The notes under the pieces: generated by a model
Told to the model about the DNA's origin: nothing
Databases searched by the model: none
Seen by the model: the letters and a program-made list of their open reading frames with translations, nothing else
Shown: piece after piece, positions 1-64,000 of the stretch
Numbering within the stretch: the first letter of the stretch is position 1
Layout: each line of letters begins with the position of its first letter
Virus record (IMG/VR): IMGVR_UViG_3300027969_000084
Coordinates: 5,696 to 69,695 of that record
Source of the DNA: a virus
Direction: 5' to 3' (one strand)
DNA length: 64,000 bases
Position numbers and translations under genes: made by a program

Positions 1-10
1 TATATGATGC

Positions 11-205
11 CTAACGAACTGGTTGAATGAAATAGACTTCGCCCGATTGCGTGTAGAAGTCCGATGCGGGGTAGTCAACGTCCGCGTCCACTTCATAGAA
101 GGCGATCTTGAAGGTAGCCTTGGCGTGTGCCTCTGCTTCCTCGAAAGTGCCAAAGGTGGCCACGACAGTCTTGGAGAAGCGGGTAGCGGATGCGATTTCA
201 AACAT
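11..205 (-). CDS. small hypothetical early protein
   Basis: 64-aa ORF, GGGAGA SD, own sigma70-type promoter, GC-rich like the adjacent helicase gene. Confidence 0.6.
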   Translation of the reverse strand: MFEIASATRFSKTVVATFGTFEEAEAHAKATFKIAFYEVDADVDYPASDFYTQSGEVYFIQPVR

Positions 206-238
206 GGTGTGTCTCCCGTTGTTTCAATCTATAACCAG

Positions 239-267
239 ATACTAACCCCACTACAGTATGCTGTCAA
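239..267 (-). promoter_or_regulatory. sigma70-type early promoter
   Basis: TTGACA-N17-TAGTAT on the minus strand upstream of ORF 11..205. Confidence 0.6.
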
Positions 268-328
268 CCTACCTAACGATGTATTTTCAAATAAATTAAA
301 TAAACCTATGGTTGTATTTTAAGCCAGC

Positions 329-353
329 GTTAACACTAAAAATTAGTGTTAAC
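329..353. repeat. 25-bp palindrome GTTAACACTAA-AAA-TTAGTGTTAAC (copy 1 of a ~65-bp imperfect direct repeat)
   Basis: perfect 11-bp arms; second copy at 2244-2268 with similar downstream sequence. Confidence 0.85.
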
Positions 354-408
354 AAAACTACCAATCCAAAATAGCAAAAACAAAAATACAACCTATCATA
401 TGCATGGT

Positions 409-433
409 AAAAAGAGGGGGATTTCTCCCCCTC
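409..433 (-). terminator. intrinsic terminator
   Basis: GAGGGGG/CCCCCTC stem followed by a U-tract on the minus strand. Confidence 0.75.
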
Positions 434-436
434 AAA

Positions 437-520
437 TTATCGTCCGAGTCTCTTGGGTTTCAGAGTCTTGATGGCAAACTTGGTCGCGATCTTTTTGACC
501 TTGGGCACTTTGATTTTCAT
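437..520 (-). CDS. 27-aa Lys-rich peptide MKIKVPKVKKIATKFAIKTLKPKRLGR
   Basis: GAGGA SD, lies between the helicase stop and the terminator; below the ORF-track cutoff. Confidence 0.55.
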   Translation of the reverse strand: MKIKVPKVKKIATKFAIKTLKPKRLGR

Positions 521-541
521 GGGCATCCTCTGGGTTAGACC

Positions 542-2038
542 CTAGCCCACAAACGCTAGGGTGTGCTGGGCACGGGTTACAGCCACGTAGGCTAGGTTAG
601 CTTCCTGCTGAAGCTGCCAAGCTTGGCGAGCAGCCTTAGACGGACAGCGGGCGGCATGCTCGAACAGGAACACGCGATTCCATTCACGGCCCTTAGAGCG
701 GTGATAGGTGGCGAGAACTATGGCCCCCGACACATCATCCGAGAAAAGATCATCAATGAATGCGACAACGGCATCAACCGAGGTGTGGCCCTTGGCCGTG
801 ACAGCGGCAATGATGTGAAGCAGGGTGGCCACACGGTCCTCGATTTCCTCGATTTTTTGGTCCTGACCCTTGGCCATAGCCTTTTGGATTTCGCGATCCT
901 TATAGGTGTCAAGCTTATTAATAAGCGCGGAAGTAGTGGTGACTTTCCAGCGGCGAGCGAGGGCTTTCAGACCCTCGCCAATGGCGCGGCCTTCAACACG
1001 AGCGGGCTTGCCTTGGCGGATCAGGCTGTAGGCCAGATCGATCAGAGGGGCGGTGTTACGGCACAAGATGGCATCACCCACGGCCATATCGTCTGGCAAG
1101 GCGTCAAGGCGCTGTACAGCCCCTTCAGGAGCCTCTGGGGCGGCTTCAATGTCTTGGACATACTGTTGGGCCACGGCCACGACAGCCTTGGGACAACGCC
1201 ATGTGACGGACAGAGGCAGAACCGTGGCATTAAGAGCCTCGATCATGTTCGGCAGGGCCTCAGCGTCCGCACCGGAAAATCCATAGATAGCTTGGCGATC
1301 ATCGCCCACGATAATCATCCGGCCAGTGTGAGGCTTCACAAACTTGCGGATCAAGGCTTGGCGAGCAGGGCTAAGGTCTTGAGCCTCGTCCACGAAAACA
1401 ATGTCCTTACCGAAGCGAACCCGAAGATTCTTAACCAAGGGGAACAAAATCATGTCGTCAAAATCAACCACGTTGGTTTGAGCCAACGATTGACGATAGA
1501 TGATTTGAGCAGCCTCAATCACCGAATCGAGGTCCGAAGTATCCTCGAAACCGTTCACGTCAAAATGGTCAGCGAGGGCGTACCATGCGCCGATATCACC
1601 GATCTGAGAGGTAGGGAAAAACCCGAAGCCTGCGCCCTTGGCGTAGCCCACCAGTTGCTTAATTTGAGCGCGGCAAAACTGATAGATAGGCGCTTCCTGA
1701 TTATCGATCAGGCGATCAACCTTTTTGGAATCCACCTCCGACTTGAATGCGAACTTGATCAAGCCATAGCCAAGAGCATGCAGGGTCGAGGTCTGAATCT
1801 TGCGCCAGTCAGTGTGACCCGCCGCCTTTAGCTTCGAGGAAACTTCTTCAGCAATCGCCTTGTTGAACGCACAAACGAGAACTTCCGCGTTCGGAGCAAT
1901 CGCGGCGAGGGCGTCAACGCCGAGAAGGATGGTGGAAGTCTTGCCGCAGCCCGCACGAGCGATCAGGGCGAGGTTTGAGGAGGTCGAGGTCAGAGCCGAA
2001 AGAAACGCGGCCTGTTGAGCCGTGGGTGCGAAAGCCAT
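542..2038 (-). CDS. UvrD/Rep-like superfamily 1 helicase
   Basis: motifs ARAGCGKT, VDEAQD, VGDDRQAIYGF, TWRCP, HRSKGRE, YVAVTRA; start moved to ATG 2038 after GGGAGA SD. Confidence 0.9.
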   Translation of the reverse strand: MAFAPTAQQAAFLSALTSTSSNLALIARAGCGKTSTILLGVDALAAIAPNAEVLVCAFNKAIAEEVSSKLKAAGHTDWRKIQTSTLHALGYGLIKFAFKSEVDSKKVDRLIDNQEAPIYQFCRAQIKQLVGYAKGAGFGFFPTSQIGDIGAWYALADHFDVNGFEDTSDLDSVIEAAQIIYRQSLAQTNVVDFDDMILFPLVKNLRVRFGKDIVFVDEAQDLSPARQALIRKFVKPHTGRMIIVGDDRQAIYGFSGADAEALPNMIEALNATVLPLSVTWRCPKAVVAVAQQYVQDIEAAPEAPEGAVQRLDALPDDMAVGDAILCRNTAPLIDLAYSLIRQGKPARVEGRAIGEGLKALARRWKVTTTSALINKLDTYKDREIQKAMAKGQDQKIEEIEDRVATLLHIIAAVTAKGHTSVDAVVAFIDDLFSDDVSGAIVLATYHRSKGREWNRVFLFEHAARCPSKAARQAWQLQQEANLAYVAVTRAQHTLAFVG

Positions 2039-2243
2039 CGTGGTGTCTCCCAAAAATTCAAATAACGAGCCTCTCCATACCGTAGGAAAAAACCTTTGTC
2101 AAGATAAAAAAAGGCTTGACAACAATCAACCCTACTGTAAAATGAAAATACAAGATGACCTATCAGAACCACCGAGTCACAGATTCGTAGAGGGAATGTA
2201 ATCCGCCCCTGCGTGACGCAAAAAAAAGAACAAAGCATGAACC

Positions 2244-2268
2244 GTTAACACTAATTTTTAGTGTTAAC
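2244..2268. repeat. 25-bp palindrome GTTAACACTAA-TTT-TTAGTGTTAAC (copy 2)
   Basis: same arms as 329-353 with the central triplet complemented. Confidence 0.85.
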
Positions 2269-2323
2269 AAAAGTACCAACCCAAGATAGCAAAATCCAAA
2301 ATACCATCTGAAATAGAAAAAAA

Positions 2324-2527
2324 TACCACCTAGGGTAGAGTGCCCAGAAAAATACAACCTAGAGTAGAGTAAATGCAACCTAGGGTAGAGTAGTCAAAAA
2401 AATGCAACTCAAAGTAGAATACAACTTAAAATAGCAAAATATAAAATACTATCTAGAATATAATACAACTTCAGGTAGAATGATTACAATTTACAATTTA
2501 AAGTAGAATGCCAACCTATGGTAGAAT
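2324..2527 (+). repeat. about 7 degenerate 18-bp direct repeats, consensus TRCAACYTARRGTAGART
   Basis: e.g. tacaacctagagtagagt, tgcaacctagggtagagt, tgcaactcaaagtagaat, tacaacttcaggtagaat in non-coding DNA. Confidence 0.75.
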
Positions 2528-2858
2528 GAAATCATCAGGAAAAAATTCAATCAAAAAATTTCCAGCCAAAATCTCTCAAGTATTTTAAAAAATTCCAAGT
2601 ATATTTTTTCCAACATAAAAAAAATCCCATAGAAATTTTCTATATGATAATCCCAATGTTCTGCCAATGTTCCGGCCATGCGTCTAATATGCATTATGAG
2701 AAATAATTTTTCTCTATACCAACAATCATAAGATAAAAACATCTAAACGAACATCCAAGTAATCATAAACCAAATACTATCAAACAATAAATTAATCATT
2801 GACTAATCTTAAACCTATGATATCATCATAAATGTCATAGTATAAGGATCAGTCTAAT

Positions 2859-2972
2859 ATGCCTAAGAAACTAACAACCCTTCAAAAAACCATGAAGACT
2901 ATTAAATCCAAACAAGCTAAAAAGACTAAAATGCTGAAGACAGCCATGAAGGTCATTAAGAAGAAGCGTTAA
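2859..2972 (+). CDS. 37-aa Lys-rich peptide MPKKLTTLQKTMKTIKSKQAKKTKMLKTAMKVIKKKR
   Basis: TAAGGA SD and TTGACT-N16-TATCAT promoter at 2799-2826; below the ORF-track cutoff. Confidence 0.6.
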   Translation: MPKKLTTLQKTMKTIKSKQAKKTKMLKTAMKVIKKKR

Positions 2973-3000
2973 TCAACTAAAATGATTTGCAACCTATAAT

Positions 3001-3170
3001 CGCAGAAAAAGTTCGCGAAAAAACTTCGCAACTTTTCCTCGCAACAAAAGTCTGCAAAGAAAGTTCGCAACTTTTTCAGGAAAACTTCGCATAAAAAGTC
3101 TGCAAGAAAACTTCGCAGAAAAACTCTGCAACTTTTTCTCAAAAAATCCGCAGACTTTTATCGCAACTTT
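3001..3170 (+). repeat. about 12 short A-tract/T-tract plus (T/C)(C/T)GCA repeats, ~13-bp period
   Basis: aaaagttcgc, aaaacttcgca, aaaagtctgca, aaaactctgca recur in non-coding DNA. Confidence 0.7.
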
Positions 3171-3449
3171 TTAAAGATTTGACGACGATCTAATAGCCTC
3201 AAATTCCTCTTCAGTCTCAATAGCCTTACCATTAAATAAACCATATGGAGCAAATGGCTTCTTCACACCATTAATAAGATCATTAACTTCTTCCATTGAT
3301 TCCGCTACAGTCCATATTACTGTAGAACCAGTAAGACCACCATAAATCAATGTCTTACTATCTTCAGAATACATCGATACAATGTGAGAAGGATTCAAAT
3401 AAAGAACCTTGCCCACATATTCTTCACTCGCATTCGTTAACTTAATCAT
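3171..3449 (-). CDS. FlbD/SwrD-like small protein
   Basis: MIKLT...LYLNPSHI...V.ES.EEV..LI pattern typical of the FlbD family. Confidence 0.55.
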   Translation of the reverse strand: MIKLTNASEEYVGKVLYLNPSHIVSMYSEDSKTLIYGGLTGSTVIWTVAESMEEVNDLINGVKKPFAPYGLFNGKAIETEEEFEAIRSSSNL

Positions 3450-3517
3450 ATCCAAATCCTTAAAAACAATTCATTGAATATAACATACTAATAGTATATA
3501 AACAAATATTAAGAAAA

Positions 3518-3940
3518 TTAGTCTTCAGACTTTCTAGCCTTCAACTTTTTAGTTTCTTTCTCACCAGTTTTCTGGCTGTATATACCATCAACACCATATT
3601 TTTTATATCTATCTACCCAAGAATCAAGTTCTTCACGACTCATGTCATAACGCTTCTTAGCTTCTTCATATGAGAATAAACCAGCATCAATAAGAACTAT
3701 TAACTTTAACTTCATTAATGGACTACCTATACCTCTAGGAGAATTAACCGGTAAATCATTTGCAGTAATTCTCATAGGCTTACCATTTACATCTATCACT
3801 ACATGCTTCTGAGATAGTCTGTCATATTGTGAATCATTCTCCATCACTCTAGAACGAGAATGCTCCTTCAATAAGGATATAGCCTCATCATATATTCCAT
3901 TACTCTCTAATAAAGCATAAAGCTTAGCAATCGGTGTCAT
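3518..3940 (-). CDS. SciP/DUF1153-like HTH protein
   Basis: VIDVNGKP..T..DLP...K...LI..GL.S.EEA..RY.MS.EE..SW....KYG..G resembles SciP; GGAG SD; TAAATA at 3965-3970. Confidence 0.65.
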   Translation of the reverse strand: MTPIAKLYALLESNGIYDEAISLLKEHSRSRVMENDSQYDRLSQKHVVIDVNGKPMRITANDLPVNSPRGIGSPLMKLKLIVLIDAGLFSYEEAKKRYDMSREELDSWVDRYKKYGVDGIYSQKTGEKETKKLKARKSED

Positions 3941-3980
3941 AATAGTTCTCCATAACGTTAAAACTATTTATTCACATAAT

Positions 3981-4217
3981 TTAATCAAATAACGGAAACC
4001 ATCTATCAAACTCTTCAGGAACTAAATTATAACGAGATACAGCATCATCAAATGATATAGTATCAGAAAGAACCGCATGTACCAAAATGTCCTTCAATTC
4101 TTTAGTCCATTCTATATTACCAGTAGAAGGCAAATCTTTTAAATTATCTTCCCTATATTCATTCAATAATAATAGAGCCTCAGATAATAATAAAGATATC
4201 TTGTCTAAAGATTCCAT
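3981..4217 (-). CDS. second, C-terminally short SciP/DUF1153-like protein
   Basis: DLPSTGNIEWTKELKDILVHAVLSDTISFDDAVSRYNLVPEEFDRW resembles the SciP core; start moved to ATG 4217 after GGGGA. Confidence 0.6.
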   Translation of the reverse strand: MESLDKISLLLSEALLLLNEYREDNLKDLPSTGNIEWTKELKDILVHAVLSDTISFDDAVSRYNLVPEEFDRWFPLFD

Positions 4218-4774
4218 AACAGTTCCCCCCCAATATTCAAAAATATTTATGGACATACCATCTATACAAAAATACATACTAAATTTATGCAGATTTTCTA
4301 CACAACTTTTCATAGGAAAATATGCAGGAAATTGTTGCCAAGTTTTATCACCATTTTTATACAAAAAGTTTACATAAAAATATCTAATACTTTGCTCAAT
4401 ATAATACTTTAGTCTATATTCGTGCAATACCCTTAAAAACCATCTTTTACTCAATCATTTCAACACTATACCTAAACTATTTTTTATCATTATTATATCA
4501 TACCTTATTACCATTTTTGTCAATTTGGCATATAAGAAATATTACATAAATGTGGCATGAATCATGATTTAGGTATAGTTCAAGTATAGTTATACAAACA
4601 ATAGCTTTAATTATTTTTTCTATATTTTATAATACTTTGCTTAGATCATGAATGCTTATGATGATTGGTACAGATGATTGAAACAATGATCAGTTGAAGG
4701 TTTTTGAGAACGATTCTGTGGTACATTTAATGAAGACACTTTTTTGCTGTTTTATTGTATTTTGACAATTTGCA

Positions 4775-5010
4775 TTAGTACTAATGTAAAAGGATTAGTA
4801 CTAAGCTTTTTGAGAGGATTAGTACTAATTTGGGGTGGATTAGTACTAAGCTTTTTGTGGTGAATTAGTCCTAATTTTGATGCATTAGTACTAAGCTTTT
4901 TTGCATCATTTTTTACCTCATTTTTGCTTATATAATTAGTACTAATTTTGATGCATTAGTACTAAGCTTTTTGGAAAGGATTAGTCCTAATTTGTTTGGA
5001 TTAGTACTAA
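4775..5010. repeat. array of ten 10-bp boxes: palindrome TTAGTACTAA x8, variant TTAGTCCTAA x2
   Basis: starts at 4775, 4795, 4819, 4840, 4865, 4885, 4936, 4956, 4981, 5001. Confidence 0.95.
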
Positions 5011-5074
5011 TCCAATTATTGCATTTATGGTTACTGATTGTGTATGATGGCATCTATAATTAGGATATGCATAT

Positions 5075-5287
5075 ATGTCTTTATCGGACAAGAAAGAGAT
5101 TAACAGGAAGGCTGCTGCTGCATTTACTTCTAAGAAGAAGGATCAGGGTCAGCGGTTGATTAAGGGTTGGGTTGATTCTGATACTTACGATATGTTAGTT
5201 TCTTTGAAGGGTTCTCGTTATAAGAGTACTGATGAACTTCTTGCTGATGCTATAGCTATCTTATATGTAACTGCGAATAATTTATAG
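5075..5287 (+). CDS. ribbon-helix-helix-like DNA-binding protein
   Basis: basic N-arm then RLIKGWV strand, helix, G turn, STDELLADAI helix. Confidence 0.55.
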   Translation: MSLSDKKEINRKAAAAFTSKKKDQGQRLIKGWVDSDTYDMLVSLKGSRYKSTDELLADAIAILYVTANNL

Positions 5288-5296
5288 GAAATTAAA

Positions 5297-5770
5297 GTGA
5301 AGATTACACAGGAAAGATTAAAAGAGTTATTAGATTATGATCCTATTTCTGGTATTTTTACTAGGAAGAAGGATGGTAAGATTGTTGGTCGTTTAAATGA
5401 AAATGGCTATGTTATTATAAACGTTGATGGTATTTTATTTAGGTCTCACCGATTGGCATGGTTATATGTTTATGGTGGTATTGTTCCATTTCCTTTAGAT
5501 CATATAGATGGCAATAAAGAAAATAATTCTATTAATAATCTCAGGTCTTGTACTCAAAGTCAGAACCAAGCTAACATACCATTATCTAAGAATAGCACTA
5601 GTGGGTTAAAAGGTGTTTGGTATGATAAGCCTAAGAAGAAATGGAAGGCTGGGATTAAGAAAGACAATAAGAAATATCATTTAGGTTATTATCTTACTAA
5701 GGAAGAAGCGCACGAGGCATATTGCAAGGCTGCTGTTGAGTTCTTTGGTGAATTTGCGAGATTTAAATAA
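5297..5770 (+). CDS. HNH-AP2 homing endonuclease
   Basis: HRLAWLY, DHIDGNKENNSINNLR, then AP2-like SGLKGV..KWKA.I..LGYY...EA. Confidence 0.9.
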   Translation: MKITQERLKELLDYDPISGIFTRKKDGKIVGRLNENGYVIINVDGILFRSHRLAWLYVYGGIVPFPLDHIDGNKENNSINNLRSCTQSQNQANIPLSKNSTSGLKGVWYDKPKKKWKAGIKKDNKKYHLGYYLTKEEAHEAYCKAAVEFFGEFARFK

Positions 5771-5774
5771 TAAA

Positions 5775-5948
5775 ATGACTGATGATGAAAAAGAGATTAT
5801 TGATCAACTTGCGAAAGTTTGGAACTTATTTATTAGTCTTCCGGTTGAACATCCTAGTGATTTGGGGGAGTTTCAAACAGCCATACATTCTGCTCAACTA
5901 TTAGTAATGGCTCGTTTGGGTAGAAGGATTTATAATGAACGGTCTTAG
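5775..5948 (+). CDS. small hypothetical phage protein
   Basis: WN.F..LP.EHPSD..EF..AIH pattern; start moved to ATG 5775. Confidence 0.65.
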   Translation: MTDDEKEIIDQLAKVWNLFISLPVEHPSDLGEFQTAIHSAQLLVMARLGRRIYNERS

Positions 5949-6397
5949 TGTGGTCTGTTAAAGCCACGTAGCTTGACAATCGTCGGGGCGAATCTGACCA
6001 TAGAAAAACTATCTTCATCTTGTCGTATCGTGGAAAACCCAAACTTTTTATACCATTTTTCTAGTTGTTCTGTTGTCATTCGATTATTGCCAAATGCTTT
6101 TGCCGTAAGCTCTAATTGTACTCCAAGCTTGTTGGCCAATGAGCATATAAATTTCATAGTTTTAGAAGCATGTCCTTGATTTGGTTCTATTGCAGAAATA
6201 TCATGAATATAAATGGCATCTTTTCTTAGCCTTGAAAGATGCATCATGGTTAACCCATGAATTCGTTTTTTATTATCCCATGGGTGAGGTGATGTAGCAT
6301 TGTTGAATTCATCAATAAACTGATCGGCTGGGCCAGCTTCTGATGGTTTATTTGCAAGGGTTAATACATTTGATTCTATGATTTCTGAGTAGCGCAT
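5945..6397 (-). CDS. GNAT-like acetyltransferase with MRYSEI N-terminal tag
   Basis: NQGHAS acetyl-CoA loop and LEKWYKKFGF motif; TAAATA 4 nt upstream of ATG. Confidence 0.65.
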   Translation of the reverse strand: MRYSEIIESNVLTLANKPSEAGPADQFIDEFNNATSPHPWDNKKRIHGLTMMHLSRLRKDAIYIHDISAIEPNQGHASKTMKFICSLANKLGVQLELTAKAFGNNRMTTEQLEKWYKKFGFSTIRQDEDSFSMVRFAPTIVKLRGFNRPH

Positions 6398-6442
6398 GAT
6401 ATATTTAGCATTGATGGTTATTGAATTTGGTGAGAATGAAAA

Positions 6443-7225
6443 ATGAATAATGCTGTTTTTATGTATGATGAAACTCCGGAAGATGAGCTTACGGATATTC
6501 CTGTAGATAATATTCCTGTAGATGATACCGAAAGTAAACAGGATCAGCTTGATTATGCGATATATTCTTTATTAAATAAGATATTTGAGGAATCGAGTAC
6601 TGATAAGGCGTTAGTAGATTTGTTTATCAATCCTACGTCGGATGATGGGGTTGAGTATGGTGATGTTATTATTATTCATAGTTCCGATGAATATGAATAT
6701 GATGCTGAATATCGAGCCAAGATTGATGCATATGTTAGCGATGAAGGATATGAAGAGGATATAGATTATATTAAGGATTGTATTATTATAGATTCTAATC
6801 ACAATCCTTACAATATTGGGGAGATTGATAGAAATTTGAACATCATGCATGATTATATTATAAAAGCCAAAAATGGTAGTTTTGACATTAGGTTTTCTAC
6901 CTGTTTTTATGAGCTTGAATTAATACAAACTAAGGTCGTTTATGCCAACATGGATACTGGTGGCTGGGAAGGGCCGGATAGTATTAGGATTAAAGATAGT
7001 TATAAACTTTTACCTGTTTATGTTTGTTATTTGGATGTTGGTGGTATGGAAGATGATATTCAATATGATGTTTCTATTGCGGGTATGAATAAATTAATCT
7101 CTGATATAGAGACGCATGAAATTTATTGTAAGTTGAATGACACTCTTGTTACGGATTTTGATTTTTCTCATCGTTCTAGAAATATTTCTTTGATTAAGTT
7201 TCCTTGTCCTTGTTGTAGTGAATAG
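6443..7225 (+). CDS. acidic hypothetical protein
   Basis: 260-aa ORF, D/E-rich, ends in CPCC. Confidence 0.7.
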   Translation: MNNAVFMYDETPEDELTDIPVDNIPVDDTESKQDQLDYAIYSLLNKIFEESSTDKALVDLFINPTSDDGVEYGDVIIIHSSDEYEYDAEYRAKIDAYVSDEGYEEDIDYIKDCIIIDSNHNPYNIGEIDRNLNIMHDYIIKAKNGSFDIRFSTCFYELELIQTKVVYANMDTGGWEGPDSIRIKDSYKLLPVYVCYLDVGGMEDDIQYDVSIAGMNKLISDIETHEIYCKLNDTLVTDFDFSHRSRNISLIKFPCPCCSE

Positions 7226-7231
7226 GGGTGG

Positions 7232-7528
7232 ATGATGGCATTAATGAGAAATACTATTCCTGCGAAGACTTCTTTGGATTGTAGGGTTAAGTTTTTATAT
7301 GATAGTCCTCTTTCTAAAAATAATTCTACTAATGTAATCTTGCGGTTATTTGGTTTAGTTCCTCTTGAAAATGATAAGTTGTATAATGAAATGCTTACTT
7401 ATTGTCGGGCTACATTTAGGGGGTATGTTTATTATGTTGAATATGCATCTGGGAGAAAGTGGGCGATAGAGTTCTTTTTTAAGACTCCTTCTGATGCAAT
7501 GCTTTTTATGTTGAGGTGGGGTCAATAG
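7232..7528 (+). CDS. FKLRW-tail family protein
   Basis: ends FFFKTPSDAMLFMLRWGQ. Confidence 0.7.
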   Translation: MMALMRNTIPAKTSLDCRVKFLYDSPLSKNNSTNVILRLFGLVPLENDKLYNEMLTYCRATFRGYVYYVEYASGRKWAIEFFFKTPSDAMLFMLRWGQ

Positions 7529-7535
7529 TTTTGAG

Positions 7536-7563
7536 TTGACAATTTAGGATTATTTGTTATTAT
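7536..7563 (+). promoter_or_regulatory. early promoter
   Basis: TTGACA-N16-TATTAT with extended -10 TG; 26/29 nt identical to the promoter at 27751-27779. Confidence 0.7.
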
Positions 7564-7605
7564 TTTTATATAGTTTTGTATCAATAGCATTTATGGAGAA
7601 TATAC

Positions 7606-7926
7606 ATGTATTTGGTTCGTAATATTGAGAGTAAGAATCTTTTGGGTATGTTTGCATCTCGCAGTATTTCTGGTCTTTTTTCTCAGATTGATTCTGAGAC
7701 TGATCCTTTTGAATTTGAATATCTTTTGATCAAGACGGGTGGTTTTATATTTGACGAAGATATTTCGGGAGAATATGTGCCTTATGATGAAGAAAATGAG
7801 TCTGACGAAGATGTCAGTAGTTTTCCTACTGCAACCATGAATGATTGGCTTTATGACAAGGTTCGTGGCAATCCTTCGGTTTGGAAGAAGTTTACTCGCA
7901 AGAATCACAATGATTGTTATCGGTAA
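7606..7926 (+). CDS. hypothetical protein
   Basis: 106 aa, GGAG SD, flanked by a 26-bp direct repeat (7566-7591, 7930-7955). Confidence 0.7.
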   Translation: MYLVRNIESKNLLGMFASRSISGLFSQIDSETDPFEFEYLLIKTGGFIFDEDISGEYVPYDEENESDEDVSSFPTATMNDWLYDKVRGNPSVWKKFTRKNHNDCYR

Positions 7927-7970
7927 CGGTTATATAGTTTTGTATCAATAGCATTCATGGATATTTTGAT

Positions 7971-8288
7971 ATGAATGAAGAAGACGATCAAATTGTATTT
8001 GTGCAGGAATATTGGGAAAATATATCGCATGTTAATAATCCATCGGAAGTAGTTCAGTTAGCTTCTGTTAAAGAATTTCCTCATGCTATTGCTTTTATTA
8101 AAAATCCAAGTGAAAAAGTTCAACTAGCGGCTGTTATGCAAAATAGTTCTGCAATTGGATATATTAAGAATCCAAGTGAAGCAGTTCAAGTAGCGGCTGT
8201 TACTGAAGATGGATGGGCAATTAAATATATTGATAATCCGAGTGATCGGGTTAAGATGCTTGCAGAATTATGTAAGGAACATGTGTGA
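7971..8288 (+). CDS. 22-aa repeat (DUF4116-like) protein 1
   Basis: NPSE.VQLAAV...G.AI.YI repeats, LAELCK C-cap. Confidence 0.85.
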   Translation: MNEEDDQIVFVQEYWENISHVNNPSEVVQLASVKEFPHAIAFIKNPSEKVQLAAVMQNSSAIGYIKNPSEAVQVAAVTEDGWAIKYIDNPSDRVKMLAELCKEHV

Positions 8289-8800
8289 TGACTGAAGAAG
8301 AGCAAATTGCATGTGTGAAGGAACATTTAGGAAATATCCGATACATCAAGAATCCATCTGAAGCAGTTAAGTTGGCTGCTGTTACACAATATGCATTGGC
8401 AATTCGATATATTAAGAATCCATCTGAAGCAGTTAAATTGGCGGCTGTTGCTCGATGGGGCGATGCGCTTCAATATATTAATAATCCGAGTGAAGCAGTT
8501 CAATTGGCTGCGGCCACTCAATATGGAACGGCAATTCAATATATTGATAATCCAAGTGAGCAAGTTCAATTGGCGGCTGTCATTGGAAATGGATATGCAA
8601 TTAAACATATCAAGAATACAATTGATCTAGTTAAATTGGCTGCGGTTGCTCAAAATGGAAAGGCAATTCAATATATTAAGAATCCGAGTGAAGAAGTTCA
8701 ATTAGCGGCTGTTACTGAAAATGGCTGGGCTATTCAATATATTGATAATCCGAGTGATCGGGTTAAGATGCTTGCGGAACTATGCAAGGAATATGCATGA
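8288..8800 (+). CDS. 22-aa repeat protein 2
   Basis: MTEEEQ start overlapping the upstream stop (TGATG). Confidence 0.85.
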   Translation: MTEEEQIACVKEHLGNIRYIKNPSEAVKLAAVTQYALAIRYIKNPSEAVKLAAVARWGDALQYINNPSEAVQLAAATQYGTAIQYIDNPSEQVQLAAVIGNGYAIKHIKNTIDLVKLAAVAQNGKAIQYIKNPSEEVQLAAVTENGWAIQYIDNPSDRVKMLAELCKEYA

Positions 8801-9444
8801 TGACTGAAGAAGAGCAAATTGCTGCCGTTACTAAAGATGCATGGGCAATTCAATGGATAGATAATGCAAGCGAAGTCGTGCAATTAGCGGCTGTTACTAA
8901 TCATGTGTATGCAATTCAGTATATAAAAAATCCAAGTGAAGCTGTGCAATTGGCTGCGGTAATGAACGATGGAGAGGCAATTCGAGATATTAATTGTCCA
9001 TCTGAAGCAGTTCAGTTGGTTGCTGTCACGCGAGATATAGATGCAATTCAATATATTGGAAATCCAAGTGAACTAGTTCAATTAGTTGCTGTTAAACAAG
9101 ACGGTTTTGCAATTCAATATATCAATAATCCATTAGAAACAGTTCGATTGGCGGCTGTTAAAAAACATGGGTCGTCAATCCAATATATTAACGATCCAAG
9201 CGAAGCCGTTCAATTATCGGCTGTTACTCAAAATGGACATGCAATTTATTATATTAATAATCCATCTGAAGAAGTTCAGCTAGCGGCTATTATGCAAAAT
9301 AGTTCTGCAATTGCATATATTGATCATCCATCTGAAGAATTGCAAGTAGCGGCTGTTACTCAAAATGGTTGGGCTATTCGTCATATAAAGAATGCATCTG
9401 AACGGGTTAAGATTCTTGCTGAATTATGCAAGGAATATGCGTGA
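8797..9444 (+). CDS. 22-aa repeat protein 3
   Basis: ATGA overlap, MMTEEEQ start, LAELCKEYA end. Confidence 0.85.
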   Translation: MMTEEEQIAAVTKDAWAIQWIDNASEVVQLAAVTNHVYAIQYIKNPSEAVQLAAVMNDGEAIRDINCPSEAVQLVAVTRDIDAIQYIGNPSELVQLVAVKQDGFAIQYINNPLETVRLAAVKKHGSSIQYINDPSEAVQLSAVTQNGHAIYYINNPSEEVQLAAIMQNSSAIAYIDHPSEELQVAAVTQNGWAIRHIKNASERVKILAELCKEYA

Positions 9445-9824
9445 TGACTGAGGAAGAGCAAATTGCTTACGTAACGAAAAATGGAGAGAATATCCGGCGT
9501 ATTAAGAATCCATCAGAATATATTCAATTGGTTGCTGTTCGAAGAAATGGTTTTGCAATTGAATATATTGATAATCCATCCGAGGAAGTTCAAATGGCTG
9601 CTATTGAAAAAAATGCATATACCCTCGAATATATCAAGAATCCATCTGAAGCAGTTCAATTAGCTGCTATTACTAAAAATGGATATGCAATTCTATATAT
9701 TAAGAATCCATCCGAAGAGTTTCAATTAATTGCAGTTCAACAAAATGGATATGCAATTCATTATATTGACAATCCAAGTGACCAAGTTAAAGTTATGGCT
9801 GAAATGTGCAAGAGATATTCATGA
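9444..9824 (+). CDS. 22-aa repeat protein 4
   Basis: TGATG overlap, same architecture. Confidence 0.85.
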   Translation: MTEEEQIAYVTKNGENIRRIKNPSEYIQLVAVRRNGFAIEYIDNPSEEVQMAAIEKNAYTLEYIKNPSEAVQLAAITKNGYAILYIKNPSEEFQLIAVQQNGYAIHYIDNPSDQVKVMAEMCKRYS

Positions 9825-10174
9825 CCGAATCCGAAAAAGTTAGATATGTGTATATGACTGAAGAAGAACAAATAGCACATGTTCAGAAACATTGGGAAAA
9901 TATCCGATATATTCATAATCCATCCGAAGAGGTTCAATTAGCTGCTGTTTCTTTTTATGGCCCCGCCATTCAATGGATTAATAATCCATCTGAAGCAGTT
10001 AAAATAGCGGCTGTCACGCAACGTGGATTTACTGTTATCAATTTTGATGATCCAAGTGAAGCGGTTCAATTAGCTGCGGTTACTCAAAATTGTGGGGCAA
10101 TTACATTTATTAAAAATCCGACAGATAGTGTTCTGGTTCTTGCAAAATTACTCAAGTACATGCCTAATGACTGA
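9821..10174 (+). CDS. 22-aa repeat protein 5
   Basis: ATGA overlap; doubled N-cap MTESEKVRYVY-MTEEEQ. Confidence 0.85.
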   Translation: MTESEKVRYVYMTEEEQIAHVQKHWENIRYIHNPSEEVQLAAVSFYGPAIQWINNPSEAVKIAAVTQRGFTVINFDDPSEAVQLAAVTQNCGAITFIKNPTDSVLVLAKLLKYMPND

Positions 10175-10481
10175 AGAAGAAAAAATTGAACATGCGGCAG
10201 CATATTGGGGGTCGATTAAAGATATTGAAAATCCATCTGAAGCAGTGCAATTGTCTGCGGTTCAATACTCTGCGTATTCTATTACATATATTCAAAACCC
10301 ATCTGAAGTAGTTCAATTGGCGGCTGTTACACAAAGTGGAGACGCAATTGCATATATTGATAATCCAAGTGAAGAAGTTCAATTAGCTTCCGTTATACAA
10401 AATGGTTGGGCAATTGAATTTATTAAAAATCCATCTGATCGTGTTAAGATCGTTGCTGAATTATGCAAGGTTCATCCATGA
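10167..10481 (+). CDS. 22-aa repeat protein 6
   Basis: MTEEEK start at 10167 overlapping the upstream gene by 8 nt. Confidence 0.85.
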   Translation: MTEEEKIEHAAAYWGSIKDIENPSEAVQLSAVQYSAYSITYIQNPSEVVQLAAVTQSGDAIAYIDNPSEEVQLASVIQNGWAIEFIKNPSDRVKIVAELCKVHP

Positions 10482-10924
10482 CTGAAGAAGAAAAAATCGC
10501 ATATGTGACAACACATTGGCATGCAATTGGGCATATTGAGAATCCATCTGAAGCAGTTCAGTTGGCGTCTGTTAATAATCATGGATATACAGTTAAATAT
10601 ATTAAGAATCCAAGTGAAGCAGTTCAATTGGCGGCTGTTACACAAAGTGGATATGCAATCCATTATATTAATAATGCTAGTGAAGAAATTAAATTGGCTG
10701 CTGTTAAACAAGACGGTTTTGCAATTCAATATATCAATAATCCATCCGAAGCGGTACAACTGGCTGCTGTAAATAATCTTGGACATGCAATTCGGTATAT
10801 TAAGAATCCATCTGAAGAAGTTCAAATAGCGGCGATTATACAAGATGCACGGGCAATTAATGTAATTGATAATCCATCCGATACTGTTAAAATTATTGCA
10901 GAAATGTGCAAGAGATATTCATGA
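10478..10924 (+). CDS. 22-aa repeat protein 7
   Basis: ATGA overlap, same architecture. Confidence 0.85.
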   Translation: MTEEEKIAYVTTHWHAIGHIENPSEAVQLASVNNHGYTVKYIKNPSEAVQLAAVTQSGYAIHYINNASEEIKLAAVKQDGFAIQYINNPSEAVQLAAVNNLGHAIRYIKNPSEEVQIAAIIQDARAINVIDNPSDTVKIIAEMCKRYS

Positions 10925-11304
10925 CTCAAGAAGAACAAATGGCCAATGTCCAACGAAATGGGCGGCTCATTCTAGGTATTGATAATCCATCCGAAGAAGT
11001 TCAGTTGGCGGCTGTTCGACAAAATGGATATGCTATTCATTTTATTGATAATCCATCCGAAGCAGTTAAATTAGCCGCTGTTAGGCAAAATGGATATGCA
11101 ATTTATTATATTAAGAATCCATCTGAAGAAGTTCAGCTAGCGGCTATTATGCAAAATAGTTCTGCAATTGCATATATTGATTATCCATCTGAAGAATTAC
11201 AATTAGCTGCGGTTACGCAAAATGGATGGGCGATCCATATGATTGAAAATCCGAGTGAACGAGTTAAGATTATTGCTGAACTTTGCAAGGTACATGATGA
11301 CTGA
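10921..11304 (+). CDS. 22-aa repeat protein 8
   Basis: ATGA overlap, MTQEEQ start. Confidence 0.85.
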   Translation: MTQEEQMANVQRNGRLILGIDNPSEEVQLAAVRQNGYAIHFIDNPSEAVKLAAVRQNGYAIYYIKNPSEEVQLAAIMQNSSAIAYIDYPSEELQLAAVTQNGWAIHMIENPSERVKIIAELCKVHDD

Positions 11305-11773
11305 AGAAGAACAAATGGCTAATGTCCAACGAAATGGGCGGCTCATTCAATTTATTAAGAAGCCATCTGCGGCGGTGCAACTCGCTGCTATCCAGCAAAA
11401 CGCATGGGCAATCCATTACATTAAAAATCCTAGCAAAAAGTTGCAGTTGATTGCTATTAAAAAACAACCTAAAGTAATCAAATATATCAATAATCCATCT
11501 GAAGAAGTTCAGTTGGCTGCGGTTACTCAAAGTGGCTGGGTGATCTATGATCTTAAGAACCCATCGGAAGATGTTAAACTTGCCGCCGTTTCATCTGCTG
11601 GTCGGTCGATAAAATACCTCAATGACCCAAGTGAGAAAGTTCAACTAGCCGCAATTCAACAGGACTGTAATGCAATTAATTATATTGTAAATCCATCCGA
11701 TGTTGTTCTAATTTTTCATGCCATGTGTTATGATTATCGTGATGAGGATGAGGGCGACGATGGCGATGACTGA
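11294..11773 (+). CDS. 22-aa repeat protein 9 with acidic tail
   Basis: N-cap nearly identical to protein 8; ends DEDEGDDGDD. Confidence 0.85.
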   Translation: MMTEEEQMANVQRNGRLIQFIKKPSAAVQLAAIQQNAWAIHYIKNPSKKLQLIAIKKQPKVIKYINNPSEEVQLAAVTQSGWVIYDLKNPSEDVKLAAVSSAGRSIKYLNDPSEKVQLAAIQQDCNAINYIVNPSDVVLIFHAMCYDYRDEDEGDDGDD

Positions 11774-12017
11774 AGAAGAACAAATTACCTATGTTAAGGA
11801 AGATTGGATGAAAATCCGATATATCGAGAATCCATCTGAGGCTGTTCAATTAGCTTCAGTTACTGAACATCCATTTTCTATTCAATTTATTAAAAACCCA
11901 TCCGAAGAAATTAAATTAGCTGCTGTTACAAAAAGCGGATGGGTTATTACATGTATCAAGAATCCATCGGATAATTTAAGGATACTTGCTGAACTATCTA
12001 AGCTACCTATTCAATAA
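11766..12017 (+). CDS. 22-aa repeat protein 10
   Basis: MTEEEQ start at 11766. Confidence 0.85.
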   Translation: MTEEEQITYVKEDWMKIRYIENPSEAVQLASVTEHPFSIQFIKNPSEEIKLAAVTKSGWVITCIKNPSDNLRILAELSKLPIQ

Positions 12018-12064
12018 AAAGTTTTCGAGGATGAAACCGTTTTCCATATTTCACCCTCTATTTT

Positions 12065-12994
12065 TTATTTGATTATTACATTATCTCTTTTATCATTTTT
12101 ATCGCCATCAATGAGTTTTAGTCCGTATTCATTGATTTCATTGTTAACAACGAAACTGGCTTTTCTCTTCAATGGATTATTCTTAAACGGGCTATAATCG
12201 ACATAATGGTGCCAACGATTAAACTTCCATACAACCGAAGCCACATTAGGATATGCATCTTCTAGCATTTTGGATTTGGCTAGTGTACCTTCGACTTCAT
12301 AAAAATCCTTATTGTTTCCACCAGCCATGCGCTGAGTAGTAACCTTTCCTTGTAGGAAAGCATTCAATTGAATGGTTGCCCATCCGGCGGTCAATACATC
12401 TAAGCACAATATGGTATCTTCGTTATATCGTCCGCGCCATTTGAAAGGTATATCATTACGAATCAGAAGGCATGAATAGATTCTTGTATTAAGGCAATAT
12501 GGTCTAGCTCTAGAATCAGATTTACAAAAAGAGTAATAGTTGAATCCGGCGATTGCTAGGTTTTCATATCTATCTACAAAATCTTCTGTTGCCACGAAGT
12601 TAACATTTGTCCGCATAGGGCATTTAATGTTTCTATTCAGACGGTGGAAATCATCGATATTATCATCTAATACCCAATGCCACTTATGTCCTTCTGCAAT
12701 AGAATGATCCCATGCAAAGTTTCGCGCAGGACCAGGACCTGTACTTTTGGTAAAACCATGATCGTCTAGTAGTTCATATTCTTCTTTATACTTCTTAGGA
12801 AGTATCAGAAGTCTATCTGCTCCGACGACCTTAGCGTATTCGTCAAACTCTTGTTCTTCTACGATAACCCTGAATGGAACGCCGAGCCTAGTAAGCGCTC
12901 TATTGGTTGTCATATTGGTATATCGACCTTTTGATACGATATACACTGGATAGCGGTTTTCCTGTTTATTCTTGTATCCAGCGTTTTGCTGCAT
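12065..12994 (-). CDS. GREB1/TAGT-like GT-A glycosyltransferase (candidate DNA base modification)
   Basis: YPVYIVSKGR, GPGPARNFAW, WVLDDNI (DxD-like), WRGRYNED, MAGGN motifs. Confidence 0.7.
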   Translation of the reverse strand: MQQNAGYKNKQENRYPVYIVSKGRYTNMTTNRALTRLGVPFRVIVEEQEFDEYAKVVGADRLLILPKKYKEEYELLDDHGFTKSTGPGPARNFAWDHSIAEGHKWHWVLDDNIDDFHRLNRNIKCPMRTNVNFVATEDFVDRYENLAIAGFNYYSFCKSDSRARPYCLNTRIYSCLLIRNDIPFKWRGRYNEDTILCLDVLTAGWATIQLNAFLQGKVTTQRMAGGNNKDFYEVEGTLAKSKMLEDAYPNVASVVWKFNRWHHYVDYSPFKNNPLKRKASFVVNNEINEYGLKLIDGDKNDKRDNVIIK

Positions 12995-13229
12995 TCTTTC
13001 CTCGCTCTAATTCTGGATACCAAGCACTCTTAGTTTTTGGTGTTAATTTTTGGCCAATCAATTTAGAAAAAGCATCTAAATCTTCTTGATTGTCGAAACG
13101 AAAAATAATCTTAGCGAATGGTGGTTTATTTTCCTGAACAAACTCAGGCATTTCTACCCATTCTTCGGTTGATGATGTATCATCCTGATTATCATCAAGA
13201 TCACCCAACCAATCGTCCAATGATGACAT
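12966..13229 (-). CDS. small partner protein of the glycosyltransferase
   Basis: EW.EMPEF.QE...IGQK.TPKTKS.WYP; GGAG SD; overlaps the GT start. Confidence 0.7.
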   Translation of the reverse strand: MSSLDDWLGDLDDNQDDTSSTEEWVEMPEFVQENKPPFAKIIFRFDNQEDLDAFSKLIGQKLTPKTKSAWYPELERGKNAAKRWIQE

Positions 13230-13377
13230 AACTATCTCCAGATAATTTTAAATATGTTTCACAATATCGGACACGATATAATCGTGTCAATAATAAAATG
13301 GGTTATGGTTGATGTTGCATTTTTTGATAGTTTTGCTATACTGAAAAAGATTTATACATGGAGAAATAGCAGGCAAT

Positions 13378-13656
13378 ATGGATGAAGATATCGAAATCAT
13401 TACTCTTGATGATCAGCAGACGGAACGTCTTGTTGTAATTGGTGTTGACTGGGACGATAATCTCGACCGTCCTGCACACAATGCTATATTTACTACTGAA
13501 GTTGACGAATGGTGTTTAGAAAATCTTTTAAAATCAACACGTATTCGTTGTGGCAGGCATTTTTATAGTTTACAGCCGTATGATTATCATTATGAGATTG
13601 ATGTAGAGTTTGGTTCTGAAGATGATTTGTTTTTGTTTACCTTGAGGTGGCTTTGA
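13378..13656 (+). CDS. FKLRW-tail family protein
   Basis: ends VEFGSEDDLFLFTLRWL. Confidence 0.75.
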   Translation: MDEDIEIITLDDQQTERLVVIGVDWDDNLDRPAHNAIFTTEVDEWCLENLLKSTRIRCGRHFYSLQPYDYHYEIDVEFGSEDDLFLFTLRWL

Positions 13657-13979
13657 TGGAAGATTTTGAATCAAATCCGGTCGAGGCACAGACTGAAGCT
13701 GAAATAAAATATTTTACAATGTTGCTTTCTCGGCTTGATTTTCTTAAGAATCAGGATCGATGGTTAAATATTCTCTCAAAAGATAGAGAATCTGATTTGT
13801 ATGATAATGTTGTGGAAATTAACATCAAAGAATCGAATGCGGTTGTAGAAAATATCAATTGGTGGCTGCGCGATAATGGTGGGAATTGGGGCTGCGGTTT
13901 TAATTTCTCAAATTTTACAATTTCTTTCAATTTTGAAGATAATAATACTGCTATTCATTTTAAGCTAAATTGGGGCTGA
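13656..13979 (+). CDS. FKLRW-tail family protein
   Basis: ends FNFEDNNTAIHFKLNWG; TGATG coupling. Confidence 0.75.
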   Translation: MEDFESNPVEAQTEAEIKYFTMLLSRLDFLKNQDRWLNILSKDRESDLYDNVVEINIKESNAVVENINWWLRDNGGNWGCGFNFSNFTISFNFEDNNTAIHFKLNWG

Positions 13980-14006
13980 TTGTGTTTAAGCAATGGATAT
14001 TTGGTA

Positions 14007-14522
14007 ATGACTGAAGAAGAAAACCTTGAACGTGTAAAGAAAAATGGATGGGAAATTCAATATATTGAAAATCCATCAGAAGAAGTACAACTAGCTGCGG
14101 TTAAACAACGTGGATGGGCAATTCGATATATTAAGAATCCATCAGAAGCCGTTCAATTGGCTTCAGTTCAACAAAATGGATATGCTATTAAATGGCTTAA
14201 GAATCCATCCGAAGAATTACAAATGATAGCGGTTCTACAATTCTCTGGTTTGACAATCGAAAATATTGAGAATCCAAGTGAAGAAGTTCAATTAACTGCG
14301 GCCAAACAAAATGGGGCAGTTATTGAATGGATTAAAAATCCGAGTGAAGAGGTCCAGTTGGCTGCTGTTACTAATAATGGCTGGTTCGTTAAATATATTA
14401 ATAACCCGTCTGAAGCAGTTCAATTAGCTGCGGTTACTGAAAATGGTTGGGCCATTAAATATATTGATAATCCTACTTACCGAGTCAAGGTACTTGCCGA
14501 ATTATGCAAGGATCATGACTGA
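14007..14522 (+). CDS. 22-aa repeat protein 11
   Basis: MTEEE start, LAELCK end. Confidence 0.85.
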   Translation: MTEEENLERVKKNGWEIQYIENPSEEVQLAAVKQRGWAIRYIKNPSEAVQLASVQQNGYAIKWLKNPSEELQMIAVLQFSGLTIENIENPSEEVQLTAAKQNGAVIEWIKNPSEEVQLAAVTNNGWFVKYINNPSEAVQLAAVTENGWAIKYIDNPTYRVKVLAELCKDHD

Positions 14523-14995
14523 TTAGTTACATACATGCTCCAGAAAGGCCCTTTAATAGGGTCATCTTCTCTTTCAGGGAATAAATATTCATTCAATCTC
14601 GCAACCCAATCAGGAGTTAGGTGATGATTGCGAAGTCCTCCGGTAGGGAAGATATGAACTTCTTGGTGTTGGGTGCCTTCAAGTTGCTGAAGAGCTACCA
14701 TACGATTCCTGCCTTCATGCCCTGTAATTCTTGCTGGACGAGACAAATCACCTTCTTCCCATTCATCTGGGATAGTAACGAGTAAGAATGGTGCTGCTAG
14801 ATGTCCACCTTCTTGTACATGTTGTATCATGCTCTTGACACTAATCTGTTCGCCTAATGGTGCGGCCAACTTAAGGAAAGTATATGGTTTCATTCTGACG
14901 CGAAGACCCTTGTAGTCAACATTGCGATTATCAGCCACTGCGCCCCAACCGTTTTCATTGTCCATTTGATGTTCGAAGATTTCGTGCGCTCGCAT
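14513..14995 (-). CDS. ParB/Srx-like domain protein with MRAHEIFE tag
   Basis: GHEGRNRMVAL resembles the ParB-N DGxxR motif; TATAAATA at 15022-15029. Confidence 0.55.
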   Translation of the reverse strand: MRAHEIFEHQMDNENGWGAVADNRNVDYKGLRVRMKPYTFLKLAAPLGEQISVKSMIQHVQEGGHLAAPFLLVTIPDEWEEGDLSRPARITGHEGRNRMVALQQLEGTQHQEVHIFPTGGLRNHHLTPDWVARLNEYLFPEREDDPIKGPFWSMYVTNQS

Positions 14996-15051
14996 TTATT
15001 ATTCTCGTTTTGATTGTATACTATTTATACGCTTGATTTTTTAACCAGATT

Positions 15052-15234
15052 ATGATATTATTTAATTACGATATGGCGGCGAGGGCAGAGGAAAATCGTA
15101 ACTTCATCGTTGGACAGACTGCTGAAATTTTATGCGATGTGATCACGCAGAACCAAGATGGTACATATTCGTTGCGTTTCCCACGCTTTGTACGCTTTAG
15201 AGATGACAAGGAGAACCAGAATGACTCAATATAG
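15052..15234 (+). pseudogene. C-terminal fragment of ATP-dependent DNA ligase
   Basis: IVGQTAEI..D.ITQNQDGTYSLRFPRFVRFRDDK = ligase OB-fold end/motif VI, no catalytic domain upstream. Confidence 0.7.
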
Positions 15235-15469
15235 AATCAAAAAGTTAGGCCCAAAACTTTACGAAGTTCAAAAGAAAGTACTTTTGTATTGGGGTGATGC
15301 TTTTAGTACCATGACGGGTGTGGCGAACATGAGGCGGTTAGAGAATAGACAGTTTGACTCCTATCATGCAGCAAGATCATATTTAAAAAACTATCTAGAA
15401 AAGGGTATGAATGTAAAGAAGAACGTTCCAGCATATTTTTATCCACCCTTTCCCGATAACGAACCATAA
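15221..15469 (+). CDS. hypothetical protein
   Basis: AGGAG SD before MTQYRIKK at 15221. Confidence 0.7.
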   Translation: MTQYRIKKLGPKLYEVQKKVLLYWGDAFSTMTGVANMRRLENRQFDSYHAARSYLKNYLEKGMNVKKNVPAYFYPPFPDNEP

Positions 15470-15777
15470 TGAACATTAAACTTAAAGCAGCATTGTACAC
15501 CATTATTCCATACCTCGGTACAGCGATATGGCTGTTTTCATTGGCAACTTGGTATGAACCAACACTGTTATTCACTCTGTTTTTTCTTTGGTTTGTCGCA
15601 CTACCATTCGCTATTTACAATCTCGTATACCTTAATCTAAAAGGTAAGCAGAATAGAGCAGATGACCAACAACGGATGAAAGATTTTATAGCCGAGAATA
15701 AAAAAGCAAGTGACAGGGTACAACAAACGGTTAACGCCATGCTAGACAGGCATCGTGACCGTTCGCGCAGGTCATAA
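15469..15777 (+). CDS. membrane protein
   Basis: two hydrophobic segments then a charged tail; TAATG coupling. Confidence 0.7.
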   Translation: MNIKLKAALYTIIPYLGTAIWLFSLATWYEPTLLFTLFFLWFVALPFAIYNLVYLNLKGKQNRADDQQRMKDFIAENKKASDRVQQTVNAMLDRHRDRSRRS

Positions 15778-15803
15778 ATTATTACCAATTGGGATTTTTA
15801 AAT

Positions 15804-16172
15804 ATGAATGATCGCAATGACGACGGGCGTCTTAAGTTCGTGGGTTATAATGGGCATTATTCTAGTTATGATATTTGGGGGCAGACGATCCGTTCCGGCG
15901 AGGAGCATCTAATTCACCCATCTTTTGCTAAATTGTATATTCAAGATGATAAACAAATTAGTTTATATACTAAAGAATGGAGGGTCTCCGTAGGAGCCGA
16001 TGATACTATAACAATCTTCAAAACCGAAGATGGACCCAATGGTGCTAAAGAAACTGAATTGGTTGTTAATGCCTTGCGGAATCCATTGGATGAAAGAAAC
16101 CGATTGGCTATTAAAATCATGGACTGCGACGATGATACTTTGATGCGCTTGAAGTTGTTCTTAGGGGAATAA
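15804..16172 (+). CDS. hypothetical protein, paralog of 16216..16542
   Basis: shared tail L.DER.RLA.K....D..TL.R.KLF. Confidence 0.7.
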   Translation: MNDRNDDGRLKFVGYNGHYSSYDIWGQTIRSGEEHLIHPSFAKLYIQDDKQISLYTKEWRVSVGADDTITIFKTEDGPNGAKETELVVNALRNPLDERNRLAIKIMDCDDDTLMRLKLFLGE

Positions 16173-16215
16173 ATTATGAAACTTTCCACACACGCTAACA
16201 TGAAAGAGTTTTAAA

Positions 16216-16542
16216 ATGTCTCATATCACCAAAATAGGTAATTATAAGTATAGCTTGTGGGGCAATGATTCCAATAAAAGCTTATTTGTTAATGAACATT
16301 TTTGCGTAATAAACATTGGTGGAGATAATGAATGGGACATCGAGTTTATGCAAGATGGTTCAGATTTTAGCATTCATAGAACTACTTTCACTAAAAATAA
16401 ATCTTTGGCTGATATTAATGAAGACATTTCTTTTTTTACTAATGCCATTAAGGATTTAGAGGATGAACGCTCTCGTCTTGCCTTGAAAGTGTTAAAAGCC
16501 GATGAAGAAACATTGTTTCGCATGAAGTTATTTTTCGAGTAA
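16216..16542 (+). CDS. hypothetical protein, paralog of 15804..16172
   Basis: LEDERSRLALKVLKADEETLFRMKLFFE. Confidence 0.7.
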   Translation: MSHITKIGNYKYSLWGNDSNKSLFVNEHFCVINIGGDNEWDIEFMQDGSDFSIHRTTFTKNKSLADINEDISFFTNAIKDLEDERSRLALKVLKADEETLFRMKLFFE

Positions 16543-16562
16543 ATTATGCAGAACGATTTGCC

Positions 16563-16883
16563 ATGAATATTTTTGATAACTTACCGTCTTATATCGGTGG
16601 GGATGTTGCCTCTCGTGCAATATATCGCGTTTATGACAAAAAATGTATGCCCGATCTTGTTTATAAGAATATTCAAATTTACCAAAACGATTGGTTGAAA
16701 AAGAACTTGCCATATAGTTTTGGCGTTGATGATGCCATGTATTTAAACTTTCCTGATGAAGAATTGCTACCGTGGATTATTGATAATTTGCGAGGTGCTT
16801 GGCATGCTAGAAAATCTCCGTATGGCTATATAAGATTTGAAGATAAGAGCGATGCTGCATTATTTAAATTGCGATGGTTTTGA
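16563..16883 (+). CDS. FKLRW-tail family protein
   Basis: ends IRFEDKSDAALFKLRWF. Confidence 0.75.
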   Translation: MNIFDNLPSYIGGDVASRAIYRVYDKKCMPDLVYKNIQIYQNDWLKKNLPYSFGVDDAMYLNFPDEELLPWIIDNLRGAWHARKSPYGYIRFEDKSDAALFKLRWF

Positions 16884-17167
16884 TGATTACATTCGTTATT
16901 GGAACTTCTAGTGAACGGGCGAGTGATATTTTTAATCAACGATTTGCTATTGATCTCAATCCTAATGTAAAATCAAAACGAACTTCTGTTGTGTTTTACA
17001 ATGCCATGGCTTCTATTATTGGCGATTTTGACATTACTGTTCCAAAAAATAATAAGTATTATCCCTTATTTTGTTTTGGTAGCAAGAGTTTTGATAATGA
17101 CGCAGACGCCATAGCATTTAAATTGAAGTTTAGTGAATATATCATTGATGAGATAATTCATGACTAG
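16883..17167 (+). CDS. FKLRW-tail family protein
   Basis: SFDNDADAIAFKLKF near the C-terminus. Confidence 0.7.
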   Translation: MITFVIGTSSERASDIFNQRFAIDLNPNVKSKRTSVVFYNAMASIIGDFDITVPKNNKYYPLFCFGSKSFDNDADAIAFKLKFSEYIIDEIIHD

Positions 17168-17194
17168 TTTAACGAAAAATGAACTCATACAACA

Positions 17195-17410
17195 ATGAAC
17201 CATATATTAGACATAGGCGTTAATGATTACCATACTTGGATCAATTTCGCCAAAAGCCTCGCATGTTTTAATGATTCGGACGATAAACTTAATAAGAAGC
17301 TGGCCGAATATAATGGAAAAGTTTATATAGATAATCGCAACTATAAATATAATTTTGTTGAATTTAAGTCAGAAGCTGATTTGGTTTATTTTAAGTTGGT
17401 TTTTGGCTGA
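17195..17410 (+). CDS. FKLRW-tail family protein
   Basis: ends VEFKSEADLVYFKLVFG. Confidence 0.75.
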   Translation: MNHILDIGVNDYHTWINFAKSLACFNDSDDKLNKKLAEYNGKVYIDNRNYKYNFVEFKSEADLVYFKLVFG

Positions 17411-17431
17411 GATTCCTATATGATATAGGTC

Positions 17432-17698
17432 ATGGCTGTCATATTTAAAAATATCACTCATTTATTAGTATCTCGCATTAGTAGCGATAAAGTTCTCTAT
17501 GGATGCCAACCATTTGTCAATTTATCCCATTGGGTTTGTTTAAATCAGGAAATTGAAGAATGGATGGATATGAATATGAAAAGAAAGTCAGGAATTAAAG
17601 TAAAATATTTTACGACTAATAAAACTATTAAACCTCGTTCATTAATAAGTTTTGAGAATGAAAACGATGCTGTCTTATTCAAGATGAGATGGTTATGA
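17432..17698 (+). CDS. FKLRW-tail family protein
   Basis: ends ISFENENDAVLFKMRWL. Confidence 0.75.
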   Translation: MAVIFKNITHLLVSRISSDKVLYGCQPFVNLSHWVCLNQEIEEWMDMNMKRKSGIKVKYFTTNKTIKPRSLISFENENDAVLFKMRWL

Positions 17699-18111
17699 AA
17701 TTATCCAATCGATCTATTGCCAAGGTTATCATGTTTGCATTTCTGAACAAAGATGAAACCCTTCCTAATTATACACGAATGGATACTCGCGATATTTCGC
17801 AAGTGGTTAGTTTTCATTGTTTGAGTTTTACTAATCTGACTTGGAAACAGAAGAAAAATCTTGTACCAGTAGGAACTACATTAGATCGTGTTACTAGATT
17901 TCTTTTAGCTAATGGATGGTTGAGATATGAACAGGCCGCAATATATTATTTAAGCGATGGTCTTATTGAGGCGGTAAAATCTGGAGCCATAAGTTCGGTT
18001 GATGATTTATTTTGTGACGATCATATCATTGCGGTACATTGCATGATGTTTAATATTAAACTAAATCCAGCGTTTTCTGATGATGATTCTAAATTTGTGT
18101 TGCATCATTGA
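17695..18111 (+). CDS. hypothetical protein
   Basis: ATGA coupling; possible winged helix; DDHIIAVHCMMF weakly resembles the family tail. Confidence 0.6.
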   Translation: MKLSNRSIAKVIMFAFLNKDETLPNYTRMDTRDISQVVSFHCLSFTNLTWKQKKNLVPVGTTLDRVTRFLLANGWLRYEQAAIYYLSDGLIEAVKSGAISSVDDLFCDDHIIAVHCMMFNIKLNPAFSDDDSKFVLHH

Positions 18112-18126
18112 TAATTGGAGATAATC

Positions 18127-18426
18127 ATGGCAGAGATAAGCGCGTTTGATCTTTTAGCTAATATGGAACTGGCAAATAACCTCAAATATTTGGAGAAGTT
18201 GTTTTCAAAACCTCCTGTACGCTATTCGAACTATGATCATACGGTTGACATTTTAATTCAGAATAAGTTGTATAATAGTTTAGAAAACCATTTAGTGTGG
18301 CTTGATACGAATAGTCTTGGGTCATGGGATTATAATTTTACTGGATTTTATTCTGATACAACCTCAATCTCTTTTTATTTTGAGAATGAGCTTGCGTCTA
18401 TTCATTTCAAGATGGCATTCGGTTAA
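18127..18426 (+). CDS. FKLRW-tail family protein
   Basis: ends FYFENELASIHFKMAFG; GGAG SD. Confidence 0.75.
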   Translation: MAEISAFDLLANMELANNLKYLEKLFSKPPVRYSNYDHTVDILIQNKLYNSLENHLVWLDTNSLGSWDYNFTGFYSDTTSISFYFENELASIHFKMAFG

Positions 18427-18434
18427 GGAATCTC

Positions 18435-18887
18435 TTGGTGACTGAAGAACAAAAACTCGATCTTGTTAAAAATAGTGGATATGCACTAGCTTATATAAAG
18501 AACCCATCTTTAGAGGTGCAATGGACTGCTATTCAACGTGATGGAAGCGCTATAGCATATGTCTATAACCCATCAGAAGATTTAAAGCTTGCGGCAGTTA
18601 AACAAAATGGTATTGCTATTCGCCATATAAAGAATCCATCCGAAGAAATGAAAAATATTGCGGTTCTTTCTGTAGGAGGAGCAATAAAATATATTGAAAA
18701 TCCATCAGAAGAATTGCAAATGGTGTCTGTATCACAAAATGGCTGGGCAATTCAGTATATTAAGAATCCATCTGAAGCTGTTCAAATAGCTGCGGTTATG
18801 AACGATGCATGGGCAATTCAATACATCAGAAATCCATCAGAACAAGTTAAGATACTTGCTGAATTATGCAAGGTTTATGATAAATGA
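18435..18887 (+). CDS. 22-aa repeat protein 12
   Basis: TEEQ start, NPSE repeats, LAELCK end. Confidence 0.85.
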   Translation: MVTEEQKLDLVKNSGYALAYIKNPSLEVQWTAIQRDGSAIAYVYNPSEDLKLAAVKQNGIAIRHIKNPSEEMKNIAVLSVGGAIKYIENPSEELQMVSVSQNGWAIQYIKNPSEAVQIAAVMNDAWAIQYIRNPSEQVKILAELCKVYDK

Positions 18888-19207
18888 CTGAAGATATTTT
18901 AGAGAATGCAAGAGTTATTCTCAAGATATATGATTTTGATGCAATAATTGAAGACCGCTCTGATCAATTCAATGAACGGTGGGGATGGGATATTGATGAC
19001 AATTATGTATTGATTAAAAATCCAAAATATATTAAACCATATGTTCTTTTGTACGGTCACGTTAGATTTGTTAAAGATCGGCGGCTTTATAAAAAAAACA
19101 GTTATTCTTATAAAAAAAGTTATTCTAATCAGCAATATTACTCATCTCCCGAAAAATTATTGGAAGGTGTTAATCGGCTTGTTCTAAAGAAAAGTATGAT
19201 TGATTAA
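18884..19207 (+). CDS. hypothetical protein
   Basis: ATGA-coupled ORF that starts MTE but has no repeats. Confidence 0.65.
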   Translation: MTEDILENARVILKIYDFDAIIEDRSDQFNERWGWDIDDNYVLIKNPKYIKPYVLLYGHVRFVKDRRLYKKNSYSYKKSYSNQQYYSSPEKLLEGVNRLVLKKSMID

Positions 19208-19237
19208 TTTTATAATTGTGTTATTCTCAATAGGATT

Positions 19238-20278
19238 ATGGAGAACGCAATGACCGAAGAAGAACAACTGTTATCTGTTCAAGAAAATGGATTTAAGATA
19301 GGGTATATCGAGAATCCATCCGAAGCTGTGCAAATGGCTGCGGTCACCCAGCACGGGCTATCCATCCAATATATTGAAAGCCCATCAGAAGCAGTTCAAA
19401 TAGCGGCGGTTATTCAAAACAATTTGGCAATTTATTACCTCAATAATCCTAGCGATAAAGTGAAAGTGTTATCCGTCATGTATAGCAGTGAGCCAATTGA
19501 CGGTGAATGGTTGATTCGTAATTTTGCTTTGGATATAATTAATATATTAAGCGAAGAAACTCAATTGCATATTGTATCTACTGCGAATTTTAGTACTATT
19601 AAACGACTATTTTCGAATATCAAGAACCCATCCGAAGATGTTCAAATAGCTGCTATTACAAAAAGTTCATATGTAATCGAGCATATCGGAAATCCATCCG
19701 AAGCGGTTCAATTGGCTGCTGTTACTACTGTTGGAGCGGCAATTGCATATATTATAAATCCATCAGAAGCGGTTCAATTGGTGGCTGTTCAACAAGATGG
19801 GCGGGCAATTCAGTTTATCAAAAACCCATCTGAGGCTGTTCAGTTAGCCGCTGTCACCAAAAATGGTTGGGCAATTGAACATATTGAAAGCCCATCAGAA
19901 GCAGTTAAAATAGCTGCGGTTAGTCAAGATGCATGGGCAATTGGCTGGCGGATTACGAATCCATCTGAAGCAGTTAAATTAGCTGCGGTTACTCAAAATG
20001 GGCGGGTAATTCAGTTTATCAAAAACCCATCAGAAGCAGTTCAATTAGCTGCGGTTAACCAACATGGTTTGGTAATTGAATATATAATATCCAAAGGAAT
20101 TACCCCAAGTGAAGCTGTTCAATTAGCTGCGGTTAGTCAAGATGGAAGTTCAATTGAGTATATTAAAAATCCATCCGACGCGGTTCAGTTGGCATCTGGG
20201 AATGGAGTTCTTTTTATTGCACCATCTGCGGCAGTTAAGCTAGCATCACTCTGCGCATACAATGAGAAAGTAGTATGA
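19238..20278 (+). CDS. 22-aa repeat protein 13 (long, two repeat blocks)
   Basis: short block ending PSDKVKVL, a linker, then a longer repeat block; looks like a fusion of two units. Confidence 0.85.
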   Translation: MENAMTEEEQLLSVQENGFKIGYIENPSEAVQMAAVTQHGLSIQYIESPSEAVQIAAVIQNNLAIYYLNNPSDKVKVLSVMYSSEPIDGEWLIRNFALDIINILSEETQLHIVSTANFSTIKRLFSNIKNPSEDVQIAAITKSSYVIEHIGNPSEAVQLAAVTTVGAAIAYIINPSEAVQLVAVQQDGRAIQFIKNPSEAVQLAAVTKNGWAIEHIESPSEAVKIAAVSQDAWAIGWRITNPSEAVKLAAVTQNGRVIQFIKNPSEAVQLAAVNQHGLVIEYIISKGITPSEAVQLAAVSQDGSSIEYIKNPSDAVQLASGNGVLFIAPSAAVKLASLCAYNEKVV

Positions 20279-20279
20279 A

Positions 20280-20900
20280 ATGAGCATTCGTATCAATAAA
20301 GCAATTGGTTGGGGCATTCCCGCAGAATTGTTTGAAAGAAATGTTGCTTTTGAAATTGGCGAAGATGGTTTAGATGACAGTCTTTATGAAAAGCTTTCGT
20401 CAATTACTGAGTTGGTCGTTCCTGATCGCACAGTTCAAAATATTTTAGAAAACTGGCGTGGCTTCATTTATGAACCAAATCTTTTGAAAAAAGGATATCA
20501 TGAGGTTTTCGAAACTGCGGAAAGTTTGCATATCCATGTATCGGATTATGACGGGGATACGAAGATTCATTTGTTCTTGCCTAACGGTAGATATCGCGAT
20601 GATTTTTATCGCTATGACAACTCCTTGGACTATACTGAATCTAGGTATGACCTTGAGACGGGAAAGCTGCTTGATGATCCATGCAGTGATATGTTGATCG
20701 AACTTGCACATAACCCATATCCTTGGACTAATGACCTCATGGACGCTGCTGGAGACCCTGTATCGTGGGATTTGAACAATGATGAAGGAATAGTTCAACG
20801 CCCGCCTGCGGAGCTTCGCTGGTGGCTTACGAGTACTGGTATTTTGAAGGAAGATGCGTGGAAACTTCTACGTCCTTACTATGCAAAATGGTGGTCGTGA
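20280..20900 (+). CDS. hypothetical protein
   Basis: 206-aa ORF. Confidence 0.75.
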   Translation: MSIRINKAIGWGIPAELFERNVAFEIGEDGLDDSLYEKLSSITELVVPDRTVQNILENWRGFIYEPNLLKKGYHEVFETAESLHIHVSDYDGDTKIHLFLPNGRYRDDFYRYDNSLDYTESRYDLETGKLLDDPCSDMLIELAHNPYPWTNDLMDAAGDPVSWDLNNDEGIVQRPPAELRWWLTSTGILKEDAWKLLRPYYAKWWS

Positions 20901-20909
20901 TATAATTAT

Positions 20910-21323
20910 TTAGTGTTTTGTCATCAAAGACAATAAGAATAATATTCCTATGATGATTGCCATCATAATCATCTGATTATATGTCATTGGCTTAGACTTA
21001 TAGGTTCTCCTACGTCTTGAAGTCTTAACTCCATATGATTTATTTTTTGGAGCCTTATAAGCTTTTGGTTGCTTAACGGGTTTGTGCTTCTTAGGCTTAG
21101 CGGGCGCTTTATATGGCGATATGGTTTTCTTTGTAATCCAACCGCCATTATTTGTAGTTGTTGTATATTTTATTTTACCATCACTGGTTTGTGTCGTTGT
21201 TTGTCTAGTATTACCCATTTTTTTACTACTAGACATAGTAGTTTTTGCACGACCATTACTTATATTTTTCGTAACAGTTGTTCTGCGACCGTTTTGAGTA
21301 CGCGATGTTCTTTTATAAGCCAT
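20910..21323 (-). CDS. basic Lys/Thr-rich protein with C-terminal transmembrane helix
   Basis: MAYKRT start at 21323, TTGACA promoter at 21353-21358, hydrophobic C-terminus. Confidence 0.65.
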   Translation of the reverse strand: MAYKRTSRTQNGRRTTVTKNISNGRAKTTMSSSKKMGNTRQTTTQTSDGKIKYTTTTNNGGWITKKTISPYKAPAKPKKHKPVKQPKAYKAPKNKSYGVKTSRRRRTYKSKPMTYNQMIMMAIIIGILFLLSLMTKH

Positions 21324-21407
21324 GATATTAATATGTATGGTATAATCTTTATTGTCAAGTGATGATTTTATTGGTAATATATTTTCAAAATACATAAAGG
21401 CTTGACT

Positions 21408-21656
21408 ATGGGCTATATGCTTTCTCGATCATCTGAACTCCGAAACAAAAAGTTGCGTTTCCGCGCCGAAGGGATATTGCATAATAATGGTATCGAACGA
21501 GCTAGTTATTACGATATGAAAAAATGGGCTAAAGAAAACTGCAAAGGCGGTTTTTACTATAAAAGAATAATTTTTTCGTATGGGATTGACGCACGTATTC
21601 CATTTTTATTTGTTCATGAAGATGATGCATTATTTTTTAAATTAAGGTTTGGTTGA
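21408..21656 (+). CDS. FKLRW-tail family protein
   Basis: KKWAKENCKGGFY, ends FVHEDDALFFKLRFG. Confidence 0.75.
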   Translation: MGYMLSRSSELRNKKLRFRAEGILHNNGIERASYYDMKKWAKENCKGGFYYKRIIFSYGIDARIPFLFVHEDDALFFKLRFG

Positions 21657-21973
21657 TGATTAATTATGATGAATATGAAATACCAGAATCTATTCCATTA
21701 GTATGGGAGGTTCTATTTTCCACGGATACATCGACTGCATTTCAATTTGATAAAGGTTCTATTCCCATTCTTACCGATGAGGGTAAGGAATGGTTTGATT
21801 TGTATATAACTGGGGAATATTCTTTTAAGTATAGTATATATGATAATAATATCAATATTAATATCAATAGATCGATATCGGGAACAGTAACGTTTAATCC
21901 TCCTAGTAGATTAATTCAGGTTTATTTTACTAATGAAAATGATTTTCTAATGTTTAAAATGCGATGGACGTAA
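21656..21973 (+). CDS. FKLRW-tail family protein
   Basis: ends VYFTNENDFLMFKMRWT. Confidence 0.75.
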   Translation: MINYDEYEIPESIPLVWEVLFSTDTSTAFQFDKGSIPILTDEGKEWFDLYITGEYSFKYSIYDNNINININRSISGTVTFNPPSRLIQVYFTNENDFLMFKMRWT

Positions 21974-22239
21974 TGGTTGAAGTTCCGACCAAGTTCATAG
22001 TCGATGATAGACGATTTGATTTGGAATTATGGATTAATGATTTTGATGAAGGGGATATCAATGAATATCTCCCTCATCGAGTTGAGTTATATACTTCATT
22101 AAAAACTGATATAGATATTCAATATCAATGGGTTAGAGACAACTTGCAGGGTATTTGGGCAAGAAGTTTTGGTCGATGGCAGATTTATTTCTTTCAAAAT
22201 GAAAATGATGCCATTTTGTTTAAGTTGAGATGGGGATAA
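21973..22239 (+). CDS. FKLRW-tail family protein
   Basis: ends FFQNENDAILFKLRWG. Confidence 0.75.
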   Translation: MVEVPTKFIVDDRRFDLELWINDFDEGDINEYLPHRVELYTSLKTDIDIQYQWVRDNLQGIWARSFGRWQIYFFQNENDAILFKLRWG

Positions 22240-22257
22240 GATCGTTTTTATATGCCA

Positions 22258-23142
22258 TCAGTCCATAATGGAATCAATTTTCATACCAAATAAATCGGCA
22301 TATTCGGCAATAGTTGGATTGAAATTATCTGATTCACTTTTGGTTTCTAGAAGAATTAAACCAGCGTAATTAAAAACCAGCATCTTCCCAATAGGAACAA
22401 TGTCCTCTGATGGAATTGGATGACCTTCGGAAATAATGCTATATTTTTTCGTATTCTCAACAGTATGTATGGCATGTAGATACCTACCATAGATCATATT
22501 ATAGAAAACCATCACAGGCTTCTTTGATTTGGTCGCCCGCATGATAGTTTTAGTTTTTGTATAATAGATATCCTTATGGACGATGCACTCTATCTTATAG
22601 AACATGCCGCAAAAAAGCATTTTAGCCTTACTTGCTCCAGACATAGAAACCACGTCTCCAACCTGTAGTGGTCGATCAAACGATGGAGTAGTCCGTTCAA
22701 TATTAGCAGGATGGTCTTCACGCATTAGAAAATTATTAGCACCACTACGCGCAAAGATATAATTACCAATCAACTTACCATGGCTTATTTCACCATTCAG
22801 AAGAATATCCGCCAGATTGTCGGCATAGATTTCAAACTGAAACCCACGAGGATCAGTAATACGAAATACCTTATTGCTCGTAGTATAACGTTCCACCACT
22901 GTATCTAAGGTATACCCAGACAGTTCTACGTTATCGAGCACGACTGGATCAATTTTTGGAATTTTTGGATGTTGATTTGTTCTCCCCCAAACATCATTAC
23001 ACCAATTCCAAACCGTTTCTTTGCGCTTCTCAAACGCTTTATCGGTTCCATATGGTGTAATAAAAGACAATGGTGGATTTGACGTATTCAAACCTACTTC
23101 TTGAAAGCCAACATATAGCTTTTCTGGGAATGAAAACAGCAT
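22258..23142 (-). CDS. large-phage protein of unknown function
   Basis: YVGF...LSFITPY..DKAFEKRKETV.NW...RITDPRGFQFEI..NL pattern. Confidence 0.75.
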   Translation of the reverse strand: MLFSFPEKLYVGFQEVGLNTSNPPLSFITPYGTDKAFEKRKETVWNWCNDVWGRTNQHPKIPKIDPVVLDNVELSGYTLDTVVERYTTSNKVFRITDPRGFQFEIYADNLADILLNGEISHGKLIGNYIFARSGANNFLMREDHPANIERTTPSFDRPLQVGDVVSMSGASKAKMLFCGMFYKIECIVHKDIYYTKTKTIMRATKSKKPVMVFYNMIYGRYLHAIHTVENTKKYSIISEGHPIPSEDIVPIGKMLVFNYAGLILLETKSESDNFNPTIAEYADLFGMKIDSIMD

Positions 23143-23146
23143 GATA

Positions 23147-23401
23147 CTATCCTACGTTTTTGATCAAATTAAAGAAAAGGAAAACCCAGAATGCAACACC
23201 GGACAATAGCATAATTGCCATAGTAATAGAACCAATAATAAGGCTCACATTGCGATTGCTACGTTTCAAAGGTTCAGGATTATCTTTATAGCATGAACAT
23301 CCAGTTCCCGCAGTCCACTTTGGTTTGGAACGACCGGCATTACAATGCACATCGTGCGTATAATACATTTCATAATCTTTATCTGTAAGATACGAGGTCA
23401 T
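23147..23401 (-). CDS. small membrane protein
   Basis: H..HC...CSC motif and C-terminal TM helix. Confidence 0.65.
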   Translation of the reverse strand: MTSYLTDKDYEMYYTHDVHCNAGRSKPKWTAGTGCSCYKDNPEPLKRSNRNVSLIIGSITMAIMLLSGVAFWVFLFFNLIKNVG

Positions 23402-23495
23402 TGGATATCCTTTCCGACACGGTATTTTATAATTTTATCTCATATAGTCAATAGACGGTTGTATAGATAAATATCTTATAATATCGGAGCAACCC

Positions 23496-25817
23496 ATGTC
23501 AAAATCAGAAGATATGCGCAAATTGATTGATCTCGCTAACAATGCCAAGATCATTTCAGAATCATATAGCGATAATGAATCCAGTCCATTCAAGGCATTT
23601 TCTTCTTGGAGCAATATTTCTGAAGCTGGAATGCCATCTTCGGTAATCAAATCTAAAGAAAAAATCAGATACGCTACCGATGAAGAAAATAAGCAAAGAT
23701 TTGCTGGTAAGACTTTGGAAGAACTTCGTAGCATGGCGTGGCGTCATGGATACGGAAAAGATAGCAAAGAATATGATAAGTTTCATGATGGTGTAACTGG
23801 AGTTCCTGTAACCGAAGATTCTGCACCATTGAGCATCGAACAATTAGCAACCATCAGCAGTGAGGCATTGAATGATGCATATCACTATGGCCGCAGTAAT
23901 CCTGGAAATACTTTTGGATGGCAGGCTAACTTAAAGTCAGCAGAATACGCTAAGAAAATGATTGATCAGGGTGTAACCGATATTGAACAGATTAGCGATG
24001 CCATACACAAAGGTTGGAATGTTACTGCTCGTGAGTTTGTAAAAAATCCAAACCAATTTGATGATACCGAACAGTTAAAGGCTTCCGGAAAATTAGAATC
24101 AAAATTAGAACAACGTGGTAAATTGATGAACATTAATTATGCTCAATTACCAGAAGATGAAAAAGAAAAAGACCGCGTAGTTGCTCGTGCATTATTACAA
24201 GCATTAACCGGAGAAGATATTACTGAAGATTTACATAAGTGGTTTAAAGAAAAATGGGTAAGATTTGGGCCAGATGGTAAAATCCGTGGAGATTGCGCCA
24301 GAGAGAAGGGCAGTGAAGGTAAACCAAAATGTTTGCCACAAAGCAAAGCACATAGCATAGGAAAAAAAGCTAGAGCAAGCGCAGCCGCACGGAAGCGCAG
24401 AAAAGACCCTAATGCAAATGGTACTGGCAAGGCTATTAACGTCAATACCAAGAAGAAAAAATCAAATGAAGGTATGGAGGAAGGCAAAGAAGAACGCTGC
24501 ATGCAATGTGGTATGACTAATTGTAGTTGTGCCATAGGTAAATGCAAATGCAAACCTATTGCCGGATGGATTCCTAACAAAGGTTTTGAAAAAGACGATA
24601 CAACACTCGACGAAAAGTGGAGTGCGAAATATAAGAAAAGCATTAATTGCTCACATCCAAAAGGCTTTAGCCAAAAGGCTCACTGTGCTGGTAAGAAGAA
24701 ACACAATGAAAGCATAGAGATGGAGATGGTATGTGAAGATTGTGGTATGTGCCAAACGCACGGCGATCATACTCATAATTTAGAAGAGGCATGCTGGGAA
24801 GGATATCACAAAGACGGTATGAAAACCATGTTTGGTAAGAAATATCCTAACTGTGTAAAGAATGGAGGTGTGACGGAAGGCGGTGCCGAAACAAGTTGGT
24901 CTAATGACACAGATACAATCACACTACAAGATATTTTAGAATTAACCAAGCATATTAAACAAATAAATTTACCAATAAACGATAATCTAAAGAGCAAACT
25001 ACTTCATTGGGAAGGCAACCCAGAAGAAATAGAAAGAGTTAATCAAGTAACAGTGTCTAATCAATTTCCTATTTTAATTATGGTAGATGAGCAAGGTCAA
25101 ATAGACTGGATACTCGATGGCAACCACAGAATACATAAAGCAATACAGTCCCAAGCAAAAACAATACCTGCTAAACTTATTAGACCTAATAATCTCAACG
25201 ACAAAGCAAAGAAAATATTTAATATAAAAGAGCAAGATATGACAGAAGAAAAATGTCCAGAGTGTGGCGGACCAATGTATCATGAATCAATGATCAATGA
25301 AAAGAAAGATGCTTGCTACCGTAAAGTAAAGTCACGATATAACAAATGGAGTGCCTACGCTAGTGGCGCATTGGTTCAGTGCCGCAAAAAGGGTGCAAAA
25401 AACTGGGGTAACAAGAGTGAATCTGTAATGGATGAAGAACAACTTGATGAAAAGTGCTGGGATGGTTACAAACAAGCTGGTATGAAAAAGAAGGGTAACA
25501 AGATGGTCCCTAACTGCATACCCGAAGGAACATTGTCTGAAGATGAATATGGTCGCGATCTAGGCGCATTATATCAAAGACATGTTTATGGCGATGATGA
25601 AGACGAAGATGAACAAGAAGATTATTATGACTATGAAGATGAAGATGGCATAGATTTTATGCAATCTGGCAGTGCTCTTCGCGCAGCATCACACGACAAT
25701 CCTCGTGACCAGCCTTGCCCAACATGCGATGCTCCAAATAAGTTAACACCAGCCGATGTTGAATTAGGATATCAGTGTGATCATTGCGCAGATAAGTCTG
25801 AACGCGGATACGATTAA
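23496..25817 (+). CDS. modular late virion protein, probable polyprotein
   Basis: TAAATA at 23468-23473; many [ILMV]xE junctions; RyR-like, ParB-like (ILDGNHR), Cys-rich CW.GY modules, Zn ribbons. Confidence 0.8.
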   Translation: MSKSEDMRKLIDLANNAKIISESYSDNESSPFKAFSSWSNISEAGMPSSVIKSKEKIRYATDEENKQRFAGKTLEELRSMAWRHGYGKDSKEYDKFHDGVTGVPVTEDSAPLSIEQLATISSEALNDAYHYGRSNPGNTFGWQANLKSAEYAKKMIDQGVTDIEQISDAIHKGWNVTAREFVKNPNQFDDTEQLKASGKLESKLEQRGKLMNINYAQLPEDEKEKDRVVARALLQALTGEDITEDLHKWFKEKWVRFGPDGKIRGDCAREKGSEGKPKCLPQSKAHSIGKKARASAAARKRRKDPNANGTGKAINVNTKKKKSNEGMEEGKEERCMQCGMTNCSCAIGKCKCKPIAGWIPNKGFEKDDTTLDEKWSAKYKKSINCSHPKGFSQKAHCAGKKKHNESIEMEMVCEDCGMCQTHGDHTHNLEEACWEGYHKDGMKTMFGKKYPNCVKNGGVTEGGAETSWSNDTDTITLQDILELTKHIKQINLPINDNLKSKLLHWEGNPEEIERVNQVTVSNQFPILIMVDEQGQIDWILDGNHRIHKAIQSQAKTIPAKLIRPNNLNDKAKKIFNIKEQDMTEEKCPECGGPMYHESMINEKKDACYRKVKSRYNKWSAYASGALVQCRKKGAKNWGNKSESVMDEEQLDEKCWDGYKQAGMKKKGNKMVPNCIPEGTLSEDEYGRDLGALYQRHVYGDDEDEDEQEDYYDYEDEDGIDFMQSGSALRAASHDNPRDQPCPTCDAPNKLTPADVELGYQCDHCADKSERGYD

Positions 25818-25822
25818 TTTTA

Positions 25823-26308
25823 ATGCGCTATTCCGAGATAGTTTCTGAAGTTAAAACAATTCAGCATGATCAACGCGATGATGATGAATTGTTTGATACT
25901 ATGTTAAGATATTTTAAGCGTTTGCAAAACAAACTAGAACAAGTCGATACCATTGATGGGTTATCGCTGCTACGCGGAACATACGGTTATTCATATATAT
26001 ATTTCTTTGTAGATAATGGTGATCCTATTGGATTCTCAATGGTCGATAGAAGAAATCAAGACAAAAATACTTTTATGGTTTCTATTATATTTTTAACGAA
26101 GCCTTACAGAAAATCTGGTATCGGATTAAAGTTCTATCAATATCTTCTAGAGAATTACACCCTTATTTCCGATACACGCCAAACTGTTGCCGCACAATCA
26201 TTGTGGAAAAAATTAGGTTCTATGCCAGAATATTCTATGAAAGAAGTTGACGGTAGATATGTGGTTAGTAAAAACAACCAAGATACAAACAATAAAGGCA
26301 CCCAATGA
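25823..26308 (+). CDS. GNAT-like acetyltransferase with MRYSEI tag
   Basis: IFLTKPYRKSGIGLKFY acetyl-CoA motif; SD..QT..A..LW.KL. Confidence 0.7.
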   Translation: MRYSEIVSEVKTIQHDQRDDDELFDTMLRYFKRLQNKLEQVDTIDGLSLLRGTYGYSYIYFFVDNGDPIGFSMVDRRNQDKNTFMVSIIFLTKPYRKSGIGLKFYQYLLENYTLISDTRQTVAAQSLWKKLGSMPEYSMKEVDGRYVVSKNNQDTNNKGTQ

Positions 26309-27108
26309 GTTCATCTGAAAATATGAGAAAATATATTAATATCCTTAAAGAAGCGCAAGTCTTTGATTGGGACGAACAGAAAAAAAATATTATAGAACTT
26401 ATAACAAATAAATTAAGTGATCCTAGTTATACTGGCTCAAAAGGAGTATATTCGCCATTTTATTCCATCATTACTAATTCTAATCTATCAGGCGGAACAA
26501 GCGAAAACGCTGGATTTTCAGATGAGGCAAGAAAATCGTGGAGAGACTATTTCACCGCATCGCCATTCCATCATGATAACGGTGGCCCGTGGTCACAAAT
26601 ATCAATAAACTCTAATTTAGAGAAAAAATCAAAGTCGGACGGGCGGACTTATAACTATTACATAGCGGTCGCTCAAGATAAGGCCAACGTACAAAACTTC
26701 CTCAATGGGCAAAATTTACTATGGCAAATCATGAAGAAATTAAGTGATGAAAAGCAATCTCCTATCGCTTACAAGACCCATAGACATCTTGATAACTTTA
26801 TGAAGCACAATGATAGCCTCAAGGTATATTACTATGACCATACTTTAATTGATGATGTAAAACAAGCAGTAAATGAATGGCTGACTAAAGCAAATATAAA
26901 GACCGAAGCACGAACGCACGATCATGGCGTTGATGTAGAGGGAGATGATGGCGGATCATACGGGGAATTATTAGCTAATCATGTAACCAAAGTATTATTT
27001 AATACTATTGATAAAAATGGTAAAAAATATACGCCTGAACAATATTACGAATGGATCAAGACGCACATGGATACAATAATACGCCAAGTCAAAGTTGGAA
27101 GAACATAG
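26305..27108 (+). CDS. late protein with MRKYINILKE leader
   Basis: ATGA coupling; N-terminus resembles those at 23496 and 30652. Confidence 0.75.
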   Translation: MSSSENMRKYINILKEAQVFDWDEQKKNIIELITNKLSDPSYTGSKGVYSPFYSIITNSNLSGGTSENAGFSDEARKSWRDYFTASPFHHDNGGPWSQISINSNLEKKSKSDGRTYNYYIAVAQDKANVQNFLNGQNLLWQIMKKLSDEKQSPIAYKTHRHLDNFMKHNDSLKVYYYDHTLIDDVKQAVNEWLTKANIKTEARTHDHGVDVEGDDGGSYGELLANHVTKVLFNTIDKNGKKYTPEQYYEWIKTHMDTIIRQVKVGRT

Positions 27109-27187
27109 TAGTAAAATATTTCCTTGCGTGATTAGTTAAATTGATGTATTGATTTTTCTTGGGATTGTCTTTTTTAGGATAATTGAT

Positions 27188-27523
27188 ATGGGATATCTGT
27201 ATAGCAACGCTTGTCGAGGTTCTAACGAGAACAAAGTAGAATTGAATCTTGATAACATAACCTTTTCAGATTTATGCAGCAAATACGACGAACTTAAGAA
27301 ATGGTGCAAAGAAAATGTATCTGGTGGTTTTTACGTTTCTATAGATTTGGAAGAGGAGTCGCGTGCATTCTTCGAGTCGTCCATCTTCAAGCAAACCAGC
27401 CTTGGTTGGAAGAATGCTAAAGACATGAAAAAGGCGTTAAAATACCACATGCTTGATGTAAATATTGTCGTTTATTTTATCAATCCGGATTCGGCTCTTT
27501 TGTTCAAACTAGCATTCGGATAA
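27188..27523 (+). CDS. FKLRW-tail family protein
   Basis: KKWCKENVSGGFY, ends VYFINPDSALLFKLAFG. Confidence 0.75.
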   Translation: MGYLYSNACRGSNENKVELNLDNITFSDLCSKYDELKKWCKENVSGGFYVSIDLEEESRAFFESSIFKQTSLGWKNAKDMKKALKYHMLDVNIVVYFINPDSALLFKLAFG

Positions 27524-27527
27524 GAAT

Positions 27528-27734
27528 ATGACGGATGATATGAGATGGATTCCTCATGGAAATTTGAAAACAAAAAGTGTATTTCTTAAGATAGGCGATG
27601 GGTTTGAAGACTTCATTCAAGAATCTTTGACGTGGTGTGAACAAAATAATTTGACCTATTGGCGGTCAAGTTATGATATTATTCATTTTACCAAAGATAT
27701 TGATCGAATAGCATTTTTATTGCGATTTGGTTGA
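27528..27734 (+). CDS. FKLRW-tail family protein
   Basis: TWCEQN, ends IHFTKDIDRIAFLLRFG. Confidence 0.7.
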   Translation: MTDDMRWIPHGNLKTKSVFLKIGDGFEDFIQESLTWCEQNNLTYWRSSYDIIHFTKDIDRIAFLLRFG

Positions 27735-27751
27735 CCGTTTAATCCATAAAG

Positions 27752-27779
27752 TTGACAATTAAAGATAATTTGTTATTAT
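27752..27779 (+). promoter_or_regulatory. early promoter
   Basis: TTGACA-N16-TATTAT, near copy of 7536-7563. Confidence 0.7.
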
Positions 27780-27793
27780 CTGATTGACGATTT

Positions 27794-28657
27794 ATGGAGG
27801 GCGTAATGCTAAATTGTAGAACATGTGGTGACTATACAATCGATTATAATGCGTATTGCCCTGCTTGCATTCGAAACGAAAAAGTAGCACATGATAATTG
27901 GCGGACTTCGCAAATTCCACATTGCCATCGATATGGTTATAATATGGATACTGGCGCAGCCAATTATTATTTCCAACTCAAAGAAGATGGAAGCCTATCA
28001 TGGTCATGTTCGCCATATGGTAGCTACGCTGAATCTCCCCTGAATGATTTGGTTTGTAATGGCTTTTTTGAAAAAATGCGTGAGTATAGTTTCTCAGGAG
28101 CAACTTTTCAATATATGCTAGATAGTGCATATAATGCTGGTAGTAATCCTAAACTCCATAATGGTTTTAATATCCCACACGTCAGCAATGGTTTTACTTT
28201 TAGATTTGATGCCAGCAATCCAAATGTTAGTTTTCATATCAACGAGAATGGCCAAGTTGCTTTTCGGAGGAATAATGTGTTCTCTGATAAAAGGATTATG
28301 GACAAGTTTGATGCAGGGGTATGGGCATACATCGCCGCAAATAGCGAAAATATTAAGACTAGAATTCATCAAAACGAAATAGCACAACAAGAATATGAAA
28401 TTGATCAGCAAAAACGTAGCGGGCAATATAATTTGCAGACAGCCGTTTTGCTTCCATATTTTTTGATAACATCAATTATTGCCGTTTCCATGTTTGGTGG
28501 TGGTAAGATTGGTCTTGTATTTTCTACAGTATTTTGTATCACAAGTGCTGTTGCAAACTTAAGTGAGCGAAATCATCCAATAAAAATGCACACCTTTTTA
28601 TTGATAACTCTTGGTTTGGTTAATATGCTTGTCACGTCTATATTAAAATTGTGGTGA
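27794..28657 (+). CDS. membrane protein with N-terminal zinc ribbon
   Basis: CRTC-x9-CPAC and three C-terminal hydrophobic segments. Confidence 0.7.
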   Translation: MEGVMLNCRTCGDYTIDYNAYCPACIRNEKVAHDNWRTSQIPHCHRYGYNMDTGAANYYFQLKEDGSLSWSCSPYGSYAESPLNDLVCNGFFEKMREYSFSGATFQYMLDSAYNAGSNPKLHNGFNIPHVSNGFTFRFDASNPNVSFHINENGQVAFRRNNVFSDKRIMDKFDAGVWAYIAANSENIKTRIHQNEIAQQEYEIDQQKRSGQYNLQTAVLLPYFLITSIIAVSMFGGGKIGLVFSTVFCITSAVANLSERNHPIKMHTFLLITLGLVNMLVTSILKLW

Positions 28658-28699
28658 TTTTAAATTGTTTTGGTCATACAGTTATTATATAATTAATTC

Positions 28700-29047
28700 A
28701 TGATTAATTCAATTACCAGAGAAGTTACGCAAATAGAACTATCCATAGATGGAGTAGTGAGCTATATTGATGATTCGGAATGGTTAAATTATCTTGAACT
28801 AAATCTACCATATATCGTTACTATTCCTAAAGAAGATCGATATGTATATGATACCGTTGCAAAAAGTTATTGCTATGACTATGATGATATCGATGATTGG
28901 ATAGTAGATAACCTCGTTGGTACATGGCATAGCAACGTGCGAGAATATAGATTTTGTGATCAAAATGATGCACTATACTTCAAGTTATTTTGGGGTGGTG
29001 TCCGACCAGACTATTCACCGAATAAACCTATTAGGCACAGAATATGA
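28700..29047 (+). CDS. FKLRW-tail family protein
   Basis: WIVDNLVGTW, YRFCDQNDALYFKLFWG. Confidence 0.75.
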   Translation: MINSITREVTQIELSIDGVVSYIDDSEWLNYLELNLPYIVTIPKEDRYVYDTVAKSYCYDYDDIDDWIVDNLVGTWHSNVREYRFCDQNDALYFKLFWGGVRPDYSPNKPIRHRI

Positions 29048-29241
29048 TGAACGATTGGCATACCATTAGTATTTTTTGTCCAGAAGAGCTAGATAAGCCA
29101 TATAGTGGCTGGAAACCTTGCATCGTCTGGTGTAAACAACAATTTGGCGAACGAGGCTCAAATTGGATTTATATTGGAGAAGGTGTATTCTCATTTGAGA
29201 ACGAAGAAGATTTGATTCTATTCAAGTTGCGTTGGGGATAA
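29044..29241 (+). CDS. FKLRW-tail family protein
   Basis: VWCKQQFG, ends FSFENEEDLILFKLRWG. Confidence 0.75.
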   Translation: MMNDWHTISIFCPEELDKPYSGWKPCIVWCKQQFGERGSNWIYIGEGVFSFENEEDLILFKLRWG

Positions 29242-29245
29242 TATT

Positions 29246-29437
29246 TTGAGGGAATTACTGATGAAGCATGATTTCAAAACGTGGTCTAATCGAAATACGA
29301 TTATTCGTGATCTGGAAAAACAATCCCGCGATGCTGAATGGATTGGAAATATGGATGAATCAAATCGATTGGATGAAATCATCCTTATTGAGAAGAAACT
29401 TCTAATAACGGACGGAGAGCTTGTCGTCCCGTTCTGA
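29246..29437 (+). CDS. small hypothetical protein
   Basis: 63-aa ORF in operon context. Confidence 0.55.
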   Translation: MRELLMKHDFKTWSNRNTIIRDLEKQSRDAEWIGNMDESNRLDEIILIEKKLLITDGELVVPF

Positions 29438-29537
29438 CGCCATTGTTCGTAACAGAGGTGTTGGTATATAATTTTTGGTAGAAGCCACCAGAGAGGCTCT
29501 GTGTAGCTTTAATAGCCATTTAAAACGTATATTGAAA

Positions 29538-29954
29538 TCATTTACCTAGAATATATTCTTCAATCTTAGCTTTGCCTTTAAACACAAAGTTTCCGGCATC
29601 TGAATTGACTTTCAGAAAATCCCAAGCACCATATTTTTGACGTTTTTTGTATAATAGCCGCGTAGCTGTTAAGACATTTTTAATAGTCAACGCAGATACT
29701 TGTGCTTCTAATTTTCCATCAATCTTTTTTGTTGATATGGCAACCCATCCAGCATCATCTAATATTTTTTTTTCGTCAATCTTTTCGGTAACTTCAATTA
29801 ATTCACCATCTTTGATGATAAGTCCCAAGTTAACCAATCCAAACTTTTCTGGATGTTCTTTTGCATAATCATAGTGCATCTTTGCCGATGAAACGTTTTC
29901 AAACATCTTAGTGTTAACGTTCACCCATGCCTTGTATGTGTTAAAATCATTCAT
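29538..29954 (-). CDS. hypothetical protein
   Basis: GGAGGT SD before ATG 29954. Confidence 0.7.
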   Translation of the reverse strand: MNDFNTYKAWVNVNTKMFENVSSAKMHYDYAKEHPEKFGLVNLGLIIKDGELIEVTEKIDEKKILDDAGWVAISTKKIDGKLEAQVSALTIKNVLTATRLLYKKRQKYGAWDFLKVNSDAGNFVFKGKAKIEEYILGK

Positions 29955-30084
29955 TTTTCTGACCTCCAACGAGCGGCCACTTCTTGGCATTATAATGATA
30001 GTTTAATTTCAATAAAAGTCAATAGGAAATTAACTAAATCATATATATTTATAATTTAAAGTCATTATTTAAGAGTGGAATGTC

Positions 30085-30555
30085 CTATACGTTTGCTGGC
30101 GTATAATACGGCGTCTCCACCAACTGTATCATTATGTCATTGGAAATAAATTCATCATAATCGGCCAAGTATCCATCAGAAACAATGATATTGATTGAGT
30201 TTTTATATGATGAATTACATTTTTGTCTACTTTTTATAAAATCAAGAATTGGAATAAGTAGTGATCCACCCCCGCAATTATATGCCATGCTATAAAGAGT
30301 ATGTTCAAGGTTTTCGTGCTTAATATCAACTTTCTCATGTGCGAGTTCTGTATCAAATTGCAAAATATTAATTACACCAGAAAATCCAATAGCTGCAAGC
30401 GCATTGCTAATATTCCTTCCAGATGCCATAACTAATGGAATATGTATGGAACCAGACACATCAATAAGAAGATTAACATTATCAAATTTCTTAGGAAATA
30501 ACATAAGCAATTGAAGACAAATATCAGATTTGCGCTGTAATTCAATTATTTGCAT
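30085..30555 (-). CDS. stand-alone vWA-like domain protein
   Basis: MIDAS DVSGS, QFDTE, GGGS, IIVSDGY. Confidence 0.7.
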   Translation of the reverse strand: MQIIELQRKSDICLQLLMLFPKKFDNVNLLIDVSGSIHIPLVMASGRNISNALAAIGFSGVINILQFDTELAHEKVDIKHENLEHTLYSMAYNCGGGSLLIPILDFIKSRQKCNSSYKNSINIIVSDGYLADYDEFISNDIMIQLVETPYYTPANV

Positions 30556-30651
30556 TTTTTTATTCCTTTTTTTTGATAATTGTTATTGTGTCATATTTTA
30601 TAAACAAGTCAATCATACTTTTTGTATAAATATTAAAAACGGGAGATTACT

Positions 30652-31353
30652 ATGTCTAATATGCGCACTCTAATTAATTTGACTGAAAGCTTTGTTGATG
30701 CCGAAGAAGGCGAAATGGCCAAGGGTCAGATGAAAGTCATGTGCCATAATATTAAAGAACTAAATGATATGATTGAAGACGAAGATGATCTTCCAGAATG
30801 GGTTCAAAACAAACTAACCGTTGCTAACGATTATATTAATACTGTTAAAAATTATATGTTGGGTCAAGATCATGACTTAGATGAAGCAGCAGGCGATGAT
30901 GAATTAATTTCGGCATTTCTTGCAAAAAAGAAAGCAAAAGTTGTTGAACCTGGAACTGCTTATGGCGCGAACCCCAAGGCCGATGCTGTGGACAAGTATG
31001 CGGCTAGAACGGCTCGCTATGCCGCTATGGACGCCGCTGACGAGGCTCGTGCGGCTAAGGCCAAGGCTAAGGCAGAGGCTAAAAGGATAGCCCGAAATCG
31101 GGCAGAATCGCTTAAATTATACCCAGAGACCGCCCCGCAGCGAAAATTATATTTTGATTATCTTGACGAGTTAAAAGCACTCAGAAATGGATCGCTCCGT
31201 GTCTCTGACGCCAAGATTGTAACGGACCCTGAAACCTACGTTAAGCTGAAAGACTTCTTCGTTTCCCCAGAAAGTGAACACCTTTGGTCTGATGATCTAG
31301 AAGACATTAAGCGCATAATTTCTTCTGGATCATACCCAATATTCTATAATTAA
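30652..31353 (+). CDS. late virion protein
   Basis: TATAAATA at 30625-30632, GGGAG SD, EGEMAK...DDLPEWVQ.K module. Confidence 0.75.
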   Translation: MSNMRTLINLTESFVDAEEGEMAKGQMKVMCHNIKELNDMIEDEDDLPEWVQNKLTVANDYINTVKNYMLGQDHDLDEAAGDDELISAFLAKKKAKVVEPGTAYGANPKADAVDKYAARTARYAAMDAADEARAAKAKAKAEAKRIARNRAESLKLYPETAPQRKLYFDYLDELKALRNGSLRVSDAKIVTDPETYVKLKDFFVSPESEHLWSDDLEDIKRIISSGSYPIFYN

Positions 31354-31592
31354 CCCCAACGCAGCATGCACATAACGTATGCGTCATTATCTTTAAATAT
31401 TATAGCACCATTGGGATATTTTGCACAGTCATCAATGAACTTAACGTTGCCTAATTTTTTAAGTTCTGTATTTATGGATTCAACGGAAAATCCCATATTA
31501 TTCATAGGATATTCTGTTGCCATATGATCAATCATTTTTTTCCACCAATCGGGGCACCTACTAAGATATTCTTCCAACTCCACAGTATGCAT
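31350..31592 (-). CDS. FKLRW-tail family protein
   Basis: ends IIFKDNDAYVMCMLRWG. Confidence 0.7.
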   Translation of the reverse strand: MHTVELEEYLSRCPDWWKKMIDHMATEYPMNNMGFSVESINTELKKLGNVKFIDDCAKYPNGAIIFKDNDAYVMCMLRWG

Positions 31593-31642
31593 AAGAAGGT
31601 CTCATATTAATTTCACTGATAATAGAACATTTAATAGTATTG

Positions 31643-32194
31643 TCAAGATTTCTTTATGACAGTTGCCATGCGCATTGACGGATGAAGAGGAATAACATGA
31701 CTCCCGCCAGTTAGTTTAGGAAAAAGAAACTCATCAATTTTCTTCTGTAATCCAGATAGAACTTGATCATATGGCGCGTTTGGTTCTAATCCTAATTCTA
31801 TGGCCCAATTCAATCTAACAGAAAACTTATGACTATTCGTCGAAATACCATTTTTCATTTCTTGACGAATGGCCTCTTTAGCCGAAGAAAGAGATTTCAA
31901 ATCTTCATTTTCTGGTTTCGGAGATAATTCTGGAAATATTTTTTGATCCATTTTGGCTTTTATAACTCGCAAAACCTGTTCAGGAGTTGCCGTTGGTCTT
32001 AATCCAAGCCTATACGCCCATTTTTTTGCTAATGCTGGGTTATCTGGTATGTCTTTGTGCAATGATGATAATTGAGAATATGGAATGTCTTCATTAATTA
32101 TTCCCCATGATGCAAAAGCAAAAAATGGATTGGACACAACTTCATCTAAGTTGATCATCTCCATTATCTTTTTCATATCACCAGTTCTAGACAT
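31643..32194 (-). CDS. late protein with internal duplication
   Basis: TAAATA at 32213-32218; WA..LGL.P.A...QVL.....K.D...FP.L occurs twice. Confidence 0.7.
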   Translation of the reverse strand: MSRTGDMKKIMEMINLDEVVSNPFFAFASWGIINEDIPYSQLSSLHKDIPDNPALAKKWAYRLGLRPTATPEQVLRVIKAKMDQKIFPELSPKPENEDLKSLSSAKEAIRQEMKNGISTNSHKFSVRLNWAIELGLEPNAPYDQVLSGLQKKIDEFLFPKLTGGSHVIPLHPSMRMATVIKKS

Positions 32195-32273
32195 TTTTTC
32201 TCCAGTCATTAATATTTAGTTAATGACGGATTAATTCATAAATAAATGATATGCATATTCTGGGAGTTATTTT

Positions 32274-32936
32274 ATGAAGATCGCGGTTTTAGGTTTTATT
32301 CTTTCTTTATTTGCTATGCATGCATTTGCAGAAACTTCAGCAACTCTCAATGGTTCCATGATCAATAATAATGGAAAGTCTAGTAATGTTATTTCTGGAT
32401 CAATAGATTATGAGAAAGAAGATACTAAATGGAAGAAAAACCTTGGAGCCGAAGTATTATATCAAGATTTAGGCAAAACCCCGATGTATAATGTGGAACT
32501 TTCTGGGAAATTGGGAAGAAACATTGACGCTAAAAATTATGTAAAAGCTGGATTTAGACTTGAATATGATAATACAAAACAAAATACGCTAGCATTAACT
32601 AGCGTTATTGGTCATGGTTATAGGTTCATTCGAAATGATAAGATGCGTCTTAGCAATGAACTAGCAGTGGGTATACGAGGAGATCAATTTAAAAATATTC
32701 CTATAGTATCTGATAGCATATGGTTTTCTTGGAAAGTTACACCAACTATTACCATTGGTAATAAATTTCTTATAGAGAAATCTATTGGCAAAGCAGATGA
32801 AAAGTACATTTATAATACTACCACTGCTAATTATGAATTAAACTCTCGTTCATCGGTTCATATAGAAAATCGTATATATAAAGAAAACTTCGTCGATAGT
32901 AATACAACGTTGTTTGGATTGACCGTTCAATTTTAA
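32274..32936 (+). CDS. outer-membrane beta-barrel protein (DUF481/YdiY-like)
   Basis: signal peptide ending AFA, alternating strands, GHGYRFI, terminal FGLTVQF beta-signal; TAAATA at 32239-32244. Confidence 0.7.
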   Translation: MKIAVLGFILSLFAMHAFAETSATLNGSMINNNGKSSNVISGSIDYEKEDTKWKKNLGAEVLYQDLGKTPMYNVELSGKLGRNIDAKNYVKAGFRLEYDNTKQNTLALTSVIGHGYRFIRNDKMRLSNELAVGIRGDQFKNIPIVSDSIWFSWKVTPTITIGNKFLIEKSIGKADEKYIYNTTTANYELNSRSSVHIENRIYKENFVDSNTTLFGLTVQF

Positions 32937-32972
32937 TTTGAAGAAAATTTTGATATCTTCTTCAAATTAAAA
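32931..32972. terminator. bidirectional hairpin between convergent genes
   Basis: 15-bp perfect inverted repeat TTTTAATTTGAAGAA / TTCTTCAAATTAAAA. Confidence 0.65.
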
Positions 32973-32989
32973 TTAACGAGGTCAGCGTT

Positions 32990-34180
32990 CTATTCTTCCC
33001 AAAGTTCTTTAAAATCAGTATGGACTAGGACTTGTTGTCCGTTGTCCAATGTTTCAAAGACAAGATTAAACCGAATCAAATCCACAGTTCGACGTTTAAA
33101 CTTTGCATTAATTGAGGTAATAATCTCGCGTTGGACACCATCTTTGCCATAATTTTTAATTTGATCGGCAAATTCACTAGCCCACGGCGGAATGGAAGAA
33201 GAGTTATCTTTCAGATTTTTCTTAAGAGCAACGTGGCTTTCTTTGTATTCTTTGCGTAACAAAGCAATTTGTTCCTTAGAAATAATCTTTATAGAATTAC
33301 GATGATCAACCGTAGGATTATTGATGCGCGATTGAATAGGCTTAAGCCATCCTCTTTCTCTCTTTTTTTCTTTATTGCCGGTATTAGCTTTATTATCGAC
33401 CTTTGTCAAAACATGGCCTATCAACCACATCTCCGCCCAATCGGTTGGGCCTTCTGAACGAACCGAATAGATTAGAGATTTTGGAGGCGGACTATTGTAA
33501 AGCTTGGCATTGATTTGATTAGACGTGATTTCTAAACCAGTTTTAGCCGTGATATATTCCGCAATAGTGGTTAACTTTGTTCCTGCAAGAAACTTTTTGC
33601 ATACTTCAAGTTCCATTTCTGGATATGAATACCAAGGGAAACCTTTGCTTTGATTTTTACCAGAAGAAGAAATAGCAATTTCTTCTTTGATTGGAATTTC
33701 TTTCTTGATCCTTGCAATCTTAGAAATATTTTCAAAAGCATCTTCTGGAATTTCTTCAAAACCATCCCGCCACTTATTAAGAACGGTCTTTGAAATTTCA
33801 AGAGAAGAACAAACAGTAGATTCCCAATCGGTAGGAAGTTCACCCATACGCTTCTCTACTTTATCTTGAAACTCAAACCAACGATATGACAGATTTGAAA
33901 TCTTAGCCATTTGTCTCAGCGTTTTTTCATCAACGGCTTTTTTTAGAAAATTAATCTGAAGAAGCAAAACTTCATTTTCTTTGGTGCGCTTATTAATAAG
34001 CGCTGATGTGCGACGAATCATACTTCCTTCGCGATTGTCATAAAATCCGATATCATCGCTATGAAAATCATTTTTTGCCATAAGGGTCTTAGCAATAGAA
34101 ATTGCATTTTTAGATTCATTTGAATCGTCGGCAAGACCGCGCTTCACTAGATCAAAAACTCTTTGAAAATCTTCCGACAT
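32990..34180 (-). CDS. multi-domain putative DNA-binding protein
   Basis: DUF2786-like N-terminus, HTH-like segment, GcrA-like W..E...K..LAG....IA....T.N.I.AK; AGGAG SD. Confidence 0.55.
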   Translation of the reverse strand: MSEDFQRVFDLVKRGLADDSNESKNAISIAKTLMAKNDFHSDDIGFYDNREGSMIRRTSALINKRTKENEVLLLQINFLKKAVDEKTLRQMAKISNLSYRWFEFQDKVEKRMGELPTDWESTVCSSLEISKTVLNKWRDGFEEIPEDAFENISKIARIKKEIPIKEEIAISSSGKNQSKGFPWYSYPEMELEVCKKFLAGTKLTTIAEYITAKTGLEITSNQINAKLYNSPPPKSLIYSVRSEGPTDWAEMWLIGHVLTKVDNKANTGNKEKKRERGWLKPIQSRINNPTVDHRNSIKIISKEQIALLRKEYKESHVALKKNLKDNSSSIPPWASEFADQIKNYGKDGVQREIITSINAKFKRRTVDLIRFNLVFETLDNGQQVLVHTDFKELWEE

Positions 34181-34198
34181 AATAACTCCTATTATTAG

Positions 34199-34232
34199 AA
34201 AAAAGTAGCCCGCTTCTGCGAGCTACTTTTTT
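34199..34232. terminator. intrinsic terminator
   Basis: A6-GTAGCCCGC-TTCT-GCGAGCTAC-T6. Confidence 0.75.
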
Positions 34233-34248
34233 AATTTACCTGATAGGC

Positions 34249-34872
34249 TTATGCCTTCGCCGGAACCGTCGTATCCGCAGAAAAACGGTTCATAAACATA
34301 CGAACTTCGCGCAGTTCTGCCCCATGTTGTTCAACGCGATTTGTCAATTCCACGTTTTCTTCCTTAAGTGCGGCCATCGCAATCATGGTTTCAGTTTGTT
34401 GGTCTGCAAACAAAACAGTGCTTTCAACAAATGCCGTGCGGACCTTCTTGGAACTGCGAGCGATCAGAGAAGCGTGTGCAATTGCCCGTGCTTGATCTGT
34501 CTGCGATAGCCCGCTGTGGACGATCTTAGAGGTCACCAGAGCCATCTGCGGCGATCCCAAGAATGCTGGCATGCCTTGCATATCCGCCTTAACTGGGGCA
34601 CCAAGCGCCCAGATTGGGTCGCGGCCCCGTGAAGGCGATGGGAAGATAGCGGACCCGATTACGTTAGAAAATTGGCCAGACTTAAAAGCTGCAACAATCT
34701 TCGTCTTTGCAGAGCGATATGCACTAAAATCTTGCGTAAAACCAGACAAAACCAGATGGTCATGAAGAGACATTGGACCACGAGCAATTGCATCTGCGAT
34801 AAAGTTACTAACATTAAACTTAGAATTCTTAGCCTTAGCCTTAGTAGAGGTCTTCGTTGCGCGAATGGCCAT
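34249..34872 (-). CDS. hypothetical basic protein with C-terminal coiled coil
   Basis: AGGAG SD, higher GC than flanks, followed by terminator. Confidence 0.75.
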   Translation of the reverse strand: MAIRATKTSTKAKAKNSKFNVSNFIADAIARGPMSLHDHLVLSGFTQDFSAYRSAKTKIVAAFKSGQFSNVIGSAIFPSPSRGRDPIWALGAPVKADMQGMPAFLGSPQMALVTSKIVHSGLSQTDQARAIAHASLIARSSKKVRTAFVESTVLFADQQTETMIAMAALKEENVELTNRVEQHGAELREVRMFMNRFSADTTVPAKA

Positions 34873-34990
34873 TTACATAAATCTCCTAGATGTGAGTCGG
34901 GACAATCCCTAATTCCTTATAGACTATTTTTCACTATTGTAAACGAGATTATTTAAAAAATATGCAATTAAAACCATACTAAATAGGTAT

Positions 34991-35773
34991 ATGTCTAAAA
35001 TTGAATTACACAATGGCGATTGCCTTGATATCATGAAATCATTTGATGATGAAAGCATTGATGCAATTATTTGCGATTTGCCATATGGAACTACACAATG
35101 TTCTTGGGATATCGCATTGGACCTAAATGTTTTATGGTCAGAATATTTGAGAATTGCAAAAAAAGATGCACCAATTATATTATTCTCGGCACAACCATTT
35201 ACTACAAAACTAGTAGCATCAAACTTAGATTTGTATCGTTATATGTGGTATTGGGAGAAAGAAAAAGGAACTAATTTTTTTAGAACAGGAAATCAACCTC
35301 TTAGAGTAATTGAAGAAATATCCGTATTTTGTAAAACATCAAATTACACCTATAACCCACAACTTGTTCCATTAGACAAACCATATACTCATACAATGCC
35401 ATTAAAACATTCTGCTATTACCGGAAAAGGTGAAATTTCAGCAAAACAAACTGACAAAAAAAGAGAATATAAAACTTATACACATTCTCAGCCTAAAAAT
35501 ATTTTAAAATTTTCTCGCGATAATGGTAATAAAAGTTTAGTTCCAACGCAAAAACCAATAGCGTTGTTAGAATATCTAATTAAAACATATACCAATGATG
35601 GCGGAACAATTCTAGATAACACGATGGGTAGTGGTACGTGCGGCGTTGCCGCTAAACGATTGGATCGAGATTTTATTGGAATTGAATTAGATAAAAAACA
35701 TTTTGATATCGCAAAAAAAAGGATCGATAATGAAATACCCATCACCGATCCAAATTTCATTTTTATAAGATAA
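34991..35773 (+). CDS. DNA methyltransferase, N6-adenine/N4-cytosine beta class
   Basis: GDCL, DLPY motif IV, PTQKP, ILDNTMGSGT, FIGIELD. Confidence 0.9.
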   Translation: MSKIELHNGDCLDIMKSFDDESIDAIICDLPYGTTQCSWDIALDLNVLWSEYLRIAKKDAPIILFSAQPFTTKLVASNLDLYRYMWYWEKEKGTNFFRTGNQPLRVIEEISVFCKTSNYTYNPQLVPLDKPYTHTMPLKHSAITGKGEISAKQTDKKREYKTYTHSQPKNILKFSRDNGNKSLVPTQKPIALLEYLIKTYTNDGGTILDNTMGSGTCGVAAKRLDRDFIGIELDKKHFDIAKKRIDNEIPITDPNFIFIR

Positions 35774-35786
35774 TACGGATAACCTT

Positions 35787-35999
35787 TCAGGTCTGTTTCA
35801 ATTCTCCACCAAATTTGAGATTGAATAGAATTGCGTCTTGAGCAGTTTCAAAAAAGAACCGTGCTATATAGTCATGTTTCCAACTAAGATCAGAAACATC
35901 TGTGCTCTTATAATGCATATAGCTTGGGCAATTTTCTTTCGCCCAATTATGATAAGTGTATGTTGGATTATCCGGATCATAAAGAGTAACCTCGAACAT
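35787..35999 (-). CDS. FKLRW-tail family protein
   Basis: NWAKENCPSY, FFFETAQDAILFNLKFG. Confidence 0.75.
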   Translation of the reverse strand: MFEVTLYDPDNPTYTYHNWAKENCPSYMHYKSTDVSDLSWKHDYIARFFFETAQDAILFNLKFGGELKQT

Positions 36000-37841
36000 T
36001 TACCCTCTCCATTTGTTCACGATAGGGTAGCGACGATCACGTCCATGAATCTTGCTGGTGATCTTTACGCCGGGAGCAGCTTGGCGGCGCTTATATTCCG
36101 CATTATCTACCAATTGACGAATCTTCATCACCACTGAACAATCTATGTTAATTCGCATAGCAATTTCATCTACGCTCAATTCATCTTCGATCATACCCTT
36201 TAGAAGGCTATCAAGAACAGGGTAAGGGGGCAACGATTGCTCATCGAATTGGTCTGGACGAAGTTCGGCGGAAGGTGGCTTTACAATGATAGCTTCAGGA
36301 ACAACCTCATCATTTGTACCAAAAAACCCATAGGATTTAATCTGAGAAAGATCGAGATTATTTCTCCAGCGACACAGTTCCCACACGGTAGTCTTATACA
36401 AATCCTTAATAGGATTAAAACCACCCGACATGTCGCCATATAATGTCGCATAACCAACACTAACTTCTGACTTATTTCCCGTTGTCAGGAGAAGATGATA
36501 TTCTTGATTGGATATTGCCATGAGAATATTACCACGCGCTCTCGCTTGAATATTTTCATCTGCAATTCCCGTCAGCTTGCGAGGGTTTAGATTTTCATTA
36601 CCACCGTTATAAACATTATGTTCTGGATAATTCCCGTGATCCGTAGTATTTGCGTATGCTTGCCGCAAAGCTTCCACAACCGGTTCAATAGAAATTGTAC
36701 GAACCTTGGCACGAAGACGATCAGAACCAGCCGCTGCATCATTCAAAGAATGCTGGCTGCTATATTTTGAAGGCAACCGAACTAGATGTACATTATCCGG
36801 ACCAACCGCATCGGCTGCAATAGCCGCAACCAATCCAGAATCAACACCTCCGGAATATCCAATAACTACTGACTTGAAACCCTGCTTGTGCATATAGTCG
36901 CGAGTACCAAGCACACATGCTTGATAGATTTCTGCAAAACTAGTTGGTTCTACTGTCGGATAGTTATCAACAGTTACTAATGGCGTAGGTTGCTTAATCC
37001 ATTGGGAATGTTCACCATCATCAGAAATATGAATGATAGCTTCTCCCGCAGAATTAGTATGACGATTTTCAGAAGAAATGTTTACATCTACATAGAAGAT
37101 ATCTTCTTGGAAGGATGGGAACTCTTTTAGATTTCCGTCATAAAGGAATGATCCACCATCGAACACCAACTCATCTTGTCCACCAACCATATTCACATAT
37201 AGGAATGGTAGACCAGTTTCATTGATGCGATCTTTGATTACATTATGCCGAACAATATTCTTTCCAACTTCAAATGGCGAACCATTGATACTGATCAAAA
37301 ATTGAGCACCACGATCCATCATTTCTTTACTGACACGCGGGAACCAACAATCCTCACAGATCATTACTCCAATCGTATGGCCGCGCCATGTGATAGGATA
37401 TGGCCGCTCTCCAGAAATGAACACACGCTTTTCGTCAAACACGCCATAATTTGGCAACTCAGTTTTATAAATTAGTTGAATTGGTAAAAGATATTGTCCA
37501 TCTTGCGGAGAATATGGCGGAACTTGTGGATCAACCACGTATGCCGCATTACGGATGCCTCTCGGAACTCGACGCGGTGTACCATAGATAATCGTAGGGC
37601 CAGTTTTCCTTGCGCAAATAGTTGTGTTGATAAACTTAACTTTTTCAGCAACCGCAGACATAAAGCTTTCGCGAAGAACAAGGTCTTCTAGCGGATAACC
37701 AGTAAGAGCACATTCTGGGAATACTACCAGTTCAGCGCCTTCGGTTGCGGCTTTATCATATGCAGTAATAATTCGGGCGGCATTACCATCAAGGTCTCCA
37801 ACAATAGGATTAAATTGCACAATGGCGATTTTAGTGGTCAT
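36000..37841 (-). CDS. nadE: glutamine-dependent NAD+ synthetase
   Basis: nitrilase domain (VFPE, YKTELPNYGVFDEKR, ICEDCW) plus SGGVDS, ENIQARARG, GNKSE, PPSAELRPDQ. Confidence 0.95.
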   Translation of the reverse strand: MTTKIAIVQFNPIVGDLDGNAARIITAYDKAATEGAELVVFPECALTGYPLEDLVLRESFMSAVAEKVKFINTTICARKTGPTIIYGTPRRVPRGIRNAAYVVDPQVPPYSPQDGQYLLPIQLIYKTELPNYGVFDEKRVFISGERPYPITWRGHTIGVMICEDCWFPRVSKEMMDRGAQFLISINGSPFEVGKNIVRHNVIKDRINETGLPFLYVNMVGGQDELVFDGGSFLYDGNLKEFPSFQEDIFYVDVNISSENRHTNSAGEAIIHISDDGEHSQWIKQPTPLVTVDNYPTVEPTSFAEIYQACVLGTRDYMHKQGFKSVVIGYSGGVDSGLVAAIAADAVGPDNVHLVRLPSKYSSQHSLNDAAAGSDRLRAKVRTISIEPVVEALRQAYANTTDHGNYPEHNVYNGGNENLNPRKLTGIADENIQARARGNILMAISNQEYHLLLTTGNKSEVSVGYATLYGDMSGGFNPIKDLYKTTVWELCRWRNNLDLSQIKSYGFFGTNDEVVPEAIIVKPPSAELRPDQFDEQSLPPYPVLDSLLKGMIEDELSVDEIAMRINIDCSVVMKIRQLVDNAEYKRRQAAPGVKITSKIHGRDRRYPIVNKWRG

Positions 37842-37853
37842 TTTTGATCCTAT

Positions 37854-38489
37854 TTAAATATTAGTGCTATAAATTACAGTAACATTACATTCCTGAAAAT
37901 CAAGCTCAATTTGGTTAACCGAACCGTTAAGATCGATTGCACGGGTCAAATCCTTGATGACAACGGATTCGAATCCACACTTGATTGCATCAATTGCAGA
38001 AAAACCAACACAAAAATCATAAGCAAGACCTACAAAGAAGCAGCGCTTGATACCACGCGCAGTCAAATAACCGCGAAGACCAGTATCGGTATTCTTATCA
38101 TTTTCTCTGAACGCAGAATATGAATCCACGTCAGATTTGGTTCCTTTGCGGATAATAGCTTGCGCCTTAGTTACCGTATCGGAAATATTCTTATGGAACT
38201 CAGAACCATATGTATTTTGAATGCAATGATCTGGCCACAAAACTTGATCGCCATATGCCACCTTCGCCAAACCGAAAGCTTCACCACCGTCATGATTTGA
38301 CGCAAATGAGATTTGATTTTGAGGATGCCAATCTTGCGTCACCACAACATTATTGAACTTTTTTGCAAACTCATTAATTGGTAACATAATTTCATCACCG
38401 CCAGAAACGGCTAGAGCGCCATTGGGGCAGAAATCATTTTGTGGATCGATGACGATAAGAACGTCGGTATCATTAATTTGAATATTCAT
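37854..38489 (-). CDS. pncA: nicotinamidase
   Basis: IDPQNDFC, QDWHP, LWPDHC, IRKG, DSYSAF, GLAYDFCV. Confidence 0.95.
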   Translation of the reverse strand: MNIQINDTDVLIVIDPQNDFCPNGALAVSGGDEIMLPINEFAKKFNNVVVTQDWHPQNQISFASNHDGGEAFGLAKVAYGDQVLWPDHCIQNTYGSEFHKNISDTVTKAQAIIRKGTKSDVDSYSAFRENDKNTDTGLRGYLTARGIKRCFFVGLAYDFCVGFSAIDAIKCGFESVVIKDLTRAIDLNGSVNQIELDFQECNVTVIYSTNI

Positions 38490-38501
38490 TTGTATTTCTC
38501 C

Positions 38502-39836
38502 TTAAACTTTTACAGCGTTTGATTGAACACCATCTGTGCCGAACACAGAAATATAGCGTTCTACTTCTTCTTTAGACCCCGAAGCTTTCGAAATATTATC
38601 CGATAGCTTTACGGAAGACTTTCCTTCAACGGATGAAACCTTACATACGAGGCTGATAGGCTTCATATAATCAGGATCATTTGGCGCACAGCCAATAAAA
38701 TCACATGTAAACATGGTCCCCCAACCATATGCATCACGAACACGACCATGGAAGTGATTGTAGATATCAACAATGTCTTCACCTTGTGGTTCGAAACCAT
38801 CAATCCGAACATCTAAACCATCACTGAACAAAACTAGCTTTTCAGCAGGATTTTTCATGTGATAATTCCAATAACAAATTAGTTCTTCTCCACCAGGAAT
38901 GGGTTTCTTTGAGTCTGGCCGGAAGCCAGTCCAATCAGCCAGCCAACTTGGTGCATCGCGTAGGAATTGCGTTGTTCCAAAGGTATCAGGAAGAGCCACT
39001 AGAAGAGCGCCGCGATAGTCATCCTGCCACTGTTGAAGAACCTTATATTGAGATTGCTTCAACTCCGCATCATCCTTTGATAACGCAGCAAGAACCATTG
39101 GTAGCTCATGGGCGTTTGTACCCTTTGCGTCAATGCCATGCATCATGGCGATGTAGCAGTTAGAAGTACCAACAAACTTTTCACCAAGAACTTCGCGAGC
39201 AGTCAATACACAATGCTCTTGCCACAGGAAGCTATGACGGCGGCGAGTACCAAAGTCAGACAATGCTAGTTCATCGAGAGTGTTTAGACGCTCAAGCTTG
39301 GCATAAAGCTTAACCTTTGCACGAGCGTACATGATGTCCAATTGCGAACGATTCATCTTTTGCATCTTGGCACGATAGCGCATCTCATTAATGATGGTTA
39401 GTGCATAGATTTCGAACAAACTCGTCTCAAGCCACTTGCCATTAAAGGTAAGAGCGATCTGCCCTTCTTTGACTTCGATAGTGTAATCAGCCAGTTTAAA
39501 ACTACTACGTAGATAATCGAGATATCCCTTACCGAAAATACCAGATTGCCCATAGAAGGTTTGACCAGCTAGCCAGATCAATTCATTTTGTTGAAACTTC
39601 AATGTTTGAACATGATCTAGTTGTTCACGCAATTCATTGATATCAATCTCATATCCCAACAAGACTGTCTTAGTTCGGTTAGTGACCGAAAAAGAAACTT
39701 CAGTATTGGGATACTTGCGCCAAATAAATTGATGCATGAGCAACTTATAGAAGTCTGTATCTAAAAGACTGCGAACGATATAATCGCGAGGAAAACTATG
39801 ATCCCACGCACGCTTTGCGAAATTAGTGTTTTCCAT
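38502..39836 (-). CDS. pncB: nicotinate phosphoribosyltransferase
   Basis: SLLDTDFYK, DFGTRRR, GTSN, GTNAHE, RPDS, FSDGL, KLSDN. Confidence 0.95.
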   Translation of the reverse strand: MENTNFAKRAWDHSFPRDYIVRSLLDTDFYKLLMHQFIWRKYPNTEVSFSVTNRTKTVLLGYEIDINELREQLDHVQTLKFQQNELIWLAGQTFYGQSGIFGKGYLDYLRSSFKLADYTIEVKEGQIALTFNGKWLETSLFEIYALTIINEMRYRAKMQKMNRSQLDIMYARAKVKLYAKLERLNTLDELALSDFGTRRRHSFLWQEHCVLTAREVLGEKFVGTSNCYIAMMHGIDAKGTNAHELPMVLAALSKDDAELKQSQYKVLQQWQDDYRGALLVALPDTFGTTQFLRDAPSWLADWTGFRPDSKKPIPGGEELICYWNYHMKNPAEKLVLFSDGLDVRIDGFEPQGEDIVDIYNHFHGRVRDAYGWGTMFTCDFIGCAPNDPDYMKPISLVCKVSSVEGKSSVKLSDNISKASGSKEEVERYISVFGTDGVQSNAVKV

Positions 39837-39840
39837 AATA

Positions 39841-41079
39841 TTAATCCTTAATCATTTGTTTGAGCGTCTGAATCATTGAAAAATGGTCCTCGAACATCTG
39901 GTCACGCTTAATTTGGTCCAAGCGAACCCACTTAGCCCGCTTAGCATCATCGGCTGCACGGACCTTGGGAAGCGCCAGAGCGTCCTTAATTCGTTTCTTA
40001 TACGATGCATCAGATTCATCCTTAAGGCGGTCAGGAGCCTTCGGTTGAAGGTGGAACAGCGTTGCGTGAGTGATCGTGCGACCACGCATTGAACGGTGTG
40101 GGGCATCGAAAACTTTAGTAGCAACAATGCTTCCCTTAAGAACGCTGTCGGGAACCTTCAGCTTGGTTTCTTCACGAAGTTCTCGAATGCAAGCCTGATC
40201 GATGTATTCTTCCGGATCAAGATGCCCACCAGGAAGTGCCCAAAGACCCATGCCTGGGCGAGCTTTTCTTTGAATAAGAAGAACGTGTCCTGCCTGAACA
40301 ACCATATTGTCAACAGTTACGAACTTTGGTGGGAAAAGTTGAACTTCTCGGCCCCCAATCATGACTTGATACTTTTCACCACCAACTTCAACTTCTACCA
40401 TTCGGCCACCAACACGAACCTTGGCATTATATGGTTCAAGATATTTCGTCATGAAATCCCATTCATCTACCATGTTCTGATATTCGGGATTATTTTCGCG
40501 GAACTCTTTGAGGAAATTGTAAACGCCACGTGGAACGAGATTGATCAAGTCAGTAGTTATGAACTTATCAACTAAACTTTTATCTGCATCAAAATAATAT
40601 TTACGAATATTTTTAGCAGATATGCTTTTGTGATTATCTACGTCAATGGATTCCCATTCGGGGAACTCTTTTAGATAAAAACTAGAATTATCTTTTGAAT
40701 GACCAACAAGCGCCGTTGTAACGGTCGTGATCTTATAATGATTCATGATTTTTTCAGAAACCTCAGCGGCAAGGCGGCGGATTTCTTCGGACCAAAGTGT
40801 CATGTTATTATAGTCTTCGCAATGGCGAATATGAACTCTCGCCTTTTGCTCGTCTGTTAGGGAGGCGAGAATCATTTGCTCGCGTTCTTCCGAAGTAAAT
40901 GGAAGATAATCAACGCGACGGGCTTCACCCGCAGAGCCTGTTACTATAAGAATATTTTGAGAATATTGTAGAGCCGTATTAATTACGGCTAAGTGCCCAT
41001 CGTGAAAACACTGGAATCTTCCGACGAATACGGAAAGATCATACATATGCGCGACCGCAGCCGCTTCATTATTTGTCAT
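39841..41079 (-). CDS. nadM: bifunctional NMN/NaMN adenylyltransferase - ADP-ribose pyrophosphatase (NadM-Nudix)
   Basis: GRFQCFHDGH, GHSKDNSSFYL..FPEW, Nudix box GGHLDPEE...RELREET, FEDH. Confidence 0.92.
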   Translation of the reverse strand: MTNNEAAAVAHMYDLSVFVGRFQCFHDGHLAVINTALQYSQNILIVTGSAGEARRVDYLPFTSEEREQMILASLTDEQKARVHIRHCEDYNNMTLWSEEIRRLAAEVSEKIMNHYKITTVTTALVGHSKDNSSFYLKEFPEWESIDVDNHKSISAKNIRKYYFDADKSLVDKFITTDLINLVPRGVYNFLKEFRENNPEYQNMVDEWDFMTKYLEPYNAKVRVGGRMVEVEVGGEKYQVMIGGREVQLFPPKFVTVDNMVVQAGHVLLIQRKARPGMGLWALPGGHLDPEEYIDQACIRELREETKLKVPDSVLKGSIVATKVFDAPHRSMRGRTITHATLFHLQPKAPDRLKDESDASYKKRIKDALALPKVRAADDAKRAKWVRLDQIKRDQMFEDHFSMIQTLKQMIKD

Positions 41080-41133
41080 AGTAAATCCTACCATGTTATG
41101 ACCGATCTGGGTCTATTCCCTGAACGTTAAATA

Positions 41134-41163
41134 TATTTAGCACGAATAAAACTATGTTGTCAA
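41134..41163 (-). promoter_or_regulatory. composite promoter of the NAD operon
   Basis: TTGACA-N16-GCTAAATA: alphaproteobacterial housekeeping-type -35/-10 that also contains the TAAATA late box. Confidence 0.55.
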
Positions 41164-41179
41164 ATTAATTTTAACAAAT

Positions 41180-41211
41180 AAAAAAGCCGCTAGGCGAACC
41201 TAGCGGCTTTT
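41180..41211. terminator. intrinsic terminator downstream of mucR
   Basis: AAAAGCCGCTAGG-CGAA-CCTAGCGGCTTTT. Confidence 0.85.
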
Positions 41212-41245
41212 CTTATGAAGGCAGAATAACTACCCTCATTATATA

Positions 41246-41803
41246 TTATTCAGCAACGAAAGCTTCCACTTCGGTTTCCACCGAAGCAACCACCTTGGCC
41301 TTGCGAGCACGAGGAGCCTTGGCTTCCACTTCGACAACGGTTTCCACCGCTTCAAAAGCTTCAACTGCGTCAACCTTGCGCTTACGGCCACCACCGATGC
41401 CCAGACCCGATGCCTTGGCAAGTTCCGAACGCTTTGCAGCGTAGTTCGGAGCAACCATAGGATAGTCAGCAGCCAGACCCCAACGGGCGCGGTACTCATC
41501 AGGGGTCAGGTTAAAGGAAGTGCGCAGATGGCGCTTCAGCGACTTCATCTTCTTACCATCTTCGAGGCAAACGATGTAGTCAGCAGTGATGGACTTCTTG
41601 ATCGAAACAGCCGGAACCAGTTCAGGCTTTTCCACAACAACTTCGGGCTGCGAAGGGTTGAGAATGGTAGCAAGCGACGTATGAATTGAAGAAATCACAG
41701 AACCAATGTCATTTTGTGAAACAGAATTGTTGCTCAGATAAGCAGCAGCCAGTTCGATGGTGGCAGTGATATGGGTCTCGGTAGTTTCGTTAAATTGCTG
41801 CAT
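41246..41803 (-). CDS. mucR: Ros/MucR family transcriptional regulator
   Basis: AAYLSNN, PAVSIKKSI, VCLEDGKKMKSLKRHL, YR.RWGL..DYPMVAPNYA..RS.LAK..GLG. Confidence 0.95.
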   Translation of the reverse strand: MQQFNETTETHITATIELAAAYLSNNSVSQNDIGSVISSIHTSLATILNPSQPEVVVEKPELVPAVSIKKSITADYIVCLEDGKKMKSLKRHLRTSFNLTPDEYRARWGLAADYPMVAPNYAAKRSELAKASGLGIGGGRKRKVDAVEAFEAVETVVEVEAKAPRARKAKVVASVETEVEAFVAE

Positions 41804-41840
41804 GTTAATCTCCTTGTGTTAAGCAGCGGACAGTGACGGT

Positions 41841-41869
41841 GTAATACGCCCGTTGTTTTAATCTGTCAA
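41841..41869 (-). promoter_or_regulatory. sigma70-type promoter of mucR
   Basis: TTGACA-N17-TATTAC; AAGGAG SD downstream. Confidence 0.65.
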
Positions 41870-42019
41870 ACGCTTTTAGTAAAAAAAGTGAAAAAAAATC
41901 AAATCCTCAAAAAAACAACTTAATTTCATACCCTCTTACTCGACAATCATACCAATTATTTCACCGATTATATAAGCCTTTGTATACGAAAATTGACAAG
42001 AATAATTTAATACATTATA

Positions 42020-42385
42020 ATGCGCATTAGAAACTCATGCAGGAATTTGTTTAAAATGATTAATCTTATCAAGAAGTTAGTATTAGAAATTGGAATGCTA
42101 TTAGAATTCCTATTTTGGAATATCTGGAAAATGCGGGCGGCTTTGCCCGCAGGTATAATTTCTTTCCTGTTTACGCTACATGCTGCGAAGAGCGGAGACA
42201 TTGCGAATATCGCTGCTGCATTTGTTGTTTGTTTTCTCGCATGGATATGTGCGTATGTCGAAGGATGGGATACACGAGTTGCTTTTAAGATATATCATCG
42301 GAATAAAACAAAAAAGATGATGGATCGTTTTAGAAAAGAATTTGGAGACGAAGTTGTTGATGCCGCCCTTAATCAAAAGGATTAG
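42020..42385 (+). CDS. membrane protein
   Basis: two or three hydrophobic segments; start uncertain. Confidence 0.65.
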   Translation: MRIRNSCRNLFKMINLIKKLVLEIGMLLEFLFWNIWKMRAALPAGIISFLFTLHAAKSGDIANIAAAFVVCFLAWICAYVEGWDTRVAFKIYHRNKTKKMMDRFRKEFGDEVVDAALNQKD

Positions 42386-42394
42386 GAGAATAAT

Positions 42395-42766
42395 ATGTAT
42401 GTAGGTTGGTTGTTACCCGCGTCTGATCGCGAAAAATTAATGATGTATATAAAGCCAGCATATCCAGATGTTTTGGCACATCATGTTACATTGCAGTTTG
42501 GCGTCCCTGCCGATTATCCTCTGCCCGAAGAAACGCAGGGTTTGGTCGTTGGTATTGTAGATGATGGAAAAGGGGTTCAAGCCGTTATTGTTAAGATTGA
42601 CGGAACAACCAAACGCCCTGATGGATCAACATATCATATTACTTGGTCGATAGATAAAGACGCTGGCCGCAAACCCGTTGACAGCAACACAGTAATCGCT
42701 GATATTGGTTGGCAGAAATTAATGTACGAGGTTCCAATCAAGCTGGAACCCATGATAGCAAAATAG
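42395..42766 (+). CDS. 2H phosphoesterase-like protein
   Basis: two HxT motifs (HHVTL, YHITW); AGGAG SD. Confidence 0.7.
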   Translation: MYVGWLLPASDREKLMMYIKPAYPDVLAHHVTLQFGVPADYPLPEETQGLVVGIVDDGKGVQAVIVKIDGTTKRPDGSTYHITWSIDKDAGRKPVDSNTVIADIGWQKLMYEVPIKLEPMIAK

Positions 42767-42776
42767 GATCGATAAA

Positions 42777-43583
42777 ATGGGCTGTTGGAACGAAACTTGC
42801 GGATTTTCTAATCTGCCAATTACCGATGGTATGCCAGTTCGAGCAATGTTCATAAAGCGAGTGAAGGAGAGCCGATATAAAGGTGCTGCCTTATTTTATG
42901 CTTTTGATCTCTTCCATCCAGCGACCATTATGATCAAATCGACATATGACGATTATGGTTGGCTCAATGTCACGGCAGCGGAACTTGTTCCTCTTATCGT
43001 TAATGTAGAAAATATGGGTCTGGATATTTCTTTTCGTAATGAAGAAAATGGTTTTAAACCAGATGATTTACCAGAAGATACCTATCTTTGGATGATTAGA
43101 GAAGATGTGTATCAAATGCTGCGAGATATTCCTCTTGATCATTGGGGCGATAAACCAAAGTTCGTTGGTGAATATGTTGATAGATTGCGAGTGGATTATG
43201 CCAAACTAGCAACTGATATTAAAGCGGAACTGGTCACAGAAACTGAAAAGATGGGCATTTGGTCCTTTACTCTTCGGGATAGAATGGACCGTTTATTTGG
43301 AAGAAACGATACGGCAATTAGGTGGCCGTTGCGAGAATTTTTATTACCAACGAGTGGACTTGATATTCCGCCAGATAATGTGGATGAACTGGTGGATATT
43401 CATCAAATATTTTCTGCGATGAATGCTCTCAGAAAAAACTTAGTTCCGACTATTGGTGGCGGTTCGCAAGATTATAATGAAGGCGGTTATAGGGTCATCG
43501 CAAATTTTATGAACAATGCGATGGACGAATATCGAAAGCACTATGATCATTGGGAAGATGAAGATGAAGAAGTTGAATCCTGA
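42777..43583 (+). CDS. hypothetical phage protein
   Basis: MGCWNETCGFSNLPI..G..V...YDDYG N-terminal pattern. Confidence 0.75.
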   Translation: MGCWNETCGFSNLPITDGMPVRAMFIKRVKESRYKGAALFYAFDLFHPATIMIKSTYDDYGWLNVTAAELVPLIVNVENMGLDISFRNEENGFKPDDLPEDTYLWMIREDVYQMLRDIPLDHWGDKPKFVGEYVDRLRVDYAKLATDIKAELVTETEKMGIWSFTLRDRMDRLFGRNDTAIRWPLREFLLPTSGLDIPPDNVDELVDIHQIFSAMNALRKNLVPTIGGGSQDYNEGGYRVIANFMNNAMDEYRKHYDHWEDEDEEVES

Positions 43584-43911
43584 TATGGATATTAAACGCA
43601 ATCTCGACCTTATTCGACAGGTGAATATAAACCTATATGGAAAAGATGGGCCAATGATAAAAATCAGAGATTTGTCAGAATACAAGTTCGTATTCAAAAG
43701 AAATGAAAATGATTTTCAAGATGTTTATGATTTTCTGTCATCTAATTCTATAGAATATAGACAAGATGATATCATGAATATGGGCGTGGTCGATGTGATG
43801 ATCCACACAAACAACAAACTATCTGTTTTGATGATATATACAAAAAGCCCAGATAGCGCAATGCTTATTAAAATGCGGTGGAATGAAGACGGAACATTTT
43901 TTGCATTATAG
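43564..43911 (+). CDS. FKLRW-tail family protein (divergent)
   Basis: IYTKSPDSAMLIKMRWN. Confidence 0.6.
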   Translation: MKKLNPDMDIKRNLDLIRQVNINLYGKDGPMIKIRDLSEYKFVFKRNENDFQDVYDFLSSNSIEYRQDDIMNMGVVDVMIHTNNKLSVLMIYTKSPDSAMLIKMRWNEDGTFFAL

Positions 43912-43952
43912 TATTTGGTAGAATAGCATATTTTTTTTACATCCGACAAATA

Positions 43953-44177
43953 CTATCTTGTCATGTCGTCGTCTATTATATCATTCCAGAAAAGTTTGAA
44001 TATAGTCGCATCATTTCTGTTAAACATTATACCATATAAGTTTAAGCGGTCAAGCTTTGCTATAATTTTGTATGAGGGTGTATTCAACTCACACCATTTC
44101 TCAATCTCATCATCAAGTTTTTTTATCCAAAAGCTTTTATTTTCTTTAGCAAATCTCAAGTTAAAACTCTTTTTCAT
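43953..44177 (-). CDS. FKLRW-tail family protein
   Basis: EKWCELNTPSY, IMFNRNDATIFKLFWN. Confidence 0.7.
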   Translation of the reverse strand: MKKSFNLRFAKENKSFWIKKLDDEIEKWCELNTPSYKIIAKLDRLNLYGIMFNRNDATIFKLFWNDIIDDDMTR

Positions 44178-44217
44178 TTATGCGATAAATACTACATTAA
44201 GTTATGTGGGGTTGCAA

Positions 44218-46524
44218 GTGATATCTTTAAAAACAGTCGCATCTGAGATATTTCAAATTATTCGCTCATTCGATTATACAACGGTTATGTATAACGATGA
44301 GGGAAATGAAGTATATGAACCAAACGAAGCTAGACGCTTTTTTATCCTACCAAGAAATATGTTATTATCATTAATCGATGACGGCGATGATAGTTCTATA
44401 AAATTGTATTTGAGCAAGTCAACTAAAGCTAAATATATCAAAGGATTTATAGATACTTTAAGAACAACTGCAACTAAAGATAACATGATTTGGCTTGTAA
44501 CGCAAAAAGATACCGAATTAAAGCCTTCGGATTTTGCAACAAAATCAGCCGTAAATGAAAGTAGAAAGACTGAAATGGATATTTTTGAAGGCATGTATGG
44601 AACATCTCGTAGTTCATATCTTACATTAGAAAACGCAAAACTTATTGTCCGTCATGACGGGAAAATAAATGAAAATTCTATTGGCGGGCGTAGTAGAAAT
44701 ATCAAAAAAATATTCATTGAGAATGCTCAAGGTGAGCGAATGCTTTTCCCAACACGTCAATTGATTCCAGCACGCGCAGAATTGCAGCATGTAAATCAAG
44801 GTGGGAATTTCAATGATGCCATTTCACAACAAATCATGCGGATGGCTAATGATTTTTCCAATCTAAGTTTTGCATCCACGGAAATTGCGTCTGCCGCTCC
44901 AATGTTGGGAGAATCGGCAATGAAAATTAGAGAAGCTTGTCGTTGTAAAATAACCGAAATGAAAAAGTGCTTTGAGCGTTTGTCTCGTCCATTTGGATAT
45001 AAAATGGAATCTAAGAAGATGAATGAAACCGTTCTCACTGAGAATGAAGATCAACCATTAGATATTTCTCCATTGAAAGAAGTTCTAACCTGCGAAGGTT
45101 TTGAATTATCCGAAAGTGTTCTTAAAAGTATTGCGGAAGCAGTAAAGAGTGTTGCAGAAGCATTGACTGCGGGAACTCCAATTCAACGACCAGACCAAAG
45201 CGATGAAGATTATCTTGATAGTTTAGAAGAACCCACCTATTTGCGCAGGAAAAGAGCAGAACAAAATGCACAAGATGCTCTTGGCGGTGGCCAAAAATTA
45301 AGAACAGAACCAAATGAACCTTCCGAAGTTAAAGAAGATTATTCTGAAGATGACGAAGAACCAATTGAAAAAACAAGAAAAGGCCCAGAACAAGTAACTA
45401 TTTTAGGAAAATCAGTTGATAAGTCAGCATGGGAAGATTTGCTGTCGGATAGGTTGGACTTAAGCCGCGAACCTGACATGTCAATTATGCCACGATTTAC
45501 TAGCGATGAAGCTAAAAAATCATTTATGCTATCTAAGATCGTTCCATATGTTAAGAATGATAGCATGTTAAATCTTTTAAGTTATTTTTCGGATATGATT
45601 GAAAATCCGCGCCTTAATCCCGATGCTCGTAGAAAAATGAACATGGTAATTTCTGTTGCAATTAAAAGTGCAAAAGTTCCCGATGAGGCAGAATCAGAAT
45701 CAGAATTAGTAAACAACGAAGTTATTCGCGAGTTTAATGAATGGATGGAGCAATTTGATGTTTCAAATATTTTAAGTGAATCTGGAACTAGCGAAGCAGT
45801 TGAGAACGCAATTTCTCACCGCATCATGCGCCAGCGTCCCGATCTCCTATCAAAATTTGGGCCTGCAAAAGTTATGGCGGCAATTGCGGACGAGGCTAGT
45901 TATCTAGATGATTTAGACGAAATTGGTAGCTCGGACATTTCTGGGTGGGTCGATAACATTTCAAGAACCTTAGAAAGTGGAAGCAACGACGATATTGACG
46001 AAAATCAAGAATGCAATTTAGAAGAATCTGAACCATATGAAGGTGAAGAAGAATTGCAAGCGGCACAAGTCGAAGCAACTGATGATTTCGATGTTAATGA
46101 TTTCTTAAATGATTACGGCGATGAGCTTTATTGGGATCAAGGAAAGTTTGATACTACCGGATTAGAAGACGAAGACCTTAAATTTGAAAAAAGCTATGTA
46201 GAAGGTCTCGTTCAACATTATCTTGAAGCACAAGTATATGATAAAACTGGCCAAGATGTTGATATGAAAGAGTTTGTTCAATATGTTTGGGATCAAGTTG
46301 AACCTCTATTAGCCGATGCAGGACACATTCTTACCGAATTTTTCGATGGTTCATTAACTTTCTCTCATGTCGATATCATTATCCCAACAAATCAGGGAGA
46401 TGATTTAGAACGAGAGGTTACAAAACCAAGTTCAACCGATCCATTTACTGGACAAGAAGTACCAGTAGATGATGATTATATCACCAGAATGAGAACTCTT
46501 GCTGGTATGCCTTGGAATCGATAA
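44218..46524 (+). CDS. large acidic late structural protein
   Basis: TAAATA at 44186-44191 then GTG 44218 (upstream extension overlaps an opposite-strand gene); C-terminal ITRMRTLAGM. Confidence 0.75.
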   Translation: MISLKTVASEIFQIIRSFDYTTVMYNDEGNEVYEPNEARRFFILPRNMLLSLIDDGDDSSIKLYLSKSTKAKYIKGFIDTLRTTATKDNMIWLVTQKDTELKPSDFATKSAVNESRKTEMDIFEGMYGTSRSSYLTLENAKLIVRHDGKINENSIGGRSRNIKKIFIENAQGERMLFPTRQLIPARAELQHVNQGGNFNDAISQQIMRMANDFSNLSFASTEIASAAPMLGESAMKIREACRCKITEMKKCFERLSRPFGYKMESKKMNETVLTENEDQPLDISPLKEVLTCEGFELSESVLKSIAEAVKSVAEALTAGTPIQRPDQSDEDYLDSLEEPTYLRRKRAEQNAQDALGGGQKLRTEPNEPSEVKEDYSEDDEEPIEKTRKGPEQVTILGKSVDKSAWEDLLSDRLDLSREPDMSIMPRFTSDEAKKSFMLSKIVPYVKNDSMLNLLSYFSDMIENPRLNPDARRKMNMVISVAIKSAKVPDEAESESELVNNEVIREFNEWMEQFDVSNILSESGTSEAVENAISHRIMRQRPDLLSKFGPAKVMAAIADEASYLDDLDEIGSSDISGWVDNISRTLESGSNDDIDENQECNLEESEPYEGEEELQAAQVEATDDFDVNDFLNDYGDELYWDQGKFDTTGLEDEDLKFEKSYVEGLVQHYLEAQVYDKTGQDVDMKEFVQYVWDQVEPLLADAGHILTEFFDGSLTFSHVDIIIPTNQGDDLEREVTKPSSTDPFTGQEVPVDDDYITRMRTLAGMPWNR

Positions 46525-46557
46525 TCTAATGGTGGCGGTCTTATCCTAAATAAAGAT

Positions 46558-47454
46558 ATGACCGCCACCATAGAAATATACTCATTTCCAAAAGTTGTTA
46601 CATTGACTCTTGGTGGTAACACCGGAGGAAGTCTAATGAATTATCCTATCAATAATACGGACTTTACTTTAATTAAAGGCGTAACAAACGAAATATTGTT
46701 TTTCGTAAAGAATGTTGATCGTCAACCGATTACCGCAAATTCTTTAACAAATTCTGGCATAGTCCATCTTCGCATGATCATAACTGATCACCACAATAAT
46801 CAATTATTACTAGGTGATCGATCCGCACCAATTCCAGATACTTTTAATAGTAGCGTGTTAGTTCCTTATACGTTAGCTAACCCTGCTAAAGGTATCTGGA
46901 TGTTTACGGCATCATCAAACGATATAGCAGATTGGCCTTTAGGTAATTTGCGATATTCGGTAGTTGGAGATAGAATACAGGGCGATCAGGTTATGTTATA
47001 CACAAATAGATCATATGGCCCATACGGCTCATTGGAGGTCATTGAAGGGCCATATCCCATGCCACCAGAAGCTATCGTAGTAACACCGGATATGATGGTG
47101 AACACGAACGTAGTTGGAGCGGCAACTATTATGACATCCGGCAGTTACCCTGGCGCAGCAACGGTTGGGAACATTAGTGGTATGCATAGTGCTGTTTTCA
47201 CGCTATCGGATTTCAAGGGTGGAATCATGGTGGAAGCTACTTTAGAAAATCAACCATCACAAAATTCAGCAGATTGGTTTTTAGCAAATATAGAATCATC
47301 AACTAATGGTGTAATTGATGCCGGTATCGTTACATTTAGTTCTCCAGTAAGCGAAGCAATATATCTGTCAGTTTTAGGAAATTATACGTATGTTAGATTT
47401 ACCATTAAACCACTAGAGGGATCATTGGAAAACATAGCATACAGAAATAATTGA
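46558..47454 (+). CDS. late beta-rich structural protein
   Basis: TAAATA-N5-ATG; T/S/G/N-rich beta composition. Confidence 0.7.
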   Translation: MTATIEIYSFPKVVTLTLGGNTGGSLMNYPINNTDFTLIKGVTNEILFFVKNVDRQPITANSLTNSGIVHLRMIITDHHNNQLLLGDRSAPIPDTFNSSVLVPYTLANPAKGIWMFTASSNDIADWPLGNLRYSVVGDRIQGDQVMLYTNRSYGPYGSLEVIEGPYPMPPEAIVVTPDMMVNTNVVGAATIMTSGSYPGAATVGNISGMHSAVFTLSDFKGGIMVEATLENQPSQNSADWFLANIESSTNGVIDAGIVTFSSPVSEAIYLSVLGNYTYVRFTIKPLEGSLENIAYRNN

Positions 47455-47504
47455 CATATATACCCATGGGGTATATTATTCTGTATAAAAATATGGGGCT
47501 TATA

Positions 47505-48347
47505 ATGAAAATCGATCTAATTTCCGATATCCATTTGGAAGCAGCCCCGTTTGAATTAACGGGCGGGGACATTCTCATATTGTCTGGAGACATATGCGAA
47601 TCTCGCAAATTGGTTAGAGACTGTTCTGAAAATAGAACAGAAAAAACAGATTTCAGATATATAAATTTCTTTAAGAATGAATGTGCTAAGTATCGTCATG
47701 TCATCTATGTAATTGGAAATCATGAGCATTATGGCACTCGATTTGATAAAACGCATGATGAAATAAAAGAATGCCTTCCTAGCAATGTAACTCTGCTTAA
47801 TAGAGAATCTATCGAGATTGATGGCGTCGTGTTTATCGGTGGAACTATGTGGACTAACTTCCATAAAGGTAGCCCAATTAGCATGGATGTAGCATTGAGA
47901 AACATGAACGATTTTAGGGCTATCAAATACTGGGATCGTCGCCATGACAAATATTATAAACTAACTCCGCAAGTCGTTTATCGCGAGCATATGGATACCA
48001 TCTATGATTTTGGCGAAATGCTTAAAGCCAATGCGCATAAACCATGTGTAGTTGTAAGTCATCATGCGCCAACTTACTTGAGCATTGCGGAAGAATACAA
48101 GAATGATCATCTTCTTAATGGTGCGTATGCTTCCGATTTATCAGAGTTCATTCTGGATCATCCGCAAATCAAGGTTTGGACGCATGGACATACGCATACT
48201 CGTTTCAAGTATGAAATGGGAGATACTACGGTAGTTTGTAACCCACGTGGATATAGCGGCATTGAAGCGATCTCTAGAAATTACAAGCCTAGAGGCTTTG
48301 AAATAGATCAATCGGGTAATGTAATTTTCGATGACGATTGGAATTAA
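47505..48347 (+). CDS. calcineurin-like metallophosphoesterase
   Basis: SDIHLE, SGDI, GNHEHY, HHAP, HGHTH, NPRGY. Confidence 0.9.
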   Translation: MKIDLISDIHLEAAPFELTGGDILILSGDICESRKLVRDCSENRTEKTDFRYINFFKNECAKYRHVIYVIGNHEHYGTRFDKTHDEIKECLPSNVTLLNRESIEIDGVVFIGGTMWTNFHKGSPISMDVALRNMNDFRAIKYWDRRHDKYYKLTPQVVYREHMDTIYDFGEMLKANAHKPCVVVSHHAPTYLSIAEEYKNDHLLNGAYASDLSEFILDHPQIKVWTHGHTHTRFKYEMGDTTVVCNPRGYSGIEAISRNYKPRGFEIDQSGNVIFDDDWN

Positions 48348-48354
48348 ATTGACG

Positions 48355-48403
48355 AAAACCCTCATTAGCTAATAAAATGACATATTAGTTAGTGAGGTTT
48401 TTT
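48355..48403 (+). promoter_or_regulatory. long hairpin covering the primase SD, with U-tract
   Basis: 15 contiguous pairs (2 G-U) plus an outer A/U stem; right arm contains GAGG. Confidence 0.55.
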
Positions 48404-48404
48404 C

Positions 48405-49478
48405 GTGAGCAATATGCTTGATACAATAATTGCGGACGACTTTATGTGGTCGGCAATTCAATCGCATATTTCAGGGCGCGTTAGGCAGACTAGTACCGAT
48501 TTCATTGGATTAAATTGCCCAGTTTGCCATTTATTTGGCGAAAGCACTGACACGCGCAAGCGTTGTGGTGTCAAAAAAAATCCAGATGGTGTTGGAGTTA
48601 ATTGCTTCAATTGTGGATTTAAAGCTCGTTTCGGTATTGGCAAAAATATAAGCAAACGGATGCGAACATTTTTAAGTGCATTAGGTGCATCCGAACGAGA
48701 GATTTCTCAATTAAATCTAAAAGCGATGCAATATAGACGAATGATTGGAAGCAATGAAAGCGTTCAATCAATCATATCAGTACCATTTCAGCAAAATTAC
48801 CAAGAAGTTTCTTTACCAAATGGGGCAAAGAGTTTCCTTGAATGGGCGGAAAGCGGTTGTTATGATTCAGATTTCATAGATGTAGTAGATTATTTGTTCT
48901 CTCGCGGAGATGATATTTCCACAGCGACTACCTATTATTGGACTCCCGATACAGAAAAGCAAATGAATCGACGGGTGATTATTCCGTTTTATCATAGAGA
49001 CAAAATAGTTGGATGGACAGGAAGAATTGTCGATCCAGTTAAAGAGGGGAGATATAGCAATTCATCGCCACCAAATTATCTTTTTAATAATCATGTGATT
49101 AATTCAGAAAGACAATTTGTTATTGTATGCGAGGGACCATTTGACGCCTTGGCGGTTGATGGGGTTGCCACTCTTGGTGCAAAAATAAATCCAGAACAAG
49201 TTCGATGGCTAAAAAATAATAACCAAACGGTGATAATTGTTCCCGATAGAGATGCGGCGGGCGATAGACTTATAGATAAAGCTCTTGAAAATAATTGGAA
49301 AGTTAGTTTCCCCAAATTAAAAACGGGACATGGTTCTGGCGATTGGTGGGACGAAGATATCAAAGATTTGGCGGATGCGGTGAAACGGTATGGGCGGCTA
49401 TATGTAATTCGATCCGTTATAGAAACTGCGACAGATTCTAAGGCAGAAATTTCTATAAAAAGAACATTTTTATACTGA
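48405..49478 (+). CDS. DNA primase (T4 gp61-like)
   Basis: CPVC...CFNC zinc finger, RVIIPF...GWTGR, TOPRIM EGPFDA and PDRD. Confidence 0.9.
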   Translation: MSNMLDTIIADDFMWSAIQSHISGRVRQTSTDFIGLNCPVCHLFGESTDTRKRCGVKKNPDGVGVNCFNCGFKARFGIGKNISKRMRTFLSALGASEREISQLNLKAMQYRRMIGSNESVQSIISVPFQQNYQEVSLPNGAKSFLEWAESGCYDSDFIDVVDYLFSRGDDISTATTYYWTPDTEKQMNRRVIIPFYHRDKIVGWTGRIVDPVKEGRYSNSSPPNYLFNNHVINSERQFVIVCEGPFDALAVDGVATLGAKINPEQVRWLKNNNQTVIIVPDRDAAGDRLIDKALENNWKVSFPKLKTGHGSGDWWDEDIKDLADAVKRYGRLYVIRSVIETATDSKAEISIKRTFLY

Positions 49479-49529
49479 TATTTTGGTCGCAAGCCTTTAT
49501 AAATTATTATGAATTGAATGGTGGGATAG

Positions 49530-51014
49530 ATGGAAGACGAAGATATTTTCAATACAGAAGTTCAAAAACTTCTAATTTCTTTTATGATAAGCGATAAGAC
49601 GGCGTTTGTTCGCAGCCAAAGCATTATTAAGCCAGAATATTTTGATAGTAAGCTATCCGGTACAGTTCGATTTATCATAGACCACTATGATCAATATCAA
49701 GATTCTCCAAGCCCAGACCAAGTTAGAGCAATAACTAGCACTGACGTAGACAAAATTGAATTAAGAAACTCCGAAGTTGAATGGTATCTTAAGAATATAG
49801 AGAAATTTTGCCGAGGGCGGGGCCTTGAAACGGCTATTTTGGATAGTGCGGACATTCTTTCTGGAAAGAAGAATGGTGATATTCAAAAGATGATCGCTGA
49901 TGCTATGTCTATCAGCCTACTTAAAGACCTCGGAACTTCTTATTTTGAAAACCCAAAGGCTCGTTTGGATCGATTGAAGGATCGTTCTAATTTTATGTCC
50001 ACGGGATGGGCGACATTAGACAGAAAACTATACGGAGGATATACTCGTGGTTCTTTGAATATTTTTGCTGGTGGTTCTGGTTCAGGAAAATCATTGTTCC
50101 TTCTTAACACGGTTAAGAAGTGGAGCCTTATGGGTAAGAATGTCGTTTATATCACCTTAGAGCTTTCTGAAGACCTAGTTAATCTTCGTTTAGATGCTAT
50201 GATGACGGGTTTTGGTACTAAAGAAATTATGCGAAACATCGATGATACCGCCATTCGCATCATGAACTTGAAGCGGACAAACAAACCAGGTGATATCAAA
50301 GTCAAGAAACTACCAGAAGCCGGAACGACTGCAAATCATATTCGTGCCTATCTCAAAGAATATGAAGTTCAAGAAGATAAGAAACCAGATATCCTAGTGG
50401 TTGACTACCTAGATTTGATGCACCCCAATAACGCGAAGATAGATGTTTCAAACTTATTTACCAAAGATAAGTTTGTATCAGAAGAAATGAGGGCCTTGGG
50501 TTCTGAATGGGATATTCCGGTCGTATCTGCATCACAGTTAAACCGTTCTTCGGTTGATGCTCAAGAATTCGACCATAGCCATATTGCTGGTGGTATTTCT
50601 AAGATCAATACTGCGGATAATGTTTTTGGTATCTATACTTCAATTACACTTAGAGAGCGGGGAATATATTCTCTACAAATGCTTAAGACTCGTTCATCGT
50701 CGTCGGTAGGCGAAAAGATCGAACTGAAATATAACATCAATAGTATGGCCATTGATGATATGGATAATGCAGACGAAGATGACATTATGCGCGTTAAGTC
50801 TGCGGATGAGATGCGTTCAGAATTAAAAGAAAAATTATCTGGGGGTGCTCCTAAAATGGAAACAGTTTCCAATTCAAGTATGAGCATAAGCCAAATGGCG
50901 CATCCTCAACATAAAAGTAGAGAAGAAATAGAAGAAGAGCGCGAGCCTTCTGCTTCTCCAGCAAGAACTAATATTCAATCATTAATTAGTAAAGTAAGAA
51001 AAGGTGAAATGTGA
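49530..51014 (+). CDS. replicative DNA helicase (T4 gp41/DnaB-like)
   Basis: STGW..LD, GGSGSGKS, ITLE, VVDYLD, SASQLNR, KTR. Confidence 0.93.
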   Translation: MEDEDIFNTEVQKLLISFMISDKTAFVRSQSIIKPEYFDSKLSGTVRFIIDHYDQYQDSPSPDQVRAITSTDVDKIELRNSEVEWYLKNIEKFCRGRGLETAILDSADILSGKKNGDIQKMIADAMSISLLKDLGTSYFENPKARLDRLKDRSNFMSTGWATLDRKLYGGYTRGSLNIFAGGSGSGKSLFLLNTVKKWSLMGKNVVYITLELSEDLVNLRLDAMMTGFGTKEIMRNIDDTAIRIMNLKRTNKPGDIKVKKLPEAGTTANHIRAYLKEYEVQEDKKPDILVVDYLDLMHPNNAKIDVSNLFTKDKFVSEEMRALGSEWDIPVVSASQLNRSSVDAQEFDHSHIAGGISKINTADNVFGIYTSITLRERGIYSLQMLKTRSSSSVGEKIELKYNINSMAIDDMDNADEDDIMRVKSADEMRSELKEKLSGGAPKMETVSNSSMSISQMAHPQHKSREEIEEEREPSASPARTNIQSLISKVRKGEM

Positions 51015-51247
51015 ATATAATTGACGTTTTTGATAGTATAATTCAGAATACGGCTGTTTCTAAAATAGCAATTGAAGATCATGATATTGATTTGAATGAA
51101 GAAATTTTCAATGAATTAAAATTAGAACATACGATGTTGGTATTATCTTTGATAACATTTGTCGAAAAAAATGCGGTGTTATTGCGATCAGAATTGCTAA
51201 ATGGCAAAGAACCACCAAAATTATGGACTAATGTCTTTATAAAATAA
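51011..51247 (+). CDS. hypothetical protein
   Basis: GTGA coupling to the helicase. Confidence 0.6.
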   Translation: MNIIDVFDSIIQNTAVSKIAIEDHDIDLNEEIFNELKLEHTMLVLSLITFVEKNAVLLRSELLNGKEPPKLWTNVFIK

Positions 51248-51280
51248 CTCACTAGCATGCGAACTCGTATAAATATCTAA

Positions 51281-51589
51281 ATGAATGATTCGCATAATAC
51301 CAACCATCAGATGAAGAGCTTCATAGTACTAACGGAAGAGCTACTTGCCCATTATTCAAAGGCAACTCTTCCGACAGAACTTGAGCCTATTTCAGAAGAA
51401 CATGCTGAAATATTTGAACATCCAATGGTCAATGAATGCAAGAATATAGTATTTAAACTTAGAGCATTTATGGAAGATGCTTCCGGTGGCGATTATGCTC
51501 TTGGTATAGAAATTGGTATGCAGCGCGCTGCGGATATGATTGAAAATCTTATCAAGCGTTATGAACAGAAGGACGATAATTTTGAATAA
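51281..51589 (+). CDS. late protein
   Basis: TATAAATA-N5-ATG. Confidence 0.7.
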   Translation: MNDSHNTNHQMKSFIVLTEELLAHYSKATLPTELEPISEEHAEIFEHPMVNECKNIVFKLRAFMEDASGGDYALGIEIGMQRAADMIENLIKRYEQKDDNFE

Positions 51590-51842
51590 TCATAAATTTC
51601 GTAGCATAGTAGAAGAACTATCAGATTATGCGCCAGCAAAAGATCGTGATCTTTTTATCGAAAGCCGCGCTCAACAAGTTTTGGCTAGTGTTGGTCATTT
51701 GATGCGACTGATACGCGAAAGTTATGATTCTGAAACAGCAGACGATCTTCAGAAGCGTTTAGTTAATGCCATCCGCACCGAAGATGAAATGAAATTCAGA
51801 AGAAAGATAAGACAAATACGAGAATCTAAGGAACAAAAATAA
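51582..51842 (+). CDS. small helical late protein
   Basis: RSI.EEL...IESRA...KF.R.IR pattern; TTG start after AAGGA. Confidence 0.7.
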   Translation: MNNHKFRSIVEELSDYAPAKDRDLFIESRAQQVLASVGHLMRLIRESYDSETADDLQKRLVNAIRTEDEMKFRRKIRQIRESKEQK

Positions 51843-53017
51843 TGAAAAAGTGGATAGTATCTGAAAGTAAAAAATCATTAAATTATGTAGGAAATCCACT
51901 AGTTGAAAGTATTAATGGATATGTAACCAAAACAAAAGACGGATATAATGCGTTTATTTCTGAACAATTTATTGGTACATACGCTGATTCCGCAAAAGCA
52001 AAAAATGCCGTAGAATTAAATGTAGGAGATAAACTGTACGAAGCTGGTCTCCGAGATATGATTGCTAGCGGATTTGATCGTATTGCAGTAGCCGCAGGCT
52101 CTAAAAGTGCAGAAGGGCGCATTCAATTGCGAACTGGCACAAATAAATTAATGGGCGATTGGAAAATATATGGAGCTAGAGAAAAAGGCGCAGGAAATCT
52201 TAGCCCATCATCAAAAAGCCCAACGTTAGCTGATTTAGTAGATTTTTTTGCATCAGAATATGGAATGGAATTATCTGCGGAGCAACTTCAAACAATGGCT
52301 GGCGCAGGCGCTACAAAGCCATCAGAAGAAAAAAAGCCAGATGGTGAGCCAGAAAAACCGGTAAAGGAATCAACCATTATGGAAGCTGATAGTCCTGAAA
52401 CTATGACATTTGATCCCAAAGTGGTATTTCCACGGTTAGCAAATGGCTTGATAAAGCTTGGAATTTTAAAAGTTAGCGATAAAGACGGGAATTATAAAGG
52501 CGATTACGATAAAAAAAAAGTTGAAAAAGCATTAGATACTCAATCATTTGATGGATATACGGTCAACATGATTAATTATTCAAAGTTTTTACAAAAAAAT
52601 GGTATCGCTAATGCCGAAGAAATGCATAAACTAATGTCTAAGCTAAATGCAAGCGTTGATCCAAAAAGCGCCGAAGCACAACTATCATTTGTGATAGTTG
52701 CTGGATTTTCCGCAAATATCATAAATGCAGATAAAATTGATAAAGCAAAAAATATAACAGCAAGCAAGCATACCATAGATATGCATAAGTTAGTTGAATT
52801 ACTAAAAAAATATAGTATTCCTTTAAAATATCTGGTCGATATAGGAAGTAAGATAAAAAATGAAGATAACAAAGTAGAAGCGTTGAAAACTATTATTGGA
52901 GCCGAAGAAGCAAGTATAGTAAGATCAATGCATATTGCAAAATGTATTTTAAATTCTATAGTTACAGTAGAAGAAGAAAAAGATAAAAGTAAAGAAAGTT
53001 CCGAATTAATAAAATGA
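51842..53017 (+). CDS. late virion-associated protein
   Basis: TAATG coupling; several [LIV]xE sites. Confidence 0.7.
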   Translation: MKKWIVSESKKSLNYVGNPLVESINGYVTKTKDGYNAFISEQFIGTYADSAKAKNAVELNVGDKLYEAGLRDMIASGFDRIAVAAGSKSAEGRIQLRTGTNKLMGDWKIYGAREKGAGNLSPSSKSPTLADLVDFFASEYGMELSAEQLQTMAGAGATKPSEEKKPDGEPEKPVKESTIMEADSPETMTFDPKVVFPRLANGLIKLGILKVSDKDGNYKGDYDKKKVEKALDTQSFDGYTVNMINYSKFLQKNGIANAEEMHKLMSKLNASVDPKSAEAQLSFVIVAGFSANIINADKIDKAKNITASKHTIDMHKLVELLKKYSIPLKYLVDIGSKIKNEDNKVEALKTIIGAEEASIVRSMHIAKCILNSIVTVEEEKDKSKESSELIK

Positions 53018-53706
53018 TGTTTGATTTTATAGGAACTTTAGCAGAGAGTAGATTAATACCATCAACAAATAGTTATTCTCCATTTTCGGCGGAAGACTTA
53101 GCAGAACTCTCTGTTTTATACATTTGTGCTTTATGGCTTATGTATTGTGACAAAGATGAGCATGAAATTGCCATATCTTATGCTAAAAAAACTATACAAT
53201 ATGGTGTAAATTTTGAAAAATGGAGAACTGGCGGTACTGATCTATATAATATTTTACATGGGTTGACGGCAGAAGATGTTATATTAAACCATCCGGCTCA
53301 AAGTGAAAAATTTAAATTCCATGTTCCTATTGGTGAAGCTCCTTTAATTAGATGGTTAAGAGAGATGGCAAATGGACATGTTCAGATTCAAACTCATCGT
53401 TCTTTTTTTGTAAAATTAGATTTCAATTTTAAAATTTCAAATAATTCCATTCGAGCAGTAAGAAGGCTAGCGATGGATTGGAGAACAATAAATTTTGGAG
53501 AACGAAGCCTCTGTATGACTAGACTACTTCAAATGCTTCGCGTTCGCGCTATGAAGGGCGAAATGTTGCCAGCATTAAGTAAAATGGCTAGAGAAAAAGA
53601 ATTAGAAATATTTGATAATCCACCACAAGCTACAGAACGTGGCGGTGGATTTTTGGCGGCTCTTGCTGCTGGTGTTAAAGTTGCCAACAAGATTGGCAAT
53701 AAATAA
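53014..53706 (+). CDS. late protein
   Basis: F...L.ESR N-terminus; ATGA coupling. Confidence 0.7.
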   Translation: MMFDFIGTLAESRLIPSTNSYSPFSAEDLAELSVLYICALWLMYCDKDEHEIAISYAKKTIQYGVNFEKWRTGGTDLYNILHGLTAEDVILNHPAQSEKFKFHVPIGEAPLIRWLREMANGHVQIQTHRSFFVKLDFNFKISNNSIRAVRRLAMDWRTINFGERSLCMTRLLQMLRVRAMKGEMLPALSKMAREKELEIFDNPPQATERGGGFLAALAAGVKVANKIGNK

Positions 53707-54260
53707 TGCGTTGGGTGGAAATAAAAGAAGGCCGCGATGCTCCATTATATCATGCGACTAGCCTAGTTCGAGCAGTAAAAATATTGAATAATGGCAAATT
53801 TATTTCAAACTTTTCGGATAAAAATAATAGCACGATTTCTACAACACGCGATTCTCGCCTTCGGTACTATTCAAAAGACGAAGAAGATATCATTGGTATA
53901 GCACCAGTTCAGTTTGTATTAGATCAAACAAAAATATCCAATAGATATAAAATAGAACCATTTGATTTTTGGGATGGGGCCGGAAGATGGCCAACAAAAG
54001 ATCAAAATGAAAAATCCGGCGGGGTTCGTTCACATGAAGCCGAAGAAATCATTAGAACCAAATCGCTACCAATTTCATATATAAAAGAAATATGGTTGAT
54101 GCCGCTAGATGATGATTATTTTGATAATGCATCCACCGATGAATTAAATTTTGTTGGTTCTGCTATGACTACAAATATTAAAAAAGCTTATGATTCTTTA
54201 ATTTCTTTAGCAAACAAATACAATATCCCTATAATCGACAAGCGTAATATTAAAAGCTAA
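53706..54260 (+). CDS. ADP-ribosyltransferase-like protein with MRWVEI tag
   Basis: LYHAT, ISTTRD, EAEE in the order of ART catalytic strands. Confidence 0.5.
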   Translation: MRWVEIKEGRDAPLYHATSLVRAVKILNNGKFISNFSDKNNSTISTTRDSRLRYYSKDEEDIIGIAPVQFVLDQTKISNRYKIEPFDFWDGAGRWPTKDQNEKSGGVRSHEAEEIIRTKSLPISYIKEIWLMPLDDDYFDNASTDELNFVGSAMTTNIKKAYDSLISLANKYNIPIIDKRNIKS

Positions 54261-54268
54261 ATATAGAT

Positions 54269-54463
54269 ATGAGATATTCAGAAATCGTTGGAAAATCAAA
54301 TATAAAAGAAACTGCATCCTCTGGTGCCACAGGATCAGCAAGTGTAGCTACCGTAGTTGGTGGATTAGGCGCTGGATTTGATCCTAATGGGGATAAGGGA
54401 ATATATGAGATTTCTAAGAAACCACTACTTATTAAAAGAATTTCAAATCCCAAAGCGAAATAA
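54269..54463 (+). CDS. small late protein with MRYSEI tag
   Basis: TAAATA-N5-ATG; IKE then ETASSGATGSASVATV. Confidence 0.7.
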   Translation: MRYSEIVGKSNIKETASSGATGSASVATVVGGLGAGFDPNGDKGIYEISKKPLLIKRISNPKAK

Positions 54464-54469
54464 ACTCTA

Positions 54470-54742
54470 GTGTCTGATTATACGATACAATATAGCATTC
54501 TTGATCCATTAGAAAAAGAAAACAATAAAGCTCGCGAGGGTTTTGTTTATCTGTTTCGCGTTGAATCAAACAATTATTACAAGTGCCAAGAAATTATAAA
54601 TTGGTGTAAAGATGAATTTTCAAAAGAAAAATTTCAAACTATTGGCGGATCATCTGGAAATCATACCAATGTAAGAACATATTTTGAGATTATTACTTTA
54701 AAAGAAGCAGACGATGCTTTATTATTTCGACTTAGTTGGTAA
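54470..54742 (+). CDS. FKLRW-tail family protein
   Basis: INWCKDEF, ends LKEADDALLFRLSW. Confidence 0.7.
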   Translation: MSDYTIQYSILDPLEKENNKAREGFVYLFRVESNNYYKCQEIINWCKDEFSKEKFQTIGGSSGNHTNVRTYFEIITLKEADDALLFRLSW

Positions 54743-54818
54743 CTTATATATACTTTTTTAAAAAACTTTGATAAAATGATAAATAGAATATCACACTCCT
54801 TTTGGAAGGATCATTAAA

Positions 54819-55193
54819 ATGGCTTATAATTCAAACAAGGTCAATGGACACGTCGCCGCAGGCGAACACTTGACATCAAACATCGACTATTTCACAGTCG
54901 TAATCTCAAACGTCGATATCACTTCGGCATCAACCGTAAGCGGTCTAACTGCTTTGGACAAGATCATCGAAGTTGTTTCTCTTCGTGGTCAACCAGTAAT
55001 CCAAGGAACTGTAACAGGTACAGGACCATGGACTGTAAAGTTCGCTACAGAACATAAGGGTTCATGGAACGTAACAGGCGATCAAGTATCTGATCACTCA
55101 GCAGCCGATTTGAAGGACGCCATTGTTGCTGCCGGAATCGACTGGAACTTGACTTCAGGTAACGTTGCAGTATCAGTTTCTGCATCTCTCTAA
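54819..55193 (+). CDS. abundant small virion protein (head decoration-like)
   Basis: TAAATA at 54780-54785, AAGGA SD, biased codons, own terminator. Confidence 0.65.
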   Translation: MAYNSNKVNGHVAAGEHLTSNIDYFTVVISNVDITSASTVSGLTALDKIIEVVSLRGQPVIQGTVTGTGPWTVKFATEHKGSWNVTGDQVSDHSAADLKDAIVAAGIDWNLTSGNVAVSVSASL

Positions 55194-55217
55194 TATAGCA
55201 TAAAGCTATATGCTAAG

Positions 55218-55250
55218 AACACCCGCTCAGAAATGGGCGGGTGTTTTTTT
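55218..55250 (+). terminator. intrinsic terminator
   Basis: AACACCCGCTCA-GAAA-TGGGCGGGTGTT followed by a T-tract. Confidence 0.85.
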
Positions 55251-55302
55251 ATATAAAATTGTTTTCGTATAAATACTTGAACAACATACTACGGAAGTAT
55301 CA

Positions 55303-55452
55303 ATGACTATTGATCAAATATTTGAATCTAACATGTCTAAAAAAGTAATTTGGACAAAAAAAGGAGATAATGTTTCTAAAAGAACCATTTCTTCTTTATT
55401 TTCTATTACACCAAAAACAATGATTGCACCTAAAAAGGAAATCAAACAATGA
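55303..55452 (+). CDS. 49-aa late peptide MTIDQIFESN...
   Basis: TATAAATA at 55268-55275; ATGA-coupled to the next gene; below the ORF-track cutoff. Confidence 0.55.
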   Translation: MTIDQIFESNMSKKVIWTKKGDNVSKRTISSLFSITPKTMIAPKKEIKQ

Positions 55453-57095
55453 GAGAATGGATTTCTTTACTTGAAGATGAAAGCCTAGAAGATTTTTCTT
55501 TTATTGATAGTTTGACTAAAATGTTAAATATTAAAAAAGAATATATGGACGATATGATTGAAAAATTAAGCGTAGATGAACTTTCTAATTTGGTGGATGC
55601 TACTATAAACAATGATATTGATGCAGCAAAAAGCATAATTTCAAATAATACTGATATAGAATTTGATCTAGATAAAAATGACGAAGATTCTGAAGATACT
55701 GATATAGGTAAAGAAAATATGAATGATTTGATAATGAGAGACAAATTAACAGCAAAACGTTCTCGTGAAAATCATAGTATAGATGAAACTGCGGATAGTT
55801 TATCCCTAAATATAGGAGACACGGTGTTCGTTGACGACGAAGAAGGAACTGTTAAAATTCCTTTTGCTCCCGGAAATACAATTGGTGTAATGATTGATGG
55901 AGAATTACAAATGATTAATAAAGAAAAAGTTCATGTCAGAGAAGGTGTATTGGGCATGACACCGATGCCGGGTTTGCGCCCTTCTGTCGATAATGATCTT
56001 CAAAGAATGCAAGAGCTTGCTGGAATTCGTGGCATGGAAGCAAATTCTCCATCCGAAATTGAACCAATCAATTCTATGGATATTGAAGAGCCTATGCATA
56101 ATTCGGGCATGGATAGCATGGATAGTATGGATGCTATGGATGGCATGGATGAGCCATCTTACATGCCCATGATACCCGATGACCATGAACCAATGGGTGA
56201 AACGGAAGATGGTGCAGACGCAATTGAGAGCGCCATTAGCGACATTGAATCGCATATTCCAAATGTTAGCATTTCCGATTACAAATCTATTGTTGCTCGT
56301 TTAAAAGCACTAGTTTCTATGGCAGAAAATGCAGGAAGAACTGCGTTGGCAGAAAGCAAAAAGGCTAAAATGAAATTAGGCGAAGCTGACCACCAACAAG
56401 TTATGTACAAAGACCTAAGCGATGTATACGACCAAGGTCCAACAGAAGTTTGGTATTGGAAATCTGGTTTGGGCCGTGACCTTATGATGGGTAAGAATTG
56501 GCTTATCAAGCATAACAAGATGCCGGACCCTGAAAACTTAGAAGCCACTCATGTTAAGATTGGTTCTGTTAAAGAAACTAATCCAGAAAACGTGTATCGT
56601 ATGATGCAAGGCGAAGTCTGGAGTCCAGAAGGACAAGCTCGTGATTTTATTAAAAGTTCTGGCACAGGTCATACATCAATGAGCATGGGTGATATTATTG
56701 TTATTAATGGCCAAGCCGAGATGGTAGACCAATTTGGATTTTCTAAATTAGATACAGAAATTACCGATGAAAGCAAAACATATGAAGATAAAATAATGGT
56801 AAAACAACCAAAAGAAAATAAAGTTGGGACCGAAGGAACAGAAGTTACTCGTAAGACATTATTAGATTATATTCGCGAACAAGAAATGGATAATACACAA
56901 ACTCTAGGATCAGATCGTGCTGCTGCTCTCGACACTATTAAAAATCGTTTGGGAGCAAACGGTAATCCACAGGCAGCTAATCAAGCTTTTTCTAAATTGC
57001 AGAGTACTGGAAAAATAAAACAAAATAATGGTGTATTTACTATGGACTCTATGGATGATGAAGATTTTAATAATGCTATTGGCCAAAACAAGTAA
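55449..57095 (+). CDS. acidic modular head/scaffold-like protein with YodL-like domain
   Basis: LQRMQELAGI motif, (MDx)5 repeat, SMSMGDII....VDQFGF. Confidence 0.7.
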   Translation: MREWISLLEDESLEDFSFIDSLTKMLNIKKEYMDDMIEKLSVDELSNLVDATINNDIDAAKSIISNNTDIEFDLDKNDEDSEDTDIGKENMNDLIMRDKLTAKRSRENHSIDETADSLSLNIGDTVFVDDEEGTVKIPFAPGNTIGVMIDGELQMINKEKVHVREGVLGMTPMPGLRPSVDNDLQRMQELAGIRGMEANSPSEIEPINSMDIEEPMHNSGMDSMDSMDAMDGMDEPSYMPMIPDDHEPMGETEDGADAIESAISDIESHIPNVSISDYKSIVARLKALVSMAENAGRTALAESKKAKMKLGEADHQQVMYKDLSDVYDQGPTEVWYWKSGLGRDLMMGKNWLIKHNKMPDPENLEATHVKIGSVKETNPENVYRMMQGEVWSPEGQARDFIKSSGTGHTSMSMGDIIVINGQAEMVDQFGFSKLDTEITDESKTYEDKIMVKQPKENKVGTEGTEVTRKTLLDYIREQEMDNTQTLGSDRAAALDTIKNRLGANGNPQAANQAFSKLQSTGKIKQNNGVFTMDSMDDEDFNNAIGQNK

Positions 57096-57113
57096 GGCAA
57101 TTACCAAAATATT

Positions 57114-57515
57114 ATGAAAATTGTACTTGGCGAAACAAGACGTGAGGCTATAAACCGAATCCAAGAAAGACTCGGCCCAAATACCTCACGCCCAATCGCT
57201 GAAAGCACATTTTGGGAATTGGCTTCTGAAAAAAAAATCACTCTAAGCGAATCCGGAGAATATCTTATTGAAGATGATATAACGGATGAAGGCATGAGAG
57301 ATACTGCAAAAAAAACTATTACACGTTCGCAAAAAATTGGACCACGTAACGCATCAAAACGTGGTCCTAATAGCTTTAAAAATAAAAGCGAACTACGAAA
57401 TCACACTATGAACCATAATCCAAATACTAATGCCAAGGCGGCAATGAAAAGTATGAAAAGTGCGATGGCACCCGATCCTCTAGCAACCTTATTGGATGGT
57501 AATACGGAAAGCTAG
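57114..57515 (+). CDS. late protein with basic C-terminus
   Basis: 133-aa ORF in the late cluster. Confidence 0.7.
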   Translation: MKIVLGETRREAINRIQERLGPNTSRPIAESTFWELASEKKITLSESGEYLIEDDITDEGMRDTAKKTITRSQKIGPRNASKRGPNSFKNKSELRNHTMNHNPNTNAKAAMKSMKSAMAPDPLATLLDGNTES

Positions 57516-57571
57516 ATTTTAATATTGCATATAATCATCAATAAATAGATAATCACTAATGTTAGGAAGTT

Positions 57572-57805
57572 ATGCGTTTTTACGAAATATCTAGTGGATT
57601 CCGTATCCCAGTATCAAACGAAGAACAAGATATTATTGATATGATCTCTTCTAAAAAAGGGACTGTTTCAAAATCTGACTTCGATGAACGCCAAGAAGAA
57701 GTTGCCAGAAAGATGGTAGCACGGGGACTGCTAGTTCGTAGTAAAGATTCTGATGGTAAAATCTTAATTAGTACAAATAATATTGATGATATTTGGAGAG
57801 TTTAA
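57572..57805 (+). CDS. small late protein with MRFYEI start
   Basis: TAAATA at 57542-57547; AGGA SD. Confidence 0.75.
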   Translation: MRFYEISSGFRIPVSNEEQDIIDMISSKKGTVSKSDFDERQEEVARKMVARGLLVRSKDSDGKILISTNNIDDIWRV

Positions 57806-58449
57806 TGTCGGTAGATTCTAAAGAAGTAAACGAGATGGCGCGTCTTATTAATCTAATGAACAGCAATGTTCAATTTGAAGATGAGCCAGTATCTAATATT
57901 AATGAAGGTCTCACTAGAACGGTCTCACAAGATCATGTTGATCCAAACGTTTCAGAAATGAAGCGCATTTTGGAAGCATTTAATAATATACAAAATAGCC
58001 CAACTAAGCGCCTTACTGATCGAGCATTCGTTAATAAAGAATTACGAGAAGCGTTGATTACACAAGAAACCGATAACGGTGTTCGTATCGGCAATTGGGA
58101 TATTGTTGTTAAAGAATCTGCTAGAAAATTAAAGACATACGACGTAGTAAGCGTCCAGACGGGCATTGCTATTGCTATTGACCTTACCATATATGAAGCC
58201 GCGCATGGCATCACGCAAGCTCTCAACGAGGGCAAGGGCATCAATAGCCGCCAAGTTAAAGATATTCTCCAAGCAGAGGGAGAATATGCGCATCATAGAC
58301 AAGATGCTGCCATTTTTAAACAAAAGTTGGCAGTAATTGAACATGATAACAATGAACAAAGAGTTGCTATTATGGAAGATAGATTTTCAGAATCTCTTCG
58401 TAGAGCGCAATCTGCTCGCCAGAAGGTAATGAAATTAACAAATAACTAA
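57805..58449 (+). CDS. late protein
   Basis: TAATG coupling; EM.R/KI.. motif occurs twice. Confidence 0.75.
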   Translation: MSVDSKEVNEMARLINLMNSNVQFEDEPVSNINEGLTRTVSQDHVDPNVSEMKRILEAFNNIQNSPTKRLTDRAFVNKELREALITQETDNGVRIGNWDIVVKESARKLKTYDVVSVQTGIAIAIDLTIYEAAHGITQALNEGKGINSRQVKDILQAEGEYAHHRQDAAIFKQKLAVIEHDNNEQRVAIMEDRFSESLRRAQSARQKVMKLTNN

Positions 58450-58508
58450 TATTATTTTCATGTAGCATAAGTAATATATCCTCTTATCAAAAAGGCGACT
58501 TATGCGAA

Positions 58509-59177
58509 ATGAACAGAGTGCGACTATCATATCAGTTTGCAATTCGTGATCGAAAAACCAAATTATTTTGGGATGGTGGGCATTGTCCGCCATATTTTGG
58601 TGTAAATCATCGTGGAGACCCAACCATGGGCGTCTACACAAGAGCATCCGAAAATTGGAAATTAAATTGGTCAATAAATCCGACATTATTTGATAATGAA
58701 GAATATACTAGAAAACTCATTTTACGATATTTGGTCGATGCAGAATGTTTTCCAAAAGGTATTTCTACCGATTTAGAAATAGTAAAATTCCAAATCACCA
58801 CTACAAAAAATTACGTAGCTTCTGATGAATTAGGAACAATACCATATTCTATTAATAAAAATGAGTTAATGCCTATAAAAATACACCTATGTCTTGGTAA
58901 TTCATTTTATAGCGCATATTTAGAATTTATGTCTTTTGCGGAAACTGATAAAGAACAATATCAATATGCATGCAGATTGAAAACACATATAATAAATTAC
59001 ACACAACCTGATCAAAAGTTATTCGAGTACGAATATCATAGAGGGATTTTATTTTTAAAGACTGCTAGTGATCTTATGCTAGCACAATTATTAATAGGAA
59101 ATGATTTGACAAATTCCATAAATCTGTCATCATTCGGTCCTTCTTTTATTGATGAGGAAAGTGATCTTGAGTATTAA
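58509..59177 (+). CDS. hypothetical protein, paralog of 59149..59856
   Basis: FA.RD..T.L.WDG...W...P..F; tail LFLKTASDLMLAQLLIG. Confidence 0.75.
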   Translation: MNRVRLSYQFAIRDRKTKLFWDGGHCPPYFGVNHRGDPTMGVYTRASENWKLNWSINPTLFDNEEYTRKLILRYLVDAECFPKGISTDLEIVKFQITTTKNYVASDELGTIPYSINKNELMPIKIHLCLGNSFYSAYLEFMSFAETDKEQYQYACRLKTHIINYTQPDQKLFEYEYHRGILFLKTASDLMLAQLLIGNDLTNSINLSSFGPSFIDEESDLEY

Positions 59178-59856
59178 TAAGACTACCATTACCAAGAAAT
59201 CTCATAAGTTATTCGCGTTCCGTGATCCAACTACGGGTTTGTATTGGGATGGTGATACGCGGTATCCCGATCATTTTAATAGAAACCGAATTGGCTGGAA
59301 GGTAGCATATCGATATAGTGCTAGTTCAAACTTTTGGTCACCAAAGTGGTCGAAAATTCCGATCATCTTCAGAGAAAAACATGTCGCGTTGCGTGATATG
59401 CGGTATCACCTCGATCTTCAGTACTTCCCAAAAGATAGTAATGGAAATGAAGTTCCCGCAAAATTAGAACGGGTGGAGTTTGAAGGAAAGTTTGTAATTG
59501 AAACACGCGAACTTGTACTCGATGAATCTATAGAAGTAAGTTCATCATTTACCGAGTTTGATGAAGCAGAGATGACGGTTGAACGCATTCGTCTATGCCT
59601 AAACGGCTCAATTGCGCATTCATATAAAAAATTAATAGAAAAAGAAGTTGATCTTACCGAATACGATTACGCAGTCAGAATAAAAAATTTCGTAAATTAC
59701 AAAAAAGAACATATTCCATTTGAATACCATCAATATGCTGGAATAACTTTTTTACAATCTGAAGCGGACGTTATAGTTGCAATGATGCTTTTCGGTAAAG
59801 ATATGTCAACTCGACATAGTTTGATTGATATTAAACCGAGGTTTATACTTACATAG
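59149..59856 (+). CDS. hypothetical protein, paralog of 58509..59177
   Basis: same pattern; tail TFLQSEADVIVAMMLFG; start uncertain. Confidence 0.75.
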   Translation: MMRKVILSINKTTITKKSHKLFAFRDPTTGLYWDGDTRYPDHFNRNRIGWKVAYRYSASSNFWSPKWSKIPIIFREKHVALRDMRYHLDLQYFPKDSNGNEVPAKLERVEFEGKFVIETRELVLDESIEVSSSFTEFDEAEMTVERIRLCLNGSIAHSYKKLIEKEVDLTEYDYAVRIKNFVNYKKEHIPFEYHQYAGITFLQSEADVIVAMMLFGKDMSTRHSLIDIKPRFILT

Positions 59857-59961
59857 TGGTTATATATGCTAATAATCGCCGTAGGAGAGCCTCTCATGGC
59901 GATTGAAAGATATTTGGTATATGGTAACCAAAATATAAATAAACCGCCCCACGGGCTTCTA

Positions 59962-60408
59962 TTAGGCTTTATTTTCTACAGGAGTATCTTCTTCTACGAT
60001 CAATGTTTCAATATAGGCACGAACTAAACGAATCTCGTGGCTATATCGTGTTCTATCAAGAGATTTGATGAAATTTCTTGCTTCAATTTCAGAACGGGTC
60101 ATCAGAAGATTTAGCCATTCGCCTTTATCAAATTCCTGAACATAATAATCTATTTCTGGTTCTGGAGTTTTTTGAATTTCAAATTGAGGAGATATGGCGC
60201 TCATACGAGCAACGGTGTCTTCAATAATTCCACGAATTAGCTCATTCATACGAATTCCACGAGTTTGAACTAGCTTTCGTAGTTGTTCATCAACTTCTAA
60301 TGGAATATACGATTGGCGCAAAACTAAAGATTGGATTTGTTCATCTTTTGCGATCTTTTTAGCCATCTTAATTTTAGAAAGTGGCTTGGCCACAACTTTC
60401 TTTACCAT
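59962..60408 (-). CDS. RHH/CopG-like DNA-binding protein
   Basis: RQSYIPLEVDEQLRKL...GI.MNELIR.II. Confidence 0.55.
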   Translation of the reverse strand: MVKKVVAKPLSKIKMAKKIAKDEQIQSLVLRQSYIPLEVDEQLRKLVQTRGIRMNELIRGIIEDTVARMSAISPQFEIQKTPEPEIDYYVQEFDKGEWLNLLMTRSEIEARNFIKSLDRTRYSHEIRLVRAYIETLIVEEDTPVENKA

Positions 60409-60623
60409 TTAAATCCTCGTTAAGTTCATCAAGACTGGAAGAACCAGAATATATTTATTAGCATAATTAAAAATATGCGCCATAAGACATATGTCTTATT
60501 AAAACTCATATCAATTAATTTTATAATAAAGAAAAATAGCACGAAAGTCAATTAGAATATACGTTGACAAAATATGATTTGATGATATTTTTACATTTCG
60601 ATATTAAATATGGAGCATAAATT

Positions 60624-61022
60624 ATGGCAAAAGCAGCAACAGTTCTTGGTGATTTTAAGCGTTCAGTTCGTGATGAACCACTGTTCTATATCTATAAGCA
60701 TCGTATTTACGTAACTGGAAACAAGGTAGTTCCAGAAGAAGTGCATTCATGGCTTCGCAAGCGTTATGCTGAAAGCCGTCGCGGAAATCGCTATAGGGTT
60801 ACGACTTACGCGCACATTGATGGTGGGCGATATGTTGATTCTATCTTGATGGAAACTTGTAAGGATGAAGATTTGACTTTCATGCAACTTCGTTGGGGTT
60901 GGTCTGACCATAAGGTTCAGCGCGGTGATCGTCTTCCTCGTAAGCGCATGACAAAAGAGCAACGCGCCGAACTCGATTCTATCATTCGCCGTGCTCGCGA
61001 AGACTACTTCAATAATTTGTAG
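60624..61022 (+). CDS. basic protein with internal FKLRW-like motif
   Basis: HSWLRKRY, KDEDLTFMQLRWG; GGAG SD; TTGACA upstream. Confidence 0.75.
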   Translation: MAKAATVLGDFKRSVRDEPLFYIYKHRIYVTGNKVVPEEVHSWLRKRYAESRRGNRYRVTTYAHIDGGRYVDSILMETCKDEDLTFMQLRWGWSDHKVQRGDRLPRKRMTKEQRAELDSIIRRAREDYFNNL

Positions 61023-61078
61023 CAAGTACTTAATATAAAAGTATTATATGTTTTAAGTTTTTCATAATAAATAATATT

Positions 61079-61525
61079 ATGGAAAATCTTATTAAGCATA
61101 TGCGAGAAGTATTAGGAACGGCGTTTGTTATTTATATGACGAGCCATGCATATCATTGGTCAGTAGAAGGGCCGATGTTTTATGAATATCATAAGCTTCT
61201 AGAATTGCAATATAATGAAGTTTGGGAATCAATTGATGATATCGCAGAGCATATTCGCACATTAGATGCATACACTCCACAAAGTTTGACTCGTATGGTT
61301 GAATTGAGCCGAGTTGAAGAAGCTTTACCCGCACCAACCGGATCGCATGATATGTTTACTGGTCTCGTAATAGCACATGAAATAATGTGCGATCTTCTTC
61401 TTGAAACTATAAAAATCGCACAAAGCGAAAATCAAGAAGGCTTAGTGAACTTTTTGGGTGGGCGGATCGAAGCACATCAAAAACATAGATGGATGCTACG
61501 ATCCACGGCCAAACCTAACAAATAA
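61079..61525 (+). CDS. dps: Dps/ferritin-like protein
   Basis: HAYHWSVEGP.F..YH, DDIAEHIR, H.KH.WML. Confidence 0.9.
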   Translation: MENLIKHMREVLGTAFVIYMTSHAYHWSVEGPMFYEYHKLLELQYNEVWESIDDIAEHIRTLDAYTPQSLTRMVELSRVEEALPAPTGSHDMFTGLVIAHEIMCDLLLETIKIAQSENQEGLVNFLGGRIEAHQKHRWMLRSTAKPNK

Positions 61526-61527
61526 TA

Positions 61528-62037
61528 TTAAACACTTACTCTGGCGTGCCAGTTTCCATTAAGAATGTTTGATCCCAAAGCAGTAGTAAAGTTAATTACT
61601 ATAGTATTAGCATTGCTTGATGTAATCGAATCTGGAACCATAGTGGTATTGCTATTAGTATACACCTGCACAATAGGGAATTGATTATTCAAGTTATGAG
61701 ATATTGTGAGGGTATTTGCAACAATATTTGCATTCGTGAATGATGCTAAATATGATGTTGGGACAACACCAATTTGAATTGATGTATTACCATTAGACAA
61801 TGTTAGGGATACTGTTCCATCAGTCGTAATAGAATTCGTAGTTAAAATTGAATTCCACTTATTAGAACTGTCGATCTGGTATAATCCAGCAGTATCTTTT
61901 CTTAAATATAAACTTCCCAAAGGAGCAGAAACCCCCGTTGGATCGCCACTATTTTGTAACAATACAACGCCGCGCTTGCCAATCGTAAACGATTCGTTGG
62001 TAGTTCCTGCATAATTCGTATAAACTAAAGCTGTCAT
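61528..62037 (-). CDS. virion structural protein
   Basis: GDP....APLGSLYLR, TISHNLNNQFPIVQVY; late boxes upstream. Confidence 0.65.
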   Translation of the reverse strand: MTALVYTNYAGTTNESFTIGKRGVVLLQNSGDPTGVSAPLGSLYLRKDTAGLYQIDSSNKWNSILTTNSITTDGTVSLTLSNGNTSIQIGVVPTSYLASFTNANIVANTLTISHNLNNQFPIVQVYTNSNTTMVPDSITSSNANTIVINFTTALGSNILNGNWHARVSV

Positions 62038-62050
62038 GTATTTTTCTTTT

Positions 62051-62249
62051 ATACTAAAATGGAATAATTATAACGTATTATAATAACCTATTTATTAAAG
62101 CACAATATAAAAATAATACTAAAATGGAATAATTATAACGTATTATAATAACCTATTTATTAAAGCACAATATAAAAATAATACTAAAATGGAATAATTA
62201 TAACGTATTATAATAACCTATTTATTAAAGCACAATATAAAAATAATAC
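62051..62249. repeat. perfect 65-bp tandem repeat x3
   Basis: units start at 62051, 62116, 62181; each has TAAATA on the minus strand. Confidence 0.95.
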
Positions 62250-62269
62250 GAAAGTGCTAATAAAAATTA

Positions 62270-62746
62270 TTATAACGTGGCATCTTCCAAACCTGCAACA
62301 CGCAATCGAGTAATATTACTCAATTGATAGTGCAAAAATTCGATACCTTTAGTGATTCCTTGAAATTTATTCCTAATTAATTCAATCTGTTGCCTAAATT
62401 CTCGAAGAATAATTACTTCTGCTTGAATTTCAGCATGTTGATCTGCTTGTTTGTCGGTTAATACTTTGTTATAGTGTTCTAGGAAATGTATTTTCTTTTC
62501 ACCTTTAACTATATCATACTTCATCTCAACAAATCTAGAAATCATTTCAATTTCTTGATGCTGAGCATAACGGTATTCCATTATGCCAGCAATCCGGCCA
62601 GCCAAATCTTCTATTCGAGTACCTCTAGAAGGTTTAATTTCTTTTTGAGCATCGGCGTATTCTTTCCAATAGTATTCTATTGCATCGCCAAGCGGCTCGA
62701 AGAAATTAACAGGGTCAGAAGTAACTTTGGCGTACCAACGTTCCAT
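62270..62746 (-). CDS. uvsY: recombination mediator UvsY-like
   Basis: helical protein ending NITRLRVAGLEDA, two genes downstream of uvsX. Confidence 0.7.
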   Translation of the reverse strand: MERWYAKVTSDPVNFFEPLGDAIEYYWKEYADAQKEIKPSRGTRIEDLAGRIAGIMEYRYAQHQEIEMISRFVEMKYDIVKGEKKIHFLEHYNKVLTDKQADQHAEIQAEVIILREFRQQIELIRNKFQGITKGIEFLHYQLSNITRLRVAGLEDATL

Positions 62747-62988
62747 TAGTCTTCGTCCTCGTCATATCCATAATCATCGGCTTCTTCTTCGTCATCGTGA
62801 TAAAGATCATCAAAGGCACGCTTCAAATAGGCATCATCATCGGTAATATCTTGCATATCTTTTGAATCAAAGCCATATTCTTCAAATGCTTTGAGAAAAG
62901 AAATAGCAATTTCTAGTCGTTGACCTGCTGGAATGGTGTCTCTAACCAAGTCCCACAATTCAATAATAAGCATACTTTCTTGTTTCAT
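62746..62988 (-). CDS. small acidic protein
   Basis: GGAG SD; coupled to the uvsY-like gene. Confidence 0.7.
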   Translation of the reverse strand: MKQESMLIIELWDLVRDTIPAGQRLEIAISFLKAFEEYGFDSKDMQDITDDDAYLKRAFDDLYHDDEEEADDYGYDEDED

Positions 62989-63008
62989 AATTCTAACTCC
63001 ATAGGGAA

Positions 63009-63039
63009 AATAAGTAGGTCTTTTAAGAACCTACTTATT
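63009..63039 (-). terminator. intrinsic terminator downstream of uvsX
   Basis: AATAAGTAGGT / ACCTACTTATT stem. Confidence 0.7.
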
Positions 63040-63046
63040 CCATTTA

Positions 63047-64000
63047 TCAATAATCTTCGTCTGGGGTGTCAACGCCGGTTTCATCAACACCTTCAGCCCG
63101 CTGTGTTTCAATTGCGGACCATTCTTCCATAATAATATCAAGCCAACCATTGGCCTTATACTTCTTACGGAAGTCCTTAAGAATTTCTCCTGTTACTGGA
63201 GAAGTATAGACATATCGATTGCCCTCTTTTACAAGAACGCCTTTACCTTCAAACAATTCAAACAAGCCACTATATGGATCAATTCCTTTATCATAGGGAA
63301 TATTGATCTTAAGCTTACTGAATGGCTTTGCATATCGAGATTTCTGAACTGTTACAGATGACCTAATACCAGCAACTTCACCGCCAGTTAAAGCGTTACC
63401 ATGTTCATCTTCTTTTAGAAGAAGCTTGTTCATCTGAACAATTATAGAAGAGGAGAATACCAAGTTCTTACCACCAGGAATAGTATCCGGCTTGTATTGA
63501 TCTTGGCTATCATAAACGTGATTAGTTACAACGACACCAATAGGTTCAGAACCAATCTTAGCAGTCAATACCTTAATAGTATTTGTAAGCTGCTTAGCCT
63601 TGATTCCCATATCGCCTTTTTGGTCACCTTCCGAAAACTGTCGTTCATTATTTCCAGTGATCAACTGACCTAATGAATCAATAATGAGCAGAACTTTTCC
63701 GCGCTCTTCGTATGGAATTCCATCATTTTGTACCTTATACATGGCAATAAAATCGGCAAGAGTTTCAGCCAAATCATCAATCAATGATACTTTGATACGC
63801 ATAATAGCACTTGGAGAAGTATCAACTCCCAGAGCCTTGAGCCAAGATTCATCAAGAGCATTTTCGCTGTCAAATAGGACTGGGAAAACACCACGAGATT
63901 GTGCTTCTTTAACAAGATTTCCAGAGCAAATATATGACTTACCAGAACCTGAATCTCCGGCAAACATGGTCATTTTACCTTCAAGCGGAATACCGCCCGT
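63047..64000 (-). CDS. uvsX: RecA-like recombinase UvsX (5' end outside window)
   Basis: GGIP..GK, AGDSGSGKS, FDSE, IIDSLG, TNHVY, KSR; frame stays open to the window edge. Confidence 0.9.
   Translation of the reverse strand, partial: TGGIPLEGKMTMFAGDSGSGKSYICSGNLVKEAQSRGVFPVLFDSENALDESWLKALGVDTSPSAIMRIKVSLIDDLAETLADFIAMYKVQNDGIPYEERGKVLLIIDSLGQLITGNNERQFSEGDQKGDMGIKAKQLTNTIKVLTAKIGSEPIGVVVTNHVYDSQDQYKPDTIPGGKNLVFSSSIIVQMNKLLLKEDEHGNALTGGEVAGIRSSVTVQKSRYAKPFSKLKINIPYDKGIDPYSGLFELFEGKGVLVKEGNRYVYTSPVTGEILKDFRKKYKANGWLDIIMEEWSAIETQRAEGVDETGVDTPDEDY

Follow-up and report, generated by a model that had tools for sequence, protein, structure and literature searches.

In Caulobacter crescentus and further Alphaproteobacteria, the small CtrA inhibitory protein SciP is reported to bind CtrA directly and to prevent the recruitment of RNA polymerase to CtrA-activated promoters (available part of PMC4083442), and two of its residues outside the HTH, Arg35 and Arg40, are described as critical for the SciP-CtrA interaction (available text of 10.1101/335265, citing Gora et al. 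2010). SciP and MucR1/2 are presented as negative regulators of the two CtrA-activated promoter classes in the sections available of PMC6847485, and this role of MucR1/2 at CtrA-activated promoters also appears in the available part of PMC4083442. A homologue of another host cell-cycle transcription regulator, GcrA, is carried by Caulobacter phage phiCbK (PMC3556154, PMC7987155, excerpts). It is a precedent for a phage-carried homologue of a host cell-cycle regulator, although it belongs to another protein family and another phage type, and those excerpts show no function for it. In our literature search we found no printed description of phage-borne SciP-like genes.

The window analysed is a 64,000-nucleotide stretch of a 69.7-kb IMG/VR virus record, which represents about 12% of a megaphage genome. 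A preliminary description had proposed two tandem SciP-like genes in a phage. Both open reading frames are present on the minus strand, and the viral origin is borne out by the IMG/VR record and by PHROG matches to helicase, primase, DnaB, UvsX-like and virion proteins. The pair and its immediate surroundings are laid out as follows:

3171..3455, minus strand: third gene of the run, an open reading frame for a small FlbD-fold protein of 92-94 aa from a widespread phage family
3518..3940, minus strand: long SciP-like gene, P0001, a 140-aa open reading frame with DUF1153 over residues 43-120
3581..3814, minus strand: SciP-like (DUF1153) domain of P0001, the Pfam match to residues 43-120
3851..3940, minus strand: N-terminal helical module, codons 1-30 of P0001, phage-specific and not in cellular SciP
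3941..3980, minus strand: intergenic spacer of 40 nt, read directly, with GGAGAA placed 7 nt ahead of the long gene's ATG
3981..4217, minus strand: short SciP-like gene, P0002, a 78-aa open reading frame from ATG with DUF1153 over residues 26-74

Both window proteins fall in the same profile family as SciP. Against Pfam DUF1153 (PF06627), the SciP family, P0001 scores 37.8 bits (E 2e-9) and P0002 36.2 bits (E 7e-9), both above the whole-protein gathering cut-off of 23.5 bits; a six-frame search of the record likewise recovers both matches. The best NCBIfam model for both is NF051866, 'CtrA inhibitor SciP', at 39.2 bits for P0001 and 37.7 bits for P0002. These scores miss its equivalog cut-off of 100 bits by about 60 bits, while the Caulobacter segnis SciP and P0020, used as controls, reach 140.3 and 135.2 bits and the phage relative P0006 reaches 86.5 bits. 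P0001 and P0002 align with each other at E 2e-4. Searched against the PDB, the phage-group profile finds the DUF1153 structures 2oa4 (SiR5; E 6e-9) and 2jrt (Rhodobacter sphaeroides RHOS4_12090; E 4e-8) as its best sequence matches; these structures lack the N-terminal module, and their entry titles name no function. The DUF1153 and NF051866 matches thus agree with the earlier view that the two are SciP-family members rather than merely generic transposase HTHs, yet P0001 also passes the generic HTH_28 model (29.0 bits, cut-off 25).

The residue pattern that had been noted as common to the two proteins is indeed there: P0001 reads VVIDVNGKPMRITANDLP, then K..L..AGLFSYEEAKKRY....EEL..W, then GVDG, and P0002 reads DLP....W..K..LV.AV.S..S..DA..RY....EEF..W. 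We also find the two other features described, a short copy that stops right after the HTH (P0002 ends 5 residues past its last W) and a related extra N-terminal helix bearing EA..LL.E with which both proteins open. The SciP architecture of about 90 aa comprises a beta-hairpin, a basic arm, a three-helix HTH and a C-terminal helix ending in QQYR. P0001 has this layout complete, with two extra helices at the N-terminus and a different tail, such that it runs from an N-terminal helical hairpin through beta-hairpin, arm and three-helix HTH to C-terminal helices and a basic tail. P0002 consists of one long N-terminal helix, the arm and the three-helix HTH; unlike SciP, it has neither the beta-hairpin nor the C-terminal helix. 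AlphaFold models of both show a SciP-type layout, with mean pLDDT 76.5 for P0001 (AF2 elements H3-13, H17-30, E46-51, E54-59, H74-85, H91-98, H102-115, H117-124, H126-139) and 76.9 for P0002 (H2-26, H39-50, H56-62, H67-77). The top PDB fold match of the P0001 model in Foldseek is again 2jrt (probability 0.98, E 0.063, TM 0.38/0.53). A longer, TTG-started open reading frame of P0002 extends to 4454, but translation of the short gene probably starts from the ATG at 4217, because similarity to the related metagenome contig L083 begins a few bases before this ATG and vanishes upstream.

One departure from SciP lies in the arm, numbered here on the 93-aa C. segnis SciP, which itself has Arg at 35 and 40. 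Position 35 is Ile in P0001 and Glu in P0002, while R35 is present in 33 of the 35 non-phage rows of our alignment; position 40 is Met in P0001 and Leu in P0002, and R40 is replaced in all nine phage rows. Position 36 is Trp in 42 of 44 aligned rows and Gly in the remaining two, P0001 and its 71% relative P0004; P0002 keeps W36. In place of the canonical arm RWVIRRK, P0001 has GIGSPLMK and P0002 has EWTKELK. The motifs DLP, K41, S..EA..RY and EE...W are retained, and the relatives P0005 and P0006 retain both R35 and W36. A complex prediction for P0001 with Caulobacter CtrA (Swiss-Prot CTRA_CAUVC), run without controls and counted neither way, gave a score of 0.00 and a mark of 0.32.

Another departure is the N-terminal module, which is missing from all 35 non-phage rows of the SciP-family alignment. 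Its residues 1-24 are identical in P0001, P0004 and P0006, with one change in P0005 (A5 to E); P0006 has further changes at residues 25 and 27. Comparison of the P0001 module with L083 gives dN/dS 0.04 over 26 codons, and values across the N-terminal modules of both genes are 0.04-0.09. In a second metagenome contig, L084, a module of 27-30 residues at 77% identity is joined to an unrelated C-terminal part; this copy carries many synonymous changes, so that the protein is conserved and the DNA is not. A module profile run against 1070 six-frame open reading frames of the 69.7-kb record (about 12% of the genome) matched only the two SciP-like ones, and we set aside the idea of a general tag, such as a capsid-targeting signal. 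An ESM Atlas search with residues 1-34 returned generic helical hairpins only. The sequence and the models suggest that the proteins probably dimerise through this new module, and the common N-terminal helix would allow P0002/P0001 heterodimers.

Relatives of the pair are few. In 5.8 billion clusters, P0001 finds 5 proteins and P0002 finds 2; among 1.8 billion representatives, the query itself is the sole match below 1e-10. The relatives of P0001 are 99, 71, 56 and 45% identical to it, and P0008 is 83% identical to P0002. A metagenome scan with the phage-group alignment recovered only L083 and L084, and an IMG/VR pattern scan with the same alignment gave 47 stretches that fit a pattern, none of them a relative. 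Searches among cultured phages with 20 kb of the window and with each of the two proteins gave no close DNA or protein relative, and neither P0001 nor P0002 matches an INPHARED record. A single INPHARED record, Erythrobacter phage XM05, is matched by P0006, which comes from a related contig; the matched hypothetical protein (39% over 64 residues, E 6e-8) is a diverged SciP relative on an alphaproteobacterial phage.

These sequences point back to a cellular source. P0006 is 50.6% identical to C. segnis SciP over 79 residues, and identity to this protein drops stepwise from 51% in P0006 to 39% in P0005 and 31% in P0001; the long product of the gene beside C. segnis SciP we read as the flagellar M-ring protein FliF. 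A pattern scan with the canonical-like rows returned relatives in 582 of 600 genome stretches, and the 80 stretches kept carry 76 alphaproteobacterial names, 3 phylum-only names and 1 Pseudomonas-labelled MAG. In a tree built from columns without the N-terminal module, the short forms cluster with P0006 and P0005 (support 97/95). Constraining the six phage rows to stay together improves on the free tree by 5.9 log-likelihood units (p-AU 0.64). The long forms P0001 and P0003-P0006 and the short-form cluster all keep uninterrupted reading frames. We regard it as very probable that both genes are functional, paralogous phage descendants of an alphaproteobacterial sciP gene.

The two copies differ in how fast they change. 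P0002 compared with its L083 counterpart shows purifying selection (dN/dS 0.17), whereas the HTH segment of P0001 gives dN 0.50 and dS 0.55, a dN/dS of about 0.9 over 36 codons in a comparison with one relative. This fast change could reflect relaxed constraint instead of adaptation. The stronger conservation of P0002 relative to P0001 fits poorly with its being a mere by-product.

Synteny of all three genes is preserved in L083, where the third gene occupies the same position downstream of the pair. The spacer is nearly identical there, and Shine-Dalgarno sites are conserved; the long and short genes are probably co-transcribed. The protein of the third gene scores 17.9-18.1 bits against FlbD (PF06289), under the cut-off of 24.7, and all seven members of its family match PF06289 at E<=0.1 (best 4.7e-6). 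The ESM Atlas clusters closest to it are 99-100% viral. Among genomes from the class to which C. segnis belongs, PF06289 exceeds its cut-off in none of 301 sampled and in none of five named ones. The notion of a flagellar module built on this FlbD-like gene is weakened, as the family is essentially absent in the sampled Alphaproteobacteria and its nearest clusters are viral.

Upstream of the operon, at 4775-5010, lie ten TTAGTACTAA palindromes (8 exact, 2 with one mismatch). Repeats also lie at 3000-3131. Other viral contigs carry such arrays, with 10 copies in L172 and 4-5 in five others, and at these other loci we found no DUF1153 gene within 2 kb (0 of 14) and no homologues of the neighbouring genes of the window. 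Since such arrays occur on other viral contigs with no DUF1153 gene close by, we regard the array as an improbable operator of the pair. Full CtrA boxes (TTAA-N7-TTAA), the upstream mark of the CtrA-dependent promoter expected for SciP, number 8 in the 64-kb window, with 5.8 expected and at least 8 in 24 of 100 shuffles, and so are not enriched; none lies between 3000 and 5100. An Rfam search of window positions 1-8000 gave no match.

The nearest cultured kin of the phage are Agrobacterium phage Atu_ph07 and Sinorhizobium phage Phosso, whose DnaB helicases are 53% and 51% identical to that of the record and which infect Rhizobiaceae. Elsewhere in the window is a gene of the second family described as negative regulators of CtrA-activated promoters:

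41246..41803, minus strand: Ros/MucR-family regulator gene, 185 aa, PF05443 at 156.4 bits

This homologue is full-length, covering PF05443 profile positions 2-123 of 123 and exceeding the cut-off of 25.4 bits. Among 14 control genomes, only Caulobacter has a MucR match, and of 6 phage records with one, the host is named in 4, all of which infect Alphaproteobacteria. The window protein is 47% identical to that of Erythrobacter phage vB_EliS-R6L, whose genome table annotates a gene as MucR family regulator (PMC5463345), and 54% identical to that of Mesorhizobium phage Cp1R7A-A1; these are phages of 65-131 kb, unlike the megaphage of the window. With Rhizobiaceae phages as nearest cultured kin and a MucR homologue encoded alongside the pair, it is plausible that the phage has an interest in the CtrA regulon. 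The kin, the MucR gene and the named hosts of the other MucR-matching phages also lend indirect support to an alphaproteobacterial host, a setting in which CtrA is present. DUF1153 is absent from both Atu_ph07 and Phosso, neither of which has MucR or FlbD over cut-off, and from five large MucR-bearing viral records (0 of 5 with Pfam, and 0 of 5 with our own profile, which was run without a positive control); one of these records is complete at 578 kb, with a DnaB 52% identical to that of the window. The clade as a whole thus does not share the pairing of SciP with MucR.

How, then, might the two proteins act? The preliminary description had suggested that the phage may suppress CtrA output (flagella, pili, division) and that the short copy may be a dominant-negative or differently regulated form. 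In this canonical reading, both proteins would bind host CtrA as SciP does and block recruitment of RNA polymerase. Several points speak for it: both proteins match the DUF1153 and SciP models, the nearest cultured kin are Rhizobiaceae phages, P0005 and P0006 still have R35 and W36, the MucR homologue points to the same circuit, and SciP itself is described as a direct CtrA binder in the accessible part of PMC4083442. Other points speak against it. Both proteins have non-basic residues where the available text of 10.1101/335265 places the critical arginines, P0001 has lost W36, the scores stay 60 bits below the equivalog cut-off and no CtrA box lies near the pair; moreover, CtrA is highly conserved, but the domain of P0001 diverges fast between related phages. 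Given the loss of R35 and R40, the sub-equivalog scores and the lack of a nearby CtrA box, direct inhibition of CtrA in its canonical form is unlikely for either protein as judged from sequence. A dominant-negative role of the short copy is speculative. Loss of these arginines would sit well with a SciP fold that the phage turned into a simple dimeric HTH regulator, repressing or activating its own genes and acting on its own operon or on the TTAGTACTAA array with no link to CtrA or host promoters. The added N-terminal helices suit a dimerisation module, the ten upstream palindromes suit dimeric HTH proteins, and P0001 also matches HTH_28. We nevertheless find this explanation doubtful: the same arrays occur elsewhere with neither DUF1153 within 2 kb nor homologues of the window's neighbouring genes, and it leaves unexplained why a SciP gene was the source and why MucR is co-resident.

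The pair, or the long copy if not both, might instead be cargo captured from a host that is under relaxed selection and plays no part in infection. The dN/dS of about 0.9 in the P0001 HTH, the loss of a nearly invariant Trp and the rarity of the family in both searches could be so explained, but the frames are intact across the long forms and the short-form cluster, strong purifying selection acts on the short copy as well as on the two N-terminal modules, gene order and Shine-Dalgarno sites are preserved and the fold is confidently predicted, which makes a mere passenger quite improbable. The idea that the genes are DNA-binding open reading frames of an insertion-sequence transposase draws on weak PHROG transposase matches of P0001 (E 1.7e-6 and 6e-4), weak IS630/IS481/IS3 NCBIfam matches (12-20 bits) and the fact that PF06627 also matches in E. 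coli. It is close to refuted: no transposase catalytic open reading frame adjoins the pair, the SciP model beats every IS model, and P0002 matches DUF1153/SciP alone among Pfam, PHROG and NCBIfam families, missing the HTH_28 cut-off.

We favour, at a probability of about 45%, a reading in which both proteins are SciP-derived phage regulators that probably dimerise via the new N-terminal module and whose action on host or phage promoters bypasses the canonical contact with CtrA. The history behind this reading is well supported: a SciP-type gene entered an Atu_ph07/Phosso-like megaphage lineage, acquired the N-terminal helical module and was duplicated; one copy retained the full SciP fold, the other was trimmed to helix, arm and HTH, and both share one short minus-strand run with the small FlbD-fold gene. 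As HTH-type modulators of transcription, the proteins would no longer use the Arg35/Arg40 contact to CtrA. The added amphipathic N-terminal helices would instead give homo- or heterodimers, which could take an independent seat on promoter DNA or promoter complexes. Likely targets would be host promoters under SciP/CtrA control (flagellar, chemotaxis, pilus and division genes), and possibly phage promoters, while the remaining class of promoters activated by CtrA would fall to the phage MucR homologue. That the host CtrA regulon is affected in some way is possible, though we lean slightly against it, and direct canonical CtrA binding is considerably less likely.

It is tempting to speculate further, although we consider the result improbable as a whole, that the phage carries a two-armed takeover kit. 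The CtrA-independent SciP-derived pair would shut the late-S-phase CtrA promoters (flagella, chemotaxis, pili, division) and the phage MucR would shut or open the G1 class, freezing the host in a state that favours a long megaphage infection and blocking superinfection via flagella or pili. The fast-changing long copy might then track host differences or counter-measures, with the conserved short copy as its constant heterodimer partner.

SciP and MucR are described, in the available text of PMC6847485, as the two accessory repressors that influence which promoters CtrA, the essential master regulator, fires in the course of the alphaproteobacterial cell cycle. If the window proteins are plain phage repressors, they are an ordinary case of domain recruitment. 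A phage with remodelled copies of both SciP and MucR would be a natural tool for showing how the CtrA circuit can be overridden, and would extend the single printed precedent that we found, the GcrA homologue of phiCbK. The N-terminal module is portable, being joined to two distinct C-terminal domains, and may represent a small interaction domain new to large phages. Finally, the relatives form a natural separation-of-function series, from the canonical-like P0006, which keeps R35 and W36, to the strongly diverged P0001, and this series could tell which SciP surfaces serve CtrA binding, which serve DNA binding and which serve something else.

Two neighbouring genes encode SciP-like proteins, and a third ORF lies downstream in the same run:

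3981-4217, minus strand: ORF of the short SciP-like gene (P0002, 78 aa)
3518-3940, minus strand: ORF of the long SciP-like gene (P0001, 140 aa)
3171-3455, minus strand: third ORF of the run, downstream of the pair

The spacer between the P0002 and P0001 genes is 40 nt, and a Shine-Dalgarno-like purine-rich run precedes the ATG of both. A longer, TTG-started version of the short gene (to 4454) was rejected because similarity to the related metagenome contig L083 sets in only shortly ahead of the ATG at 4217, with none left farther upstream. The order short, long (P0006 in that contig), third gene is identical in L083. By eye, a promoter-like TTGACA-20 nt-TATAAT, with TG two bases 5' of TATAAT, can be read at 4500-4535 on the minus strand, some 290 nt ahead of the ATG of the short gene; it is absent from the output of our promoter scan, whose limit its spacer exceeds.

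Searched alone, each protein passes the gathering cut-off (23.5 bits) of Pfam DUF1153, the SciP family, with 37.8 bits for P0001 and 36.2 bits for P0002, and the best NCBIfam model for both is 'CtrA inhibitor SciP' (NF051866). On the latter, which has a cut-off of 100 bits, they reach 39.2 and 37.7 bits, and two canonical SciP proteins 135-140 bits; the pair is SciP at the Pfam level, not at the equivalog level. The two align to each other with 35% identity over 31 residues (E 2e-4). Translations and alignment bear out the preliminary description of their architecture: the motifs it listed are present in both, the hairpin and C-terminal part are found in the long copy only, the short one being truncated, and an added N-terminal helix is common to both.

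An AlphaFold2 model of P0001 made with a 42-row alignment (mean pLDDT 76.5) predicts, from the N terminus, two helices paired as a hairpin (residues 3-13 and 17-30), a linker of low confidence, then a beta-hairpin (46-51 and 54-59), an arm, three HTH helices (74-85, 91-98 and 102-115) and two C-terminal helices. Among PDB folds, the solved DUF1153 protein 2jrt matches it best (probability 0.98 but E 0.063), and the phage-group sequence profile matches 2oa4 (E 6e-9) and 2jrt (E 4e-8). The P0002 model (pLDDT 76.9) has one long helix (2-26), the arm and three HTH helices, without beta-hairpin or C-terminal helix.

The SciP-like phage family is rare. A word-indexed protein search gave five proteins for P0001 including itself (the others 99, 71, 56 and 45% identical) and two for P0002. 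Exhaustive phmmer over 1.8 billion representatives gave 38 matches at E<=1e-3, mostly DUF1153 proteins of 64-130 aa with some multi-HTH proteins, and only the query fell below 1e-10. P0006 reaches 86.5 bits on the SciP model and has 50.6% identity across 79 residues with SciP of Caulobacter segnis (93 aa), whose gene adjoins one with a long product that we take to be the flagellar M-ring protein FliF. Identity to C. segnis SciP runs stepwise from 51% (P0006) through 39% (P0005, another long form) to 31% (P0001), with 37.5% over 48 residues for P0002. P0006 is the bridge from the phage group to real SciP. A genome scan whose pattern was built from canonical-like rows, and is biased towards canonical SciP, gave relatives in 582 of 600 stretches, with alphaproteobacterial names on 76 of the 80 stretches retained. 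In a tree of 49 rows and 84 columns, with the N-terminal module left out, the short forms cluster with P0006 and P0005 (support 97/95), and P0001 and its long-form relative P0004 stand elsewhere on a long branch. A constrained tree uniting the six phage rows beats the free-search tree by 5.9 log-likelihood units (p-AU 0.64). A single capture followed by duplication within the phage lineage is thus the simplest history, which so short an alignment does not prove.

A preprint on Agrobacterium flagellins, citing Gora et al., names R35 and R40 as critical for the SciP-CtrA interaction (10.1101/335265).

Residues at SciP positions (C. segnis numbering) in a 44-row alignment of 35 non-phage and 9 phage rows
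R35: Arg in 35 of 44 rows (33 of 35 non-phage); Ile in P0001, Glu in P0002
W36: Trp in 42 of 44 rows (35 of 35 non-phage); Gly in P0001, Trp in P0002
R40: Arg in 24 of 44 rows (24 of 35 non-phage); Met in P0001, Leu in P0002

W36 is missing only from P0001 and P0004, and R40 from all nine phage rows; in place of the canonical arm RWVIRRK, P0001 has GIGSPLMK and P0002 has EWTKELK. Canonical CtrA binding, the SciP-type contact envisaged in the preliminary description, sits well with the family assignment but not with the replacement of R35 and R40 in both copies; the 64-kb window shows no enrichment of full CtrA boxes, and none lies near the pair. Because R35 and R40, which define SciP functionally, are absent, P0001 and P0002 are best not classed as SciP orthologues, and they may still act on the same (CtrA) circuit. 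An IS origin, which is very unlikely, would find its footing in P0001, which also clears the cut-off of HTH_28, a generic model, and weakly matches transposase HTHs; P0002 has no family match besides DUF1153/SciP in Pfam, PHROG or NCBIfam.

Decay was weighed against substitution rates, rough figures from one pair (window versus L083) and few codons. The long gene's gap-free 36-codon HTH stretch has a dN/dS of 0.91 (dN 0.50, dS 0.55), which the sample fits to relaxed or positive selection alike. The short gene, at 0.17 (dS 0.56), is under purifying selection, and the first 27 codons of the third gene give 0.13. DNA identity to L083 is about 88% in the short gene; the spacer and the long gene's opening 80 nt reach about 97%, the part of that gene encoding the SciP domain contains indels and falls to about 60%, and identity is high again right after the gene's stop codon. 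Since dS of the diverged stretch resembles that of the flanks, we favour, on this small sample, fast change in place over an imported distant allele.

The N-terminal module is likewise under purifying selection: its dN/dS is 0.04 in the long gene (26 codons) and 0.09 in the short gene (24 codons), with dS of 0.3-0.4, and it is therefore conserved at the protein level. Residues 1-24 are identical in P0001, P0004 and P0006, with one difference in P0005; P0006 departs from P0001 at residues 25 and 27, and the short forms have a related single helix. The module was found in no cellular SciP of our alignments and, within the 69.7-kb record, is on the two SciP-like proteins only. On another metagenome contig (L084, 665-1030), a 121-aa protein has the same 27-30 N-terminal residues (77% identity, many synonymous differences) joined to a different C-terminal part, which has no Pfam match, and so the module is portable. 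The L084 gene adjoins a 231-aa ORF.

Repeats surround the run. The palindrome TTAGTACTAA occurs in ten copies at 4775-5010 (eight exact, two with one mismatch), at intervals of 20-25 bp or 51 bp, between the upstream region of the short gene and a 70-aa ORF (5075-5287, plus strand); its 14 matches in the window were reached by none of 100 shuffles. Other viral contigs, which vary in G+C, also have arrays of it (10 copies in L172), spaced by multiples of 21 bp, with no DUF1153 gene or homologue of the window's neighbouring genes alongside. Possible roles for the array are iteron, partition site and operator array. Just downstream of the three genes, a 12-13-nt repeat (GTTGCGAAGTTTT-like, 3000-3131) of about ten units forms several terminator-like hairpins (8 such sites versus 1.1 expected in 2000-5400), and 21-nt and 50-nt repeats (CTCTACCCTAGGTTGCATTT-like) lie farther along at 2321-2418. 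Neither region has an Rfam match, and the L083 counterpart of the downstream repeat region is similar in translation. The third gene encodes a small protein with the FlbD fold, from a large family that is almost purely viral (Atlas clusters of 530 and 215 members, 99-100% viral); all seven relatives match Pfam FlbD weakly, and FlbD passes its cut-off in none of 301 sampled genomes of the likely host class, that of C. segnis.

The source record, a 69,695-bp IMG/VR virus, is rated 12% complete, which puts the whole genome at about 580 kb. PHROG and Pfam scans of the window gave virion protein genes and replication and recombination genes (helicases, primase, DnaB, UvsX/RecA-like). The helicases of Agrobacterium phage Atu_ph07 (490 kb) and Sinorhizobium phage Phosso (469 kb) share 53% and 51% identity with its DnaB, followed by those of Pseudomonas PA5oct-like phages (47%); a complete 578-kb IMG/VR record is comparably distant (52%). 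A full-length Ros/MucR gene (41246-41803, minus strand, 156 bits) matches six phage records, four with a named host (Mesorhizobium, Erythrobacter twice, Citromicrobium), and among 14 control genomes the family has a match in Caulobacter only. The MucR gene and its phage matches, together with the SciP-like genes, make an alphaproteobacterial host likely. The Ros zinc-binding pattern is Cys-x2-Cys...His...His; the corresponding stretch here, CLEDGKKMKSLKRHLRTSF, has Asp for the second Cys and lacks the last His, and the protein ends in a 45-residue acidic or alanine-rich tail.

Elsewhere in the window are a four-gene NAD salvage cluster (36000-41094, minus strand: glutamine-dependent NAD synthetase, an isochorismatase-family protein that is possibly a nicotinamidase, nicotinate phosphoribosyltransferase and a cytidylyltransferase-NUDIX fusion) and DUF4116 repeats in at least nine ORFs (8285-20275, plus strand; PHROGs 5925 and 17056), a large paralogous family within a run of small plus-strand genes. 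A TET-associated glycosyltransferase (12065-12994, minus strand, 154 bits) may indicate hypermodified bases in the DNA. A 260-aa N6/N4 DNA methylase (34991-35773, plus strand) matches the CcrM model over its C-terminal third only (74 bits versus a cut-off of 830). DUF481 (32274-32936, plus strand, 58.9 bits) and ferritin/Dps-like (61079-61525, plus strand, 71.6 bits) genes are also present.

According to PMC6847485, SciP inhibits the late-S-phase class of CtrA-activated promoters and MucR1/2 the G1 class; PMC4083442 presents SciP's mode of action, via CtrA or via DNA, as disputed. On the reading that we favour, P0001 and P0002 would be transcription modulators whose amphipathic N-terminal helices would form homo- or heterodimers, dimerisation taking CtrA's place as the route to promoters. 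Their targets would include host promoters normally silenced by SciP, and the phage MucR might act on the other CtrA-activated class. Purely phage-internal regulation was weighed as well; an operator array beside the pair would suit it, and a MucR gene in the same phage would suit host-directed modulators.

The printed precedents found are the phiCbK GcrA homologue (PMC3556154, PMC7987155) and phage promoters under CtrA control (PMC9437464). Among the papers listed on SciP/CtrA/phage, DUF1153 and SciP homologues in phage genomes, none describes a phage-encoded SciP. New features are the tandem pair with its hairpin kept in one copy, an N-terminal module that is portable, the documented loss of R35 and R40, and the unequal evolutionary rates of the two copies.
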